From positions 1 to 43,235 of the forward strand of contig JAMDDL010000162.1 in assembly GCA_023488645.1 (NCBI GenBank): 43,235 nt of DNA, read 5' to 3'. The position numbers and the translations under genes were made by a program. The DNA comes from Actinomycetota bacterium. Its GTDB lineage: Bacteria; Actinomycetota; Humimicrobiia; Humimicrobiales; Humimicrobiaceae. This document shows, one piece after another, positions 1-43,235 of this stretch; within the stretch, counting starts at the first letter, position 1, and every line of letters starts with the position of its first letter. The notes beneath the pieces are model-generated. The model worked only from the letters and a program-made list of their open reading frames with translations. It was not told where the DNA came from and made no database searches.

Positions 1-946
1 ACATATCCGGATGAAACCACTTTGCATAATAAAGAAGACCAACAGGATATCTTAAAGTCAAAAATACGTCTGCTTTAATAATATATACTTTCCCTTCTTT
101 AACAGCCTTTACTTCTTTAAGCCCGGCTCTGGACATTAAATCTTCTCTTAAGAGCTTCATCTCTTCCAGCCCTGCATCCCCGCTGACTCGTCTGATTATT
201 ATGTCCGGATTTTTTTCCAGAATATATTCTGAACTGATTCTGGGAGAGCTGACTGGTTCAGCAGCAGCAATATTGATTCCTCCGGCAGCAACAATAGGTT
301 TATGTGCGCTGTTTTCAGCAGAAGCACTTATATAATCATGCCGGGCTTCAAAATAAATGAGCGGAAAATTTCCCCCTTTTTCCTCTTTTTCAGTAATTCT
401 TTGATCAACCAAATCAAGATAGACTTCCATATATTTAATTATCTCTTCAGCTTTTTGTTTTTTTCCAAGAATTATGCCAAGATTCCTTATAATATAAAAG
501 ATCCTGTCCGGATCACTTGTCGAATCAACAATAACCGTTATCCCGGCAGATTCAATTTTTGCTCTGTCTGAGTCAGAAAGCATAGTATCTGCAATTACTA
601 AATCCGGTTCAGCTTCAAGTATGAGCTCAAAATTAGGATGTGCAGAACTTTTACCGACAGAAGCTATTTTATTAAGAGGGGACGGAAAAGTTGAAAAATT
701 ATCTCTGCCGACTATTTTATCTGAATCCCCGAAGGCAGCAATTAGTGTTGACATCCCTGAATTTAAAGAAATTATCCTGTTTATTTCTTTAGGTACGTAA
801 ACATACCTTCCGCTTGCGTCAAGTATAACATTACTATTTTTTAAAACATTCATATCCTTAAAAGAAGAGCAACCTGTCACTAAAAAACAAACAACATTTA
901 GATAAACTAATATTAATACTGCTTTTTTACAGCATTTATTTTTCAT
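1..946 (-). CDS. BtuF/FhuD-type periplasmic substrate-binding lipoprotein of a corrinoid/iron-chelate ABC importer; C-terminus runs off the window
   Basis: Not in the ORF track because it is edge-truncated. My reverse-strand translation from ATG 946..944 stays open to base 2: MKNKCCKKAVLILVYLNVVCFLVTGCSSFKDMNVLKNSNVILDASGRYVYVPKEINRIISLNSGMSTLIAAFGDSDKIVGRDNFS...LEAEPDLVIADTMLSDSDRAKIESAGITVIV...LKEVKAVKEGKVYIIKADVF... It has a lipobox (LVTG|C). The PDLVIA and AVK.GKVY motifs are shared with the SBP at 10554..11699. Confidence 0.8.
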   Translation of the reverse strand, partial: MKNKCCKKAVLILVYLNVVCFLVTGCSSFKDMNVLKNSNVILDASGRYVYVPKEINRIISLNSGMSTLIAAFGDSDKIVGRDNFSTFPSPLNKIASVGKSSAHPNFELILEAEPDLVIADTMLSDSDRAKIESAGITVIVDSTSDPDRIFYIIRNLGIILGKKQKAEEIIKYMEVYLDLVDQRITEKEEKGGNFPLIYFEARHDYISASAENSAHKPIVAAGGINIAAAEPVSSPRISSEYILEKNPDIIIRRVSGDAGLEEMKLLREDLMSRAGLKEVKAVKEGKVYIIKADVFLTLRYPVGLLYYAKWFHPDM

Positions 947-992
947 AAAATCCTTTTCAAAACGATTTAATAAAATAACTCTTTTATTTTTT

Positions 993-1021
993 AACCTGAC
1001 CAGGTTTTAAACTGATCAGGT
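993..1021 (-). other. Intercistronic stem-loop between the cbiK-like gene and the SBP gene
   Basis: The plus strand reads AACCTGACCAGG-ttttaaa-CTGATCAGGT, an imperfect inverted repeat of about 10 bp (one G.U) in the 106-nt spacer. No U-run follows on the transcribed minus strand. An mRNA stability or processing hairpin is therefore more likely than a terminator. Confidence 0.3.
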
Positions 1022-1052
1022 CTGCTAGAAAATTAAATTTACTTTTTTATTT

Positions 1053-1934
1053 TTAAAACTGCGAAAGAACTGATTTTATTTGTTTTATAAACATTTCAAT
1101 AATCTTTGGATTGCTTCCCATCGCATCAGCAGCAGTTGCAGGTAAACCGATTTGTATTTTCCAGGAATCAGGTTCATCGCCCATAACATCATTAGACATA
1201 TGGTCACCGTATGTAAACAAAAGAGGTACAAACTTTACACTAGTTACACCTGAGTTTAATACATTCTCCAATACGCCTTCAAATTCAGGGGGCCCTTCAA
1301 CACATGCCAGAAAAGTATTTTTATAGTTGCTTCTTAAATATTTATCCATCTCAATTAGCTGTGCATTATCTTCCGGATGAGCTTCATTGCCATGAGCACA
1401 TAATATTGTTGCTGTATTTGACGGATCACCAAAATTATCAGATAAAGCAATAACAGTGTTTTGGATATTTTCAGGATTGAAAAGCAGAGGATAACCATAT
1501 TTTACGTTTAATCCTTTTGTTGGTGTATTTAAAACCTGCCTGAATTCAGCCCCTACCATAGTATGAAGACATTGTACAACAATATTTGTCTTACCTTCAG
1601 CAATCAATTGAGCATATACCTCTTCTACATTTTGTATAGGTATTTTGCGGTCAAAATAAGTAGTTTTTCCTGCTTTTTTAAGCTTATCAATAATAAATTG
1701 AGCAGTAAAAGCCCAACGGATTTCATTTTCAGGGAATTTTTCCCTAATCATTTTATCTGCATCAGCTAAATTTTTCTCCCCTGATTCCATGCTACTTCCA
1801 AACGCAGCTATTAAGATAACAGGCTTAGAAGTATTTACAGAAGTATTTACTATTTTTTTAGAACAGCCTATTGTTCCCGCCAGTATTACTACCGTTAAGC
1901 AAATAATTACTATTATCACAGGAGTTTTTTTCAC
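1053..1934 (-). CDS. cbiK: Exported (signal-peptide / lipoprotein-like) CbiK-family class-II chelatase homologue
   Basis: 293 aa, with GTG start at 1934 preceded by AAGGAAGG. CbiK hallmarks are present: AAFGSS (cf. FGTS), RWAFTA, QCLHTMVGAEF, and the His regions CAHGNEAH and TYGDHMSNDVMGDEPDSWK. The N-terminus MKKTPVIIVIICLTVVILAGTIGC is a hydrophobic export signal ending in Cys, which cytoplasmic CbiK lacks. Confidence 0.8.
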   Translation of the reverse strand: MKKTPVIIVIICLTVVILAGTIGCSKKIVNTSVNTSKPVILIAAFGSSMESGEKNLADADKMIREKFPENEIRWAFTAQFIIDKLKKAGKTTYFDRKIPIQNVEEVYAQLIAEGKTNIVVQCLHTMVGAEFRQVLNTPTKGLNVKYGYPLLFNPENIQNTVIALSDNFGDPSNTATILCAHGNEAHPEDNAQLIEMDKYLRSNYKNTFLACVEGPPEFEGVLENVLNSGVTSVKFVPLLFTYGDHMSNDVMGDEPDSWKIQIGLPATAADAMGSNPKIIEMFIKQIKSVLSQF

Positions 1935-2088
1935 TTTAACCTTCCTTTTTTTACTAATGCTTTAATAATTTCTTAAAACCTGATAAAAAGTTATTAAAAT
2001 CACTGATTATATCCGCCTATAAGCCTATGCTCTGATAAGAGATTTTTGAAAATATCTTTTTGGATTGGGATTTGGAAGGTTATTTAGA

Positions 2089-2122
2089 AATAAAAAAATA
2101 ACCACCCTTTCCTCGAAGAGCG
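2089..2122 (-). terminator. Expression-platform intrinsic terminator of riboswitch A
   Basis: The minus-strand RNA reads CGCUCUU-cgagg-AAGGGUG followed by GUUAUUUUUUU. Copy B has CGCUUUU / AAAAGUG at the same place. The differences between the copies preserve pairing (U-A to C-G, U-A to U.G). Confidence 0.5.
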
Positions 2123-2139
2123 CTTAAATTCATATAAAT

Positions 2140-2294
2140 ACTTATAGCAGGTCTCCTGACTTACGGGACAATACCCTTCGCCTTCCCGGCATCTACTGCC
2201 AGTGGCATTTTTGAAAGGTACACACCCGATTACAGTGACGGGATCGTTCCGGATTTTCACCGGATTCCCATTTAAGATTTACTTCACTATAAGC
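2140..2294 (-). promoter_or_regulatory. Cobalamin riboswitch A (aptamer), leader of the cbiK-like/SBP operon
   Basis: The minus strand reads GCUUAUAG(P1)..AAAUGGGAAUCCGGUGAAAAUCCGGAACGAUCCCGUCACUGUAAUCGGGUGUG..AAAAAUGCCACUGGCAGUAGAUGCCGGGAAGGCGAAGGGUAUUGUCCCGUAAGUCAGGAGACCUGCUAUAAGU(P1'). It carries the B12 box GCCACUG plus the GGUGAAA..CC and GGGAAGGC core elements. P1 closes with 8 bp. Confidence 0.9.
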
Positions 2295-2349
2295 AACTAA
2301 CTATTTGTTTTTTAAAAGAACTTAAGGCATTGCTGTCTTTTGACTTTAC

Positions 2350-2378
2350 AATATACAGCTTAGTATTTAAAAAATCAA
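2350..2378 (-). promoter_or_regulatory. Candidate sigma70-type promoter for riboswitch A
   Basis: The minus strand reads TTGATT-N17-TATATT about 50 nt upstream of P1. AT-rich DNA makes chance matches likely. Confidence 0.3.
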
Positions 2379-2416
2379 TAGAATTTTAAATATTTTTTTT
2401 AATTATTAAATAAAAT

Positions 2417-2444
2417 TTGATTATAAAAAAAATTCTTCTATAAT
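2417..2444 (+). promoter_or_regulatory. Candidate promoter for the LVIVD-repeat gene
   Basis: TTGATT (2417..2422), a 16-nt spacer, then a consensus TATAAT (2439..2444), about 50 nt upstream of ATG 2495. Confidence 0.35.
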
Positions 2445-2494
2445 GTGAGTATTCTAAATCTTAACTATAATTTATTATTTCTTTGGTTTTTAAA

Positions 2495-3541
2495 ATGTTT
2501 AAAATAAATGACAGATCAGGAAATGTAATTCTTTTAGTTTTTGCTGCAACGGTTATTGTTGCCGGAATCTTTTTAAGCACCTTAAATGTTTTTGGGATTA
2601 TAGGAGAAAAAAATCCAATTTTAATAAAAGAGTTCAAAAATAATTTTGAAATTACCGACTTTACAGTAAATAGTAAATATGCCTTTTTAGCTTATATCGA
2701 ATATGACTATGAGCACGACAAAAAGGTACCCTTAAATAAGGGTATAAAAATATTTGAAATATCTGATAAATCAAATCCTATCTTAATAAGTTCCTGTAAT
2801 ACACCCGGCGGTGCAAATTGTTTGACCGTTAAAGATAAATATATTTTTGCAGCGGGTAAATATCTTCAGATTATTGATGTCTCAGATATAGAAAATCCTT
2901 TTATAACTGAAAGCATGGAACTTTCAAGCGAGGTTTTTAAAATAGAAATAATTAAGAATAAGGCTTATCTTTCAACAGCTAACAGCTTGCTGTTAATGGA
3001 TGTCAGCAATAGTATCTCTCCGGAGGTTATCGGTGAATTTAAAGCAAATGACGCAATAAAAGACTTTTACATTGATAATAATTATGCTTTTCTGGCTAAT
3101 TGGAATAATGGGGCTGTTATTTTGGATGTTTCTAAAGAAAAAATTGAAAAAGTCAGTGAATATCCCGGCAAAATAATTTCTTCAATAAGCGCTGATGAAA
3201 AATATCTTTATATTCTTGGAAACAGTTTAAAAGTACTGGATATAACCGATATATCAAACCCCGTATTTCTTAAAGACATCCCGGTATCAGGATACTCATA
3301 TGACTTTGACGTAGATAATGACCTTGTTTATTTATTAAGTGGCAGTAAATCATACAGCGAACAATACACTGGAAATTTGGAAATAATAAAAAATCACAAC
3401 ACAAGAGATTTAAAAATTTTAGCATCAAATACTTTTAATTTAGATGTTTTAGAAAATCTTAAGATGATTTTGAAGGACAACTACGCATATATTTCTGGCG
3501 AAAAAAACGGACTCAAAATTTTCAAATTAGTGAACATTTAG
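2495..3541 (+). CDS. Membrane-anchored/secreted LVIVD-repeat beta-propeller protein, function unknown
   Basis: The ORF track starts at TTG 2483; ATG 2495 is more plausible. There is an N-terminal TM/signal segment (GNVILLVFAATVIVAGIFLSTL). It is followed by about 6 repeats of the LVIVD type: KIFEISDKSNPILIS, LQIIDVSDIENPFI, LLLMDVSNSISPEVIG, AVILDVSKEKIEKVS, LKVLDITDISNPVFL. Confidence 0.6.
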   Translation: MFKINDRSGNVILLVFAATVIVAGIFLSTLNVFGIIGEKNPILIKEFKNNFEITDFTVNSKYAFLAYIEYDYEHDKKVPLNKGIKIFEISDKSNPILISSCNTPGGANCLTVKDKYIFAAGKYLQIIDVSDIENPFITESMELSSEVFKIEIIKNKAYLSTANSLLLMDVSNSISPEVIGEFKANDAIKDFYIDNNYAFLANWNNGAVILDVSKEKIEKVSEYPGKIISSISADEKYLYILGNSLKVLDITDISNPVFLKDIPVSGYSYDFDVDNDLVYLLSGSKSYSEQYTGNLEIIKNHNTRDLKILASNTFNLDVLENLKMILKDNYAYISGEKNGLKIFKLVNI

Positions 3542-3754
3542 ATAAAATTATATTAAAGCTAAGCGTTAACGAGGCATGTTCATTTTTTAATCAAAAACTT
3601 TTATTCACTGTAAAACTTTTAAAAAAAATAGGGTTTTGACATTTTTTTAAATTATGCAGGAAATATTACTGTTTTATTTAAATATATTTAAATATATATG
3701 TCATTAAATAAAAAATTCTTCAACTTATTTTATATAAGCAATTTACAGTTGCAA

Positions 3755-4858
3755 TTATAGCCACCAAAGAATTTGATTCCCTGTTAAATCCGATCCCAGC
3801 AATTCCCCGTTATAATTAAAAATCGCGCTTCTGCAAAGAATTTTCCCCCCAGACATTTTCTCACCATTTTCAGAGATCATTTTTGCCATAAGATTAAAAA
3901 CACTAAATGCTTTTTCCTTTAAAATTAATTCTGCTGCATTCTCAGCTGTCTTACACTGTGTTTCAATCATTTCTGCTAAGTTATTTAATTTCATTTTTCT
4001 GACGATTTTAATTATTGTTTCAATCCTCTTATCGCCTACTCTTGAAGATGTGTCTTCCAAACCGGCAGCAATTTTAACCAGCTTGCCTATATGCCCGCAT
4101 ATGAATATTTTCTTGACTTGCTCTTCTGCAGCATACTTGATTGCATGACCAACATAATTGGAAACTTGAACTATTCTTTCCTGATCTATCCCGAAATAAT
4201 TTTTACATAATTTTTCGCCAATGTTGCCCGGAACAAAAACTATATTCTTAAAACCACGGGATATTGCCATATTTATCATAATGCTTATGGTTTTTTTTAC
4301 TGCATCTATTGACTTTGGTTCAACGTAGCCTGTAGTTCCCAAAATAGATAAGCCTCCGATAATACCAAGTTTAGGATTGAATGTTTGTTTTGCCAGTTCC
4401 TCCCCCTTTGGAAATATGATCTCAACATCATACCCATTACCGGATTTCATTAATTCTTTTATATTCTCAAAAATCATTTTCATTGGACCAGGATTTATTG
4501 CAGGTTCACCTACTGGAGTTTGAAGCCCCGGAAATGTAACTTTGCCTATGCCTTTACCACCTCTTATATTAATACCGGGGTCATTTTTCCCTTTGATTCT
4601 TACTATAATTTCCATACCGTTTGTAATATCAGGGTCATCTCCGGCGTCTTTAATTGAAAAAAATTCAATCCATTCTTTATTATGACTGACAGACTTGAAT
4701 TGTATTTTTTCTGTCTCTCCCCGAGGCATTTTTACAATGCAATAATTATTTAAAACTCCGGTTTCAAAAAACATAACTCCTGCCCTAACCGAAGCTGCAA
4801 CATAAGTGCCAGTTGTAAATCCTTTTCTTAATGTTCCTGATTTTCTTTTTTCAGTCAT
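3755..4858 (-). CDS. cbiD: Cobalt-precorrin-5B (C1)-methyltransferase CbiD
   Basis: 367 aa. N-terminal LRKGFTTGTYVAASVRAG matches the CbiD signature (GxTTGTCAAAA). It overlaps the cbiC stop by 8 nt. Confidence 0.85.
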   Translation of the reverse strand: MTEKRKSGTLRKGFTTGTYVAASVRAGVMFFETGVLNNYCIVKMPRGETEKIQFKSVSHNKEWIEFFSIKDAGDDPDITNGMEIIVRIKGKNDPGINIRGGKGIGKVTFPGLQTPVGEPAINPGPMKMIFENIKELMKSGNGYDVEIIFPKGEELAKQTFNPKLGIIGGLSILGTTGYVEPKSIDAVKKTISIMINMAISRGFKNIVFVPGNIGEKLCKNYFGIDQERIVQVSNYVGHAIKYAAEEQVKKIFICGHIGKLVKIAAGLEDTSSRVGDKRIETIIKIVRKMKLNNLAEMIETQCKTAENAAELILKEKAFSVFNLMAKMISENGEKMSGGKILCRSAIFNYNGELLGSDLTGNQILWWL

Positions 4859-5489
4859 TATTGCTTCGCATAATAAATATATTAATTAAAGCATTAAAAA
4901 CAGAACTTGCAAGATTGCTGCCTCCTCTTGTACCAGGTAACGTTATATATGGAATCTCATCCTGAATTACAAGACTGTTTTTTGAAGTATCTGCTCCCAC
5001 AAAACCTACAGGCATTCCTATAATTAGTGAAGGTTTATATTTTTTTGCTTCCCTAATAATAGACAATAATTCAAAAAGAGCTGTGGGGGCATTGCCAATA
5101 ATAACAATGGATCCGGGTAGATATTCTTTTAATGATTGTATTGCCAAGGCAGCTCTTGTTTTTCCGGTTATTTCTGATTTATTAAAAATATCACTTCTGT
5201 CTATTGCACAAAAATGTTTATTGCCGTTATCTTTAAGCCAGTTTTTTCTTATACCTGCTTCAACCATTCTTGAGTCGGTTATTATATTGCATTTTGATTT
5301 TAATGCCTTAACTGATACATCAATAGCACCTTTTGAAATTACCAGTTTCCAATATAGCTCTGTATCGCCTGACGCATGTACAACCCTGGATCTTATTTCC
5401 TTTTCTTCAGCGCTCAATTTAGGATTGTCCATTAGATCATCAATAATTTTAAAACTTTCTTTCTCAATATAATTTCTTAATATTTCCAA
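4851..5489 (-). CDS. cbiC: Cobalt-precorrin-8 methylmutase CbiC
   Basis: 212 aa with a TTG start. It carries RVVHASGD and IVIIGNAPTALFEL, motifs typical of CbiC/CobH. Confidence 0.85.
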   Translation of the reverse strand: MEILRNYIEKESFKIIDDLMDNPKLSAEEKEIRSRVVHASGDTELYWKLVISKGAIDVSVKALKSKCNIITDSRMVEAGIRKNWLKDNGNKHFCAIDRSDIFNKSEITGKTRAALAIQSLKEYLPGSIVIIGNAPTALFELLSIIREAKKYKPSLIIGMPVGFVGADTSKNSLVIQDEIPYITLPGTRGGSNLASSVFNALINIFIMRSNND

Positions 5490-5629
5490 TTCTTAATTTC
5501 CCCTTTTATTCTTTATAATAACTATGCCGTTAGCTTAATGCAAATTAATTTCCGTGAGATACTGCAGGCATTAACAACATACCTAAATAAATCACCGATA
5601 CTACAACGAGGTTAAACTGGAAAACCCTG

Positions 5630-7063
5630 TCAGTATTTGCCAAAAGAAGTAAGAGAACAGTTCCCTTGCTTCTTTTTTTTGTAAAAACTTGCATGCTTAA
5701 CTAAGCTGTTTACCACTACCTGATTGTCAATAAAATTAATATGTAAATATGAAGCAAAAAGATTGTTATCTGCAAATCCATCAAATTTATCCTTTACCCT
5801 GCCTTCCTGCTTAGATTTCAAAATATATGGTTTGAATTCATCAGGTAGTTCTTCAACAGGATACGAGTGGTGGAATTCATGCCCCCTGATTTCTATCCCT
5901 GCATTCCCTATAATAGTATTAAACCTTGTTTGAGCAAGCTTATAACCAAACCCTTTAAGCCTGTCACTTAGCTTTATGTCAACAGGTATTATCCCAAGCA
6001 TTGGATATTTTTTACCTTCAGAATCTATATAATTTCTGCAAAGGTAAATAAAGCCTCCACACTCTGCATAAATAGGCATCCCCTGACTGTGGTAATTAAG
6101 AATATCTTTTTTTAATGATTTATTATCACTTAATTGTTTTGCAAATATTTCAGGAAAACCGCCCCATAAAATTAACAAATCAATATCAGAATCCAGACTT
6201 TTCCCATTTAAAGGGCTAAAAGGTGCACATTCTACTCCCATTTTTTTTAATATATCAATATTCTGGTGATAAAAAAAATTAAATGAATTATCAAAGGAAT
6301 ATGCGACTTTTATATTATTATGCTTGCTCAATGAAGTATATGGAGAGTAATTTTTATCAAAATAAAAATTTGTAGATTTAAACGCAATGTCCAGTATTTT
6401 CTCCAAATCAAAATATTGTTCCACTTGATCAGCAGCATTGTTGATGAATAAATCTGTCTGATTTTTTTCAAATATGGTAGTAAGCCCAAGATGTCTCTCT
6501 TTAACTACAAGTTTTTCATCCTTTATAAGATAGCCAAGAACTCTTGTTTTTGTCCTTTTTTCTATAGCTTCCTTCAAAAGCTCATAATGACCTGACCCTG
6601 AAACTTTAGCAAGTATCAATCCTGCTATTTTGATCTTCCTGTCAAAATTAATGAAACCCTCAATAATAGCGCTAATTGATTCTCCTATTTTTTCACAATT
6701 AATACATAATAGAACCGGCGCATTTAACAATTTTACCATTTCAGCAGTACTGCAATCACCACCATCAAAAAGTCCCATAACCCCTTCAATTATCGAAATA
6801 TCAGCATCTGCAGATTTTTCAAAGAAAGTATACTGTACATTTTTTTTACCCATCAGCCAGAAATCTAAATTATATGCAGTGCGGCCGGAAACATATGTAA
6901 GATATGCGGTATCTATATAATCCGGACCGATCTTATAAGACTGGACACTTATATTTTTCCTTTTTAAAGCTTCTATTAATCCTATCGTGGTAGTTGTTTT
7001 ACAGCTGCTGCTCGAAGCGCCGCTTATCACCAATCTTGGGTATCTGTTATTTTTATTGCTCAT
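5630..7063 (-). CDS. cbiA: Cobyrinate a,c-diamide synthase CbiA
   Basis: 477 aa. It has an N-terminal nucleotide-binding loop (VISGASSSSCKTTTTIGL) and a C-terminal glutamine-amidotransferase motif (PIYAECGGFIYL). Confidence 0.85.
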   Translation of the reverse strand: MSNKNNRYPRLVISGASSSSCKTTTTIGLIEALKRKNISVQSYKIGPDYIDTAYLTYVSGRTAYNLDFWLMGKKNVQYTFFEKSADADISIIEGVMGLFDGGDCSTAEMVKLLNAPVLLCINCEKIGESISAIIEGFINFDRKIKIAGLILAKVSGSGHYELLKEAIEKRTKTRVLGYLIKDEKLVVKERHLGLTTIFEKNQTDLFINNAADQVEQYFDLEKILDIAFKSTNFYFDKNYSPYTSLSKHNNIKVAYSFDNSFNFFYHQNIDILKKMGVECAPFSPLNGKSLDSDIDLLILWGGFPEIFAKQLSDNKSLKKDILNYHSQGMPIYAECGGFIYLCRNYIDSEGKKYPMLGIIPVDIKLSDRLKGFGYKLAQTRFNTIIGNAGIEIRGHEFHHSYPVEELPDEFKPYILKSKQEGRVKDKFDGFADNNLFASYLHINFIDNQVVVNSLVKHASFYKKKKQGNCSLTSFGKY

Positions 7064-7164
7064 ATTTTAAAATTATAATTATTCTGTTAAACAGTGGTTA
7101 TTCCTGTTGCAGCAGAATTAAGTACAATGTCTGAAAAATTGCCATCTCAAGTAAATTAATCTTA

Positions 7165-7460
7165 TCTATATAAAGCATTCTTCTGCCTGCCCGTACCAAG
7201 AGTCCGGATTTAAGTAAATTTTTTCCCCTTCCGGATTTTCCAATATTAATGCTTCTTTTAAAGAATCCTACCTTATAATTGCACTAAATGGCAAGACTCT
7301 TTTTTTATTTTCGATATTTTCTTCTTATCTTAAGCTTTGCCCTTAAATATTTGCTATATTTGCTATAAACTTAAATCTTTGGCACTCTTGATGCAGAAAA
7401 CAAAAATAAATTGTGTACCCGACAATTTTAATTATTTATCATGGGAAATAAATACTTGCC
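7165..7460 (-). pseudogene. Collapsed relic of an ABC-2 permease 3' end / chlI-D 5' end junction, paralogous to 15230..15440
   Basis: The minus-strand relic reads ...KDLSL(TAG) - spacer - ..KKRVLPFSAIIR(TAG)DSLKEALIL. The intact locus reads ...KDLSL(TAA) - AGGAGG spacer - MKAGKRVLPFTAIVGQDSLKEALIL. A 22-nt exact match (AATGCTTCTTTTAAAGAATCCT) links 7248..7269 to 15239..15260. The SD and start codon are destroyed, there is an in-frame TAG, and the permease tail carries a 1-nt indel. The 7165..7236 part is only tentatively the chlI-D tail. Confidence 0.7.
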
Positions 7461-7571
7461 AATAAAATATTTTTATTGACTTTTAAAAAAAGAAGCTATA
7501 TCTTTTAAAAACAGAAGGTAGTAGCATTTTAAGTAGTGTTTTAAGTTCTTTTAAAAAACAAATAGTTAGTT

Positions 7572-7726
7572 GCTTATAGTGAAGTAATTCTTAAATGGGA
7601 ATCCGGTGAAAATCCGGAACGATCCCGTCACTGTAATCGGGTGTGTACCTTTCAAAAATGCCACTGGCAGTAGATGTCGGGAAGGCGAAGGGTATTGTCC
7701 CGTAAGTCAGGAGACCTGCTGTAAGT
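7572..7726 (+). promoter_or_regulatory. Cobalamin riboswitch B (aptamer), leader of the btuCD-btuF operon
   Basis: Same sequence as riboswitch A with 3 differences in about 155 nt. Core elements are GGGAAUCCGGUGAAAAUCCGGA, the B12 box GCCACUG and CGGGAAGGCGAAGGG. P1 pairs GCUUAUAG with CUGUAAGU. Confidence 0.9.
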
Positions 7727-7743
7727 ATAAATTATGTTGTAAG

Positions 7744-7775
7744 CGCTTTTCGAGGAAAAAGTGGTTATTTTTTTA
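7744..7775 (+). terminator. Expression-platform terminator of riboswitch B
   Basis: CGCUUUU-cgagga-AAAAGUG then GUUAUUUUUUUA. It is an AU-rich 7-bp stem, and covariation with copy A supports it. Confidence 0.45.
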
Positions 7776-7994
7776 TTGTAATACTACCTCTTAAAACTAC
7801 TTTCCCCCGAAAATCCCAAGTTCATATTTAAATACATTAACATTAATTGGTTTATGATAAATGACCAGTAAAAAAAGTTTATGCTGTAGAATTGGCACTT
7901 TAATTTTTCAAAAACCTGAAAAAATGAATTATTTGCCAAAAGACGGTTAGTTAATAACTAAATAAACATTGCTCTATAAAAAAAGGATGGGAAA

Positions 7995-9080
7995 ATGAGG
8001 GAAAATAAGACACAAATATCCAAATTCAGGACAATAAATAAAAAAATTGTTACTTATTCTGTAATAGCAATAACAATTTTATTTCTTATAATAATTATTG
8101 TATCTTCCTTAGGTTCTGCAAGGATACCGGTTTTCCAGACATACAAGCTTGCATTAAACGGAATCCCGCTAATCAGAAATCTGGTAGATATTTCTGATAT
8201 AAATCCAAATTTTAAAATAATAATTCAGGATGTCAGGCTTCCGCGTGTATTCTTAGCAGTACTTGTCGGTATGGCGCTGTCTGCATCTGGAGTAATGTAC
8301 CAGGGTTTATTCAGAAATCCAATGGCAGATCCTTACATTATTGGAATTTCATCCGGGGCATCACTTGCTGCCACTATATCTATAGTGGCAGGATTTTCCA
8401 CAGGAATAGGCGGGGTATCAGCCATCATAGTTTCTGCTTTTACAGGCGCTCTTGCAGTCTCTTTTATTGTATTTAATATATCCAGGGGTAAAGGCGGCTA
8501 TATATCAGTTCTTACATTAATTTTATCTGGAATCGCAATAGGGTCTCTTTGCAGCGCAGGAACTTCTTTTTTAATGATGATTGGCGGAGAAGATCTTCAC
8601 AGGGTTATCTTCTGGATAATGGGGAGTCTTACAACCTCACAATGGATACATGTAAAAATCATCGGACCTGTGATAATAGTAGGCTGCATAGGGCTTTTTT
8701 TATATACCAAAGATTTAAACATAGTTACACTTGGAGAAAAAAGAGCCAGGCAGTTAGGTATAAACACTGAGCTCATGAAAAATATAATTATAATAATAAC
8801 TTCATTTATAGTTGCTGCAGCGGTTTCGGTTTCCGGCATAATAGGTTTTATCGGGCTGGTAGTCCCACATATGATGAGGATAGTAGTTGGGCCGGATAAT
8901 AGGGTTTTGTTACCAGTATCTGCTTTAAGTGGTGGAATTTTACTACTTTTAGCTGATACTTTTGCGCGAACTGCTATGAGCCCAAGAGAAATACCGGTTG
9001 GGATTATCACAGCTCTTCTTGGCAGCCCGTTTTTTATTTATTTATTAAGAAAAACAAAAAAAGACAGAACAGTGGCTTGA
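7995..9080 (+). CDS. btuC: FecCD/BtuC-family ABC importer permease
   Basis: 361 aa and polytopic. The family-typical segments LPRVFLAVLVGMALSASG and GIIGFIGLVVPHMMR are present. It lies downstream of a B12 riboswitch. Confidence 0.85.
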   Translation: MRENKTQISKFRTINKKIVTYSVIAITILFLIIIIVSSLGSARIPVFQTYKLALNGIPLIRNLVDISDINPNFKIIIQDVRLPRVFLAVLVGMALSASGVMYQGLFRNPMADPYIIGISSGASLAATISIVAGFSTGIGGVSAIIVSAFTGALAVSFIVFNISRGKGGYISVLTLILSGIAIGSLCSAGTSFLMMIGGEDLHRVIFWIMGSLTTSQWIHVKIIGPVIIVGCIGLFLYTKDLNIVTLGEKRARQLGINTELMKNIIIIITSFIVAAAVSVSGIIGFIGLVVPHMMRIVVGPDNRVLLPVSALSGGILLLLADTFARTAMSPREIPVGIITALLGSPFFIYLLRKTKKDRTVA

Positions 9081-9084
9081 GATT

Positions 9085-9927
9085 ATGAATAATAAAGAAG
9101 AAAAAGCAATTAAAATTAAAGACCTTAATTTTAGTTTTGGACAGCAAAAAGTTATAAACAATTTTAGTCTGGAGATAAAAAAAGGTGAATTTATAGCACT
9201 GCTTGGTCCTAATGGAGTAGGTAAAACAACTGTATTCAATATAATCTCGGGGATACTGCCTTTCAATGAAGGCGAAGTCAGAATATTTGGTAAAGATATT
9301 TCTAAAATGAGAACAAAGGAAACAGCAGAATATATAGGAATAGTGCCACAGGAAAGTACCTCTAATTTTAACTTCAGTAATCTTGAAATCGTACTTATGG
9401 GCAGAGCATGTAAATCTTCAAGGTTTGAAAATGAGACTGAAGACGACTACAGACTTGCTTTGGAATCTATGAAATTAACTAAAACAGATCACCTCTCTAA
9501 TAGAGGATTTATGGAAATAAGTGGAGGAGAAAGGCAAAGAGTAGTTATTGCACAGGTGATCACTCAGGAGACAGACATATTATTACTTGATGAACCAACA
9601 TCAAACCTGGATATAAACTTTCAAATTGAAATAATGCAATTGATATCAAAAATAAAAGAAGAGAAAAATTTAACTGTCGTAGGAACCTTTCACGATATGA
9701 ATTTGGCTGCTCAGTACGTCAACAGAATAGTTTTAATGAAGGACGGTAAAATATTTAAAGACGGTACTCCTGAAGAAGTTTTAACACCTGAAAATATTTA
9801 TGATGTATTTAAAGCCCGTGTAATAATCGAAAGAAACCCTTTTACAAACAAGATATATGTAACTCCCCACTATAATAATCATAATAAATTTATAGTAAAA
9901 ACGGAGAAAAGAAAAAAATTCATATAA
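9085..9927 (+). CDS. btuD: ABC importer ATPase (BtuD/FepC family)
   Basis: 280 aa. Walker A is GPNGVGKTT, the signature is ISGGERQRV, Walker B is ILLLDEPTSNLD, and the H-loop is TFHDMN. Confidence 0.85.
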   Translation: MNNKEEKAIKIKDLNFSFGQQKVINNFSLEIKKGEFIALLGPNGVGKTTVFNIISGILPFNEGEVRIFGKDISKMRTKETAEYIGIVPQESTSNFNFSNLEIVLMGRACKSSRFENETEDDYRLALESMKLTKTDHLSNRGFMEISGGERQRVVIAQVITQETDILLLDEPTSNLDINFQIEIMQLISKIKEEKNLTVVGTFHDMNLAAQYVNRIVLMKDGKIFKDGTPEEVLTPENIYDVFKARVIIERNPFTNKIYVTPHYNNHNKFIVKTEKRKKFI

Positions 9928-10040
9928 TAGCAGGCGGTGGCAGTGGTTCTTATTTATTCAACATTCTATCATCTGAAGGACATGAGATTTCAACCTGTAT
10001 TTTAAGCAGTATTGATACAGATGCAAAGATAGCACAACAG

Positions 10041-10367
10041 TTGAAAATACCAATGGTTGTTGAGGATCCTCACCAGGAAATATCAGAAGAAAATATCAAG
10101 CTTAATAAAAAGTTTATTAGTAACAGTGATATTGTTGTAGTTTCAAGAGTTCCATTTGGTAAAAAAAATTATGAAAATCTTCTCTCAGTTGAAGAAGCTT
10201 TGAATTTAAATAAAAAAGTTTACTTTATAGATGGTTCAAATTTCTCAAGCCGCGACTACACTAATGGGCGTGCAACTGAATTGTTTAAAAAAATTTTAAA
10301 AAAAGGAGCTGTATCGGTAGACAATGAAGAGGAACTTGCCATTTTACTAAAAAAAGGAGGTGCTTAG
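10041..10367 (+). CDS. Small Rossmann-like protein of unknown function; real N-terminus probably upstream
   Basis: The ORF-track start is TTG 10041. The frame is nevertheless open from 9888 and encodes a plausible N-terminus, KKIHIIAGGGSGSYLFNILSSEGHEISTCILSSIDTDAKIAQQL, with no ATG/GTG/TTG. It ends in a tandem TAG TAG (10365..10370). Confidence 0.5.
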   Translation: MKIPMVVEDPHQEISEENIKLNKKFISNSDIVVVSRVPFGKKNYENLLSVEEALNLNKKVYFIDGSNFSSRDYTNGRATELFKKILKKGAVSVDNEEELAILLKKGGA

Positions 10368-10553
10368 TAGAAAAATATTCATAATTGCTAATTTAGTTTC
10401 TGGTAAATAATTGGCTAAAAAAGCTAAATTAAGAAAATTTTAAACTTAATTTAAGCAAATAATTAACTTAAAAATAATTTATTCACTAGAAACTGGTTTT
10501 ATAAAAAAGGCAGTAAAATTATTAAAAACCAATTAAAAAAGGAGAAGGAAGAA

Positions 10554-11699
10554 ATGATTTTGGAAAAGTTAAAAGTGAAAAAAATATTAATTCCTGTACT
10601 GATTATTATTTTTTCACTAAGTGTGTTGCTTTCAGGTTCAGGATGTAAAGCTAAAGAAGCTGTTAATAAAGCTGTAGAGACAACATCAGCAGCAGTGGGA
10701 ACAACAATGGCAGAGGCTACATCAGCAGAGACAACAACATTGGTAGTAGAGTCAGCCAAAGATGAGTTAAAAGTTAATTACCCCGTAACAATACACGATG
10801 ATCTCGGCCAAGAGAAGGGAAAACAAAACAGAGAAATTACTCTGGAAAAACCCATAGAAAAAGCTATCATTGGAGAACAAGGTTGTGCATTAACTTTACT
10901 TAAATTTGAAATAGCAGATAAAGTTGTTGCAGGAGGATGTGATTTTGTTGCAGGTTATAAAAAAGACGGGAAAACACCAAATATCGCTGGGTATGAAAAC
11001 ATTCCTGTAATTGGTGGATATGGCGGGATTAATGTTGAAAAAATAATTGATCTCAAGCCTGATATCTTTATAAATTTAGCTCATCACACTGATAAATCTG
11101 ATGCTCAATTGGAAGCTGCCGGCATCAGAATATATACGGTTGGATCAATAAAGAATCTTGAAGGTATAAAATTTCATATTAAAAATTATGGCTTTATGTT
11201 TGATAAAGTTTCTGAAGCCACGAAGATAATTGATGAAATGAATGCTAAAGAAGCAAAAGTAAAAGAAGCAATAAATGCATTAAATCTTACAGATAAGGGG
11301 AAACCTCGCGTATTTATGCTTGGTATGGCAAAGGATAAAGATTCTGTCTCAGGCTGGGCACCTGGTGCTGAAACTTTTGTCGATGATTTAATTATAAAAG
11401 CAGGTGGTATTAACATTTTTTCTGAACAGGGGATATCGGGTTGGGCTGAATACAGCTCGGAAGCATTACTTAAGAGTAATCCTGATATAATAATTTTGCC
11501 AATTGGAAATGAAGCATACCAGTATAAATCTGTAGAAGAATTCACTTACAATCCTTTAGTAAAAAATCTCACTGCGGTTAAAAATGGAAAAGTATATGGC
11601 ATAAAAGGGGAAAGTATAACTCAAATGTCTTGGGAAACAGAAGATGCTCTTATGCAGTTTGCTAAGTATCTACATGGAGCAGAAATTAACTTAGATTAA
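10554..11699 (+). CDS. btuF: BtuF-type periplasmic substrate-binding lipoprotein
   Basis: 381 aa, preceded by the SD GGAGAAGGAAG. It has a lipobox (LLSGSG|C) followed by a Thr/Ala-rich linker. Family motifs are KPDIFINL, NPDIIILP and AVKNGKVYGI. Confidence 0.8.
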   Translation: MILEKLKVKKILIPVLIIIFSLSVLLSGSGCKAKEAVNKAVETTSAAVGTTMAEATSAETTTLVVESAKDELKVNYPVTIHDDLGQEKGKQNREITLEKPIEKAIIGEQGCALTLLKFEIADKVVAGGCDFVAGYKKDGKTPNIAGYENIPVIGGYGGINVEKIIDLKPDIFINLAHHTDKSDAQLEAAGIRIYTVGSIKNLEGIKFHIKNYGFMFDKVSEATKIIDEMNAKEAKVKEAINALNLTDKGKPRVFMLGMAKDKDSVSGWAPGAETFVDDLIIKAGGINIFSEQGISGWAEYSSEALLKSNPDIIILPIGNEAYQYKSVEEFTYNPLVKNLTAVKNGKVYGIKGESITQMSWETEDALMQFAKYLHGAEINLD

Positions 11700-11726
11700 A
11701 GTGTGAATATATATTATTACCAATAA

Positions 11727-11867
11727 AGCAGACTGGTTCAGAATCTTAAAGCTGTTAGAAACGGTAAAGTTTACGCAATCAAAGGAGGAGATATTAATAA
11801 TTTAAGTTTTAAATACAACAGATACTTTAGTAGAGTTTTGCCAAAGCAATTAATATATAAATATTAA
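11727..11867 (+). pseudogene. 3' relic of a further BtuF-type SBP gene
   Basis: It translates as SRLVQNLKAVRNGKVYAIKGGDINNLS.., compared with PLVKNLTAVKNGKVYGIKGESITQMS in the intact gene. The homologous FAK(A/Y)(I/L) tail is found only after a frameshift and a TAG TAG pair. There is no start codon and no upstream body. Confidence 0.65.
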
Positions 11868-11924
11868 ACAATATAATAGCTGAAGCAAAAAAGAGTATAT
11901 AAAAAGAATTAAATAAACATGATT

Positions 11925-11980
11925 AAGGGATGCGGTATTAATAAAGTTCTTGACGGGTCTTTATTAAAGCTTCATCCCTT
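11925..11980. terminator. Long imperfect hairpin between the convergent btuF and rSAM units
   Basis: AAGGGATG..TAATAAAG-loop-CTTTATTA..CATCCCTT: two 8-bp stems separated by an internal loop. The flanking T/A runs are poor. Confidence 0.3.
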
Positions 11981-12175
11981 TATTTATTGCAGAATGAAAT
12001 AGGACAGTATTGCAAAAGAAATTCCCTTTCAACTCTATGTATTTTCTTAAATCAAACTGATTATAGTTTTCTAAAATTAAAGTGTTCAGACTTTTATCTT
12101 CAGCAAAATTCTTAATGGCAGCTTTAAATAAATTAATAAATAAAACTTTCGTTAAGCAATAAGATCTCTTAAAGA

Positions 12176-13201
12176 TTATTTCTGATGCAGTAATGGTTCA
12201 ACAAACTCATTAAAAAGCCACATTTTGTAAGAACACTCCAGTTTATTTACCGCTAGCCAGTTTTCACTTTCAAGATAGGCGCGGACCGGACATCCTCCTC
12301 TGCATACATACTTTATTTTACAGCTGCGGCATTCTTTCAAATTGTCAACACTCCTTATTATTCTTTTATTAAAGTTGCAGGAATCATTTATATCTCCTAA
12401 AAAACCTTCTTTAAGGTTCATGAGAGACGGACATGAAAACACTTCACCGGTTGGTTTAATAGTCACACTTTCCCCCATAGCTGCATAACAATAATAAGGA
12501 TTTTTTTGCTTACTTATGCTTCGTGATAACAAAACCATAATATCGTTGATTATTGTCTTTGGTTCCTTTAGAAAAAATTTATTAAATAATCCATATGCTT
12601 TGCCTATGCTTTTTTTAATATTGTCAATATCTGCTTTTAAATCATCTAAATTTTTATTGGCTCTGCCTGATTTTCTGAGCAGGTCAAAAGATACACTTTT
12701 TACATTCTGGAAAAGAATAGCAATGCCCATCAACTTATCTAAGTAATCTGAATTTTTAGAAGTAATTACTGCCGTTATATTTACAGGAACACCATTTTCT
12801 TCAAGTATTCTGATCCCATTTAAAGTTTTTTTAGTATTTCCCCTGATCTCGTCATTAATGGCAGAAATACCATCCAGGCTGACATTGACATTTATATCGT
12901 TATCTTTTAAAAAGACGGCCATTTTATCATTTATCATAGTTGCATTAGTTTGTAGCTTTATACTTGACCCCGGCCTCGTTTCTTTAGCATATTTTATAGT
13001 AAAAATAAATTCTTCAGGACAAAGCAGTGGTTCTCCACCTGAAATTTGTAGTACTGAATCATATGGATCCAGAAGCTCAATAGCTTTTTTTATATTTTCT
13101 ATAGACATCGATCCATTTCCCTTTAACCCATCTGCATAACAATATTTACATTCAAGATTACAATTGCCAGTTATTAATATTATTACCTGTTTATAATACA
13201 T
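12176..13201 (-). CDS. Radical-SAM enzyme with a C-terminal SPASM domain, substrate unknown
   Basis: 341 aa. The CX3CX2C motif is GNCNLECKYCY. The SPASM cysteines are CYAAMG..FSCPS and CRSCKIKYVCRGGCPVRAY. It is the last gene of the cobN operon, 11 nt after chlI-D. Confidence 0.75.
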   Translation of the reverse strand: MYYKQVIILITGNCNLECKYCYADGLKGNGSMSIENIKKAIELLDPYDSVLQISGGEPLLCPEEFIFTIKYAKETRPGSSIKLQTNATMINDKMAVFLKDNDINVNVSLDGISAINDEIRGNTKKTLNGIRILEENGVPVNITAVITSKNSDYLDKLMGIAILFQNVKSVSFDLLRKSGRANKNLDDLKADIDNIKKSIGKAYGLFNKFFLKEPKTIINDIMVLLSRSISKQKNPYYCYAAMGESVTIKPTGEVFSCPSLMNLKEGFLGDINDSCNFNKRIIRSVDNLKECRSCKIKYVCRGGCPVRAYLESENWLAVNKLECSYKMWLFNEFVEPLLHQK

Positions 13202-13212
13202 ATAAAGATTCT

Positions 13213-15306
13213 TTATTCTCTTTTAAAAATACCAAGACTTTTTTTAAAATCTTTGTGCATTAATTCTTCCAAATTAAAATATTTACCATCACCATATCTT
13301 ATTATTTCCTGGTTAAAACCAAGTCTTAGTCTTGCATCGTCCGCATCTATTACAAAAATATTTACTCCCTTTTCTTTCAGTTTTTTTGAAATTTCGACAA
13401 TCTCTTTTTTAATATTATTCCCATTCTTAATAGCAACGTTTGCTTTCCCATCGGAAATCAGCACTACCACAGGAATACAATTCTTATCTTTTATAATTTC
13501 ATCTGACATTATTCTTAAAGCTTCCAGCAAACCTGAGGAAAGCGGCGTTTTCCCACCTGTGGGAATTTCTTTTATCTTTTTTGATGCTAAATAAACACTG
13601 CTTGTAGGCTTAATTAATGTTGCCGCATTATTTCCTTTAAAGATAATAAAACCAACTTTATCCCTTTTTTGATATGAATCTTTTAATATTGAAATCAGGG
13701 CACTTCTTGCAAATTCCATTCTTTTTCCAACACCCATCGAGCCTGAAGCGTCCACTACAAAAACTATGGTAACAGCTTTTTCCCTTTCCCTGACTTTTTC
13801 ACGTATGTCATTTATATCGATATCTATACTACCCTTAGTAGCAATAGCGCTTCTTATCGTTGCATCTATTGCTATATCACTTGTATTTTTTTTAGGTATT
13901 TTTGACTTGATATACTTGCCTGAATGGCTTGTTAAAGTCAATGTCCTTCGCCCCCTGCCAGCTTTTATTTTTTTATCCTTTTTAATTTCTATCTCGGGCG
14001 CAATAATTTCTTTTAAAGGCATGCTATTTTTTTCAGTTTCAGGATTAGAGCCGTTTTTATTATCATAGTTACTATTATCATTACTGTTACTTTCTTCTGA
14101 GTTTTGCTGCGGGGGCATATTAAAATTTTTATTTTTATCTTCATTATTATTTTTGTTTTCCGGGTTTTTGCCACTGGAATCTTTATCGCCAGAATTGTTT
14201 TCCTCTTGAGTGTCATTATTTTCTAAATTGCTATCCTGATTATCTTTCTCATTTTCATCCTGTTCTTTTTCAGAAGTATATTGATTTACTATGGTCTTAA
14301 GCTTCTCATTTATCGGTTTTTCATCATCAAAAGGATCTCTACGGACTCTGTGAGGTATTACATATTTTGCTGCTTTTTCAATATCCTGTTTTTCTGCGAT
14401 CAACCTGCCGTCAAGTGCCGCAAGTGTTTTTGAGCATCTTGATATTAAAATGTCTGCTCTATGTCCGTCTATTCCAAAATCAATGCATATTTTTGCTATC
14501 AGATTTTTTAAGTCCTTCTGAAGTTTTACTTTAGGAAGAATTTTTATTGCACTGCTGATCTTTTGAGTAAGAATATCCTGTTCATTTTTATAATTAGAAA
14601 AAAATTTTTCAGGATCCAAGTCAAAACTTTCAACTGCATCAATAATTTTTACCCGCTCATCTATATCTTCAATACCCTTTACATCAACATATAAACCCAA
14701 CCTGTCAGTAAGTTGAGGCCTGAGTTCACCTTCTTCCGGATTCATTGTTCCAACAAGTATAAATTTTGCGGGATGAGTTATACTGATTCCTTCTCTTTCA
14801 ACAATATTTACTCCCATGGCAGCTGCATCAAGCAAAATGTCAACGAGATTATCATCAAGCAAATTTATTTCATCTATATATAATATCCCTCTGTTTGCCT
14901 GTGCCAGTAACCCTGGCTCAAATGAATTCATTGCTCCTTTAAGAGCTTTTTCAACATTAATGCTCCCAATAACTCTATCTTCTGTTGCTCCTAATGGAAG
15001 TGTAACTACTTTTATTTTTCTAGTTTCAGTCCTTAAATATCCACCACTATCTATGATGCTTTGACAAATATCGCAATGTGGCTCTGATATTTCAGGACTG
15101 CAGCCATACGGGCATTCAATACTGAATTCTTTTTCAGGCAGCAATTCAGCTATTGCCCTTACAGCCATACTTTTTGCCGTGCCTCTCTGTCCTTTTATTA
15201 GTATTCCCATCAGATCCTGATTAATGGCATTTAAAATCAATGCTTCTTTTAAAGAATCCTGACCAACAATAGCGGTAAAAGGCAGAACCCTTTTTCCTGC
15301 TTTCAA
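13213..15306 (-). CDS. ChlI/ChlD-type chelatase AAA+ subunit fused to a vWA (MIDAS) domain
   Basis: 697 aa, with a TTG start 6 nt after AGGAGG. The N-terminal ChlI module has FTAIVGQDSLKEAL, Walker A GQRGTAKS, Walker B ILYIDEINLL and GTMNPEEGELRPQL. An Asn/Asp/Glu-rich linker of about 90 aa follows. The C-terminal vWA domain carries the MIDAS motif VVDASGSMG. Confidence 0.85.
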   Translation of the reverse strand: MKAGKRVLPFTAIVGQDSLKEALILNAINQDLMGILIKGQRGTAKSMAVRAIAELLPEKEFSIECPYGCSPEISEPHCDICQSIIDSGGYLRTETRKIKVVTLPLGATEDRVIGSINVEKALKGAMNSFEPGLLAQANRGILYIDEINLLDDNLVDILLDAAAMGVNIVEREGISITHPAKFILVGTMNPEEGELRPQLTDRLGLYVDVKGIEDIDERVKIIDAVESFDLDPEKFFSNYKNEQDILTQKISSAIKILPKVKLQKDLKNLIAKICIDFGIDGHRADILISRCSKTLAALDGRLIAEKQDIEKAAKYVIPHRVRRDPFDDEKPINEKLKTIVNQYTSEKEQDENEKDNQDSNLENNDTQEENNSGDKDSSGKNPENKNNNEDKNKNFNMPPQQNSEESNSNDNSNYDNKNGSNPETEKNSMPLKEIIAPEIEIKKDKKIKAGRGRRTLTLTSHSGKYIKSKIPKKNTSDIAIDATIRSAIATKGSIDIDINDIREKVREREKAVTIVFVVDASGSMGVGKRMEFARSALISILKDSYQKRDKVGFIIFKGNNAATLIKPTSSVYLASKKIKEIPTGGKTPLSSGLLEALRIMSDEIIKDKNCIPVVVLISDGKANVAIKNGNNIKKEIVEISKKLKEKGVNIFVIDADDARLRLGFNQEIIRYGDGKYFNLEELMHKDFKKSLGIFKRE

Positions 15307-15352
15307 AATTATCCTCCTGTCTATCGTGTTAATACTATTATTTAATTTTTTA

Positions 15353-16093
15353 TTATAAACTCAAATCTTTAACACTTTTTGTTGCAAAAAATAAAAACAA
15401 AATTGAGTACCCTGCGATTGTTACCAAAGAATAAATAGGGAATGCTGTTCCCAAGGCTGATGCTCTTATACAATTAACAGAATGAGTTAAAGGGAATATC
15501 ATTGAAAAAATTTTGAATACCACCGGAAATCTTTCAATCGGGAAAAAAGTTCCTGCTAAAAATGCCATCGGCGTCATTATAAAGGAATTAAAATCTCCCT
15601 GCTGCTGATGTGTTTTAACAACTAAGGCTATCCATAAAGCCAGAGCAGAAAACATAAAGCAGTTTAAAAAAATACTTAATAAGAAAAGTATATTAAATTT
15701 TAAAACTACCCCAAAAACCAAACCCAGCATATATATTAAAAAAGATCCTGTTATTCCTTTTAATATCCCGAAACAAATTTTCCCTACAGCTATATCGATA
15801 TTTGATATCGGAGCCACCTGAAATTCTTCAAAAGTTCTCCAGTAAAATCTTTCAACATTTATTGTTGTTCCGATTGAAAATGCAGAATTCATCCCGTTCA
15901 TGGCAATTAATCCTGCAAGCATGTACAGACTATAAGGATATCCATTTATGCTGGTGCTTCTTCCAAGCCCCCATCCGAAGGCCAAAAAAAATAACAAGGG
16001 GCTAAGAACCATCCCGATTAAAGATCTGGTAATATGTTTTTTCTCCCTGGATAAATCTCTATAAATGATCGCCCAAATTCCTTTGGTGCTCAT
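15353..16093 (-). CDS. ABC-2 type exporter permease
   Basis: 246 aa with about 6 hydrophobic helices. Its start overlaps the ATPase stop (ATGA). Confidence 0.7.
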   Translation of the reverse strand: MSTKGIWAIIYRDLSREKKHITRSLIGMVLSPLLFFLAFGWGLGRSTSINGYPYSLYMLAGLIAMNGMNSAFSIGTTINVERFYWRTFEEFQVAPISNIDIAVGKICFGILKGITGSFLIYMLGLVFGVVLKFNILFLLSIFLNCFMFSALALWIALVVKTHQQQGDFNSFIMTPMAFLAGTFFPIERFPVVFKIFSMIFPLTHSVNCIRASALGTAFPIYSLVTIAGYSILFLFFATKSVKDLSL

Positions 16094-16992
16094 TTTTTAA
16101 CCCTTCTTCCTGTTTTATCTAAAAACACATCTTCAAGATTTGCCTCTCTTATTATAATTTTGCCGTCCATTTTACTTGCAGACTCTAAAGCTTTTTCCCT
16201 TGAATCAAAAAAATATGTTGTGCAGTCGTCATGGTTAAATACATCAAGTGCAATAATACCAATTTTATCAATCATATTTTCAGGAGTATCAACCTCGATA
16301 AGGTTACCGCTATTAATTATTGCAACCCTATTGCAAAGCTGCTGTGCCTCTTCTATGTAGTGAGTAGTTAAAAAAATAGTTTTATTTTCAGAATTAATTT
16401 TAACCATTAAATCCCATATTTTTCTTTTACTGTGAGCATCGAGCCCGACAGTAGGTTCATCCAAAAATAATATTTCCGGTTCGTGCATTAATGCCCTGGC
16501 AATCATGAGCTTTCTTTGCATTCCTCCTGAAATTTTTTCCACCTGAACATTTTCTTTATCTTTTATTTCAATATAATCCAGAAGATAATCTATTCTTTCC
16601 AGAATTTTCCTTTTCTTCATATTATGCAGCATGCCATGTACTATTAAATTTTCCTTACATGTCAGTTCCATATCCAGATTAATGTACTGGCTTACAACAC
16701 CCATACTGTTCTTTGCTTCCAGTGGATTTTTAAGAATATCAAAGCTATTCAGATAAACCTCGCCTGAATCAGCTTTTGTAGCAGTAGTGATAATTCTTAT
16801 TGTTGTAGTCTTTCCTGCTCCGTTAGGTCCTAAAAAACCGAATATTTCACCTCTCAAGACATCAAAGCTTATATCATTTACAGCTGTAATTTTACCATAA
16901 TTCTTTGTTAATCTCTTTACGGAAACCGATACCTCATCTATCACCATATCACTACTATATGCTCCCCCCTCCCTATATACTTTTTTTATCAT
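16090..16992 (-). CDS. ABC-2 type exporter ATPase
   Basis: 300 aa. Walker A is GPNGAGKTTT, the signature is ISGGMQRKL and Walker B is ILFLDEPTVGLD. A C-terminal extension of about 80 aa is typical of DrrA/NatA/CcmA-like exporters. Confidence 0.8.
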   Translation of the reverse strand: MIKKVYREGGAYSSDMVIDEVSVSVKRLTKNYGKITAVNDISFDVLRGEIFGFLGPNGAGKTTTIRIITTATKADSGEVYLNSFDILKNPLEAKNSMGVVSQYINLDMELTCKENLIVHGMLHNMKKRKILERIDYLLDYIEIKDKENVQVEKISGGMQRKLMIARALMHEPEILFLDEPTVGLDAHSKRKIWDLMVKINSENKTIFLTTHYIEEAQQLCNRVAIINSGNLIEVDTPENMIDKIGIIALDVFNHDDCTTYFFDSREKALESASKMDGKIIIREANLEDVFLDKTGRRVKK

Positions 16993-16994
16993 TT

Positions 16995-17306
16995 TTAACC
17001 TTTAAACTTTTTTATAATTTCTTTTAATTCGTCTTCATCAGGAAAAGATATTGCAACATTTTGGCACCTGACAGCACAATAGGAGCAGGATACAATGCAT
17101 CTGTATGGATATGCTACAATCACTTCTTTATTATCATTTATTTCATATACCTTCATAGGGCAAATCTGCAAACAGGTTTTGCAATTATTACATTTACTCT
17201 TATCAATCGTAGGGTACCACTTAATCTTATTTCTATCTATACCTTTATATGTATTGCTAATAAAGTCATAATCCCTGAAATTATCATAAACCTTATTTGA
17301 GTTCAT
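16995..17306 (-). CDS. Small 2x[4Fe-4S]-type ferredoxin-domain protein
   Basis: The ORF-track start (17378) lies inside cobN. The internal ATG at 17306 shares a base with the cobN stop (TAATG), giving 103 aa. The cluster motifs are CNNCKTCLQICP and CIVSCSYCAVRC. Confidence 0.7.
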   Translation of the reverse strand: MNSNKVYDNFRDYDFISNTYKGIDRNKIKWYPTIDKSKCNNCKTCLQICPMKVYEINDNKEVIVAYPYRCIVSCSYCAVRCQNVAISFPDEDELKEIIKKFKG

Positions 17307-20300
17307 TATTCTAAATCTCCTTCTATCTCCAGCATTATTTCTCGTAAATTCTCTTTCATTTCCTCCGTAGTATTCCACATATTTCTTTCTATAGCTTCGA
17401 GCAGCCTCTCAGCAATATTATGAAGGGCATAAGGATTATGCTCTTTGAAAAAATCCTGCATCCCCTTATCAAGAGCATATGTTTGAGCCAAAGCATCATA
17501 CATCCAGTCTTCCATTGTATTGCCCGTAGCATCCCAGCCAAAAGCAATATCCACCATTCTTGAAAAATCTCCGGCTCCCTTGAAACCATGTTTTTTCATA
17601 CTTTCAATCCATTTTGGATTTAATACGCGCGCCCTGAATATATGCTTTGCCTCTTCTTTCACAGTTCTGACTTTCACTCTGTCGGGATCTGATGTATCAC
17701 ACGAATATGCCTGAGGATCTTTTCCTGAAAAATATCTTACGGCAGCAATCATACCTCCCTGATAGGAATAAAAATCGTCGCCATCCAGAAAATCATATTC
17801 CCTCGTATCTTCGTTCTTTACAACAATCTGTGTTTTTTTTAGTCTTTCCTTAAAAACTTCCGGCATAAATTTACCAAATTCTTTTTCCGAATAAGCATAA
17901 GCTCCCCATGTTACATATACTTCCGCAAAATCTTTATCATCAGTCCAAGCTTGAGAATCTATTAAATCACTGACCCCGGCACCATAAGTTCCTGGTTTTG
18001 AACCAAAAACTCTTGCACATGCCATTCCCTTGCTTTCTTCAGGCTTTATTTTTTTCTCAACGCAATTTGCGTATGTTTCCTTAAAATGCTTTCTTACAAA
18101 GTTCATCTCATCGGGTTCATCCAGCTCGATGACTTTCTCTACCGCATTATTAATCAAAAATATTATATTGGGGAAGGCATCCCGCAGTCCTCCTTCCCTG
18201 ATTGTAAAATCAATCCTTGGTCTTCCAAGCTCATTTAAGGGAATGACTTCAAACCCTTTAACTCTTCCGCTTTTATCTTCCCATACTGGCTTTACTCCGA
18301 TTAAATTAAATATTTCTCCGATGTCGTCCCCTTTTGTTCTCATAACTCCGCCGCCCCATATAATCATTCCGATACTTTCCGGGTAAGTGCCTTCTTCTTT
18401 TAAATATCTTTCGATTAACTCATCGGCAAGTTTTGAACCTGTTTTAAAAGCAGCTCTTGAAGGAACTGCCTGTGGATCAATGGAATAAAAATTCCTTCCT
18501 GTCGGCAGGATATCGGCACATCCTCTTGTTGGAGCCCCGGAGGGACCAGGCGGCACAAAACAACCGCTTAAAGCTTTGATGCAGGCGTCATTTTCTTCCG
18601 TTGTTCTTGCGAGTTTATCCAGTAATGTTAAGCTTATGTATTTAAGAACCTCATATATTTTTTTTGAATCATGGTCAAAAACCTCCCTAATTGCTTTCTC
18701 TGCAACAGCCATATCAGAGGAATAATTTAATGATTCATACTTATTAATTAACTCAGATATTTTTAAATTAATTTCATCAAGCAGTATAGCATTAGGTTTA
18801 CCTGATAAAGGATTTGTTTTGCCTCTGTTTGCAAGAATGTCTTCATAATCAAGATTGTATATTTCTGCAACCGCTTCTCTTAAAGAAGGAACTGAACCAT
18901 TTGCTAACCTTGTTAATGCTATCAGCATCTCACGAAGCGCGGAATCCTCTGGTGCATGGCCCATAATATGCAGACCATCTCTTATCAAAGTATCTTTTAC
19001 CTCACTTATATACCCGTGCAGCTTATCTATGAATTTATCAAAATCATTAAAAGCTTCTTCTTCGTCAACTTTTAAGTCGGTATCCAATTTTGCTTCTGCT
19101 GTCTTTGCCCATATTATTTTTTGCTGTGCAGGTATCTTCTTGACATCCATGGTCTTTACATCATAATAATCTTTTAATAAAACTTCTATTTCCGCCATCA
19201 TTCCATAACTGTCTGCATTATTCATAACAGGTACAAGATGATCTATAATACATGCATAACTTCTCCTTTTGGCGCATGTACCCTCACTCGGGTTATTTAT
19301 TATATAAGAATAAATATTTGGCAGATCAAGTATGGCAAGATCGGGATAGCAATTTTCCGAAAGGCCTATTGCTTTCCCCGGAAGCCATTCAAGTGAACCG
19401 TGCTTCCCGATATGCATAATAGCATCAGCTTTAAAAATATCCCTTATCCATCTGTAATATCCAAGATACTGCCACGGGGGAGATACCTCAGGATCATGGT
19501 ATATCTTTGCAGGATCTTCCAGAAAACCTCTTCTTGGCTGAACACCGATAAAAATATTACCGTTTATTATTCCCGGAATTAGCACATTATCTTTTATTAC
19601 CATAACTTTTCCCGGAGCCTCGCCCCAGTCGCTTGTAAGTTTTTCCTTATTTTCCGCAGGCAAGTAATTAAAAAAATCCCCAACCTTACTGCTATCAATA
19701 GTATCTATGGCCCTTTCTAATATTTCGTCTTCACTATTCCATCTTAAATCATTAGTTGCACTTTTTAATAACATACCCATAAGCTGATCACCTGTTTGTG
19801 GAACATCATCAACCTTATAACCCTCATCATGTAAAATTTTAAGCAGATTGGCGACACTCTGAGTTGAATCAAGGCCAAACGCAGATGCTATCTGGTCATT
19901 ACGTGGAGGGTAATTATGAAAGATAATAGCTATTTTCTTTTCCGGATTTGGTTTTTTTGAAAGTTTAGCCCAGTTTATGGTAAGGCGGGCTGCTTTTCCC
20001 ATTCTTTCCGGAATAGGAATGAATTTTGTAATCTTAAGTCCTGTAACCTCGTCTCTTTCGCTTATCTCTCTTGTACATACAGGAATTGTAATCAAATCCC
20101 CGTCAAATTCCGGAAGGGCAACGCTCCATATTATATCCATGGGATTTAAACCCTGCTTGCTTTCAATCCAATCAGAATATTCATTATATGAATTAACTAC
20201 TTTAATTACAGGTACACCAAGTTTCCTGAAAAACCATGTACGCTTATAGTTGTCATCGCTATCCCTCTCCATTGACTCAACACTGTTCTCATCTATTTTC

Positions 20301-21085
20301 GTACTACAAAGCGAAAAAAGTAACAACGATACCAGACAGTCTATAACGGTCCTGCCGTCAAGTTGAAAATAATTGGTAAAAAACCAGCCCATATCTTTAT
20401 CTATATCCTCGGAACTTGAGCCAACTGACTCAAAACATGCAAGAACATTTGCACCTTTTTTCTCAAATTCATTAATAAAGATATCAATATATGAAGTATT
20501 TCTTGTAACCCAATCCCTCTGATAAAAAACAATACCTATTGTTGGTTTATCAGGATCAATAAACTCATCAACATATGCCCTCAGATCAGGAAGATGATCC
20601 AACTTCGGATGATAAATACCAAACCTGGGAGGACTATAAGGTTCATTATACTCCACTTTCTTTATCCCGTAATAATTAAGTAAATAAAGGAATAGATTTT
20701 TGAAATTTTCTTCACCGCTATATACTATATATTTAAAAATATTCTTATATGCCTCAATACTTACAGTTGATGTCTTTATGAGATCCGGTCTTATATCAGA
20801 ACTAAAATCAAAAATACAGGTTTGTATATTCTTTTCTTCTGCTAATTTTAAAAACTCTTCATAGTAGGGAAAAGAAGTCTCACCTCCATGAAGATGGATA
20901 ATGAATATATTGCTGGAATTAGCTTCTTCGCGTGCCACACTCATAAATCCTATGTCTTTTAAAGTGTCCTGATTGATTAGATTAATATCAACAATCTTTC
21001 CATATTTTTCATTAACAAAATTCAGACCTTTAGATAAAGGTAGAAGATCACTGTCAATTACGGTAAAATAAGTTATTTTAAGCAT
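17306..21085 (-). CDS. cobN: CobN-family large chelatase subunit
   Basis: 1259 aa, preceded by the SD AAGGAG. The CobN/BchH-family segment is AIMHIGKHGSLEWLPGK (cf. THGxLEWLPGK). Size and overall pattern are typical. Confidence 0.9.
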   Translation of the reverse strand: MLKITYFTVIDSDLLPLSKGLNFVNEKYGKIVDINLINQDTLKDIGFMSVAREEANSSNIFIIHLHGGETSFPYYEEFLKLAEEKNIQTCIFDFSSDIRPDLIKTSTVSIEAYKNIFKYIVYSGEENFKNLFLYLLNYYGIKKVEYNEPYSPPRFGIYHPKLDHLPDLRAYVDEFIDPDKPTIGIVFYQRDWVTRNTSYIDIFINEFEKKGANVLACFESVGSSSEDIDKDMGWFFTNYFQLDGRTVIDCLVSLLLFSLCSTKIDENSVESMERDSDDNYKRTWFFRKLGVPVIKVVNSYNEYSDWIESKQGLNPMDIIWSVALPEFDGDLITIPVCTREISERDEVTGLKITKFIPIPERMGKAARLTINWAKLSKKPNPEKKIAIIFHNYPPRNDQIASAFGLDSTQSVANLLKILHDEGYKVDDVPQTGDQLMGMLLKSATNDLRWNSEDEILERAIDTIDSSKVGDFFNYLPAENKEKLTSDWGEAPGKVMVIKDNVLIPGIINGNIFIGVQPRRGFLEDPAKIYHDPEVSPPWQYLGYYRWIRDIFKADAIMHIGKHGSLEWLPGKAIGLSENCYPDLAILDLPNIYSYIINNPSEGTCAKRRSYACIIDHLVPVMNNADSYGMMAEIEVLLKDYYDVKTMDVKKIPAQQKIIWAKTAEAKLDTDLKVDEEEAFNDFDKFIDKLHGYISEVKDTLIRDGLHIMGHAPEDSALREMLIALTRLANGSVPSLREAVAEIYNLDYEDILANRGKTNPLSGKPNAILLDEINLKISELINKYESLNYSSDMAVAEKAIREVFDHDSKKIYEVLKYISLTLLDKLARTTEENDACIKALSGCFVPPGPSGAPTRGCADILPTGRNFYSIDPQAVPSRAAFKTGSKLADELIERYLKEEGTYPESIGMIIWGGGVMRTKGDDIGEIFNLIGVKPVWEDKSGRVKGFEVIPLNELGRPRIDFTIREGGLRDAFPNIIFLINNAVEKVIELDEPDEMNFVRKHFKETYANCVEKKIKPEESKGMACARVFGSKPGTYGAGVSDLIDSQAWTDDKDFAEVYVTWGAYAYSEKEFGKFMPEVFKERLKKTQIVVKNEDTREYDFLDGDDFYSYQGGMIAAVRYFSGKDPQAYSCDTSDPDRVKVRTVKEEAKHIFRARVLNPKWIESMKKHGFKGAGDFSRMVDIAFGWDATGNTMEDWMYDALAQTYALDKGMQDFFKEHNPYALHNIAERLLEAIERNMWNTTEEMKENLREIMLEIEGDLE

Positions 21086-21128
21086 AATATTTATCTCCTT
21101 CTTTGTTTCTTGATATGACTATCTATAT

Positions 21129-21649
21129 TTATATTACTTTTCTTGCCTTAACCTCTTTAGAGCAAAAATGTTTTATCTATTTCATTTCAGTTACAAGTTC
21201 AGGTATTTCCAATATTTCCGGTGTGGCTTTTCTTCCTGTAAGAACTGTCTCTACTTTTTCTGGATTCAACTTAACAAGTTCTGTAATATCTTCAACCTTA
21301 AGCAAATTAAAATGCACTGCTATACTAATTTCATTAAATATGGTCATATCATGTTTACCTAAAGTTATTATTAATATTATTTCCTCCAAATCTACACTGA
21401 CCATCTCAACATCTTTTTCCCCGGGTTCTTTTCTTATAAAATAACCGTTACCATACTGTTTTATTATCACATTATCTTTAAACCTTTCCAAAGCTTTAAT
21501 CTCATTATATTTTTGCTCTTTATGAATTGGGCAAAAAAGACTTTCAAACTGTATCCTGATGCTCTGATTGCTAAACCAAGTGCAGCTGTTGTTTTCCCTT
21601 TACCATCACCCGTATAAACCTGTGTGTATCCTTTTTCTAATCCTGTCAT
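21129..21649 (-). pseudogene. cobO: Disrupted cob(I)yrinic acid a,c-diamide adenosyltransferase (CobO/BtuR family)
   Basis: The N-terminal ORF carries the P-loop YTGDGKGKTTAALGLAIRA and ..QFIKSK. The frame then breaks in the T5/A5 run at 21510..21514. Homology (KYNEIKALERFKDNVIIKQYGNGYF...TGRKATPEILEIPELVTEMK) continues in another frame. An in-frame TAG at 21177..21179 precedes the conserved tail IKHFCSKEVKARKVI. Confidence 0.75.
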
Positions 21650-21771
21650 AAAAATTCCCTTACTGTTTTATAATTAAAAATATTTATATGGAAAAATATG
21701 TTTAAATTCTAAATACCACTTATTCTTGTTTTTAATTTATTTATAATAAAATTTATATGCAAAATGCTCGC

Positions 21772-21816
21772 ACAAAACAAAAAACTCCTGACTTTTCAGC
21801 AGGAGTTATATTTTTT
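21772..21816 (-). terminator. Bidirectional intrinsic terminator hairpin inside the riboswitch C leader
   Basis: AACTCCTG-9 nt-CAGGAGTT is a perfect 8-bp stem. On the minus strand it is followed by UUUUGUUUUGUG, and on the plus strand by ATATTTTTT. Confidence 0.5.
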
Positions 21817-21961
21817 AGTTCTTTTTGTTATCTTAATTGTTGTTTAATAGTATGTAGTATGTCCTAATAAATTATATATTTGTTTCCTATTAAGCTGGCC
21901 TCAATCAGATTTTTACTATTTTCACAACAAATGCATAAAGGAAAATATTTATATTGACAAC

Positions 21962-21996
21962 AAAAAAATTACACCCTTTAAGCCGAAGAGCTGTAA
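21962..21996 (-). terminator. Expression-platform terminator of riboswitch C
   Basis: The RNA reads UUACAGCUCUU-cggcuua-AAGGGUGUAA (10 bp with one bulge) followed by UUUUUUU. Confidence 0.6.
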
Positions 21997-22002
21997 CATC
22001 AT

Positions 22003-22148
22003 ATCTGTCTGCATGTTTCCTGACTTACGGGACTTTACTCTTCGCCTTCCCGGCTTATTTAAAAGCTAGTGGCATTTTGAAGAGCACACACCCGATTACA
22101 GTGGCGGTACCGCTCCAGTTTTTCACTGGATTCCTTATTCAAACAGAT
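22003..22148 (-). promoter_or_regulatory. Cobalamin riboswitch C (aptamer), upstream of cobO relic / cobN operon
   Basis: The minus strand reads UCUGUUUG(P1)AAUAAGGAAUCCAGUGAAAAACUGGAGCGGUACCGCCACUGUAAUCGGGUGUG..AAAAUGCCACUAGC..AGCCGGGAAGGCGAAGAG..GUCCCGUAAGUCAGGAAAC..CAGACAGA(P1'). Confidence 0.85.
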
Positions 22149-22589
22149 GAATAATTAAATTTCAAACAAGCATAAAAATAATTTTAGTTATTATAACAGA
22201 AAAATAAGTAATTAAAAATAAGTCGAATTGATTTATTTTTAAATAAAAAGTATCTGAAATAGTATTGTTGCTTCATTTAAAAAAGCATCTGAAATAATTT
22301 AAAAAAACGGGAGGAACTCCCTTCATAAAATAATATTAAGAAGTTCATTATGAATTTGCTTTCGGACAGTTATACTTTCCAGTGAATATGAATATATTTT
22401 TAAACTCTTTTATTATTTATTTTATGGGAATTACGGGAATTGCCTCAATTCGGGTTTACTCATTCAAATCATACCTTAGGTATGTTTTAATAAAATTTTA
22501 ATAAAATTACTTGTAATAAATTGATACATACTTTAATATTATTATGTGTTTTATCAAAAATAATTTAACTAACAGTAGTAAGGTTATTT

Positions 22590-23969
22590 ATGCTTGGGAT
22601 AAATGAAAAATTAAAAACCCTTGAAAATCAGGGGGGAACAATAAATATTGCAATATCCGGTATAGGACAAATGGGAAGCGCAATTATATGCCATCTTGGA
22701 AATATTAAATCTTTTAAAATTCTGGCAATAGCTGACAGAAACATAAATAATTGTCTAAAAAAGCTAAAAGAACTTGGATATAATGAGACTGATATTTATA
22801 CCATTGAGAAATATAACCGGAATAATTTAATAAACAATAAAATAGAAATTTCTCCGGATATTTTAAAACCCGGGACCATTAATCCTGGAAATACTTATAA
22901 AAGTGATATAAGCAAAGCTATAAGTGCAGGCAAAACAATCGTTACCAATGACCTTGTCGTACTTCCCCTCATAGAAGAGGTTGATGTAATTGTAGATGCT
23001 ACAGGTAATCCTGAGGCTGGAGCACAAATTGCACTCTTGGGTTTAATAAACCGCAAACACGTCGTAACTCTTAATGTTGAAACAGATACTGTAATTGGAC
23101 CCCTGCTAAAGAAAATTGCCGATAATTTTGGAGTAGTATATTCTGTTGCTGCAGGAGATGAACCGGCAGCGCTGAAGGAATTATATGACTTTGCAAATGC
23201 TTTAAATCTTGAAATCGTAGCTGCAGGTAAGGGGAAAAATAATCCTCTAAATCATGAAGCTAATCCATCAACATTGGAAGAATACGCAAAAATTAAGGGC
23301 GCCAGTGTAAAAATGATGACTTCTTTTGTTGACGGTACAAAATCAATGATCGAAATGGCTTGTTTCTCCAATTCTACGGGAATAATTCCTGACTGCAGGG
23401 GAATGCACGCTCCGAGGGTAGACTTAAAAGATTTAACGAATGTTTTTAGTTTGAAAAAAGATGGTGGAATCCTTGATAAAAAAGGTGTTGTTGATTTTGT
23501 GATTGGAAATGTAGCACCAGGAGTTTTCTTAATATACACAACCGAACAGGAAGTATTAAAGAAAGAACTAAAATATCTCCTGTCCAGCGACGGTCCAAAC
23601 TATCTGCTGTATAGACCATTCCATTTAGCAAGTATTGAAGCCCCATTATCAATTGCAAGAGCATATTTCTATAACGAGCCTACTATAGTTGCAAAGAACG
23701 GGCTTGTTTCAGAAATCATAACCGTTGCTAAAAAGGATTTAAAACGAGGGGAAATTTTAGATGGTATAGGTGGTTATACAGCATATGGTCTCATTGAAAT
23801 ATATAACAATGCAAAAAAGGAAAACCTCCTGCCTATTGGATTATGTGAAGGAGCAGTAGTTAAAAAAGAGATAAAAAAAGGCGAAGTCATCAATTGCGAT
23901 GCTGTTGAAGTTAATGCTGATTCAGTAATTTATAAATTAAGAAAACTTCAGGAAATATTAATAAGCTGA
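22590..23969 (+). CDS. NAD(P)-binding oxidoreductase with a C-terminal SAF domain (homoserine-dehydrogenase-like, COG4091 type); candidate DXR-like (DRL) enzyme
   Basis: 459 aa. The N-terminal Rossmann loop is IAISGIGQMGS. Other family segments are DVIVDATGNPEAGA, AAGDEPAA, AAGKGKNNPLN and FVDGTKSMIEMA, followed by a C-terminal SAF-like beta domain. It is the first gene of an isoprenoid cluster. Confidence 0.55.
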   Translation: MLGINEKLKTLENQGGTINIAISGIGQMGSAIICHLGNIKSFKILAIADRNINNCLKKLKELGYNETDIYTIEKYNRNNLINNKIEISPDILKPGTINPGNTYKSDISKAISAGKTIVTNDLVVLPLIEEVDVIVDATGNPEAGAQIALLGLINRKHVVTLNVETDTVIGPLLKKIADNFGVVYSVAAGDEPAALKELYDFANALNLEIVAAGKGKNNPLNHEANPSTLEEYAKIKGASVKMMTSFVDGTKSMIEMACFSNSTGIIPDCRGMHAPRVDLKDLTNVFSLKKDGGILDKKGVVDFVIGNVAPGVFLIYTTEQEVLKKELKYLLSSDGPNYLLYRPFHLASIEAPLSIARAYFYNEPTIVAKNGLVSEIITVAKKDLKRGEILDGIGGYTAYGLIEIYNNAKKENLLPIGLCEGAVVKKEIKKGEVINCDAVEVNADSVIYKLRKLQEILIS

Positions 23970-23987
23970 TTTTAAAGGTTGTTAACA

Positions 23988-25037
23988 ATGATGCAATTAC
24001 CGGCAATTTTTGAAATATATAAGCCCTATATAGAAAAAGAAATAAAATCCTTACTTAGCAATACAGAGCTGTTAAAGATTTCAAAAAATAAGATTGCTCT
24101 TTATGAAATGATGGCTTACCACATGGGCTGGGCTGATGAAAATGGAACAAAGGTAATATCAAACAGTGGAAAATATCTAAGAGCTACTCTTGCATTGCTT
24201 TCCTGTGAATCAATATGCGGTGATTTTAAAAAAGCATTACCGGCAGCTGCTGCGATAGAATTAATTCATAACTTCTCGCTTGTCCATGATGATATCCAGG
24301 ATGGAGATGAAATAAGAAGACACAGGCCAACCGTTTGGAAGATATGGGGAAAACCCCAGGCAATAAATGTAGGAAGCGCGATGAAGACACTCGCAAATTT
24401 ATCAGTACTTAATCTTCAAAGAAATAATATCCCGCCAAATAAATTAATTGAAATTTTAAAAATTTTGGATGAAAGCTGTCTTCGTATGCTTGAGGGACAA
24501 TTTTTAGATATAGACTTTGAAATAAGACCGGATGTTGACATTGCTGACTACCTTAAAATGATAGAAAGAAAAACCGCAGCATTAATTGAATGCGCCCTTC
24601 AAATTGGTGCAGTTACTGTCATAAATTATTCAAAAATTAAACCATTTAAAAATTTCGGAAAATATTTAGGCCTGGCATTTCAGATAAGAGACGACATCCT
24701 CGGAATTTGGGGAAATGACAAAAAAACAGGCAAACCAAGTGGAAACGACCTTAGAAAAAAGAAAAAAACTTTTCCTATTGTTTATGTTTTATCAAATGCT
24801 GACAGGATTTCAAGGCAAAATTTTCTTAAAATTTACAGTAAAGAAATTATTTACGATGAAGATATAGAAAAAATACTTGATATATTAGGTAATTTAAACA
24901 TCAGAGAAATCAGCGAAAAGAAAACAGAAGAATTTTATAATCTGGCTTTAGCCGAAATTAAAAAGCTTCCCGTGAATACTGAAAAAATAATGTATTTTGA
25001 AGAAATATCAAATTTTCTGATAAATCGTGATTTTTAA
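23988..25037 (+). CDS. trans-Prenyl diphosphate synthase (FPP/GGPP synthase family)
   Basis: The first Asp-rich motif is LVHDDIQDGD and the second is IRDDILG. GKPSGNDLRKKKKTFP is also present. ATG 23988 (after AAAGG) is preferred over the TTG at 23979. Confidence 0.8.
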   Translation: MMQLPAIFEIYKPYIEKEIKSLLSNTELLKISKNKIALYEMMAYHMGWADENGTKVISNSGKYLRATLALLSCESICGDFKKALPAAAAIELIHNFSLVHDDIQDGDEIRRHRPTVWKIWGKPQAINVGSAMKTLANLSVLNLQRNNIPPNKLIEILKILDESCLRMLEGQFLDIDFEIRPDVDIADYLKMIERKTAALIECALQIGAVTVINYSKIKPFKNFGKYLGLAFQIRDDILGIWGNDKKTGKPSGNDLRKKKKTFPIVYVLSNADRISRQNFLKIYSKEIIYDEDIEKILDILGNLNIREISEKKTEEFYNLALAEIKKLPVNTEKIMYFEEISNFLINRDF

Positions 25038-25075
25038 ATATTTTTTTATTTAATAAATTTTTTTTATTTAATAAA

Positions 25076-26173
25076 ATGCCTGACAAAAAAAACTTTTTAC
25101 TTAAAGAAGAAAATAAACTTGATAAAATAGATTCAGAGCTCTCAAACGGCAGGAGAAAAGAAGAACACCTGTTTATAGCATTAAATAAAGATGTAAGTTT
25201 TAAAAAAACAAATTCCGGATTTGAAAACTACTATTTTATTCATCAGGCACTTCCAGAAATAGATCTGAATGAAATTAACCTTTCAACCGATGTTTTTGGG
25301 AAAAAATTAAGGTTACCCCTTATGATCTCTCCCCTTGTAGGCGGAATAGAAATCACAGGAGAAATTAATAAAAATCTGGCTAAAGTCGCCAGCATATGTG
25401 GAATAGCAATGGGTGTTGGTTCGCAAAGAACCGGCATAGAAAATACTAAAACTGAAAAGACATATCAGGTAAGAGATATTGCCCCGGATATTCTTTTGTT
25501 TGCCAATCTGGGTGCCGTTCAATTAAATTACAGTTTTGGAATAAAAGAGTGCAAAAAGGCAATAAATATGATTGATGCAGATGGTATAATCCTTCATTTA
25601 AATTCACTTCAGGAAGCGTTTCAACATGAAGGAAATCATAATTTTAAAAATCTCCTTATGAAAATTGAAGAAATTTGCAGATCAATAGATCACCCTGTTA
25701 TTGTCCGCGAAGTTGGTTTTGGTATCTCCAAAGAAGTGGCCGGCAAACTTATCAAAACGGGGGTAAGCGGGATTGATGTTGGTGGTGCCGGAGGAACATC
25801 CTGGGTTGAAGTTGAAAAGTTAAGATCAGGCAGCAGTATTATAAAAAATGTTGCTGAAAGTTTTTCTAACTGGGGAATTCCAACAACAGAAAGTATAAAA
25901 CTGGTAAAAGAGGCAGTTTCAAAAAATAATAAAATCCTTGTTATTGCCAGTGGCGGAATTAGAAGTGGTGTTGATGTGGCAAAATCTATAGCACTGGGAG
26001 CAGACATTGCCGGAATAGCACTCCCTGTTCTTAAAAATATACAAGTCTCTATTGAAAGCTGTATAAATTACATTAAGGAAATAGAGATGGGTTTAAAAAT
26101 TGCAATGTTCGGAATAGGCGTATTAAACATCAATGAATTAAAAAATACAAGATACCTGAAAGAGAAAACATAA
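25076..26173 (+). CDS. fni: Type-2 (FMN-dependent) isopentenyl-diphosphate delta-isomerase
   Basis: 365 aa with a TIM-barrel pattern. Motifs are MGVGSQR, REVGFGIS, VGGAGGTSW and ASGGIRSG. Confidence 0.85.
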   Translation: MPDKKNFLLKEENKLDKIDSELSNGRRKEEHLFIALNKDVSFKKTNSGFENYYFIHQALPEIDLNEINLSTDVFGKKLRLPLMISPLVGGIEITGEINKNLAKVASICGIAMGVGSQRTGIENTKTEKTYQVRDIAPDILLFANLGAVQLNYSFGIKECKKAINMIDADGIILHLNSLQEAFQHEGNHNFKNLLMKIEEICRSIDHPVIVREVGFGISKEVAGKLIKTGVSGIDVGGAGGTSWVEVEKLRSGSSIIKNVAESFSNWGIPTTESIKLVKEAVSKNNKILVIASGGIRSGVDVAKSIALGADIAGIALPVLKNIQVSIESCINYIKEIEMGLKIAMFGIGVLNINELKNTRYLKEKT

Positions 26174-26174
26174 A

Positions 26175-27179
26175 TTGATTTATTCTGCTAAATTATCAGG
26201 AAAAATAATAAAACACATATTTTTAAATCGCCTTAAGGGAAATTATAAATTTCCATATGTCCTTATGCTTGAGCCTTTATTTAAATGTAACCTGAATTGC
26301 AAGGGCTGCGGGAGAATTAGAGAATATAAGGATATATTAAATAAAAGATTATCGTTAGAAGAATGCATGGATGCCGCTAAACAGGCAGGAGCACCAGTTG
26401 TTTCAATAACGGGCGGGGAGCCTCTTCTTCATCCGCAAATAAAGGAAATTATAAACTCACTCCTTGAGAAAAAATATTTTGTTTATCTCTGCACAAATGG
26501 TTTGCTTTTAAAAGATTTTTTAGATGAAATCAAGCCTGCAAATGAATTGAGTCTTGTCGTACACATTGATGGTCTGTCAAAAAATCATGACAGCTTATCA
26601 GGACAAAAAGATGTATTCTTCAAGGCAATGGAAGGTATAACTAAAGCTGTAAGGCTTAATTTTAAGGTACGAACAAACACAACAATTTATAAAAATTCAG
26701 ACATAAAGGAAATTTTAAATTTATTTTCTTTTCTGATGAAAACAGGAGTTCAAAGCGTTATGGTCTCCCCTGCTTTCAGTTATGAGCAGGTTGAAAATGA
26801 ATTGTTCTTAAATAAATTGGATACTCATAAAATATTTAAAGAAATTTACAATAATTTAAATGGTATAAAAATATATAACACTCCTCTTTATTGGGAATTT
26901 TTAACAGGAAAACGCACCCTGCAATGCACTCCATGGGCAAATCCTGCTTTTAATCCAAATGGATGGAAAAGCCCGTGCTATTTAATAACTGATTGCCATT
27001 ACTCTACTTATAGTGAATTTTTAAAAAATACGGATTGGGAAAAATATGGCACTGGAAAAGATCCGAGATGTGAAAATTGCATGATGCATAGCGGTTTTGA
27101 AGCAAGCTCAATAATGAGTATAAGGATAAATGATTTACTAAAAATAATTAAATGGAGCTTTACGGGCAGGATAAAATGA
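26175..27179 (+). CDS. hpnH: Adenosyl-hopene transferase HpnH (radical SAM)
   Basis: 334 aa. It carries YVLMLEPLFKCNLNCKGCGRI (the HpnH-type CX3CX2C context) and a Cys-rich C-terminal domain (CENCMMHSGFE). Confidence 0.8.
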   Translation: MIYSAKLSGKIIKHIFLNRLKGNYKFPYVLMLEPLFKCNLNCKGCGRIREYKDILNKRLSLEECMDAAKQAGAPVVSITGGEPLLHPQIKEIINSLLEKKYFVYLCTNGLLLKDFLDEIKPANELSLVVHIDGLSKNHDSLSGQKDVFFKAMEGITKAVRLNFKVRTNTTIYKNSDIKEILNLFSFLMKTGVQSVMVSPAFSYEQVENELFLNKLDTHKIFKEIYNNLNGIKIYNTPLYWEFLTGKRTLQCTPWANPAFNPNGWKSPCYLITDCHYSTYSEFLKNTDWEKYGTGKDPRCENCMMHSGFEASSIMSIRINDLLKIIKWSFTGRIK

Positions 27180-28198
27180 AAGTTTTACTTACAGGTGCAA
27201 CAGGTTTTATCGGAGGGAACATTGCACGCAAACTTTGTGAAAACGGTTTTGAAACTAAGGTGCTGGTAAGAGAAAACAGTAATATTTTAAACATTGAAAA
27301 ATTACCTGTAATAATTTCTTATGGTGATCTTTGCGATAAAAACTCTCTTCAAAAAGCATTAAAAGGTTGTAATGGTTTATTCCATACCGCTGCCAAGTAT
27401 TCTTTCTGGGCAAAAAACCCTGAGAGTTTCTATAAAGTAAACGTTGAGGGAACAAAAAATATAATTAATGCAGCTATTGAAGCAGGTGTTGAAAAAATAG
27501 TATATACAAGCAGTGAATCTACCATTAAGCTGCCTGGAAAGAATGAATCAAGCAATAAAAGTAATAAAAACAATCAAAAAATAAACCATTACGAGATAGA
27601 TGATATCAATTGTGTTGCTGGTGATTACAAAAAATCAAAAATTCTTGCTGAATTAGAAGTTTTAAAAATGATTGAAAAAAAATGGCCTGTAATAATAATA
27701 AATCCTACTACCCCTATAGGACCAGGGGATGTTAAACCTACTCCAACGGGCAAAATTATCCTGGATTATTTAAATAGAGAAATGCCGGCTTATGTAAATA
27801 CAGGTTTAAACATTGTGGATGTTGAAGATGTTGCCATAGGGCACATCCTTGCATTTCAAAAAGCTAAGATTGGTAAGAGATATATTATTGGAAATAAAAA
27901 TTTAACACTTAAACAAATATTTGAAATCCTCGAGAATATTACAAAAATAAAAGCTCCAAAAGTTGAAATCCCACTATGGATTGCGAAGTTACTTGGATAC
28001 ATAGATGAATTTTTTTCCGGAAAAGTTTTAAAAAAATATCCAAAAATACCTGTAGCGGCTGTTAAAGCTGCTTACAAATATAGATTCTTTGACTGTTCTA
28101 AAGATATTGAAGAACTTGGAATTGAACTTACACCTGTAGAAATATCATTTGAAAAAGCTATTAAATGGTTTAAGGACAACAGATATGTCAAAAATTGA
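27176..28198 (+). CDS. hpnA: Hopanoid-associated NAD-dependent sugar epimerase/reductase HpnA
   Basis: The start is the ATG overlapping the hpnH stop (ATGA at 27176..27179). The N-terminus is MKVLLTGATGFIGGNI, and the SDR catalytic YxxxK is YKKSK. Confidence 0.7.
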   Translation: MKVLLTGATGFIGGNIARKLCENGFETKVLVRENSNILNIEKLPVIISYGDLCDKNSLQKALKGCNGLFHTAAKYSFWAKNPESFYKVNVEGTKNIINAAIEAGVEKIVYTSSESTIKLPGKNESSNKSNKNNQKINHYEIDDINCVAGDYKKSKILAELEVLKMIEKKWPVIIINPTTPIGPGDVKPTPTGKIILDYLNREMPAYVNTGLNIVDVEDVAIGHILAFQKAKIGKRYIIGNKNLTLKQIFEILENITKIKAPKVEIPLWIAKLLGYIDEFFSGKVLKKYPKIPVAAVKAAYKYRFFDCSKDIEELGIELTPVEISFEKAIKWFKDNRYVKN

Positions 28199-30107
28199 TT
28201 TAAAAAAGCTAAATGCCTGTATATCTGATGCTAAAAATTATTTATTATCACTACAGCAAAATGAGGGATACTGGGCTGGTATCCTCGAAGCTGATGTCAG
28301 TGTAGTTGCAGGTTTTATACCACTCTTAAGGTTTTTAGGTATAAGAGACAGAGAAAAGGATAAAAAAGCTTATAATTATTTACTTGAAAGACAGAACAAT
28401 GACGGATCCTGGAGTCTTTACTTTAAAGGATCCGGAAGTCTGGATGTTACTGTTCAATCATATTTCTGTTTGAAGATGATTGGAGTATCTCCCGAAAAAG
28501 AATTCATGCAAAAAGCCAGAAATTTTATTTTAGATAGCGGTGGAATTGAAAATACAAACACTTATACTAAAATAATACTTGCTTTATTTGGTCAATATCC
28601 ATGGAATGGCCTTCCTGTAATACCGCCTGAGATAATTTTATTACCCAATTGGTTTTATATAAATATCTATGATTTTTCAAGCTGGACAAGGGCGACAATA
28701 ATGGCTTTCAGTATTATTCTCACGTTAAAACCCATATATAAAATAAGTAAGGATGAAAACATTTTTGAGTTATACAGGGATCAGAAAAATATTTACTGCG
28801 GAACAACTATCAGAAAAAGAAAATTTTTTGATCTCGAAACAATTTTTATTCTTTTTAATGAGGCACTCAAATTATGGGAAAAAATACCATCAAAAGCTAA
28901 ATTTGGAAGAAGAAATGCTTTAAAAAAAGTTGAAAAATGGATACTGGAGCACCAGGAAGAAGATGGGAGCTGGGGTGGTATAATGCTGCCATGGCTTTTT
29001 TCACTAATAGCCTTAAAATGCCTTGGTTATAAAAATGACCATCCGGTAATTAAAAAAGGTCTTGAAGGTTTGGATAATTTTGTAATTAAAGATACAAATA
29101 TAATTATCTTACAACCAGCCACCTCCCCAATCTGGGATACGGCTTGGGCAATAATTGCTATCGCCGGGTCCGGGATCAATGAAAATTATGCTGCTTTAAA
29201 AAAAGCAGCAAACTGGCTTTTAAAAAAACAGGTAAAAATTAATGGGGACTGGAAGATAAAAAATCCACATATCAATCCAGGCTGCTGGTCATTTGAGTTC
29301 TATAATAATTTCTACCCTGACATAGATGATACTGCAATAGTTTGCTATGCACTTCACTTAGTAGATTCTGATGATAATTACGCCAAAAGTGAAGCAATAA
29401 AATCAGGGATTGAATGGGTAATTAACATGCAAAATAGTAATGGCAGTTGGGCTGCTTTTGATAGAAATAACAACAAAAAGCTATTAAGGCATATCCCCTA
29501 TGCAGATTTTATAACTCCTGTTGACTTTGGAAGCCCGGACATTACTGCTCATGTTATCGCTGTGCTTGGACAATTAGGATATTCAAAAGACTTTAAACCA
29601 AATAAAAAAGCTCTAAAATACTTAATTGAGACTCAGGAAAAAGATGGAAGCTGGTATGGCAGATGGGGTGTTAATTATATTTACGGTACAAGTAAGGTTC
29701 TCCAGTCATATGAATCTTTGAAATTATTAAATAATTTTTCCGATCCTTTGCTAAATTCATCAATCAGCAAGGCATTAAGCTGGCTTGAAAAATGTCAGAA
29801 TAAAGATGGTGGTTGGGGGGAAAGCTGCCTATCCTATGAAACAGGAAAATATGTTCCCTTAGGTGAAAGCACAGCTTCGCAAACATCCTGGGCAGTTACA
29901 GGATTATTAGCTATTGATAAAAAAAATCCAGCTATTGATAAAGGTATTGACTTTCTGATTAATACACAGAATAGAAATGGAAGCTGGGATGAAGAATATT
30001 ACACTGGTGGAGGTTTTCCAGGAACATTTTATCTTAAATATGAACTGTATAAAGATTACTTTCCTTTAATAGCATTACTGAAATATAGAAATAGCCTTGA
30101 AGAATAA
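28185..30107 (+). CDS. shc: Squalene-hopene cyclase
   Basis: The catalytic DxDDTA motif reads PDIDDTAIV. There are multiple QW repeats (QNNDGSW, QEEDGSWGG, QNSNGSW, QEKDGSWYGRWG, QNKDGGWGE, QNRNGSW). ATG 28185 is preferred over TTG 28149. Confidence 0.9.
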   Translation: MSKIDLKKLNACISDAKNYLLSLQQNEGYWAGILEADVSVVAGFIPLLRFLGIRDREKDKKAYNYLLERQNNDGSWSLYFKGSGSLDVTVQSYFCLKMIGVSPEKEFMQKARNFILDSGGIENTNTYTKIILALFGQYPWNGLPVIPPEIILLPNWFYINIYDFSSWTRATIMAFSIILTLKPIYKISKDENIFELYRDQKNIYCGTTIRKRKFFDLETIFILFNEALKLWEKIPSKAKFGRRNALKKVEKWILEHQEEDGSWGGIMLPWLFSLIALKCLGYKNDHPVIKKGLEGLDNFVIKDTNIIILQPATSPIWDTAWAIIAIAGSGINENYAALKKAANWLLKKQVKINGDWKIKNPHINPGCWSFEFYNNFYPDIDDTAIVCYALHLVDSDDNYAKSEAIKSGIEWVINMQNSNGSWAAFDRNNNKKLLRHIPYADFITPVDFGSPDITAHVIAVLGQLGYSKDFKPNKKALKYLIETQEKDGSWYGRWGVNYIYGTSKVLQSYESLKLLNNFSDPLLNSSISKALSWLEKCQNKDGGWGESCLSYETGKYVPLGESTASQTSWAVTGLLAIDKKNPAIDKGIDFLINTQNRNGSWDEEYYTGGGFPGTFYLKYELYKDYFPLIALLKYRNSLEE

Positions 30108-30140
30108 TGATAAATTAAAAATATAAATGGTGAATTTTAT

Positions 30141-30620
30141 TTGAAAAAAAGACTTTTAAAAAATAAAAAAGTACAAAAAAAGATAGATGATATTAATTTT
30201 GAGGATAGAGTCCTGCTTTTACCTCACTGCTTAAGACCAAGTAAATCATGCAGCGCAAAAATGAGTAAAAATGGCCTTATCTGTAAAGATGATTGCAATA
30301 TTGATTGTTCAATAGGACATTTAAGAAAACTTGCTGAAAAATTGGGATACAAGGGTATCTGTATTGCACCAGGAGGTGCAATGACAATAAGGTTTATTAT
30401 AGAAAATCAGCCTAAGGGAATTGTGGCAATAGCCTGCAGAAAAGAGCTCGAAGAAGGTATTGAAGCAATAAATGAAATTACTAAAAAAAATAAATTAAAC
30501 GGCAATATGCCTGCAATTGCTGTTGTGCCATTAATCAAAGATGGATGTGTTGATACAATTGTTGATCTGGAAGAAGCAAAACGGATTGTCATGTTAAAAA
30601 AAGAGGTTAACAAAAAATGA
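30141..30620 (+). CDS. Cys-rich DUF116-like protein, function unknown
   Basis: 159 aa with a TTG start. Recalled DUF116-type segments are LLLPHCLRPSKSC, CNIDCSIG, IAPGG and IVAIACRKEL. I see no TM helices. Its stop overlaps the ispE start (ATGA). Confidence 0.5.
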   Translation: MKKRLLKNKKVQKKIDDINFEDRVLLLPHCLRPSKSCSAKMSKNGLICKDDCNIDCSIGHLRKLAEKLGYKGICIAPGGAMTIRFIIENQPKGIVAIACRKELEEGIEAINEITKKNKLNGNMPAIAVVPLIKDGCVDTIVDLEEAKRIVMLKKEVNKK

Positions 30621-31531
30621 TATGCGAAATTGCACCTGCAAAAATAAATCTGACACTTGAAATTTTAAATAAGAGAAATGATGGATATCATGAAATAAAA
30701 TCAGTTATGCAGACTATTGACATATGTGATGTTTTAACTTTTTGGGAAAACGAATGGATACAAGTTATCCCTGAATACAGCAATCTTCCGCCAGAGGACA
30801 CTTTGCCCGATTTTGATAATTTTAATTATTTTAGCAACAATCTTGTTTACAGAGCTGCTATGGTTTTAAGAGAATTAACCGGATATAAAGATGGGGCAGT
30901 TATTCAACTTAAAAAAAATATTCCATCTTCTGCTGGTTTAGGTGGTGGCTCAAGCGATGCGGCTGCTACACTAAAGGGTTTAAATAAATTGTGGAATTTA
31001 AAATTATCAACTAAAGAATTGGCTGAAATTGGTTCAAAAATAGGTTCTGACATACCATTTTTTATTTATGGTGGAACTTGTCTTGCAACAGGACGGGGTG
31101 AAATCATAGAAAAAATAAAACCCTTACCAAAAAAGTGGCTTGGTATTATTTTGCTTCCTTTAAAAATTCCGGAAAAGACTAAAAAAATATATTCTCATAT
31201 TACTTCAATAAACTACTCATCAGGTGAAACAACAACTGTTCTGGTAGAAAATATTAAAAATGGTCATAATGAAAATAAACTGGATCATTTTAACGGGAAA
31301 TTTGAAAATTTTATTTTTAATGTTTTTGAAATGGTATATAAAAATAGTTTTAAAGAATATAATGACTGGACTGAAAAATTAAATAATATCATTAACAAAC
31401 CATTCCATTTATCAGGTAGCGGACCATCTATATTTTATATTTCAAATTCAGAATTTGAAATTAAAGAAATAATTAAAGAGATTAAGGAAGAATTAAATTT
31501 AAATAAATATATAGCTCAGACAGTACCCTGA
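30617..31531 (+). CDS. ispE: 4-diphosphocytidyl-2-C-methyl-D-erythritol kinase
   Basis: 304 aa. The N-terminus contains APAKINLTLEIL and the GHMP kinase motif is IPSSAGLGGGSSDAAATL. Confidence 0.85.
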   Translation: MICEIAPAKINLTLEILNKRNDGYHEIKSVMQTIDICDVLTFWENEWIQVIPEYSNLPPEDTLPDFDNFNYFSNNLVYRAAMVLRELTGYKDGAVIQLKKNIPSSAGLGGGSSDAAATLKGLNKLWNLKLSTKELAEIGSKIGSDIPFFIYGGTCLATGRGEIIEKIKPLPKKWLGIILLPLKIPEKTKKIYSHITSINYSSGETTTVLVENIKNGHNENKLDHFNGKFENFIFNVFEMVYKNSFKEYNDWTEKLNNIINKPFHLSGSGPSIFYISNSEFEIKEIIKEIKEELNLNKYIAQTVP

Positions 31532-31532
31532 T

Positions 31533-32102
31533 ATGACATTTAAAGAAAAAAGCAAAGCAACTAAGAATAAAATATTAGAATCAGCAATTTCAATCTTTTC
31601 TATAAAAGATTATGAAAAAACAGACATAAATGAAATATGTGAAAAAGCCTGTATCTCAAAGGGCGCATTTTATTACCATTTTAATAGCAAGCAGGATCTA
31701 TTATTAGCTCTTTTAAACCAATGGATGGATAGTATTGCAGATATTCTTGATAAAGCAGATAAAGAATCAAAGGATTTAGCTTCCACTTTAATCAATTTAC
31801 CCGATAAATTGAAATCTGCTTTTACAAAAGATCTTAATCAAATAACAATATTTCTGCAATTTTATATCAAAGGTATATCAGACCCGGCACTTAAAGATAC
31901 AGTTAAGACTTCTTATGAAAATTTTTTAGACTTCTTTTCGGGAATTATAAATAAGTCAGGTGCTAAAAAATTTAATCCAAGAAAAACTTCAAGAATACTT
32001 TTTGCGCTTACAATCGGACTTTTAACACAGGGTTTAATTGATCCTGAAGGCGAAGATTGGGAGAATTTTGCACGGGAATGTATAGAATTCTTTGTGACTT
32101 AA
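31533..32102 (+). CDS. TetR-family transcriptional regulator
   Basis: 189 aa. The N-terminal HTH region is ILESAISIFSIKDYEKTDINEICEKACISKGAFYYHFNSKQDLL. Confidence 0.8.
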   Translation: MTFKEKSKATKNKILESAISIFSIKDYEKTDINEICEKACISKGAFYYHFNSKQDLLLALLNQWMDSIADILDKADKESKDLASTLINLPDKLKSAFTKDLNQITIFLQFYIKGISDPALKDTVKTSYENFLDFFSGIINKSGAKKFNPRKTSRILFALTIGLLTQGLIDPEGEDWENFARECIEFFVT

Positions 32103-32172
32103 ATATTTAACTGCATCATCTAAAACTGCATTGCTTTTATATGATCTGCTTCTGTTGTTTACAATTATTTCC

Positions 32173-33462
32173 TTATATTTCTGCAAAGGACTCTCTTGCA
32201 GCTTCGAGTGTTGTTTTTATATCCTCTTCACTATGTGCTAAAGACATAAATAAAGTTTCAAATGGAGAAGGCGCAAAATAAACACCTCTTTTAAGCATTG
32301 ACCAGAAAAAACTGGAGTATTTATCCAGATCTGAATTAACAGCAGTATTGTAGTCTATGACCTGCTTTTCAGTAAAAAAAATAGATAGCATGCTTCCTGC
32401 ACTGTTTATTCTTACATTTATCCCTGTTTCACTTGCTGCCGCTTGCAACCCTTCCGTTAATTCTTTCGTACGGCTAAACAACTGTTCATACACTCCAGGT
32501 CTCTGTAAAATCCTGATTGTGGCTAATCCGGCACTCATCGCCAGGGGATTTCCTGAAAGGGTTCCTGCCTGATAAACTGGCCCAGTTGGTGAAATCATCT
32601 CCATAATTTCTTTTTTACCTCCATAAGCACCCACCGGCAATCCCCCGCCAATAACTTTACCAAGACATGTAATATCCGGATCTATTTTGTATAATTTTTG
32701 AGCTCCACCCAAACCCACTCTGAATCCACTCATTACCTCATCAAAAATAAGCAGTGCTCCATAGTCTTTGGTAATTTCTCTTAACCCTTCCAGAAAGCCT
32801 GAAACTGGAGGAATACATCCCATGTTGCCTGCTACCGGTTCTACTATAACTGCTGCGATATTTTCCCCTTCCTGTCTAAATATTTCATTAACCATATCAA
32901 AATTATTGTAGGAAGCAATGATTGTATTTTTTGCAACATCCGGAAGAACACCGGGGCTGATTGGTATTCCTAAAGTTAATGCACCGGATCCCGCTTTAAT
33001 TAAAAAAGAATCTGCGTGGCCATGATAGCAGCCTTCAAATTTAATTACTTTATTCTTTTTAGTATAGCCGCGGGCGAGACGCAAAGCACTCATTGTGGCC
33101 TCGGTACCGGAATTAACCATTCTGACCATCTCTATTGAAGGGACAGCATCAATAATTAACTTCGCCAGTTCAGTTTCTAATTTGGTTGGAGCACCAAAAC
33201 TTATACCTGTTGCCAAAGTATCCGTTATAGCTTCCACTACTTCAGGATGCAGATGCCCAAGTATTAATGGACCCCAGGATCCGACATAGTCAATGTATCC
33301 ATTTCCATCCACATCATAAATCTTAGAGCCTTTCCCGCTTTTTATGAACACAGGCTCTCCGCCGACACCTTTAAATGCCCTTACAGGACTGTTAACTCCT
33401 CCCGGAATACACTTTTTTGCCTGCTGGTAGTACTCACTGGATTTTTCAAATCCTTTGTGCAT
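32173..33462 (-). CDS. hemL: Glutamate-1-semialdehyde 2,1-aminomutase
   Basis: The ORF-track TTG (33477) contains the SD. The real start is ATG 33462, 5 nt after GGAGG. Motifs are [12 protein letters not shown] and the PLP-lysine region [10 protein letters not shown]. Confidence 0.9.
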
Positions 33463-33487
33463 AAAATCCTCCTTCAATTAAAGAGCA

Positions 33488-33967
33488 CTATGTAAAATAT
33501 TTTATACTGCTTTTCTTTAACTCTTCTATAGTAAACAACAACTTATATTTATCAACTTTAACAACTCTGGCTATTTTTTCAACAATCTGCCGGCATTGTT
33601 TTCTGGTTTTCCCATGTATCATGGTAAATAAATTATACTGCCAATCAGCATTGCGGGGCCGTTGATAACAATGGGAGACTTCGGCAAACTGCGTCATTAA
33701 CCGCCCTGCTTCTTCTATACGCTCATCATCAACATCCCATGCAACCATAGCATTGGCAATAAAGCCTACTTTTTTGTGGTTTAGTGTTGCTCCAAATCGT
33801 CTTATTATACCCATGGCAACATATTCTTCGATTTTATCAAGAAGCCTTTTTTCAGTTATTCCCAGCTTATCAGCAATTAATTTAAAGGGTTTCTCAACTA
33901 AAGGCAGGTCATCCTGCAATACTTTAATAATTGTAATATCTAATTCAGACAACATTTTACACTTCAT
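33488..33967 (-). CDS. ahbB: AsnC/Lrp-fold siroheme decarboxylase subunit (AhbA/AhbB, NirD/L/G/H-like)
   Basis: 159 aa with N-terminal LDITIIKVLQDDLPLVEKPFKLIADKLGITEKRLLDKI. An alternative start is ATG 33955. The A-versus-B assignment is arbitrary. Confidence 0.65.
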   Translation of the reverse strand: MKCKMLSELDITIIKVLQDDLPLVEKPFKLIADKLGITEKRLLDKIEEYVAMGIIRRFGATLNHKKVGFIANAMVAWDVDDERIEEAGRLMTQFAEVSHCYQRPRNADWQYNLFTMIHGKTRKQCRQIVEKIARVVKVDKYKLLFTIEELKKSSIKYFT

Positions 33968-34448
33968 TTACATTAAAGATGGCATTTATCTTAAAAACTT
34001 TAACAGCAGGCAAATTTATAATGTCTTCAATTCCCGTATCCCGTCTAATTTCCATAAATATACGGTTTATTGCTTCATTGTCGGGAGCAATAAGTGTAAA
34101 CCACATGTTATACTTGTGTTTCCGCAGGTAATTATGAGTTACATCAGGAATTGAATTAATAATCTCTGCAACTTCATTGATGTTTGATTTTGGGACCTTA
34201 ATAGCACACAAGGTGCTTTCATAGCCAAGCTTTTTGGAGTCAAAAATCACACCTAATCTTCTAATAATTCCCTTTTTTTTAAAGTAATTTATTTTAGAAA
34301 TTACATCCTTCTCGGATATTCCAAGTCTTCGGGCTAGCTTTAAATAGGGTCTGCTGTCAACAGGAAAATTATCCTGGATAAGGTTTAACAGTTTTCTATC
34401 AATATTATCCACTTGTTTTACACACCCCGTCTTTCCTGGTAGATGCAC
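33957..34448 (-). CDS. ahbA: AsnC/Lrp-fold siroheme decarboxylase subunit (AhbA/AhbB)
   Basis: 163 aa with IDRKLLNLIQDNFPVDSRPYLKLARRLGISEKDVISKI. It is a paralogue of the adjacent gene. GTG 34412 is a possible alternative start. Confidence 0.65.
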   Translation of the reverse strand: MHLPGKTGCVKQVDNIDRKLLNLIQDNFPVDSRPYLKLARRLGISEKDVISKINYFKKKGIIRRLGVIFDSKKLGYESTLCAIKVPKSNINEVAEIINSIPDVTHNYLRKHKYNMWFTLIAPDNEAINRIFMEIRRDTGIEDIINLPAVKVFKINAIFNVNEV

Positions 34449-35413
34449 CAGGGATCTTCCGCCATATAATCTCCGTCATTATAAAAAGCCGCTCTTGCCC
34501 TGCAGCCTCCGCATATTTTCTGGTAACGGCAAGTCCCGCAGCCACCTTTATATTCACAGGTGCGAAGTTTCTTAAACACCTTGCTGCCGGACCAGATTTC
34601 GCTAAAAGGAGTTTTTCGCACATTTCCTGCTTCAATATCCAAATATGCACATGGCTGCACCTTTCCTTCAGGACTTATTATGCAATAGGCTATTCCTGCC
34701 AGGCAGCCTCTGCCAAAGCGTAAATCCATCCCCATTTCTTTAGCGATACATATGAACTGGGGAGCACAGACAGGCTTTATTTCTATTTTTACTTCTCGCT
34801 GTTTTTCCATTAGTTTAACAAGCAAGTCTTCATATTGCCTGGCTCTTAAGGACTCTTCTTCAATATTTTTAGCCCTGCCTGCTGGTACGAGGAAAAATAT
34901 ATGATGAGCAACAGCCCCTGTTTCAACTGCAAAATCTGCAATATCTAATACTTCATGCTGGTTCCAATCCATTACAGTTGTGTGAATCTGAAAAGGCAGC
35001 TGTACTTCCCTGCAGTACTTCATGCCCCGTACTGCTTTATCCCATGCACCAGGATACCCTCTTAGCATGTCATGCTTTCTCCTTTTTATGCTGTCCAAGC
35101 TTATTCCTATTCGCATAACACCCGAATCTTTTAATTTCTGCGCTATTTTTTTAGTAATAAGGACCCCATTGGAACCCAAAACAGGTCTCAGGCTTAATTT
35201 TCTTGAATGTTCTATCAATTCATAAATATCAGAACGCATTAACGGCTCTCCACCACTGAAGATCATGATTTTAAATCCTGCTTTAGCAATTTCATCAAGT
35301 AGCAATTTACCTTCTCCGGTGGTTAATTCTTTACTGGCTTTTACTCCGGCATCTCTATAGCAATGCCTGCAAAACATATTACACTGGTTAGTGGTGTTCC
35401 AGGAAATTATCAT
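34418..35413 (-). CDS. ahbD: NirJ-family radical-SAM/SPASM enzyme, AhbD-like (haem b synthase)
   Basis: 331 aa. The CX3CX2C motif is TNQCNMFCRHCY and the C-terminal cysteines are CGTCRYQKICGGCRARA. The AhbD-versus-AhbC call is by length only. Confidence 0.6.
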   Translation of the reverse strand: MIISWNTTNQCNMFCRHCYRDAGVKASKELTTGEGKLLLDEIAKAGFKIMIFSGGEPLMRSDIYELIEHSRKLSLRPVLGSNGVLITKKIAQKLKDSGVMRIGISLDSIKRRKHDMLRGYPGAWDKAVRGMKYCREVQLPFQIHTTVMDWNQHEVLDIADFAVETGAVAHHIFFLVPAGRAKNIEEESLRARQYEDLLVKLMEKQREVKIEIKPVCAPQFICIAKEMGMDLRFGRGCLAGIAYCIISPEGKVQPCAYLDIEAGNVRKTPFSEIWSGSKVFKKLRTCEYKGGCGTCRYQKICGGCRARAAFYNDGDYMAEDPWCIYQERRGV

Positions 35414-36415
35414 TTATAACCCGCCTTCAGCAACATTTTCAACATCTTTTTTTATCCATCCTGCCACCTCTTTTGCAAAATAAGTAATAATTATATTTGC
35501 CCCGGCTCTTTTTATACTGAGCAATATCTCTTCGATAACTTTCCGTTCATCTATCCAGCCTCTCATAGCTGCAGCTTTAACCATGGAATACTCACCACTG
35601 ACATTGTAAGCTGCTACCGGGTAACCAAGCTCCTTAATTCTTCGAATTATATCTAAATAGGCAAGAGCAGGCTTAACCATAACAATATCAGCTCCTTCTT
35701 CAATATCAAGCCGGGTTTCCCTGACAGCCTCATCACTATTGGCTATATCCATCTGATAACCGAGACGGTTACCAAATCGGGGTGCAGAACCAGCTGCTTC
35801 CCTAAAAGGACCATAAAAAGCTGAAGCATATTTGGCTGAATAAGCCATAATAGGAATATTAATAAAGGAGTTGGCATCCAAAGCTTTTCTTATCGACCCG
35901 ACCATGCCATCCATCATAGCAGAAGGGGCAACCATATCAGCACCGGCATAAGCATGTGAAACAGCTATTTTAGCAAGCAATTCTAAAGTCGGATCATTTA
36001 ACACTTCACCGTCACTGTTTATAACTCCACAATGTCCATGGATAGTAAATTCACACAGACAAACATCTGTAATGACTGCTATATCCGGGAAATTCTTTTT
36101 AATTGCTCTGACAGCATTCTGAACAACTCCCTGATCAGAATATGCCTGCGTACCTGATTCATCCTTTTGCCCGGGAATGCCAAACAGAAGTACTGCAGGA
36201 ATGCCGACTTTTATTGCTCCCTCAACTTCCTTCAATAAATTGTCACAAGAAAGCTGGTAGATACCTGGCATTGAAATTACAGGATTTTTTATATTTTTAC
36301 CCTCCGCTACAAACAGAGGATATACTAAATTATTGATTTGAAGTGAACTTTCACGCACAATTTTACGCAACTTTTCATTTTGTCTTATCCTTCTTAGTCT
36401 TATTACTGGAAACAA
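35414..36415 (-). CDS. hemB: Porphobilinogen synthase (Zn-type)
   Basis: The ORF-track start (36568) runs 122 nt into the upstream gene. TTG 36415, 8 nt after a perfect AGGAGG, gives [23 protein letters not shown], the canonical HemB N-terminus. The Zn-binding Cys triad is [11 protein letters not shown]. Confidence 0.9.
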
Positions 36416-36446
36416 TTTTTTTACCTCCTGTACTTTATAAAACTGA

Positions 36447-37625
36447 CTAAACAATTTCTTCATCTGACAAGTAACAAGCTGGATCAGATCCCCAGAAATC
36501 ACCCGTAATTGCTTCTGCTCTGGTTCTACAGTTGCCGTTACAAACTTCCAGCCACTTGCATGCAGCACATCTGCCTTTAAGCAGGTGCTTCCTGTTTTTC
36601 AGGCCGGCTAATATCGGGTTACCAGTGTCGGTCCATATCTGGCCAAAAGGTCTTTCTCTTACATTCCCAAAAGTATAGTGCTGACTAAATTGGTCGGGGT
36701 GTACATATCCCAGGCTATCCACATTTGCAAAAGCCATACCGGAGCGGTTGCCTCCATTTATTTTCATCAATTCATAAACTTCTTGTGCACAGCCGGGATT
36801 AGTTTCTTTCAGTTTCAGGTATAGATAAATTGCATCAGCATGATTATCCACTGTCAATATTTCCTTATCTAAACCCCGGCGATGGAAGTCTATGGTCCTC
36901 TCAATTATAATATCCATTACCTGCCGTGACTCTTCATGGGTAATATCCTCATTAATCATTTCACTTCCCCTGCCGGAATAAACCAGATGATAAAAACATA
37001 CCCTGTTGATATTCTCTTTCTCTATCAGGTCGAAAATATTATTTAACTCTTTAAAATTATGACGGTTAATAGTAAAGCGCAGCCCTACCTGTAAGCCCGC
37101 GCCAACACAATTTTCTATTCCACGGAGCGCAGTATTAAAAGCACCCTTTTTGCCTCTAAATTTATCATTTGTTTCCTGCAAACCATCCAGGCTGATACCA
37201 ACATAGTCGACTCCTATTCCCTTAAGCCTTTCACTCACTTTTTTTGTAATTAAAATGCCATTAGTCGAAATAGTAGATCTGATACCACTATTTACAGCCT
37301 TCTCAACCAGTTTGAAGATATCTTCTCTTATTAATGGCTCTCCTCCAGAAAACAGCAGAACGGGCACTTTAAAATCAGATAAATCTTTAATGAATTTTAC
37401 CGCCTCTTCATGTGTCATCTCGCCTTCATACTTTTTATTTTCTGAATTTAAGTAACAGTGCATGCACTTCAAATTGCACGTTCTGGTAACATTCCAGACC
37501 ACTACAGGCCCCTTTCCTTCACTTGTGCCATTTACCTGGTTTTTTGAATTATGGGAATACCTGAGGCTATCGCCAAAATTTTTAGATCCAATTAAAAATT
37601 TCGTTGCACTTATAATGTTTGTCAC
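36447..37625 (-). CDS. ahbC: NirJ-family radical-SAM/SPASM enzyme, AhbC-like (Fe-coproporphyrin III synthase)
   Basis: 392 aa. The GTG start overlaps the cobA-hemD stop (GTGA). Motifs are [12 protein letters not shown] and C-terminal [18 protein letters not shown]. Confidence 0.6.
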
Positions 37626-39163
37626 ACCTCTCTAATATGTCTAATATACGACGGGCGGATAATCGCATCTATCAACCCTTCAATAGTATATTCAGCTGCC
37701 TCCACATCAACTTTGATTCCCATCTCTCTGGCAGTAGCAGTAGTGATTGGGCCAATTGATGCAACACATACACTATTTAACAGTGATGCTAACTCTCTTT
37801 GAGGCAACCTTAACAACTCTACAAAGTTTTGAACAGTAGATGAACTGGTAAAAGTAATGATTTGGATCTCATTATTTAACATCATTTGATGAAGCAAATC
37901 AGCATTGGCATCACTTTTTTTTGTTTTATAAGCTACAACATCATCAACTTGCGCACCTATCTCTTTAAGAGTATCAGGCAGAATTTTACGGGCATTATCT
38001 GATCTTGGCAGCAATATTTTATCATCACTTTTAATTTTATGCTTTAAGCCTGTGATAATAGCTTCCGCCCGATATTCATCCGGAACATAATCTGCTATTA
38101 ATCCTTTTTCTTCCAGAGCCTGCTTTGTCTTCGGCCCAATAGCACAAAGAGAAGCATTTTGAAGCACCCGAACATCTTTACCCAGCTTAAATAGCCTTTT
38201 AAAAAAATACTGTACTCCATTAACGCTGGTAAAAATAATCCAGTTATACTGATTTACCTTCATAATAGCCTTATCAAGCCCGGAATTGTCAGCTTCTGAA
38301 ATCTTAATAGTTGGGAACTCATAAGGTTCTCCGCCAAGCTCTTCAATTCTTTTTGAAAACTCGCCAGCCTGGTTTTCCGGCCTGGTCACCAGCACTCTTT
38401 TCCCGAATAAGGGTTTACTTTCAAACCATTTCAATTTTTCCCGCATTTTTACTACTTTCCCAACAATAATAACTGCAGGATTTTTAAACATTGCTTTATC
38501 CCTTTTAACTATTATATTTTCAAGTGTCCCGACAAGAGTTTGCTGCCGGGGTCTGGTTCCCCAACTGATCAGAGCAATAGGAGTATCTTTGGGACATTCG
38601 TTTTCAATCAGCTTATCAACAATTTCAGGAAGATTTCCCATACCCATCAAAAAGACAAGCGTCCCGATATCAGTAGATATTTTATCCCATTGGATATTTG
38701 AATTCCCCTTGGCAGGATCTTCATTTCCAGTAATTACAATAAAAGATGAGGCAATGTTGCGGTGAGTAACAGGAATGCCTGCATATGCCGGAACTGCTGT
38801 CGCAGAAGTTATCCCGGGAACAATTTCAAAAGGAATATCATTTTCTTTTAAAAACTCTGCTTCCTCACCTCCACGTCCAAATATGAACGGGTCACCTCCC
38901 TTTAGCCGGACTACTATTTTGCCTTCTTTTGCTTTATCAACCAGTAAGTTATTAATTTCATGCTGTTTTAAAACCTGACGGTTTGGACCTTTACCTGCAA
39001 AAATAAGCTCAACATCAGATTTTGCATGTGTTAAAAGATTTTGTCCAATAAGACGATCATAAATAATAACATCAGCTTTTTGTATACATTCCAATCCTTT
39101 TACAGTAATTAAACCCGGATCACCCGGACCTGCCCCAACCAGATAAACCATGGATTTATACAT
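37622..39163 (-). CDS. cobA-hemD: Fused uroporphyrinogen-III C-methyltransferase / uroporphyrinogen-III synthase
   Basis: 513 aa. The N-terminal SUMT domain carries VYLVGAGPGDPGLITVKG and VVRLKGGDPFIFGRGGEE. The C-terminal roughly 250 aa are HemD-like. Confidence 0.85.
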   Translation of the reverse strand: MYKSMVYLVGAGPGDPGLITVKGLECIQKADVIIYDRLIGQNLLTHAKSDVELIFAGKGPNRQVLKQHEINNLLVDKAKEGKIVVRLKGGDPFIFGRGGEEAEFLKENDIPFEIVPGITSATAVPAYAGIPVTHRNIASSFIVITGNEDPAKGNSNIQWDKISTDIGTLVFLMGMGNLPEIVDKLIENECPKDTPIALISWGTRPRQQTLVGTLENIIVKRDKAMFKNPAVIIVGKVVKMREKLKWFESKPLFGKRVLVTRPENQAGEFSKRIEELGGEPYEFPTIKISEADNSGLDKAIMKVNQYNWIIFTSVNGVQYFFKRLFKLGKDVRVLQNASLCAIGPKTKQALEEKGLIADYVPDEYRAEAIITGLKHKIKSDDKILLPRSDNARKILPDTLKEIGAQVDDVVAYKTKKSDANADLLHQMMLNNEIQIITFTSSSTVQNFVELLRLPQRELASLLNSVCVASIGPITTATAREMGIKVDVEAAEYTIEGLIDAIIRPSYIRHIREV

Positions 39164-39184
39164 ATTTTTTTAATACCTCTTAAA

Positions 39185-40108
39185 TTAATTCCTGATTTGT
39201 TTTAATATTTCTCCTGCACCCTGATCTATTAAACTACTTGCCAATCTCTGGCCCAGCACTTCAGGAAAATCCGGACTGCCGCTATCCACGGCTTTTAATA
39301 TCCTTGTACCATCAAGACTGCCAATCAATCCCCTTAGCATCAGCTTATCATCAACAACCAGACCCAATGCTCCAACCGGTGTCTGGCAGCCTCCCCCTAA
39401 AGTTCGAAGCATAGCTCTTTCAGCTCTGACAGCAGAATCGGTGTTACTGTGATTTAAGACTGCAACAAGATCCAGTATCCCTTTATCACTTTGTCTGATT
39501 TCTATTCCCAACGCGCCCTGCCCGATAGCTGGTAAAAATTCTTCCGGGTTAAGTCTTTCTGTTATTTTATCACCCCAGCCAAGACGCTCTATACCTGCAG
39601 CAGCCAATACCACAGCCTGATAATCCTGTTCGGCAAATTTCCGTATCCTTGTATTTAAGTTGCCGCAGATATCTTTAATTATAAAATCCTGCCTCATGTT
39701 GAGTAACTGCGAACGTCTCCGTAAACTGCTTGTTCCTACAACAGCTCCTTTGGGTAAATCCAGGAGCTTTACACCACTTTTGGAAATTACTACGTCGGCA
39801 GGGTCATGACGTTCTGTAATAGCGCCAATAATTAAACCAACTGGCAGAGAAGTTGGTAAGTCTTTCATGCTATGAACAGCAATGTCAATTTCTTTATTTA
39901 ATAGTGCTATTTCCAATTCTCTGGTAAAGAGCGCCTTGTCGTTTATCTTATCGAGGGCTGTATTAAGCATCCTGTCGCCTTGTGTTTTTATGGTTTTTAT
40001 TTCCATACTTAATTTAGGATATCGCAGCTGCAAAATTCTCTTTACCCAACTGGCCTGCCAAAGTGCAAGTAAACTTTCCCTGGTTCCTATAATTATTTTT
40101 CTAACCAT
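39185..40108 (-). CDS. hemC: Hydroxymethylbilane synthase (porphobilinogen deaminase)
   Basis: 307 aa. Motifs are IIIGTRESLLALWQA, AVHSMKDLP and the cofactor Cys region GGCQTPVG. Confidence 0.9.
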   Translation of the reverse strand: MVRKIIIGTRESLLALWQASWVKRILQLRYPKLSMEIKTIKTQGDRMLNTALDKINDKALFTRELEIALLNKEIDIAVHSMKDLPTSLPVGLIIGAITERHDPADVVISKSGVKLLDLPKGAVVGTSSLRRRSQLLNMRQDFIIKDICGNLNTRIRKFAEQDYQAVVLAAAGIERLGWGDKITERLNPEEFLPAIGQGALGIEIRQSDKGILDLVAVLNHSNTDSAVRAERAMLRTLGGGCQTPVGALGLVVDDKLMLRGLIGSLDGTRILKAVDSGSPDFPEVLGQRLASSLIDQGAGEILKQIRN

Positions 40109-40174
40109 TAATTTTTCCTTTTTTCAACAGCAAATTTCATTTTTTAACAATGGTTCCTCTTAATTAACGATGTT

Positions 40175-41476
40175 CTACTTAAGATTATTTTCCGGTTTTT
40201 CCCAATGACTTTCAACTTCCAGATTAAACAGGTTTTTGGTAAGCTCCAAGTAAAGATGTCCCCTGCTTGTACCGGCATAGTTCTTTAAATTAACTACAGG
40301 ATCATGCAGCAATGAATTTACAATAGAACCAGCCATAGAAGAAATTGCCCTTCTTTGCCTTGAAGATAAATCACCTGATTTATTAAAAGTCCTGGTTATT
40401 TCCCTTTCTTTGATTTTTTTACCTTTATCCTTTAACGCCATAATTGTTGGAATTACAAAGAGCGAATTAATCCAATTTAAAAATTTGTCCATTTCTTCTT
40501 CAAGAATCTTTTCAGCTTTTACTGCCTCATTTTTTCGCTCTTCCAGGTTTTTATCAACTACTTGCTCAAGATCATCTATATCCAGCAGGCTTACTCCCGG
40601 TAAATTTCTTATTTGGGGATCTATATCTCTGGGCACAGCAATATCTATAATGAAAATTTTGCGGTTATTTCTATTTAACATTACTTTTTCCATTTGTTCC
40701 ATACTTAGAATATGTTTGGATGAAGATGTACAGCTAATTACTATATCTGCTATTTCTAAACATTCTGTTAAGTTTTCAAATTTGACTGCCCTGCCGTCAA
40801 ATTGTTTTGCTAAATCCTGGGCTTTTTGATAAGAGCGGTTTGAAATAAGGATATTTTTAATCCCGCTGGCTATTAAATGTTTTGCAACCAGATTGCTTAT
40901 TTTGCCTGTGCCAATAATCAGGGCAGAATAGCCGCTCAGGTCACCAAAAATCTGCTTTGCTTTTTCAACTGCTGCATAACCTATAGACACTGAATTCTTA
41001 TCAATATCTGTTTCAGTTCTCACCCTTTTGCCAACTGTTATCGCCCGCTGAAAAAGGATGTTTAAAACTGCGTTGCTTGCACCGCACTCGCAGGCAATCT
41101 GGTACGCCTCTCTAACCTGCCCAAGAATTTGAGATTCACCAAGAACCATCGAGTCTAATCCGGCAGCTACTCTGAACAGGTGCCTGACAGCATTTTCACA
41201 TGCAGGAGAATAAAAATAATGGCGCTTATCTGAAAAATCTATCTTAGTATATTCTTGTATAAAATTATGAATGCTTTTTATTCCAGCTTCTTCATCAGTC
41301 GTGGCAGCGTAAATTTCCATTCTATTGCATGTAGATAAGACGACACAACCAGAAATAGCATTGCATTTTTTAATTTCTGTCAGAATATATGGAATTTCAT
41401 GTCTGGGAAAAGCCAGTTTTTCCCTCATCTCTAAAATAGCTGTTTTATGATTTATTCCGACAACAATGATAAACAT
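40175..41476 (-). CDS. hemA: Glutamyl-tRNA reductase
   Basis: 433 aa. Motifs are VGINHKTAILEMREKLAF, the catalytic LSTCNRMEIY and the NADPH loop IIGTGKIS. Confidence 0.9.
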   Translation of the reverse strand: MFIIVVGINHKTAILEMREKLAFPRHEIPYILTEIKKCNAISGCVVLSTCNRMEIYAATTDEEAGIKSIHNFIQEYTKIDFSDKRHYFYSPACENAVRHLFRVAAGLDSMVLGESQILGQVREAYQIACECGASNAVLNILFQRAITVGKRVRTETDIDKNSVSIGYAAVEKAKQIFGDLSGYSALIIGTGKISNLVAKHLIASGIKNILISNRSYQKAQDLAKQFDGRAVKFENLTECLEIADIVISCTSSSKHILSMEQMEKVMLNRNNRKIFIIDIAVPRDIDPQIRNLPGVSLLDIDDLEQVVDKNLEERKNEAVKAEKILEEEMDKFLNWINSLFVIPTIMALKDKGKKIKEREITRTFNKSGDLSSRQRRAISSMAGSIVNSLLHDPVVNLKNYAGTSRGHLYLELTKNLFNLEVESHWEKPENNLK

Positions 41477-42093
41477 TCTTCAACCCGTTCTTCTGCCAAA
41501 TAGTCTTTCCCGTCTTTTAGCAATTGTAATATGTCTGAATCTATCAAACGCTGAAAAATTTCATTTCTTACAGCAGGGTCATCACATTCTGCCAGTACCT
41601 GCTGCCTTACCCGGCCCATGATTTCCAAAAACTTTTCATATTCTTTCCCGAACTGTTTTTCCAGTTCCATTCTCAATCTAACAGCAAGCAAAGGACTTTT
41701 GCCTCCGGTAGATATGCTTATTACCAAATCTCCCCGTCGGATTACAGATGGAATAAAAAAGTTACACAAATCCGGTGAATCCACAACATTTACCGGAATT
41801 CCCCTGGCCAGGCAATCCTCAGCAACCTTTCTATTTACATCTTCACTATCAGCTGCACTGATTACAAGCATGGCTCCTTCAAGATCACCGGTCTGGTAGT
41901 TATTCTGATGATATTCAATTTCCCCGGCAATGACCATTCCTGCAACTTTTTTATTACACTCGGGGCTCACTACCATAACCCTTGCGCCGCATTCTAACAG
42001 GTTCTTTATTTTTCTTTCAGCAACATCTCCGCCACCAACGACCAGGCATTTTTGGCCGGTTATGTTTAAATAAACAGGATACAGTTTTTTCAT
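41452..42093 (-). CDS. sirC: Precorrin-2 dehydrogenase / sirohydrochlorin ferrochelatase (SirC / CysG-N / Met8 type)
   Basis: 213 aa. The N-terminus is YPVYLNITGQKCLVVGGGDVAERKIKNLLECGARVMVVSPE. Confidence 0.8.
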   Translation of the reverse strand: MKKLYPVYLNITGQKCLVVGGGDVAERKIKNLLECGARVMVVSPECNKKVAGMVIAGEIEYHQNNYQTGDLEGAMLVISAADSEDVNRKVAEDCLARGIPVNVVDSPDLCNFFIPSVIRRGDLVISISTGGKSPLLAVRLRMELEKQFGKEYEKFLEIMGRVRQQVLAECDDPAVRNEIFQRLIDSDILQLLKDGKDYLAEERVEECLSLLSE

Positions 42094-42307
42094 TACACTA
42101 TCTTATCATAGTATTATAGCCAGAGAATTTAGTAAAAAATCTATCAATTATTCTACATCGATAATAACTTTTATAATATAAATTTTTACAGATAGCAAAT
42201 TGCTTTATTTTAATATCAATAATAAATTATAAGTTCCTTTTTTCCCTATCAAATCATCTTTTAATTAATCTTTTGTCATTTTTATATTAGCTATGTATCC
42301 TGACAAC

Positions 42308-42342
42308 AAAAAAATTACACCCTTTAAGCCGAAGAGCTGTAA
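42308..42342 (-). terminator. Expression-platform terminator of riboswitch D
   Basis: Identical to terminator C: UUACAGCUCUU-cggcuua-AAGGGUGUAA followed by U7. Confidence 0.6.
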
Positions 42343-42349
42343 CATCATA

Positions 42350-42493
42350 TCTATTTGCAGGTTTCCTGACTTACGGGACTTTGCTCTTCGCCTTCCCGGC
42401 TTATTTAAAAGCTAGTGGCATTTTGAAGAGCACACACCCGATTACAGTGGCGGTACCGCTCCAGTTTTTCACTGGATTCCCTTTTCAAACAGA
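42350..42493 (-). promoter_or_regulatory. Cobalamin riboswitch D (aptamer), leader of the sirC-hemA...hemL operon
   Basis: The minus strand reads UCUGUUUG(P1)AAAAGGGAAUCCAGUGAAAAACUGGAGCGGUACCGCCACUGUAAUCGGGUGUG..AAAAUGCCACUAGC..CCGGGAAGGCGAAGAGCAAAGUCCCGUAAGUCAGGAAACCUGCAAAUAGA(P1'). It has 6 differences from copy C in about 144 nt. Confidence 0.9.
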
Positions 42494-42533
42494 CGGATAC
42501 TTAAATTTCAAATAAACATAGAATGTTTTACTT

Positions 42534-42561
42534 AATATAGCAGGAAATTAAATAATTTCAA
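42534..42561 (-). promoter_or_regulatory. Candidate promoter for riboswitch D
   Basis: The minus strand reads TTGAAA-N16-TATATT, about 35 nt upstream of P1. Confidence 0.3.
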
Positions 42562-42822
42562 TAAGCAAGCAAAAATATTATAAGAATGGAGACAAAGAAG
42601 TAATAGAACCAAATATTTACTTTAATAAATGTAAATTCTGTGCGATAAATGAGCAAATTTTCTGCACAGCAATTGGCGGATATGAATCAACAAAAATGGT
42701 GGATTTATAATTAATGCTTTCGAATAATTTATCACAATCAAATATTTTATCGATATACCTTTACTATATTATTTATCCTATTCTTTATAGTATTTAAAAA
42801 AATTAATAGTTAAAAAACAGTT

Positions 42823-42878
42823 AAAAAAATTAATAGCCCTTAATAATTAAATAATAATATCACAGGGCTATTAATTTT
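42823..42878 (-). terminator. Intrinsic terminator after the ferredoxin gene (bidirectional shape)
   Basis: TTAATAGCCCT-23 nt-AGGGCTATTAA is a perfect 11-bp stem. It is flanked by A7 (giving U7 on the minus-strand RNA) and by TTTT. Confidence 0.6.
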
Positions 42879-42922
42879 AAAAAATAGTCTTTAATCTATT
42901 CTTAAAAATATGAAGTAGAAAT

Positions 42923-43114
42923 TTAATCAACTAAGATAGCTTCGGATGGACAGCTCTCTACGGCTTCCTGAATACATTCCTCATCATAATCGTCGTAGTC
43001 TGTTTTGATAACCTCTGCGATATCCTTTTCTTCATTTAATTTGAAAATATCAGGACATGTTTCTTCACAAAGCCCGCATCCCGTGCAAAGGTCTTCATCA
43101 ATTCTAACTTCCAT
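42923..43114 (-). CDS. Small single-cluster ferredoxin
   Basis: 63 aa and acidic. It has CTGCGLCEETCP plus a distal CP (ESCPSEAI). Confidence 0.8.
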   Translation of the reverse strand: MEVRIDEDLCTGCGLCEETCPDIFKLNEEKDIAEVIKTDYDDYDEECIQEAVESCPSEAILVD

Positions 43115-43221
43115 TTAGTTCCTTTCGTTTTTTTAATAAATAAAACCAAAATTAAAACCAAAATAAGCATAGACCTTAATTTATATGTAATATACATAAT
43201 TTTTTAATGCAATTCAAATAA

Positions 43222-43235
43222 AGATCGGAAGAGCG
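43222..43235. other. Illumina TruSeq adapter remnant at the contig end
   Basis: The terminal 14 nt, AGATCGGAAGAGCG, match the start of the standard adapter AGATCGGAAGAGCGTCGTGTAGGGAAAGAGTGT. Confidence 0.85.

Follow-up and report, generated by a model that had tools for sequence, protein, structure and literature searches.

The window analyzed here, a stretch of 43,235 nucleotides from an Actinomycetota genome, carries six minus-strand open reading frames (ORFs) encoding the large subunit of a class I chelatase (cobN), a ferredoxin (fdx), an ABC transporter ATPase, an ABC-2 permease, a chlI–chlD fusion, and a radical-SAM enzyme with a SPASM domain (Table 1). The first-pass annotation of this DNA had described these genes as tightly coupled, and their strand, coordinates, and packing all hold. 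The sequence TAATG at 17308..17304 is common to the stop codon of cobN and the ATG of fdx, 2 nt separate fdx from the ATPase gene, the stop of the latter overlaps the permease start as ATGA, the 46 nt ahead of chlI–chlD contain AGGAGG, 6 nt, and TTG in this order, and 11 nt lie between chlI–chlD and the radical-SAM gene. Since the ATG of fdx is shared with the cobN stop, the ferredoxin has 103 residues from position 17306; a 127-residue ORF with a GTG start was rejected. The same overlaps recur in the gene calls of other loci, with 1 nt common to cobN and the next gene in L001 and L004, and an overlap between ABC and ABC-2 genes of 4 nt in five loci (L001, L002, L004, L087, L091) and of 8 nt in L089. 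Hence, the coupling in the window is no local accident. A consensus terminator scan, in which hairpin loops of more than 8 nt escape detection, gave no convincing terminator inside the operon. The region is one operon, composed of a cobalamin riboswitch that represses it, a decayed cobO, cobN, fdx, the ABC and ABC-2 genes, chlI::chlD, and the radical-SAM gene. The riboswitch, the decayed cobO, and the relic of a nitrogenase-like gene were missed in the first pass.

Table 1. Features of the operon and its surroundings in the window
Feature	Positions	Strand	Basis
Corrinoid-uptake operon, convergent (riboswitch 7560-7737, btuC, btuD, 108-aa ORF, btuF lipoprotein)	7560..11699	+	
Probable relic of NifK/BchB-like (nitrogenase-like) gene, 3' of radical-SAM gene	12033..12116	-	tblastn and tblastx
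Orphan radical-SAM/SPASM enzyme, 341 aa, without RRE domain	12176..13201	-	Motifs, NCBIfam, AF2
chlI–chlD fusion, chelatase motor/bridge subunit	13213..15306	-	ChlI-type AAA+ domain, acidic linker, vWA domain
ABC-2 type permease, 246 aa	15353..16093	-	Pfam ABC2_membrane
ABC transporter ATPase, DrrA/NodI-like	16090..16992	-	TIGR01188, 286 bits (cutoff 312)
Ferredoxin, 103 aa, 2x[4Fe-4S]	16995..17306	-	Two Cys motifs, Fer4 Pfam matches
cobN, large (tetrapyrrole-binding) class I chelatase subunit, 1259 aa	17306..21085	-	TIGR02257, Pfam
Decayed (frameshifted) cobO, between riboswitch and cobN	21138..21649	-	tblastn
Terminator-like hairpin and T-tract	21773..21807	-	Read from sequence
Cobalamin riboswitch aptamer at operon head	21993..22182	-	Rfam RF00174, full-length match

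The riboswitch of the operon reaches 90.3 bits (gathering score, 31.5). The hairpin that follows it, with a stem of AACTCCTG/CAGGAGTT and a 9-nt loop, is probably its expression platform, judging from the sequence; it is absent from the output of the terminator scan because of the size of its loop. Equivalent riboswitches precede the homologous modules of 8 further loci (L001, L002, L004, L005, L006, L015, L017, L019). The module usually stands behind a B12 riboswitch, and its membership in the B12 regulon is thus borne out. The decayed cobO matches the intact 175-residue CobO of L004 in two frames (62% and 52% identity), and its reading frame shifts near codon 43 and is broken by a stop near codon 156. 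This decay could conceivably be a sequencing error of the MAG.

The CobN protein scores 1029.8 bits against TIGR02257 (cutoff, 822), the Pfam domain CobN-Mg_chel spans its residues 118 to 1243, and among solved structures it matches the CobN of Mycobacterium tuberculosis (7c6o, 795 bits) better than ChlH (514) and HmuS (375). Its partner, the ChlI–ChlD fusion, is below the cutoff of TIGR02442 (734.5 versus 779 bits), matches TIGR02030 (BchI) with 393 bits over residues 9 to 330, and has its vWA domain at residues 514 to 658. It carries the P-loop GQRGTAKS, the Walker B motif ILYIDEIN, and the MIDAS motif DASGS. The GxxGTAKS form of the P-loop was found in 14 of the 15 module ChlI/ChlD sequences compared, and the ChlI-type domains of the modules have a conserved C-x4-C... 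Cys-rich insert. No separate chlI gene was found within the window. Of the 14 loci that carry CobN, counting the window, 13 encode a ChlI/D motor; the exception is L012, where none is in view on a contig of 11.7 kb. The first pass saw no obvious canonical job for a late-type chelatase here, and the presence of such a chelatase in an anaerobe is an acknowledged open issue (PMC8305020, PMC12583661). Late chelatases of early-insertion organisms have been speculated to serve salvage (PMC8305020), a speculation also made by Rodionov 2003 in the part quoted in PMC6460266.

These chelatases could also run in reverse. CobN would then strip cobalt from unusable imported corrinoids to feed de novo synthesis, with the radical-SAM enzyme and a nitrogenase-like reductase acting to reduce or open the corrinoid, and the ABC-2 pair would expel the metal-free ring, by analogy with HmuS, which takes iron from haem and releases PPIX. 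This gives each component a job, exporter included. HmuS is a CobN homolog running as a dechelatase in anaerobes (PMC12583661), and cobalt uptake genes are also under B12 riboswitches (PMC2667541). Like the window system, HmuS and BtuS of Bacteroidota (PMC12583661, PMC6460266) are CobN-superfamily proteins of anaerobes, follow a salvage logic, and have their genes together with those of TonB-dependent and ABC systems that take up a metallo-tetrapyrrole. However, HmuS has more than 1400 residues, a membrane anchor, and a Met-rich insert, and works without ATP and without ChlI/D (PMC12583661), whereas the CobN of the window is soluble, matches true CobN with a far better score, shows none of the HmuS hallmarks (a search for HmuS-type membrane anchors found none), and is under B12 instead of iron control. 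Since the ChlI/D motor accompanies nearly all these CobN genes and the HmuS dechelatase needs neither ATP nor partners, insertion is favored over removal. Moreover, the removal of cobalt from a corrin makes very high chemical demands and is not known from biology, a cell starved of B12 has more use for the corrinoid than for the metal in it, and the auxotroph Dehalobacter restrictus would gain nothing. We regard cobalt removal as highly improbable.

The radical-SAM protein is a member of a small family without a curated model. Its CxxxCxxC motif (residues 14 to 21) and seven C-terminal cysteines are invariant in 20 relatives, and all its NCBIfam matches are below 125 bits (cutoffs, 225 to 855). 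This family is linked to CobN and ChlI/D in 13 of 18 loci, versus 0 of 67 loci of other SPASM enzymes (p about 1e-11), and its linkage to CobN spans Clostridia, Negativicutes, Spirochaetes, Desulfobacterota, and Actinomycetota. The first pass had noted that it shares its architecture with the tetrapyrrole-tailoring enzymes encoded at 34418-37625 (NirJ1 and NirJ2). The generic architecture is indeed common to AhbC, AhbD, NirJ, and the protein of the window (radical-SAM core, C-terminal SPASM domain, no RRE domain, about 330 to 390 residues), but identity to NirJ1 and NirJ2 is only 25 to 31%, the scores are 72 to 83 bits against cutoffs of 500 to 650, and peptide or protein maturase models (DynA, PapB, anSME) score higher than tetrapyrrole-tailoring ones. 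The HMM searches called for in the first pass show that it is not orthologous to anSME, AhbC/D, or NirJ. The enzyme could be a protein maturase like anSME, acting on the chelatase, a Btu component, or another partner, e.g., on a residue in the Cys-rich insert conserved in ChlI, and not on a tetrapyrrole. Its closest relatives in sequence and fold (CteB, anSME, TigE, ChlB, SuiB) modify peptides or proteins, its AF2 model (pLDDT 92) has TM-scores of 0.85 to CteB and 0.77 to anSME, and like anSME it has no RRE domain. Yet, the tetrapyrrole-tailoring AhbC/D and NirJ equally lack this domain, no precursor-peptide ORF was found near the radical-SAM gene, and in L001 and L002 translational coupling links this gene to that of a nitrogenase-like reductase, an enzyme that counts the tetrapyrrole reductases DPOR, COR, and CfbCD among its characterized relatives. 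A maturase seems to us distinctly unlikely.

The module is widespread in anaerobes, with a core of CobN, ChlI/ChlD, and this particular SPASM enzyme, and its neighborhood is kept in many genomes, including those of cultured organisms. Most loci have btuFCD or TonB-receptor genes next to it, and in three (L005, L010, L015) these are interleaved with the module; cbiZ is found in 7 module loci and one JGI contig. The uptake operon of the window has a riboswitch of 115 bits (Rfam), BtuC, BtuD, and PBP family matches, and a lipoprotein signal peptide on BtuF. NifH/D/K-like genes sometimes accompany the module, and five loci (L001, L002, L006, L011, L013) combine the class I chelatase, the radical-SAM enzyme, and a nitrogenase-like reductase. 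In the window, weak matches at the expected position suggest a probable relic of such a gene: 50% identity over 28 residues to NflK of L001 (E=2e-5, tblastn search of 600 nt), and a tblastx match to an Oxidored_nitro fragment 3' of the radical-SAM gene in L004. The ferredoxin has Cys motifs for [4Fe-4S] clusters (CNNCKTCLQICP and CIVSCSYCAVRC), and its best NCBIfam matches are HgcB-like and far under the cutoff. A 103-residue gene, 82% identical, has the same position in L004; none was found in the 18 other loci of the radical-SAM family that were screened (L001-L003, L005-L019).

The module could also be an oxygen-independent late-insertion branch of de novo synthesis. A cobalt-free corrin would be built, with steps that otherwise depend on O2 or NAD(P)H (CobG/CobZ or CobK, for example) taken over by the radical-SAM enzyme, joined in relatives by the nitrogenase-like reductase, and CobN-ChlID would insert the metal in the manner of Mycobacterium and other Actinomycetota. 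The anaerobic Mg branch has a class I chelatase (BchHID), a radical-SAM enzyme (BchE), and a nitrogenase-like reductase (BchLNB), and the trio of the modules mirrors it. The source is an Actinomycetota (Humimicrobiaceae-like) MAG, the M. tuberculosis CobN is the closest match, cbiA, cbiC, and cbiD lie near the operon, and cbiP/cbiA are upstream of the module in L002. The sole CbiK-family gene of the window, formerly taken as evidence of early cobalt insertion, has its own riboswitch and encodes a lipoprotein with a signal peptide. The product is exported and hence not a cytosolic early chelatase, and no such chelatase is visible, but the window is part of a genome, so that absence of cbiX is not claimed. 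In most phyla, however, the module is inside uptake/cbiZ operons and not in cbi operons, it coexists with a complete early-insertion pathway in Acetobacterium woodii, and it is strongly induced in D. restrictus, which is unable to make corrinoids de novo (PMC4285132). We deem a de novo branch unlikely.

The ABC ATPase, with Walker A GPNGAGKT and Walker B ILFLDE, has homologs of 45 to 69% identity in the modules of seven loci (L001, L002, L004, L005, L007, L015, L017). The permease has several hydrophobic segments and matches the NodJ and DrrB models far under cutoff; with all NCBIfam scores below cutoffs, the pair is not orthologous to NatAB, DrrAB, or NodIJ. It is a separable sub-module of the B12 regulon. 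It heads hem/cbi operons in other genomes, and a close relative with an 89% identical permease has just riboswitch-cobO-ABC-ABC2, without CobN or radical-SAM gene. Conversely, CobN-ChlI/D-radical-SAM occurs without the pair in loci of Treponema, Phascolarctobacterium, and Selenomonas, and 6 of the 14 CobN-carrying loci lack it (L006, L010, L011, L012, L013, L019). The earlier picture of a single machine is overstated, since the two parts occur separately. The label of exporter came from the fold, and repression by B12 fits the regulatory logic of uptake or supply genes; in M. tuberculosis, an exporter-fold ABC protein imports B12 (PMC3603451).

The first-pass annotation had suggested that the genes may metallate, tailor, and export a tetrapyrrole or corrinoid, or else process salvaged corrinoid. 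On the export reading, the product would be a metallated tetrapyrrole of its own kind, either a cofactor that spares B12 or a scavenger of cobalt or corrinoids that is secreted and taken up again later. Transporters of the ABC-2 type usually act as exporters, B12 riboswitches also repress metE and other B12-independent substitutes, and the window encodes the exported CbiK-like lipoprotein with its own riboswitch. The (bacterio)chlorophyll pathway likewise uses a chelatase, a radical-SAM enzyme, and a nitrogenase-like reductase, and the F430 pathway a chelatase and a nitrogenase-like reductase (PMC13474568). Still, we found no specific support for this product: the pair is dispensable and also found with cobO alone, there is no conserved amidase, ligase, or methyltransferase for a separate pathway, and the sequence of CobN is genuinely of the cobaltochelatase type. 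The module has corrinoid uptake genes and cbiZ as its constant partners, which indicates supply or salvage. Export of a tetrapyrrole is very doubtful.

Hence, we tentatively suggest that the module is a corrinoid rescue (salvage) system, induced by B12 starvation and built around ATP-driven cobalt insertion. The neighboring Btu system would bring in a cobalt-free or otherwise incomplete corrinoid, into which CobN, powered by ATP hydrolysis in the ChlI/D AAA+/vWA motor, would insert cobalt. The radical-SAM enzyme may tailor or repair the same macrocycle in a step that needs no oxygen. The ferredoxin could provide low-potential electrons for the radical-SAM cluster and/or for reducing Co(II) to Co(I) ahead of adenosylation, a role that nitrogenase-like NifH/D/K homologs could take in relatives, and the ABC/ABC-2 pair might move cobalt, corrinoid, or a by-product in either direction. 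We favor corrinoid rescue because CobN passes the cobaltochelatase model and has CobN, not ChlH or HmuS, as nearest solved structures, because of the riboswitch control, the tight coupling, the linkage to uptake genes and cbiZ, and the induction in Dehalobacter, and because members of the radical-SAM family keep close company with CobN in different phyla. The proposal is weakened because we can cite no evidence that anoxic habitats contain a natural pool of cobalt-free corrinoids, insertion of cobalt by itself accounts for neither the radical-SAM and nitrogenase-like genes nor ABC-2, the radical-SAM protein has enzymes that act on peptides or proteins as its nearest structural relatives, and its Dehalobacter counterpart was matched by annotation and position only. 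Given its decayed cobO, absent cbiZ, and lost nitrogenase-like genes, the copy in the window may be a reduced one. The system is real, conserved, and biochemically uncharacterized, and it varies a context that is known, that of the CobN–ChlID chelatase.

The module shares with the late class I cobaltochelatases (CobNST of Pseudomonas denitrificans; CobN with ChlID of Actinomycetota and cyanobacteria; TIGR02257/TIGR02442) a CobN that passes the equivalog model, a ChlI/ChlD-type AAA+/vWA partner, and an adjacent cobO. Replacement of CobS/CobT by a ChlI/ChlD-type protein was predicted by Rodionov 2003, as quoted in PMC9227772. In contrast to these systems, the host is an anaerobe that shows no trace of the oxygen-dependent route, a radical-SAM enzyme, ABC-2, and ferredoxin are embedded in the operon (relatives add nitrogenase-like genes and cbiZ), and the module is tied to uptake genes rather than cob biosynthesis genes. 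The anaerobic Mg branch (BchHID, BchE, BchLNB) and F430 synthesis (CfbA-E) have the same three enzyme classes as the relatives of the module. However, the nitrogenase-like genes are gone from the window except for the short relic, the NifD/K-like subunits of the modules match no curated DPOR, COR, or CfbD model, the radical-SAM protein is a SPASM enzyme and not of the B12-binding BchE type, and regulation and neighbors are B12-related.

The closest likeness is to operon-2 of D. restrictus PER-K23 (Dehre_0281-0292; Rupakula et al. 2015, PMC4285132), syntenic in A. woodii and ordered fepB-cbiZ-fepD-fepC-cbiZ-fepB-cobN-chlD-chlI-rSAM(SPASM)-NodI-NodJ. Both have a cobalamin riboswitch, cobN (1262 residues in operon-2), ChlD- and ChlI-type subunits, a radical-SAM protein (347 residues in operon-2, with an “additional 4Fe4S-binding (SPASM) domain,” matched to ours by annotation, length, and position, not sequence), NodI/NodJ-like ABC and ABC-2 proteins, and adjoining corrinoid uptake genes. 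They differ in that chlI and chlD are fused in the window but are two genes in operon-2, and that in the window a ferredoxin gene separates cobN from the ABC genes, cobO is decayed, cbiZ is missing, and the uptake genes have a convergent operon to themselves. Operon-2 was called “salvage” in that study, which left the radical-SAM and ABC-2 genes undiscussed and supplied cyanocobalamin as the only corrinoid to this corrinoid auxotroph (PMC4285132). Under corrinoid starvation, its transcription rose 346-fold, and at low B12 the proteins increased 31-fold for CobN, 46-fold for ChlD, 28-fold for ChlI, 17-fold for the radical-SAM enzyme, and 29-fold for the ABC ATPase (PMC4285132).

A real, conserved and B12-repressed module, with CobN, ChlI/D and an orphan SPASM radical-SAM enzyme (rSAM) at its core, is established by our analysis, as are its attachment to genes of corrinoid uptake and remodelling and its expression in a cultured relative when starved of corrinoids. 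ORF calls and profile searches returned the six minus-strand genes between 12176 and 21085 (window G+C, about 33%) exactly as the first-pass annotation had given them, and the junctions that it had read hold. The cobN stop and the fdx start share TAATG, which makes the ferredoxin the 103-aa ATG form; 2 nt separate fdx from the ATPase gene; the ATPase stop and the permease start overlap in ATGA; 46 nt with AGGAGG and a TTG start precede chlID, and 11 nt precede the rSAM gene. The same overlaps were found again in relatives. Upstream, on the coding strand, an RF00174 aptamer followed by a hairpin resembling an expression platform places the module in a predicted cobalamin-riboswitch regulon, and riboswitches of this class precede the module in eight further loci. 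The broken cobO is frameshifted once, near codon 43, and interrupted by an in-frame stop near codon 156 when compared with the intact 175-aa gene found at the equivalent place in the related locus L004 and in L087, a locus of a Humimicrobiaceae relative. The window copy is either a pseudogene or the result of sequencing errors in the metagenome-assembled genome (MAG).

Features of the window and of related loci (L numbers)
Feature	Sequence	Coordinates	Strand	Basis or remark
Cobalamin riboswitch (RF00174) upstream of the module	window	21993-22182	- (coding strand)	90.3 bits
Hairpin and T-tract after this riboswitch	window	21807-21773	-	read from sequence
Broken cobO/btuR (adenosyltransferase) between riboswitch and cobN	window	21138-21649	-	comparison with L004 CobO
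Probable NifK/BchB-like relic (28 residues) in the spacer after the rSAM gene	window	12033-12116	-	match to the NifK-like protein NflK of L001 and to the L004 Oxidored_nitro fragment
Second cobalamin riboswitch, driving the convergent btuC-btuD-orf-btuF uptake operon	window		+	operon ends 477 nt from the rSAM gene
108-aa ORF between btuD and btuF in this riboswitch-controlled operon	window	10041-10367	+	no family match
CbiK-like gene	window	1053-1934	-	
Cobalamin riboswitch of the CbiK-like gene	window	2129-2306	-	
Gene for LVIVD-repeat beta-propeller protein	window	2483-3541	+	N-terminal hydrophobic segment
Isoprenoid/hopanoid cluster	window	22590-32102	+	
Ten-gene hem/nirJ/ahb operon	window	32173-42528	-	
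Cobalamin riboswitch heading the ten-gene operon	window	42339-42528		
Same hem/nirJ/ahb arrangement	L087	10945-20741		
Operon riboswitch-cobO-ABC-ABC2 without CobN	L087/L088	8583-10741		followed by hem operon
790-aa NifH-like::NifD/E-like fusion, then NifK/BchB-like gene	L001	11035-14791		
790-aa NifH-like::NifD/E-like fusion, then NifK/BchB-like gene	L002	11060-14807		
ABC/ABC-2 pair without CobN	L089	9151-10735		
ABC/ABC-2 pair without CobN	L090	5610-7240		
ABC/ABC-2 pair without CobN	L092	8558-12501		
CN_hydrolase gene	L017	~11000-12612		
CN_hydrolase gene	L092	10783-12501		

How well is this neighborhood conserved? We scanned genomes with generic radical-SAM peptide patterns, using as negative control the 67 of 86 loci that encode unrelated SPASM enzymes, and tabulated gene content as a tblastn matrix. 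cobN lies within 10 kb of the rSAM gene in 13 of the 18 loci scoring 100 bits or more and in 0 of the 67 other-SPASM loci (Fisher p about 1e-11, in a single genome-collection scan); the five loci without cobN are short contigs or the lowest scorers. This enrichment, together with the conserved overlapping junctions, rules out chance juxtaposition. Three loci encode relatives at 41-46% identity. In L001 and L002 the order is cobN-ABC-ABC2-chlID-rSAM, after which come a NifH::NifD-like fusion gene and one for a NifK-like protein; L004 has cobO-cobN-fdx-ABC-ABC2-rSAM-(nitrogenase-like fragment), and btuFCD adjoins the module in all three. The sources of the more distant relatives (25-39% identity) are a Clostridiales MAG, Treponema, two Phascolarctobacterium MAGs, Selenomonas, Desulfobulbus elongatus DSM 2908, an Actinomycetes MAG and unclassified metagenome contigs. 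There too the rSAM gene neighbors cobN, with chlI and chlD as two genes, and in some loci the module is interleaved with btuC/btuD/btuF or TonB-dependent receptor genes. The gene cbiZ, encoding a cobinamide/cobamide amidohydrolase, occurs in seven loci and one JGI contig. The identities of CobN and rSAM co-vary with a rho of 0.64 overall and 0.20 without the three close relatives, a correlation that we do not use as evidence. An apparent 858-aa “fusion” in the D. elongatus locus was resolved by Pfam as a separate CN_hydrolase gene. Such genes, for a nitrilase-superfamily amidase of about 570 aa, lie near the module after the rSAM gene in D. elongatus and after the ABC-2 gene in a Firmicutes MAG.

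The window CobN is of the genuine cobaltochelatase type and is predicted to insert Co2+, for which the family substrate is hydrogenobyrinic acid a,c-diamide. The 1259-aa protein matches the equivalog model TIGR02257 over residues 9-1255 with 1029.8 bits (cutoff, 822.05), and its best relative of solved structure is M. tuberculosis CobN (7c6o, 795 bits). An AAA+/vWA partner is encoded in the same operon by chlID, whose product joins a ChlI-type AAA+ domain, an acidic linker and a ChlD-type vWA domain and has P-loop, Walker B and MIDAS motifs; the annotated ORFs of the window include neither cobS nor cobT. Replacement of CobS/CobT by ChlI/ChlD has been predicted (PMC9227772). ChlID matches TIGR02442 end to end (9-680 of 697) with 734.5 bits, below the cutoff of 779.45, and is a near-member of this “putative cobaltochelatase” subunit family, with identical architecture. 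Could the chelatase instead run in reverse and mine cobalt? HmuS, which is homologous to CobN, works as a haem dechelatase that needs neither ATP nor ChlI/D (PMC12583661). HmuS proteins are longer than 1400 aa, have membrane anchors at both termini and a Met-rich insertion, and lack a ChlI/D partner. The window CobN has only 1259 aa, a single weak hydrophobic stretch, a continuous match to the CobN model and a ChlID partner, and its match to HmuS (9d26) is just 375 bits in the C-terminal third, so we rejected this identity. Of the 14 loci with CobN, 13 also encode a ChlI/D motor, one of the reasons why we prefer forward insertion to the rival of cobalt mining by reverse chelation. Two features of these subunits can be added. 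The P-loop variant GxxGTAKS, not GxxGTGKS, occurs in 14 of 15 module ChlI/ChlD proteins compared (window, L001-L015, L091), with GTGKS retained in the ChlI of L091. The ChlI-type domains of the module have a Cys-rich insert (e.g., CPYGCSPEISEPHCDIC), absent from the ChlD-type domains; this insert may serve as a metal-binding site or be acted on by the rSAM enzyme.

The 341-aa rSAM protein has a CxxxCxxC motif (C14/C18/C21) and seven SPASM cysteines (C238, C257, C291, C294, C300, C304, and C323) that are invariant in 20 relatives. It fits the C-terminal 7-Cys pattern C-x9-15-G-x4-C ... C-x2-C-x5-C-x3-C ... C of SPASM enzymes; Pfam PF13186 (SPASM) gave no match at an E value of 1e-3 or lower. 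Membership in the families of AhbC, AhbD, and NirJ was rejected (bits/cutoff: NirJ2, 82.9/500; NirJ, 79/515; AhbD, 75/500; AhbC, 72/650), and identity to the NirJ2 and NirJ1 encoded in the window is 25-31%. Is the enzyme then a protein maturase? Its AlphaFold model (pLDDT 92) has TM scores of 0.85 to CteB and 0.77 to anSME. The profiles of anSME and RiPP maturases are not reached (anSME, 99/349; PapB, 118/340; DynA, 123/450), an RRE domain is absent, since the radical-SAM motif begins at residue 14 and leaves no room for one, and the neighbors of the family are chelatase genes in 13 of 18 loci. A search for a RiPP precursor in the 480-nt spacer downstream of the rSAM gene returned just unconserved ORFs of 22-42 aa; the spacer holds the nitrogenase-like relic instead, and we rejected the RiPP reading, keeping protein maturation in general as a rival. 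Since no curated family is reached, we regard these proteins as an orphan SPASM family. It is small: when 1.84 billion representatives were searched exhaustively with the profile, just a few dozen single-domain clusters (50% identity) scored above about 300 bits, and at lower scores the list blends with other SPASM families. Candidates of 750-1300 aa for NifH/D-rSAM (Rosetta-stone) fusions were shown by Pfam to be tandem radical-SAM repeats or Peptidase_MA fusions of other families.

Where could the electrons come from? The product of fdx is a ferredoxin with two [4Fe-4S] clusters, and NifH-, NifD-, and NifK-like genes accompany the module in L001, L002, L006, L011, and L013. The catalytic NifD/K-like subunits of these five loci score far below the cutoffs of the DPOR, COR and CfbD models, and the CfbC-like scores of NifH-like subunits in relatives are also below cutoff. 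The fusion gene of L001 starts in overlap with the rSAM stop, and that of L002 starts 18 nt past it. The NifH-like domain of the fusion reaches nearly the same score for CfbC as for NifH, without passing a cutoff, and the DPOR and CfbD models match the NifD/K-like parts only weakly. The proteins of L001 and L002 may represent an undescribed group of nitrogenase-like proteins tied to B12 metabolism. The Group VI nitrogenase paralogues of Elusimicrobia, proposed tetrapyrrole reducers, are a different cluster, as the paper describing them includes no chelatase or CobN. We did not count the window module among the nitrogenase-like systems, since NifH/D/K-like genes are absent from it apart from the relic, which implies their loss in this lineage. 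The ferredoxin is present only in the window and in L004, the two loci in which nitrogenase-like genes have disappeared or survive as fragments. This pattern, although it comes from no more than four loci, suggests that the ferredoxin took on the part of an electron donor.

The first-pass annotation had described the six genes as a single machine. They are instead a mosaic that combines two or more sub-modules of the B12 regulon, because the ABC/ABC-2 pair recurs without CobN. In profile searches the ATPase is DrrA/NodI-like (bits/cutoff: best DrrA, 286/312; NodI, 219-234/424-549) and the permease scores 75/207 for NodJ and 74/223 for DrrB; CcmA/B and NatA/B are absent from the 25 best ATPase families shown and from the 7 permease families. 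With the DrrAB and NodIJ cutoffs not reached, the pair can be assigned to superfamilies only (Pfam ABC_tran and ABC2_membrane). In the window, L001, L002, L004, L005, L007, L015, and L017, a homologous pair is part of the chelatase module. The nearest relative of the window permease (89% identical) belongs to the operon without CobN of a 'Candidatus Humimicrobiaceae' MAG (L087/L088). The pair also stands at the head of hem/cbi operons in a Thermoanaerobacterales MAG and a Nitrospirota MAG, after btuC-btuF-chlD-chlI in a Desulfatibacillaceae MAG, and in the order cobO-ABC-ABC2-CN_hydrolase, followed by SLH/DUF4430 surface proteins, in a Firmicutes MAG. These several settings tie the pair to the B12 gene set at large rather than to CobN specifically and mark it as a candidate for a new B12-regulon transporter. 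DUF3842 genes recur close to it (L089 and L091). Export by this pair, as the first-pass annotation proposed, is unproven, since direction cannot be read from the fold; it is also part of a rival reading, in which the module would synthesize and export a different metallo-tetrapyrrole. B12-repressed genes normally serve supply. Mycobacterium tuberculosis imports B12 by an exporter-fold ABC protein (PMC3603451).

Which function could unite these proteins? The function that we favor, by inference, is corrinoid rescue by cobalt insertion. CobN-ChlI/D would insert cobalt in a forward, ATP-driven reaction, the rSAM enzyme would tailor or repair the macrocycle without O2, and electrons would be supplied by the ferredoxin in the window and by the nitrogenase-like system elsewhere. 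It is favored because of the widespread ChlI/D motor, the genuine type of CobN and the presence of the module in an auxotroph. The last point bears on the rival of a de novo anaerobic branch with late cobalt insertion. The rescue reading has weak points: a source of cobalt-free corrinoid is not documented; plain metallation requires neither an rSAM enzyme, nor a nitrogenase-like reductase, nor a transporter; and in the window cobO and the nitrogenase-like genes are lost and cbiZ is missing. A bolder and, in our opinion, improbable claim is that CobN-ChlI/D, the orphan rSAM enzyme and, in relatives, the nitrogenase-like reductase carry out undescribed O2-independent chemistry on the corrin macrocycle, in effect a third cobalt route into B12. 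In one version, a usable corrinoid would be rebuilt from a cobalt-free, damaged or non-cognate macrocycle provided by the community. In the other, which we set beside the decayed cobO of the window, the rSAM enzyme would adenosylate a fresh Co(II) corrinoid directly with the 5'-deoxyadenosyl radical, bypassing Co(I) and CobO. Both versions would make the ABC-2 pair a B12-regulon transporter of a new type.

Other parts of the window also touch on tetrapyrroles. A cbiK-like gene had been taken as a sign of early cobalt insertion, which fails: its product carries a lipoprotein signal peptide (…LAGTIGC), and is thus an exported protein rather than the cytosolic sirohydrochlorin chelatase. The periplasmic CbiK(P) of Desulfovibrio is another exported CbiK. 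The gene has its own cobalamin riboswitch, from which the LVIVD-repeat protein gene diverges, and CbiK-like genes adjoin the rSAM gene in L014 and L017. The riboswitch-headed ten-gene operon has the order cysG(N)-hemA-hemC-cobA/hemD-nirJ1-hemB-nirJ2-ahbA-ahbB-hemL, so that genes of the alternative-haem (Ahb/NirJ-like) route, beyond the shared trunk, appear to be under B12 control. Between the module and this operon, the isoprenoid/hopanoid cluster (polyprenyl synthase, idi type 2, hpnH, hpnA, squalene-hopene cyclase, and ispE) is found in a MAG of anaerobic, low-GC Actinomycetota (Humimicrobiaceae-like); proteins of the window match an NCBI MAG that carries the label Actinomycetota.

Ever since B12 genes were first compared across genomes, it has been a question why anaerobes with early cobalt insertion, and even B12 auxotrophs, bear the cost of an ATP-driven “late” cobaltochelatase. 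Recent literature continues to call it unresolved, and gives the late-type chelatases of early-insertion archaea and anaerobes no assigned role, “perhaps salvage” (PMC8305020, PMC12583661). What is new here is that such chelatases are tied in genomes to one orphan radical-SAM family, in the frequent company of a nitrogenase-like reductase, cbiZ and an ABC-2 transporter, behind B12 riboswitches. We found no paper that ties this rSAM family, or a nitrogenase-like reductase, to CobN. The module is also expressed in an organism that can be cultivated, when B12 runs short. A twenty-year-old puzzle becomes a short list of proteins that can be tested in cultivable organisms, with substrates that are testable too. 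If it rescues cobalt-free or damaged corrinoids, these would be a new currency of B12 cross-feeding in guts, digesters and sediments, and the calling of genomes as “salvager” or “producer” would change. Should corrinoids or cobalt be the cargo of the ABC-2 pair, the B12 regulon would gain a new class of transporter.

The closest known system is operon-2 of the corrinoid auxotroph Dehalobacter restrictus, which, according to supplementary tables, has the same core set as the window and is syntenic with Acetobacterium woodii (PMC4285132). It lies behind a riboswitch with demonstrated ligand response, and at low cobalamin its RNA is induced 346-fold and its detected proteins 17- to 83-fold (PMC4285132). 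Rupakula et al. named it “transport and salvage,” without discussing the rSAM or ABC-2 genes (PMC4285132). The earlier suspicion that the module is not a standard B12 step was reasonable. The gene set, already recorded without explanation in Dehalobacter and Acetobacterium, is not categorically new; it is a variant of the CobN-ChlID chelatase context.

Follow-up and report, generated by a model that had tools for sequence, protein, structure and literature searches.

A predicted cobalamin OFF switch ahead of a ten-gene haem b operon in one narrow bacterial lineage

We found a cobalamin riboswitch (riboswitch D) in the 5' leader of a ten-gene operon, sirC-hemA-hemC-cobA/hemD-nirJ1(AhbC-like)-hemB-nirJ2(AhbD-like)-ahbA-ahbB-hemL, on the minus strand of the 43,235-nucleotide stretch of DNA analyzed here (the window). 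Sequence comparison leads us to favor, with some reserve, the view that riboswitch D works as a cobalamin OFF switch that terminates transcription ahead of this operon. The operon itself is ordinary; the unusual part is the riboswitch, and among the surveyed genomes the riboswitch-headed haem operon appears confined to one narrow bacterial lineage.

The riboswitch D aptamer (42339..42528, minus strand) matches the full Rfam Cobalamin model (RF00174, model positions 1-189) with 103.1 bits (E = 7e-25; the gathering score is 31.5), and its B12 box (AGUCAGGAAACCUGC) is intact, with all core motifs and expected helices present. A narrow custom model, R1, which was the basis of most of our riboswitch survey and gave the same result as Rfam at 25/25 double-checked loci, scores it at 176.7 bits. 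The Rfam match upholds the riboswitch proposed in an earlier note on this DNA but not its end coordinate of 42493, since the aptamer extends about 35 nt further 5'. Directly 5' of the aptamer, a motif scan identified a putative sigma-70-type promoter (TTGAAA-16 nt-TGcTATATT; 42534..42561, minus strand) with 10/12 matches and an extended -10 TG. This was the top promoter-like site in 31900-43235, in a scan where promoter-like sites overall were not commoner than in shuffles.

Folding and sequence place an intrinsic terminator at 42308..42343 (minus strand), with the hairpin GUUACA-G-CUCUU / AAGGG-UGUAAU followed by a U-tract. The hairpin (42343-42314) has 11 bp, one bulged G, a 7-nt loop and a folding energy of -7.1 kcal/mol, and the U run continues to 42308, in agreement with the terminator at 42308..42342 described previously. 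It is thermodynamically modest, with a z-score against shuffles that is not significant, and it is missing from the output of the pattern scan. A switching strand, CGAAGAGC (42383..42390, minus strand), has two alternative partners: the aptamer strand GCUCUUC (42431-42425) and the left arm of the terminator (42337-42330). The antiterminator duplex has an energy of -16.6 kcal/mol versus -13.1 kcal/mol for the competing aptamer-internal helix, the two alternative leader states differ by <2 kcal/mol, and the minimum free energy structure of the whole leader combines aptamer and terminator. Transcription would begin at the promoter (42561-42534); a cobamide bound to the aptamer would keep CGAAGAGC locked in the aptamer helix, and the hairpin and U-tract (42343-42308) would then stop transcription, whereas without ligand CGAAGAGC would pair with the terminator left arm and let RNA polymerase read through into the operon. 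The ligand response and the magnitude of repression are predictions.

Two further copies of this leader allowed the design to be compared. One is a paralogous promoter-riboswitch-terminator cassette (riboswitch C) elsewhere in the window, heading cobO'-cobN on the minus strand (21955..22215, outer coordinates approximate; aptamer 21993-22182, 90.3 bits with Rfam), and the other is in L089, a JGI metagenome contig. The ~260-nt cassette of riboswitch D (42561-42301) is 91% identical to that of riboswitch C, versus about 36% in the flanks, and its expression platform is identical to the one heading cobO-cobN, a canonical B12-regulated target. The promoter is kept in both copies, and the terminator with its U-tract is unchanged in riboswitch C and differs in L089 at the bulged base alone. 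A three-way covariation links the aptamer helix, the antiterminator and the terminator arm stepwise, reading A/U/A in L089, G/U/G in riboswitch C and G/C/G in riboswitch D. The variable base of the terminator arm is the bulged one, so it would be constrained by antiterminator pairing only. The covariation across the three copies fits a transcriptional OFF switch that looks functional.

The genes downstream form what would be the usual operon for haem b in anaerobic Bacillota, in which a C5 trunk to sirohydrochlorin and sirohaem would be followed by AhbAB, AhbC-like and AhbD-like steps. The gene order and the riboswitch at its head, both given in the earlier note, are borne out by NCBIfam matches, by the Rfam match and by the distance of 215 nt from the terminator to the sirC ATG (42093), also as noted there. 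All genes are on the minus strand. The first encodes a SirC-like precorrin-2 dehydrogenase of the CysG N-terminal type, possibly a ferrochelatase too (41452..42093; TIGR01470, 181 bits), with the CysG N-terminal module as its top PDB match (92 bits); describing the haem b pathway as complete depends on this protein doubling as a putative sirohydrochlorin ferrochelatase. It is followed by hemA, glutamyl-tRNA reductase (40175..41476; TIGR01035, 478 bits), hemC, hydroxymethylbilane synthase (39185..40108; TIGR00212, 338 bits), and a cobA/hemD fusion (37622..39163; NCBIfam) of uroporphyrinogen-III C-methyltransferase (residues 5-241; TIGR01469, 313 bits) and uroporphyrinogen-III synthase (residues 254-503; HemD models, 156 bits). 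The trunk also includes hemB, porphobilinogen synthase (35414..36568; NF006762, 502 bits), and hemL, glutamate-1-semialdehyde 2,1-aminomutase (32173..33477; NF000818, 680 bits; TIGR00713, 644 bits). The true hemB start is probably near 36418-36463: the window's HemB aligns to NF006762 from residue 53, and the L001 gene call is 349 aa long.

Two of the remaining genes encode radical SAM/SPASM enzymes. NirJ1 (36447..37625), AhbC-like and a putative didecarboxysirohaem deacetylase, matches TIGR04054 with 703 bits (cutoff 650) and has C-terminal cysteines in addition to a CxxxCxxC motif at residue 50; NirJ2 (34418..35413), AhbD-like and a putative haem b synthase, matches TIGR04055 with 592 bits (cutoff 500) and combines a CxxxCxxC motif at residue 11 with a SPASM region rich in Cys. 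The other two are the alpha and beta subunits of sirohaem decarboxylase, ahbA (33957..34448; NF040708, 177 bits, cutoff 140) and ahbB (33488..33967; NF040707, 195 bits, cutoff 125). In the PDB, AhbA matches D. desulfuricans AhbA (4CZD_A/4UN1) at E = 3e-43 and NirDL (4CH7/4CZC) at E = 5e-44. The tight junctions reported before are all present (a 25-nt sirC/hemA overlap, GTGA at cobA-hemD/nirJ1, TAA-ATG at hemB/nirJ2 and a 31-nt nirJ2/ahbA overlap), and these overlapping or abutting genes, translationally coupled or closely spaced, are consistent with one transcript.

The same ten-gene order occurs in many anaerobic Bacillota, including Desulfitobacterium, Pelotomaculum, Desulforamulus, Desulforudis and Desulfitispora, with NirJ1 58-82% identical and the same predicted route from glutamyl-tRNA to haem b via sirohaem. 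The difference lies upstream: these operons are located after menaquinone or cytochrome-c maturation genes (in D. hafniense, ResB/CcsA), and none of 20 other genomes with the fused operon, the three closest relatives among them, has a cobalamin riboswitch ahead of sirC. In the nearest relatives gaps of 30-180 nt separate the upstream mqn genes from the operon, which may be co-transcribed with them; scans of the L083 and L084 spacers showed no terminator-like site. The riboswitch-sirC junction recurs in the sibling metagenome lineage represented by L089, where SirC is 96% identical and the junction is conserved although the upstream context is unrelated to that of the window; this independent contig rules out an assembly artefact at the junction. 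These comparisons suggest that the riboswitch-operon coupling is a recent, lineage-restricted gain on an ancestrally riboswitch-less haem operon, in which a mobile promoter-riboswitch-terminator cassette would have landed ahead of the operon. The window lies in an island devoted to making and salvaging corrinoids (cbiK, cbiD, cbiC, cbiA, btuCDF-like genes and cobN), with four cobalamin riboswitches. The end of the window bears an adapter remnant, and the assembly is not pristine.

Dehalobacter restrictus (Peptococcaceae) has five RF00174 riboswitches, Cbl-RS1 to -RS5, of the same promoter-aptamer-terminator design, several of which, as in the window, stand before operons for corrinoid synthesis, transport and CobN/chelatase; in vivo, cyanocobalamin represses the genes behind these terminator-type riboswitches by factors ranging from a few to 346 (PMC4285132). 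The regulated operons there serve corrinoid synthesis, salvage and transport, with haem or ahb genes not mentioned (PMC4285132), whereas the unit here is a complete trunk plus a dedicated Ahb haem branch. In Alkaliphilus transvaalensis (L003) and A. metalliredigens QYMF (L092), a B12 riboswitch lies ahead of (cbiX-)hemA-sirC-hemC-cobA/hemD-hemB(-hemL), and both species carry nirJ1-nirJ2-ahbA-ahbB as well, so the premise of the earlier note that B12 controls the trunk only where no haem is made is too narrow for these Ahb-bearing Clostridia. B12 in Alkaliphilus probably throttles a precursor supply on which haem also draws. Unlike in the window, the Alkaliphilus ahb genes form a separate riboswitch-less unit (divergent in L003, 5 kb off in L092), the trunk order differs and the riboswitches are not close copies of riboswitch D; we read this B12 control of the trunk alone as an independent, partial parallel. 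Comparative genomics by Rodionov, Vitreschak and colleagues in 2003 reportedly found B12-element-regulated cbi operons with hemA/L/B/C/D in Clostridia and relatives. Those operons likewise place the shared tetrapyrrole trunk under B12 feedback, but there the hem genes sit within runs of cbi genes and contribute to making corrinoids, whereas the window operon has no cbi gene and 4/10 of its genes are haem-specific.

Haem synthesis would be essentially uncoupled from B12 if a native B12-independent promoter in the AT-rich spacer between terminator and sirC (42094..42307, minus strand) made haem constitutively, with the riboswitch promoter adding a B12-repressible boost. We consider this unlikely while giving it some weight. 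The spacer holds a perfect TATAAT (42118-42113), 20 nt upstream of the sirC ATG, and L089 also keeps one, 11 nt ahead of the ATG; a 19-nt stretch just upstream, ATTTTTTACTAAATTCTCT, is invariant between the window and L089 in spite of a difference of ~15% at the other spacer positions (~85% identity overall), and the proximal ~55 nt, alone in the spacer, can be loosely aligned with the region upstream of sirC in the riboswitch-less relatives L083-L085. However, the TATAAT lacks both a TGn extension and an acceptable -35 element at 16-18 nt, the promoter scan returned no qualifying site in the spacer, and promoter-like sites are in general as common in shuffles. Long spacers are also found at the other three riboswitches of the window (about 195-345 nt from aptamer to start codon), and the possible co-transcription with mqn genes in relatives argues against an ancestral promoter here. 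The spacer contains no further Rfam element, and no clear Shine-Dalgarno sequence precedes the sirC ATG.

We consider it very unlikely that riboswitch D regulates nothing, being a relic in decay or an insertion created by mis-assembly. The leader has diverged from L089 by 15-19% versus 1.9% in adjoining coding DNA, changing much faster than neighboring synonymous sites, the terminator is weak and the adapter remnant at the window end could be counted on this side. Yet the aptamer retains its score and core motifs, compensatory changes maintain both alternative pairings, the terminator and U-tract are kept across three copies (bulged base aside), and L089 has the same junction. Less probable still is the second option of the earlier note, that the substrate of the NirJ1, NirJ2 and AhbAB-like proteins is a cobalt- or corrinoid-related tetrapyrrole and not a haem b precursor, which would make the operon purely B12-related. 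The corrinoid island would suit such a role, NirJ1 and NirJ2 fall under the trusted cutoffs of the AhbC (536 bits, cutoff 650) and AhbD (360 bits, cutoff 500) models, and we know of no biochemically characterized Firmicute NirJ1 or NirJ2. Against it, the clear orthologues (58-82% identity, same order) are in riboswitch-less operons by ResB/CcsA or menaquinone genes, a neighborhood that favors haem b synthesis over a corrinoid role. AhbA and AhbB exceed their equivalog cutoffs, with E ~ 1e-43 for the match to solved sirohaem decarboxylases, and the same gene set has been interpreted as a haem route, the Ahb route, in Dehalobacter (PMC4751268).

The interpretation in the earlier note is partly supported. 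Of its two options, the anatomy best fits the other one, that corrinoid sufficiency represses the trunk and the haem branch together: the promoter, the terminator/antiterminator covariation and the coupled genes all favor it. The recent cassette gain on a riboswitch-less operon nevertheless makes the ahb genes look like passengers and not the target. Our best reading is that B12 feeds back on the supply of tetrapyrrole precursors and takes the haem branch along with it, an arrangement that would be a lineage-specific variant of a known regulon. Since CbiK uses sirohydrochlorin as its substrate, the likely logic is that the end product limits its own precursors; the ahb genes, having been part of the fused operon beforehand, would be repressed along with the rest. 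In this lineage the synthesis of haem and of its precursors would then probably be throttled jointly by B12 levels and, if so, haem under B12 sufficiency would rest on leaky read-through or on a weak internal promoter.

Rfam reports cobalamin riboswitches at four sites of the 43-kb window. Riboswitch D, on the minus strand ahead of sirC, matches the Rfam model RF00174 at 42339-42528 with 103.1 bits against a gathering threshold of 31.5 (model positions 1-189, E = 7e-25), and its core and B12 box agree with the consensus in the RF00174 alignment (GCCACU...AGUCAGGAAACCUGC and GGGAA...GGUG/AGUGAAAA). Directly 5' of the aptamer lies the top promoter-like site of the region, a sigma-70-like TTGAAA and TGcTATATT separated by 16 nt (42561-42534, minus strand), and directly 3' of it a terminator hairpin followed by a U run (42343-42308, minus strand). 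An AT-rich spacer of 215 nt then separates the terminator from the sirC ATG at 42093. An earlier note on this DNA had described a riboswitch with its own terminator ahead of a haem operon, which the Rfam match and the hairpin confirm; its location was right and its upper coordinate was not, as the aptamer reaches about 35 nt further.

The hairpin of terminator D has a folding energy of -7.1 kcal/mol, a value that shuffled sequence reaches as well. Folded over its whole length, leader D forms the aptamer and the terminator. The strand CGAAGAGC (42390-42383) has two possible partners, the aptamer segment GCUCUUC (42431-42425) or GCUCUUCG (42337-42330), the latter being the left arm of the terminator. 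The antiterminator duplex CGAAGAGC/GCUCUUCG is predicted at -16.6 kcal/mol versus -13.1 kcal/mol for the aptamer-internal helix, and for the 3' segment of the leader as a whole, the two global states lie only 2 kcal/mol apart. Three interacting positions covary over three copies of the riboswitch: A/U/A in L089, a sibling contig from a different metagenome, G/U/G in riboswitch C of the window, and G/C/G in riboswitch D. The terminator-arm base that varies is a bulged one, and apart from it the terminator and U-tract are invariant across the three copies. Because this bulged base would be constrained by the antiterminator only, the covariation reads as the mark of an OFF switch that has been maintained. 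Energies and covariation together point to an expression platform in which terminator and antiterminator are predicted to be mutually exclusive. Riboswitches of the same design in Dehalobacter restrictus respond in vivo to cyanocobalamin (PMC4285132).

It is possible that the 215-nt spacer holds an internal promoter. A perfect TATAAT occurs there at 42118-42113, L089 also keeps a TATAAT near its ATG, and a 19-nt block of the spacer just upstream is invariant between the window and L089; however, the TATAAT of the window has no acceptable -35 element, and about 195-345 nt between aptamer and start codon is the normal range among the window's four riboswitches. In search of a retained native promoter, we compared the spacer with the regions upstream of sirC in the closest relatives, and only the proximal ~55 nt could be aligned, weakly. 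No further known RNA element was found in the spacer by Rfam at E <= 1. The segment before the sirC ATG contains an 8-nt tandem repeat, CTATAATA/CTATGATA (42106-42121), present as a single copy in L089 (~1995-2010). Neither the window nor L089 has a clear Shine-Dalgarno sequence before sirC, a position at which riboswitch-less relatives show AAAGGTG.

The operon behind riboswitch D consists of ten minus-strand ORFs, identified with NCBIfam models as SirC/CysG-N, HemA, HemC, a CobA-HemD fusion, NirJ1, HemB, NirJ2, AhbA, AhbB and HemL, and all of the overlaps and abutments between genes listed in the earlier note were found. AhbA (176.8 bits, cutoff 140) and AhbB (194.7 bits, cutoff 125), paralogous AsnC/Lrp-like subunits encoded by adjacent genes, both score above their NCBIfam equivalog cutoffs and match solved sirohaem decarboxylases (PDB 4CZD/4UN1 and 4CZC, E ~ 1e-43). 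The two radical SAM proteins were placed relative to AhbC, AhbD and NirJ by ranking HMM scores, a proxy for a tree against experimentally verified sequences. NirJ1 scores 535.9 bits with the AhbC model TIGR04546, under its cutoff of 650, and 702.6 bits with the sister model TIGR04054 (cutoff 650), so that the next-best family is AhbC, followed by NirJ at 427 bits; NirJ2 likewise scores 360.2 bits with the AhbD model TIGR04545, under its cutoff of 500, and 592 bits with TIGR04055 (cutoff 500), with AhbD next best and NirJ third at 176 bits. Both carry the CxxxCxxC motif (CNLKCMHC at residue 50 of NirJ1, CNMFCRHC at residue 11 of NirJ2) and SPASM/Twitch-type cysteines, located C-terminally at residues 353, 356, 362, 366 and 384 of NirJ1 and within residues 237-323 of NirJ2, and these cysteines are invariant across our alignment A1. 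From genomic context, NirJ1 and NirJ2 would putatively take didecarboxysirohaem through Fe-coproporphyrin III to haem b; the literature searched yielded no biochemical data on the Bacillota NirJ1/NirJ2 clade.

Of the steps from glutamyl-tRNA to haem, the operon covers those of HemA, L, B, C, D, CobA, SirC, AhbA, AhbB, and the AhbC-like and AhbD-like proteins. For a complete pathway, sirohydrochlorin ferrochelatase activity would have to come from the SirC-like protein, whose best PDB match is CysG (92 bits), being bifunctional like CysG-B/Met8p, or from CbiK at 1053-1934.

To place the operon among its relatives, 80 genomic loci were gathered with a NirJ1 alignment, and tblastn served to map how they are arranged. 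NirJ1 identity is 80-82 % in the three closest relatives, and the closest named ones are anaerobic Clostridia (Desulfitispora, 74 % identity; Desulfitobacterium, ~69 %). Dehalobacter and Desulfitobacterium were rejected as the source of this DNA on the grounds of these identities, of an exact-protein look-up whose matches were all Logan metagenome contigs (SRR22746112 and SRR22746119), and of the silence of the D. restrictus paper on haem and nirJ. An identical ten-gene order occurs in Peptococcaceae bacterium CEB3, Pelotomaculum, Desulforamulus, Desulfovirgula, Desulforudis and several MAGs. Genes of the futalosine route to menaquinone precede the operon across a gap of just 30-180 nt in the three closest relatives and Desulfitispora. 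In Desulfitobacterium hafniense the operon comes after the cytochrome-c maturation genes ResB/CcsA. In six Bacillota genomes, the riboswitch-less ten-gene operon also shows conserved synteny with a tRNA-Sec gene, which lies ~1.2-1.7 kb upstream and is encoded on the other strand (L007:4128-4219, L024:3526-3619, L064:4068-4161, L065:4321-4414, L072:3988-4081 and L076:4282-4375, the handles denoting the respective loci).

The respiratory-cofactor contexts in these genomes support haem b as the product of the operon, as do the AhbA/AhbB scores and structures, the intact radical SAM and SPASM cysteines, and the reading of the same gene set in Dehalobacter as the Ahb route (PMC4751268). The ten-gene operon is an ordinary haem operon of anaerobic Bacillota. 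The suggestion that the Ahb-like enzymes act here on a cobalt- or corrinoid-related substrate found no support, as the respiratory contexts and the AhbA/AhbB scores favour haem b. The NirJ names come historically from haem d1 biosynthesis. That pathway was considered and rejected as the role of the operon, which has two NirJ paralogues together with AhbAB and is linked to cytochrome-c maturation in relatives; no nirS, nirF or nirN was found in the window.

The haem operon is placed in a corrinoid island. Riboswitch A (2129-2306, minus strand) precedes cbiK, with cbiA-cbiC-cbiD close by, and riboswitch B (7560-7737, plus strand) precedes btuC/D/F-like transporter genes. The cbiA-cbiC-cbiD genes (3755-7063, minus strand), with a region of 497 nt ahead of cbiA (7064-7559), have no riboswitch of their own at the Rfam gathering threshold, and the four riboswitches are predicted to control neighbouring units. 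Riboswitch C heads a broken cobO, followed by cobN and by genes for an ABC-2 transporter, for a ChlI/D-like chelatase subunit and for a radical SAM protein. The cobO gene for ATP:corrinoid adenosyltransferase (21177-21649, minus strand) starts with an ATG at 21649 and stops after ~60 codons, the remainder lying in the ORF at 21177-21491; it is either a frameshifted pseudogene or an assembly error. The genes at 12176-21085 (minus strand) encode a CobN-type chelatase of 1259 aa, the AAA+/VWA chelatase subunit and the transporter, along with a small ferredoxin-like ORF and the radical SAM protein, in an organism that is apparently anaerobic; this set resembles 'operon-2' of Dehalobacter restrictus (PMC4285132). 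Between the corrinoid island and the haem operon lie a TetR gene and an isoprenoid/hopanoid cluster (22590-31531, plus strand), with a DRL-type DXR-like oxidoreductase, a polyprenyl synthase, an IDI-2-like FMN-dependent dehydrogenase, an HpnH-like radical SAM protein with DUF3463, an epimerase, a squalene-hopene cyclase, a DUF116 protein and a GHMP kinase. For an anaerobe resembling Clostridia, a cluster of this kind is noteworthy. The window ends in an Illumina adapter remnant, AGATCGGAAGAGCG (43222-43235, plus strand), a contig-end assembly artefact.

A cobalamin riboswitch ahead of this operon is unusual. By Rfam, none precedes sirC at any of 15 loci carrying the hem trunk and the ahb genes (fused at 13 of them), and none precedes the operon in the three closest relatives. 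A custom covariance model for cobalamin riboswitches, R1, run over 1.39 Mb of related loci, recovered the window's four copies and single loci from Alkaliphilus transvaalensis and a Bacillota genome (L076) only. At the 25 loci to which both models were applied, the results of R1 and Rfam agreed exactly, a weak 38-bit match among them, which makes the negatives of R1 credible, though not absolute. Desulfitispora, C. formicaceticum and D. hafniense were likewise negative. A riboswitch before the operon was rejected as the ancestral state after scans with Rfam and R1 that covered 90 related loci. A scan of metagenomes with SirC recovered L089, whose SirC is 96 % identical and whose order of promoter, aptamer, terminator, spacer and sirC is the same as in the window. 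The DNA upstream of the -35 element is unrelated, with a YhhQ-like gene in L089 and a ferredoxin gene in the window, and the same layout despite this difference indicates that the riboswitch-sirC junction is real. The junction is present in at least two lineages, within a narrow clade only.

The cassettes of riboswitches C and D are 91 % identical over ~260 nt (42561-42301), a stretch that starts in the -35 region, spans aptamer, terminator and U-tract, and closes with GTTGTCA; their flanks are unrelated (~36 % identity). The L089 cassette is 81-83 % identical to both, and its downstream spacer is common to L089 and D only. The simplest tree suggested by these sequences is ((C,D),L089), according to which the position before the hem operon would be older than the split from L089, and C and D would have become related later, by a duplication or by gene conversion inside this genome. 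A second near-identical pair is formed by riboswitches A and B (97-100 % over ~160 nt, 2318-2158 and 7548-7708), again with unrelated flanks, so riboswitch cassettes have duplicated at least twice here. Between the window and L089, the leader (42094-42528 versus L089:1598-2023) differs by ~19 % in the aptamer and ~15 % in the spacer, compared with 1.9 % in the coding DNA of sirC/hemA next to it (2.9 % for third codon positions). The level of divergence shifts abruptly ~45 nt ahead of the ATG, with the terminator itself invariant. The fast divergence of the leader may reflect recombination close to the start codon, or else conversion between paralogous riboswitch cassettes.

Two Alkaliphilus genomes offer a partial parallel. 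In A. transvaalensis (L003:8968-9735, minus strand), a cobalamin riboswitch precedes cbiX, hemA, sirC, hemC, cobA/hemD, hemB and hemL, and in A. metalliredigens QYMF (L092:4826-4998, minus strand) one lies directly upstream of hemA; in both, unlike in the window, nirJ1-nirJ2-ahbA-ahbB form a separate unit with no riboswitch. B12 control of the shared trunk occurs independently in Alkaliphilus, and these trunk riboswitches mean that the limitation of haem precursor by B12 is not unique to the window. The specific trait of the window is a dedicated haem branch on the same riboswitch-led transcript, a consequence of the cassette having been put before an operon that was fused already. The proposal that corrinoid shuts down trunk and haem branch jointly is partly supported: a riboswitch with alternative pairings does stand before the fused operon, but coupling to haem precursor extends to Alkaliphilus. 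Earlier comparative work reportedly described B12 elements before cbi operons that contain hem genes, and Choudhary and colleagues reportedly catalogued the riboswitches of D. hafniense in 2013. Neither haem nor nirJ genes come up in the Dehalobacter restrictus riboswitch paper (PMC4285132), and a search of the literature turned up no publication that connects a cobalamin riboswitch with the alternative (sirohaem-dependent) haem pathway.

Judged from sequence, the feature appears to be a variant, specific to its lineage, of a regulatory system that is already known, assembled from ordinary components, a standard riboswitch and a standard operon. A tentative reading, to which we give slightly less than even weight, is that in this Clostridia lineage haem b has become subordinate to cobamide, a self-copying cassette having captured the trunk together with the Ahb branch in an arrangement absent from the relatives examined. 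We would rate the feature as moderately interesting, both for its cross-cofactor regulation and because it illustrates cleanly how a regulon can grow when a riboswitch cassette is duplicated. If the reading is true, it would describe a hierarchy in which B12 represses haem and a natural rewiring of a regulon by a copy-and-paste riboswitch cassette; riboswitch regulons would grow by placing a duplicated ~260-nt promoter-aptamer-terminator module before a pre-existing operon. Because the riboswitch-less operon persists in close relatives, it provides a natural before-and-after comparison. If the switch works as predicted, a single RNA element would let B12 set haem production, and in anaerobes of this kind haem-dependent respiration could be limited by how much B12 is available, which would bear on their enrichment and cultivation and on the reading of metatranscriptomes from corrinoid-sharing communities.
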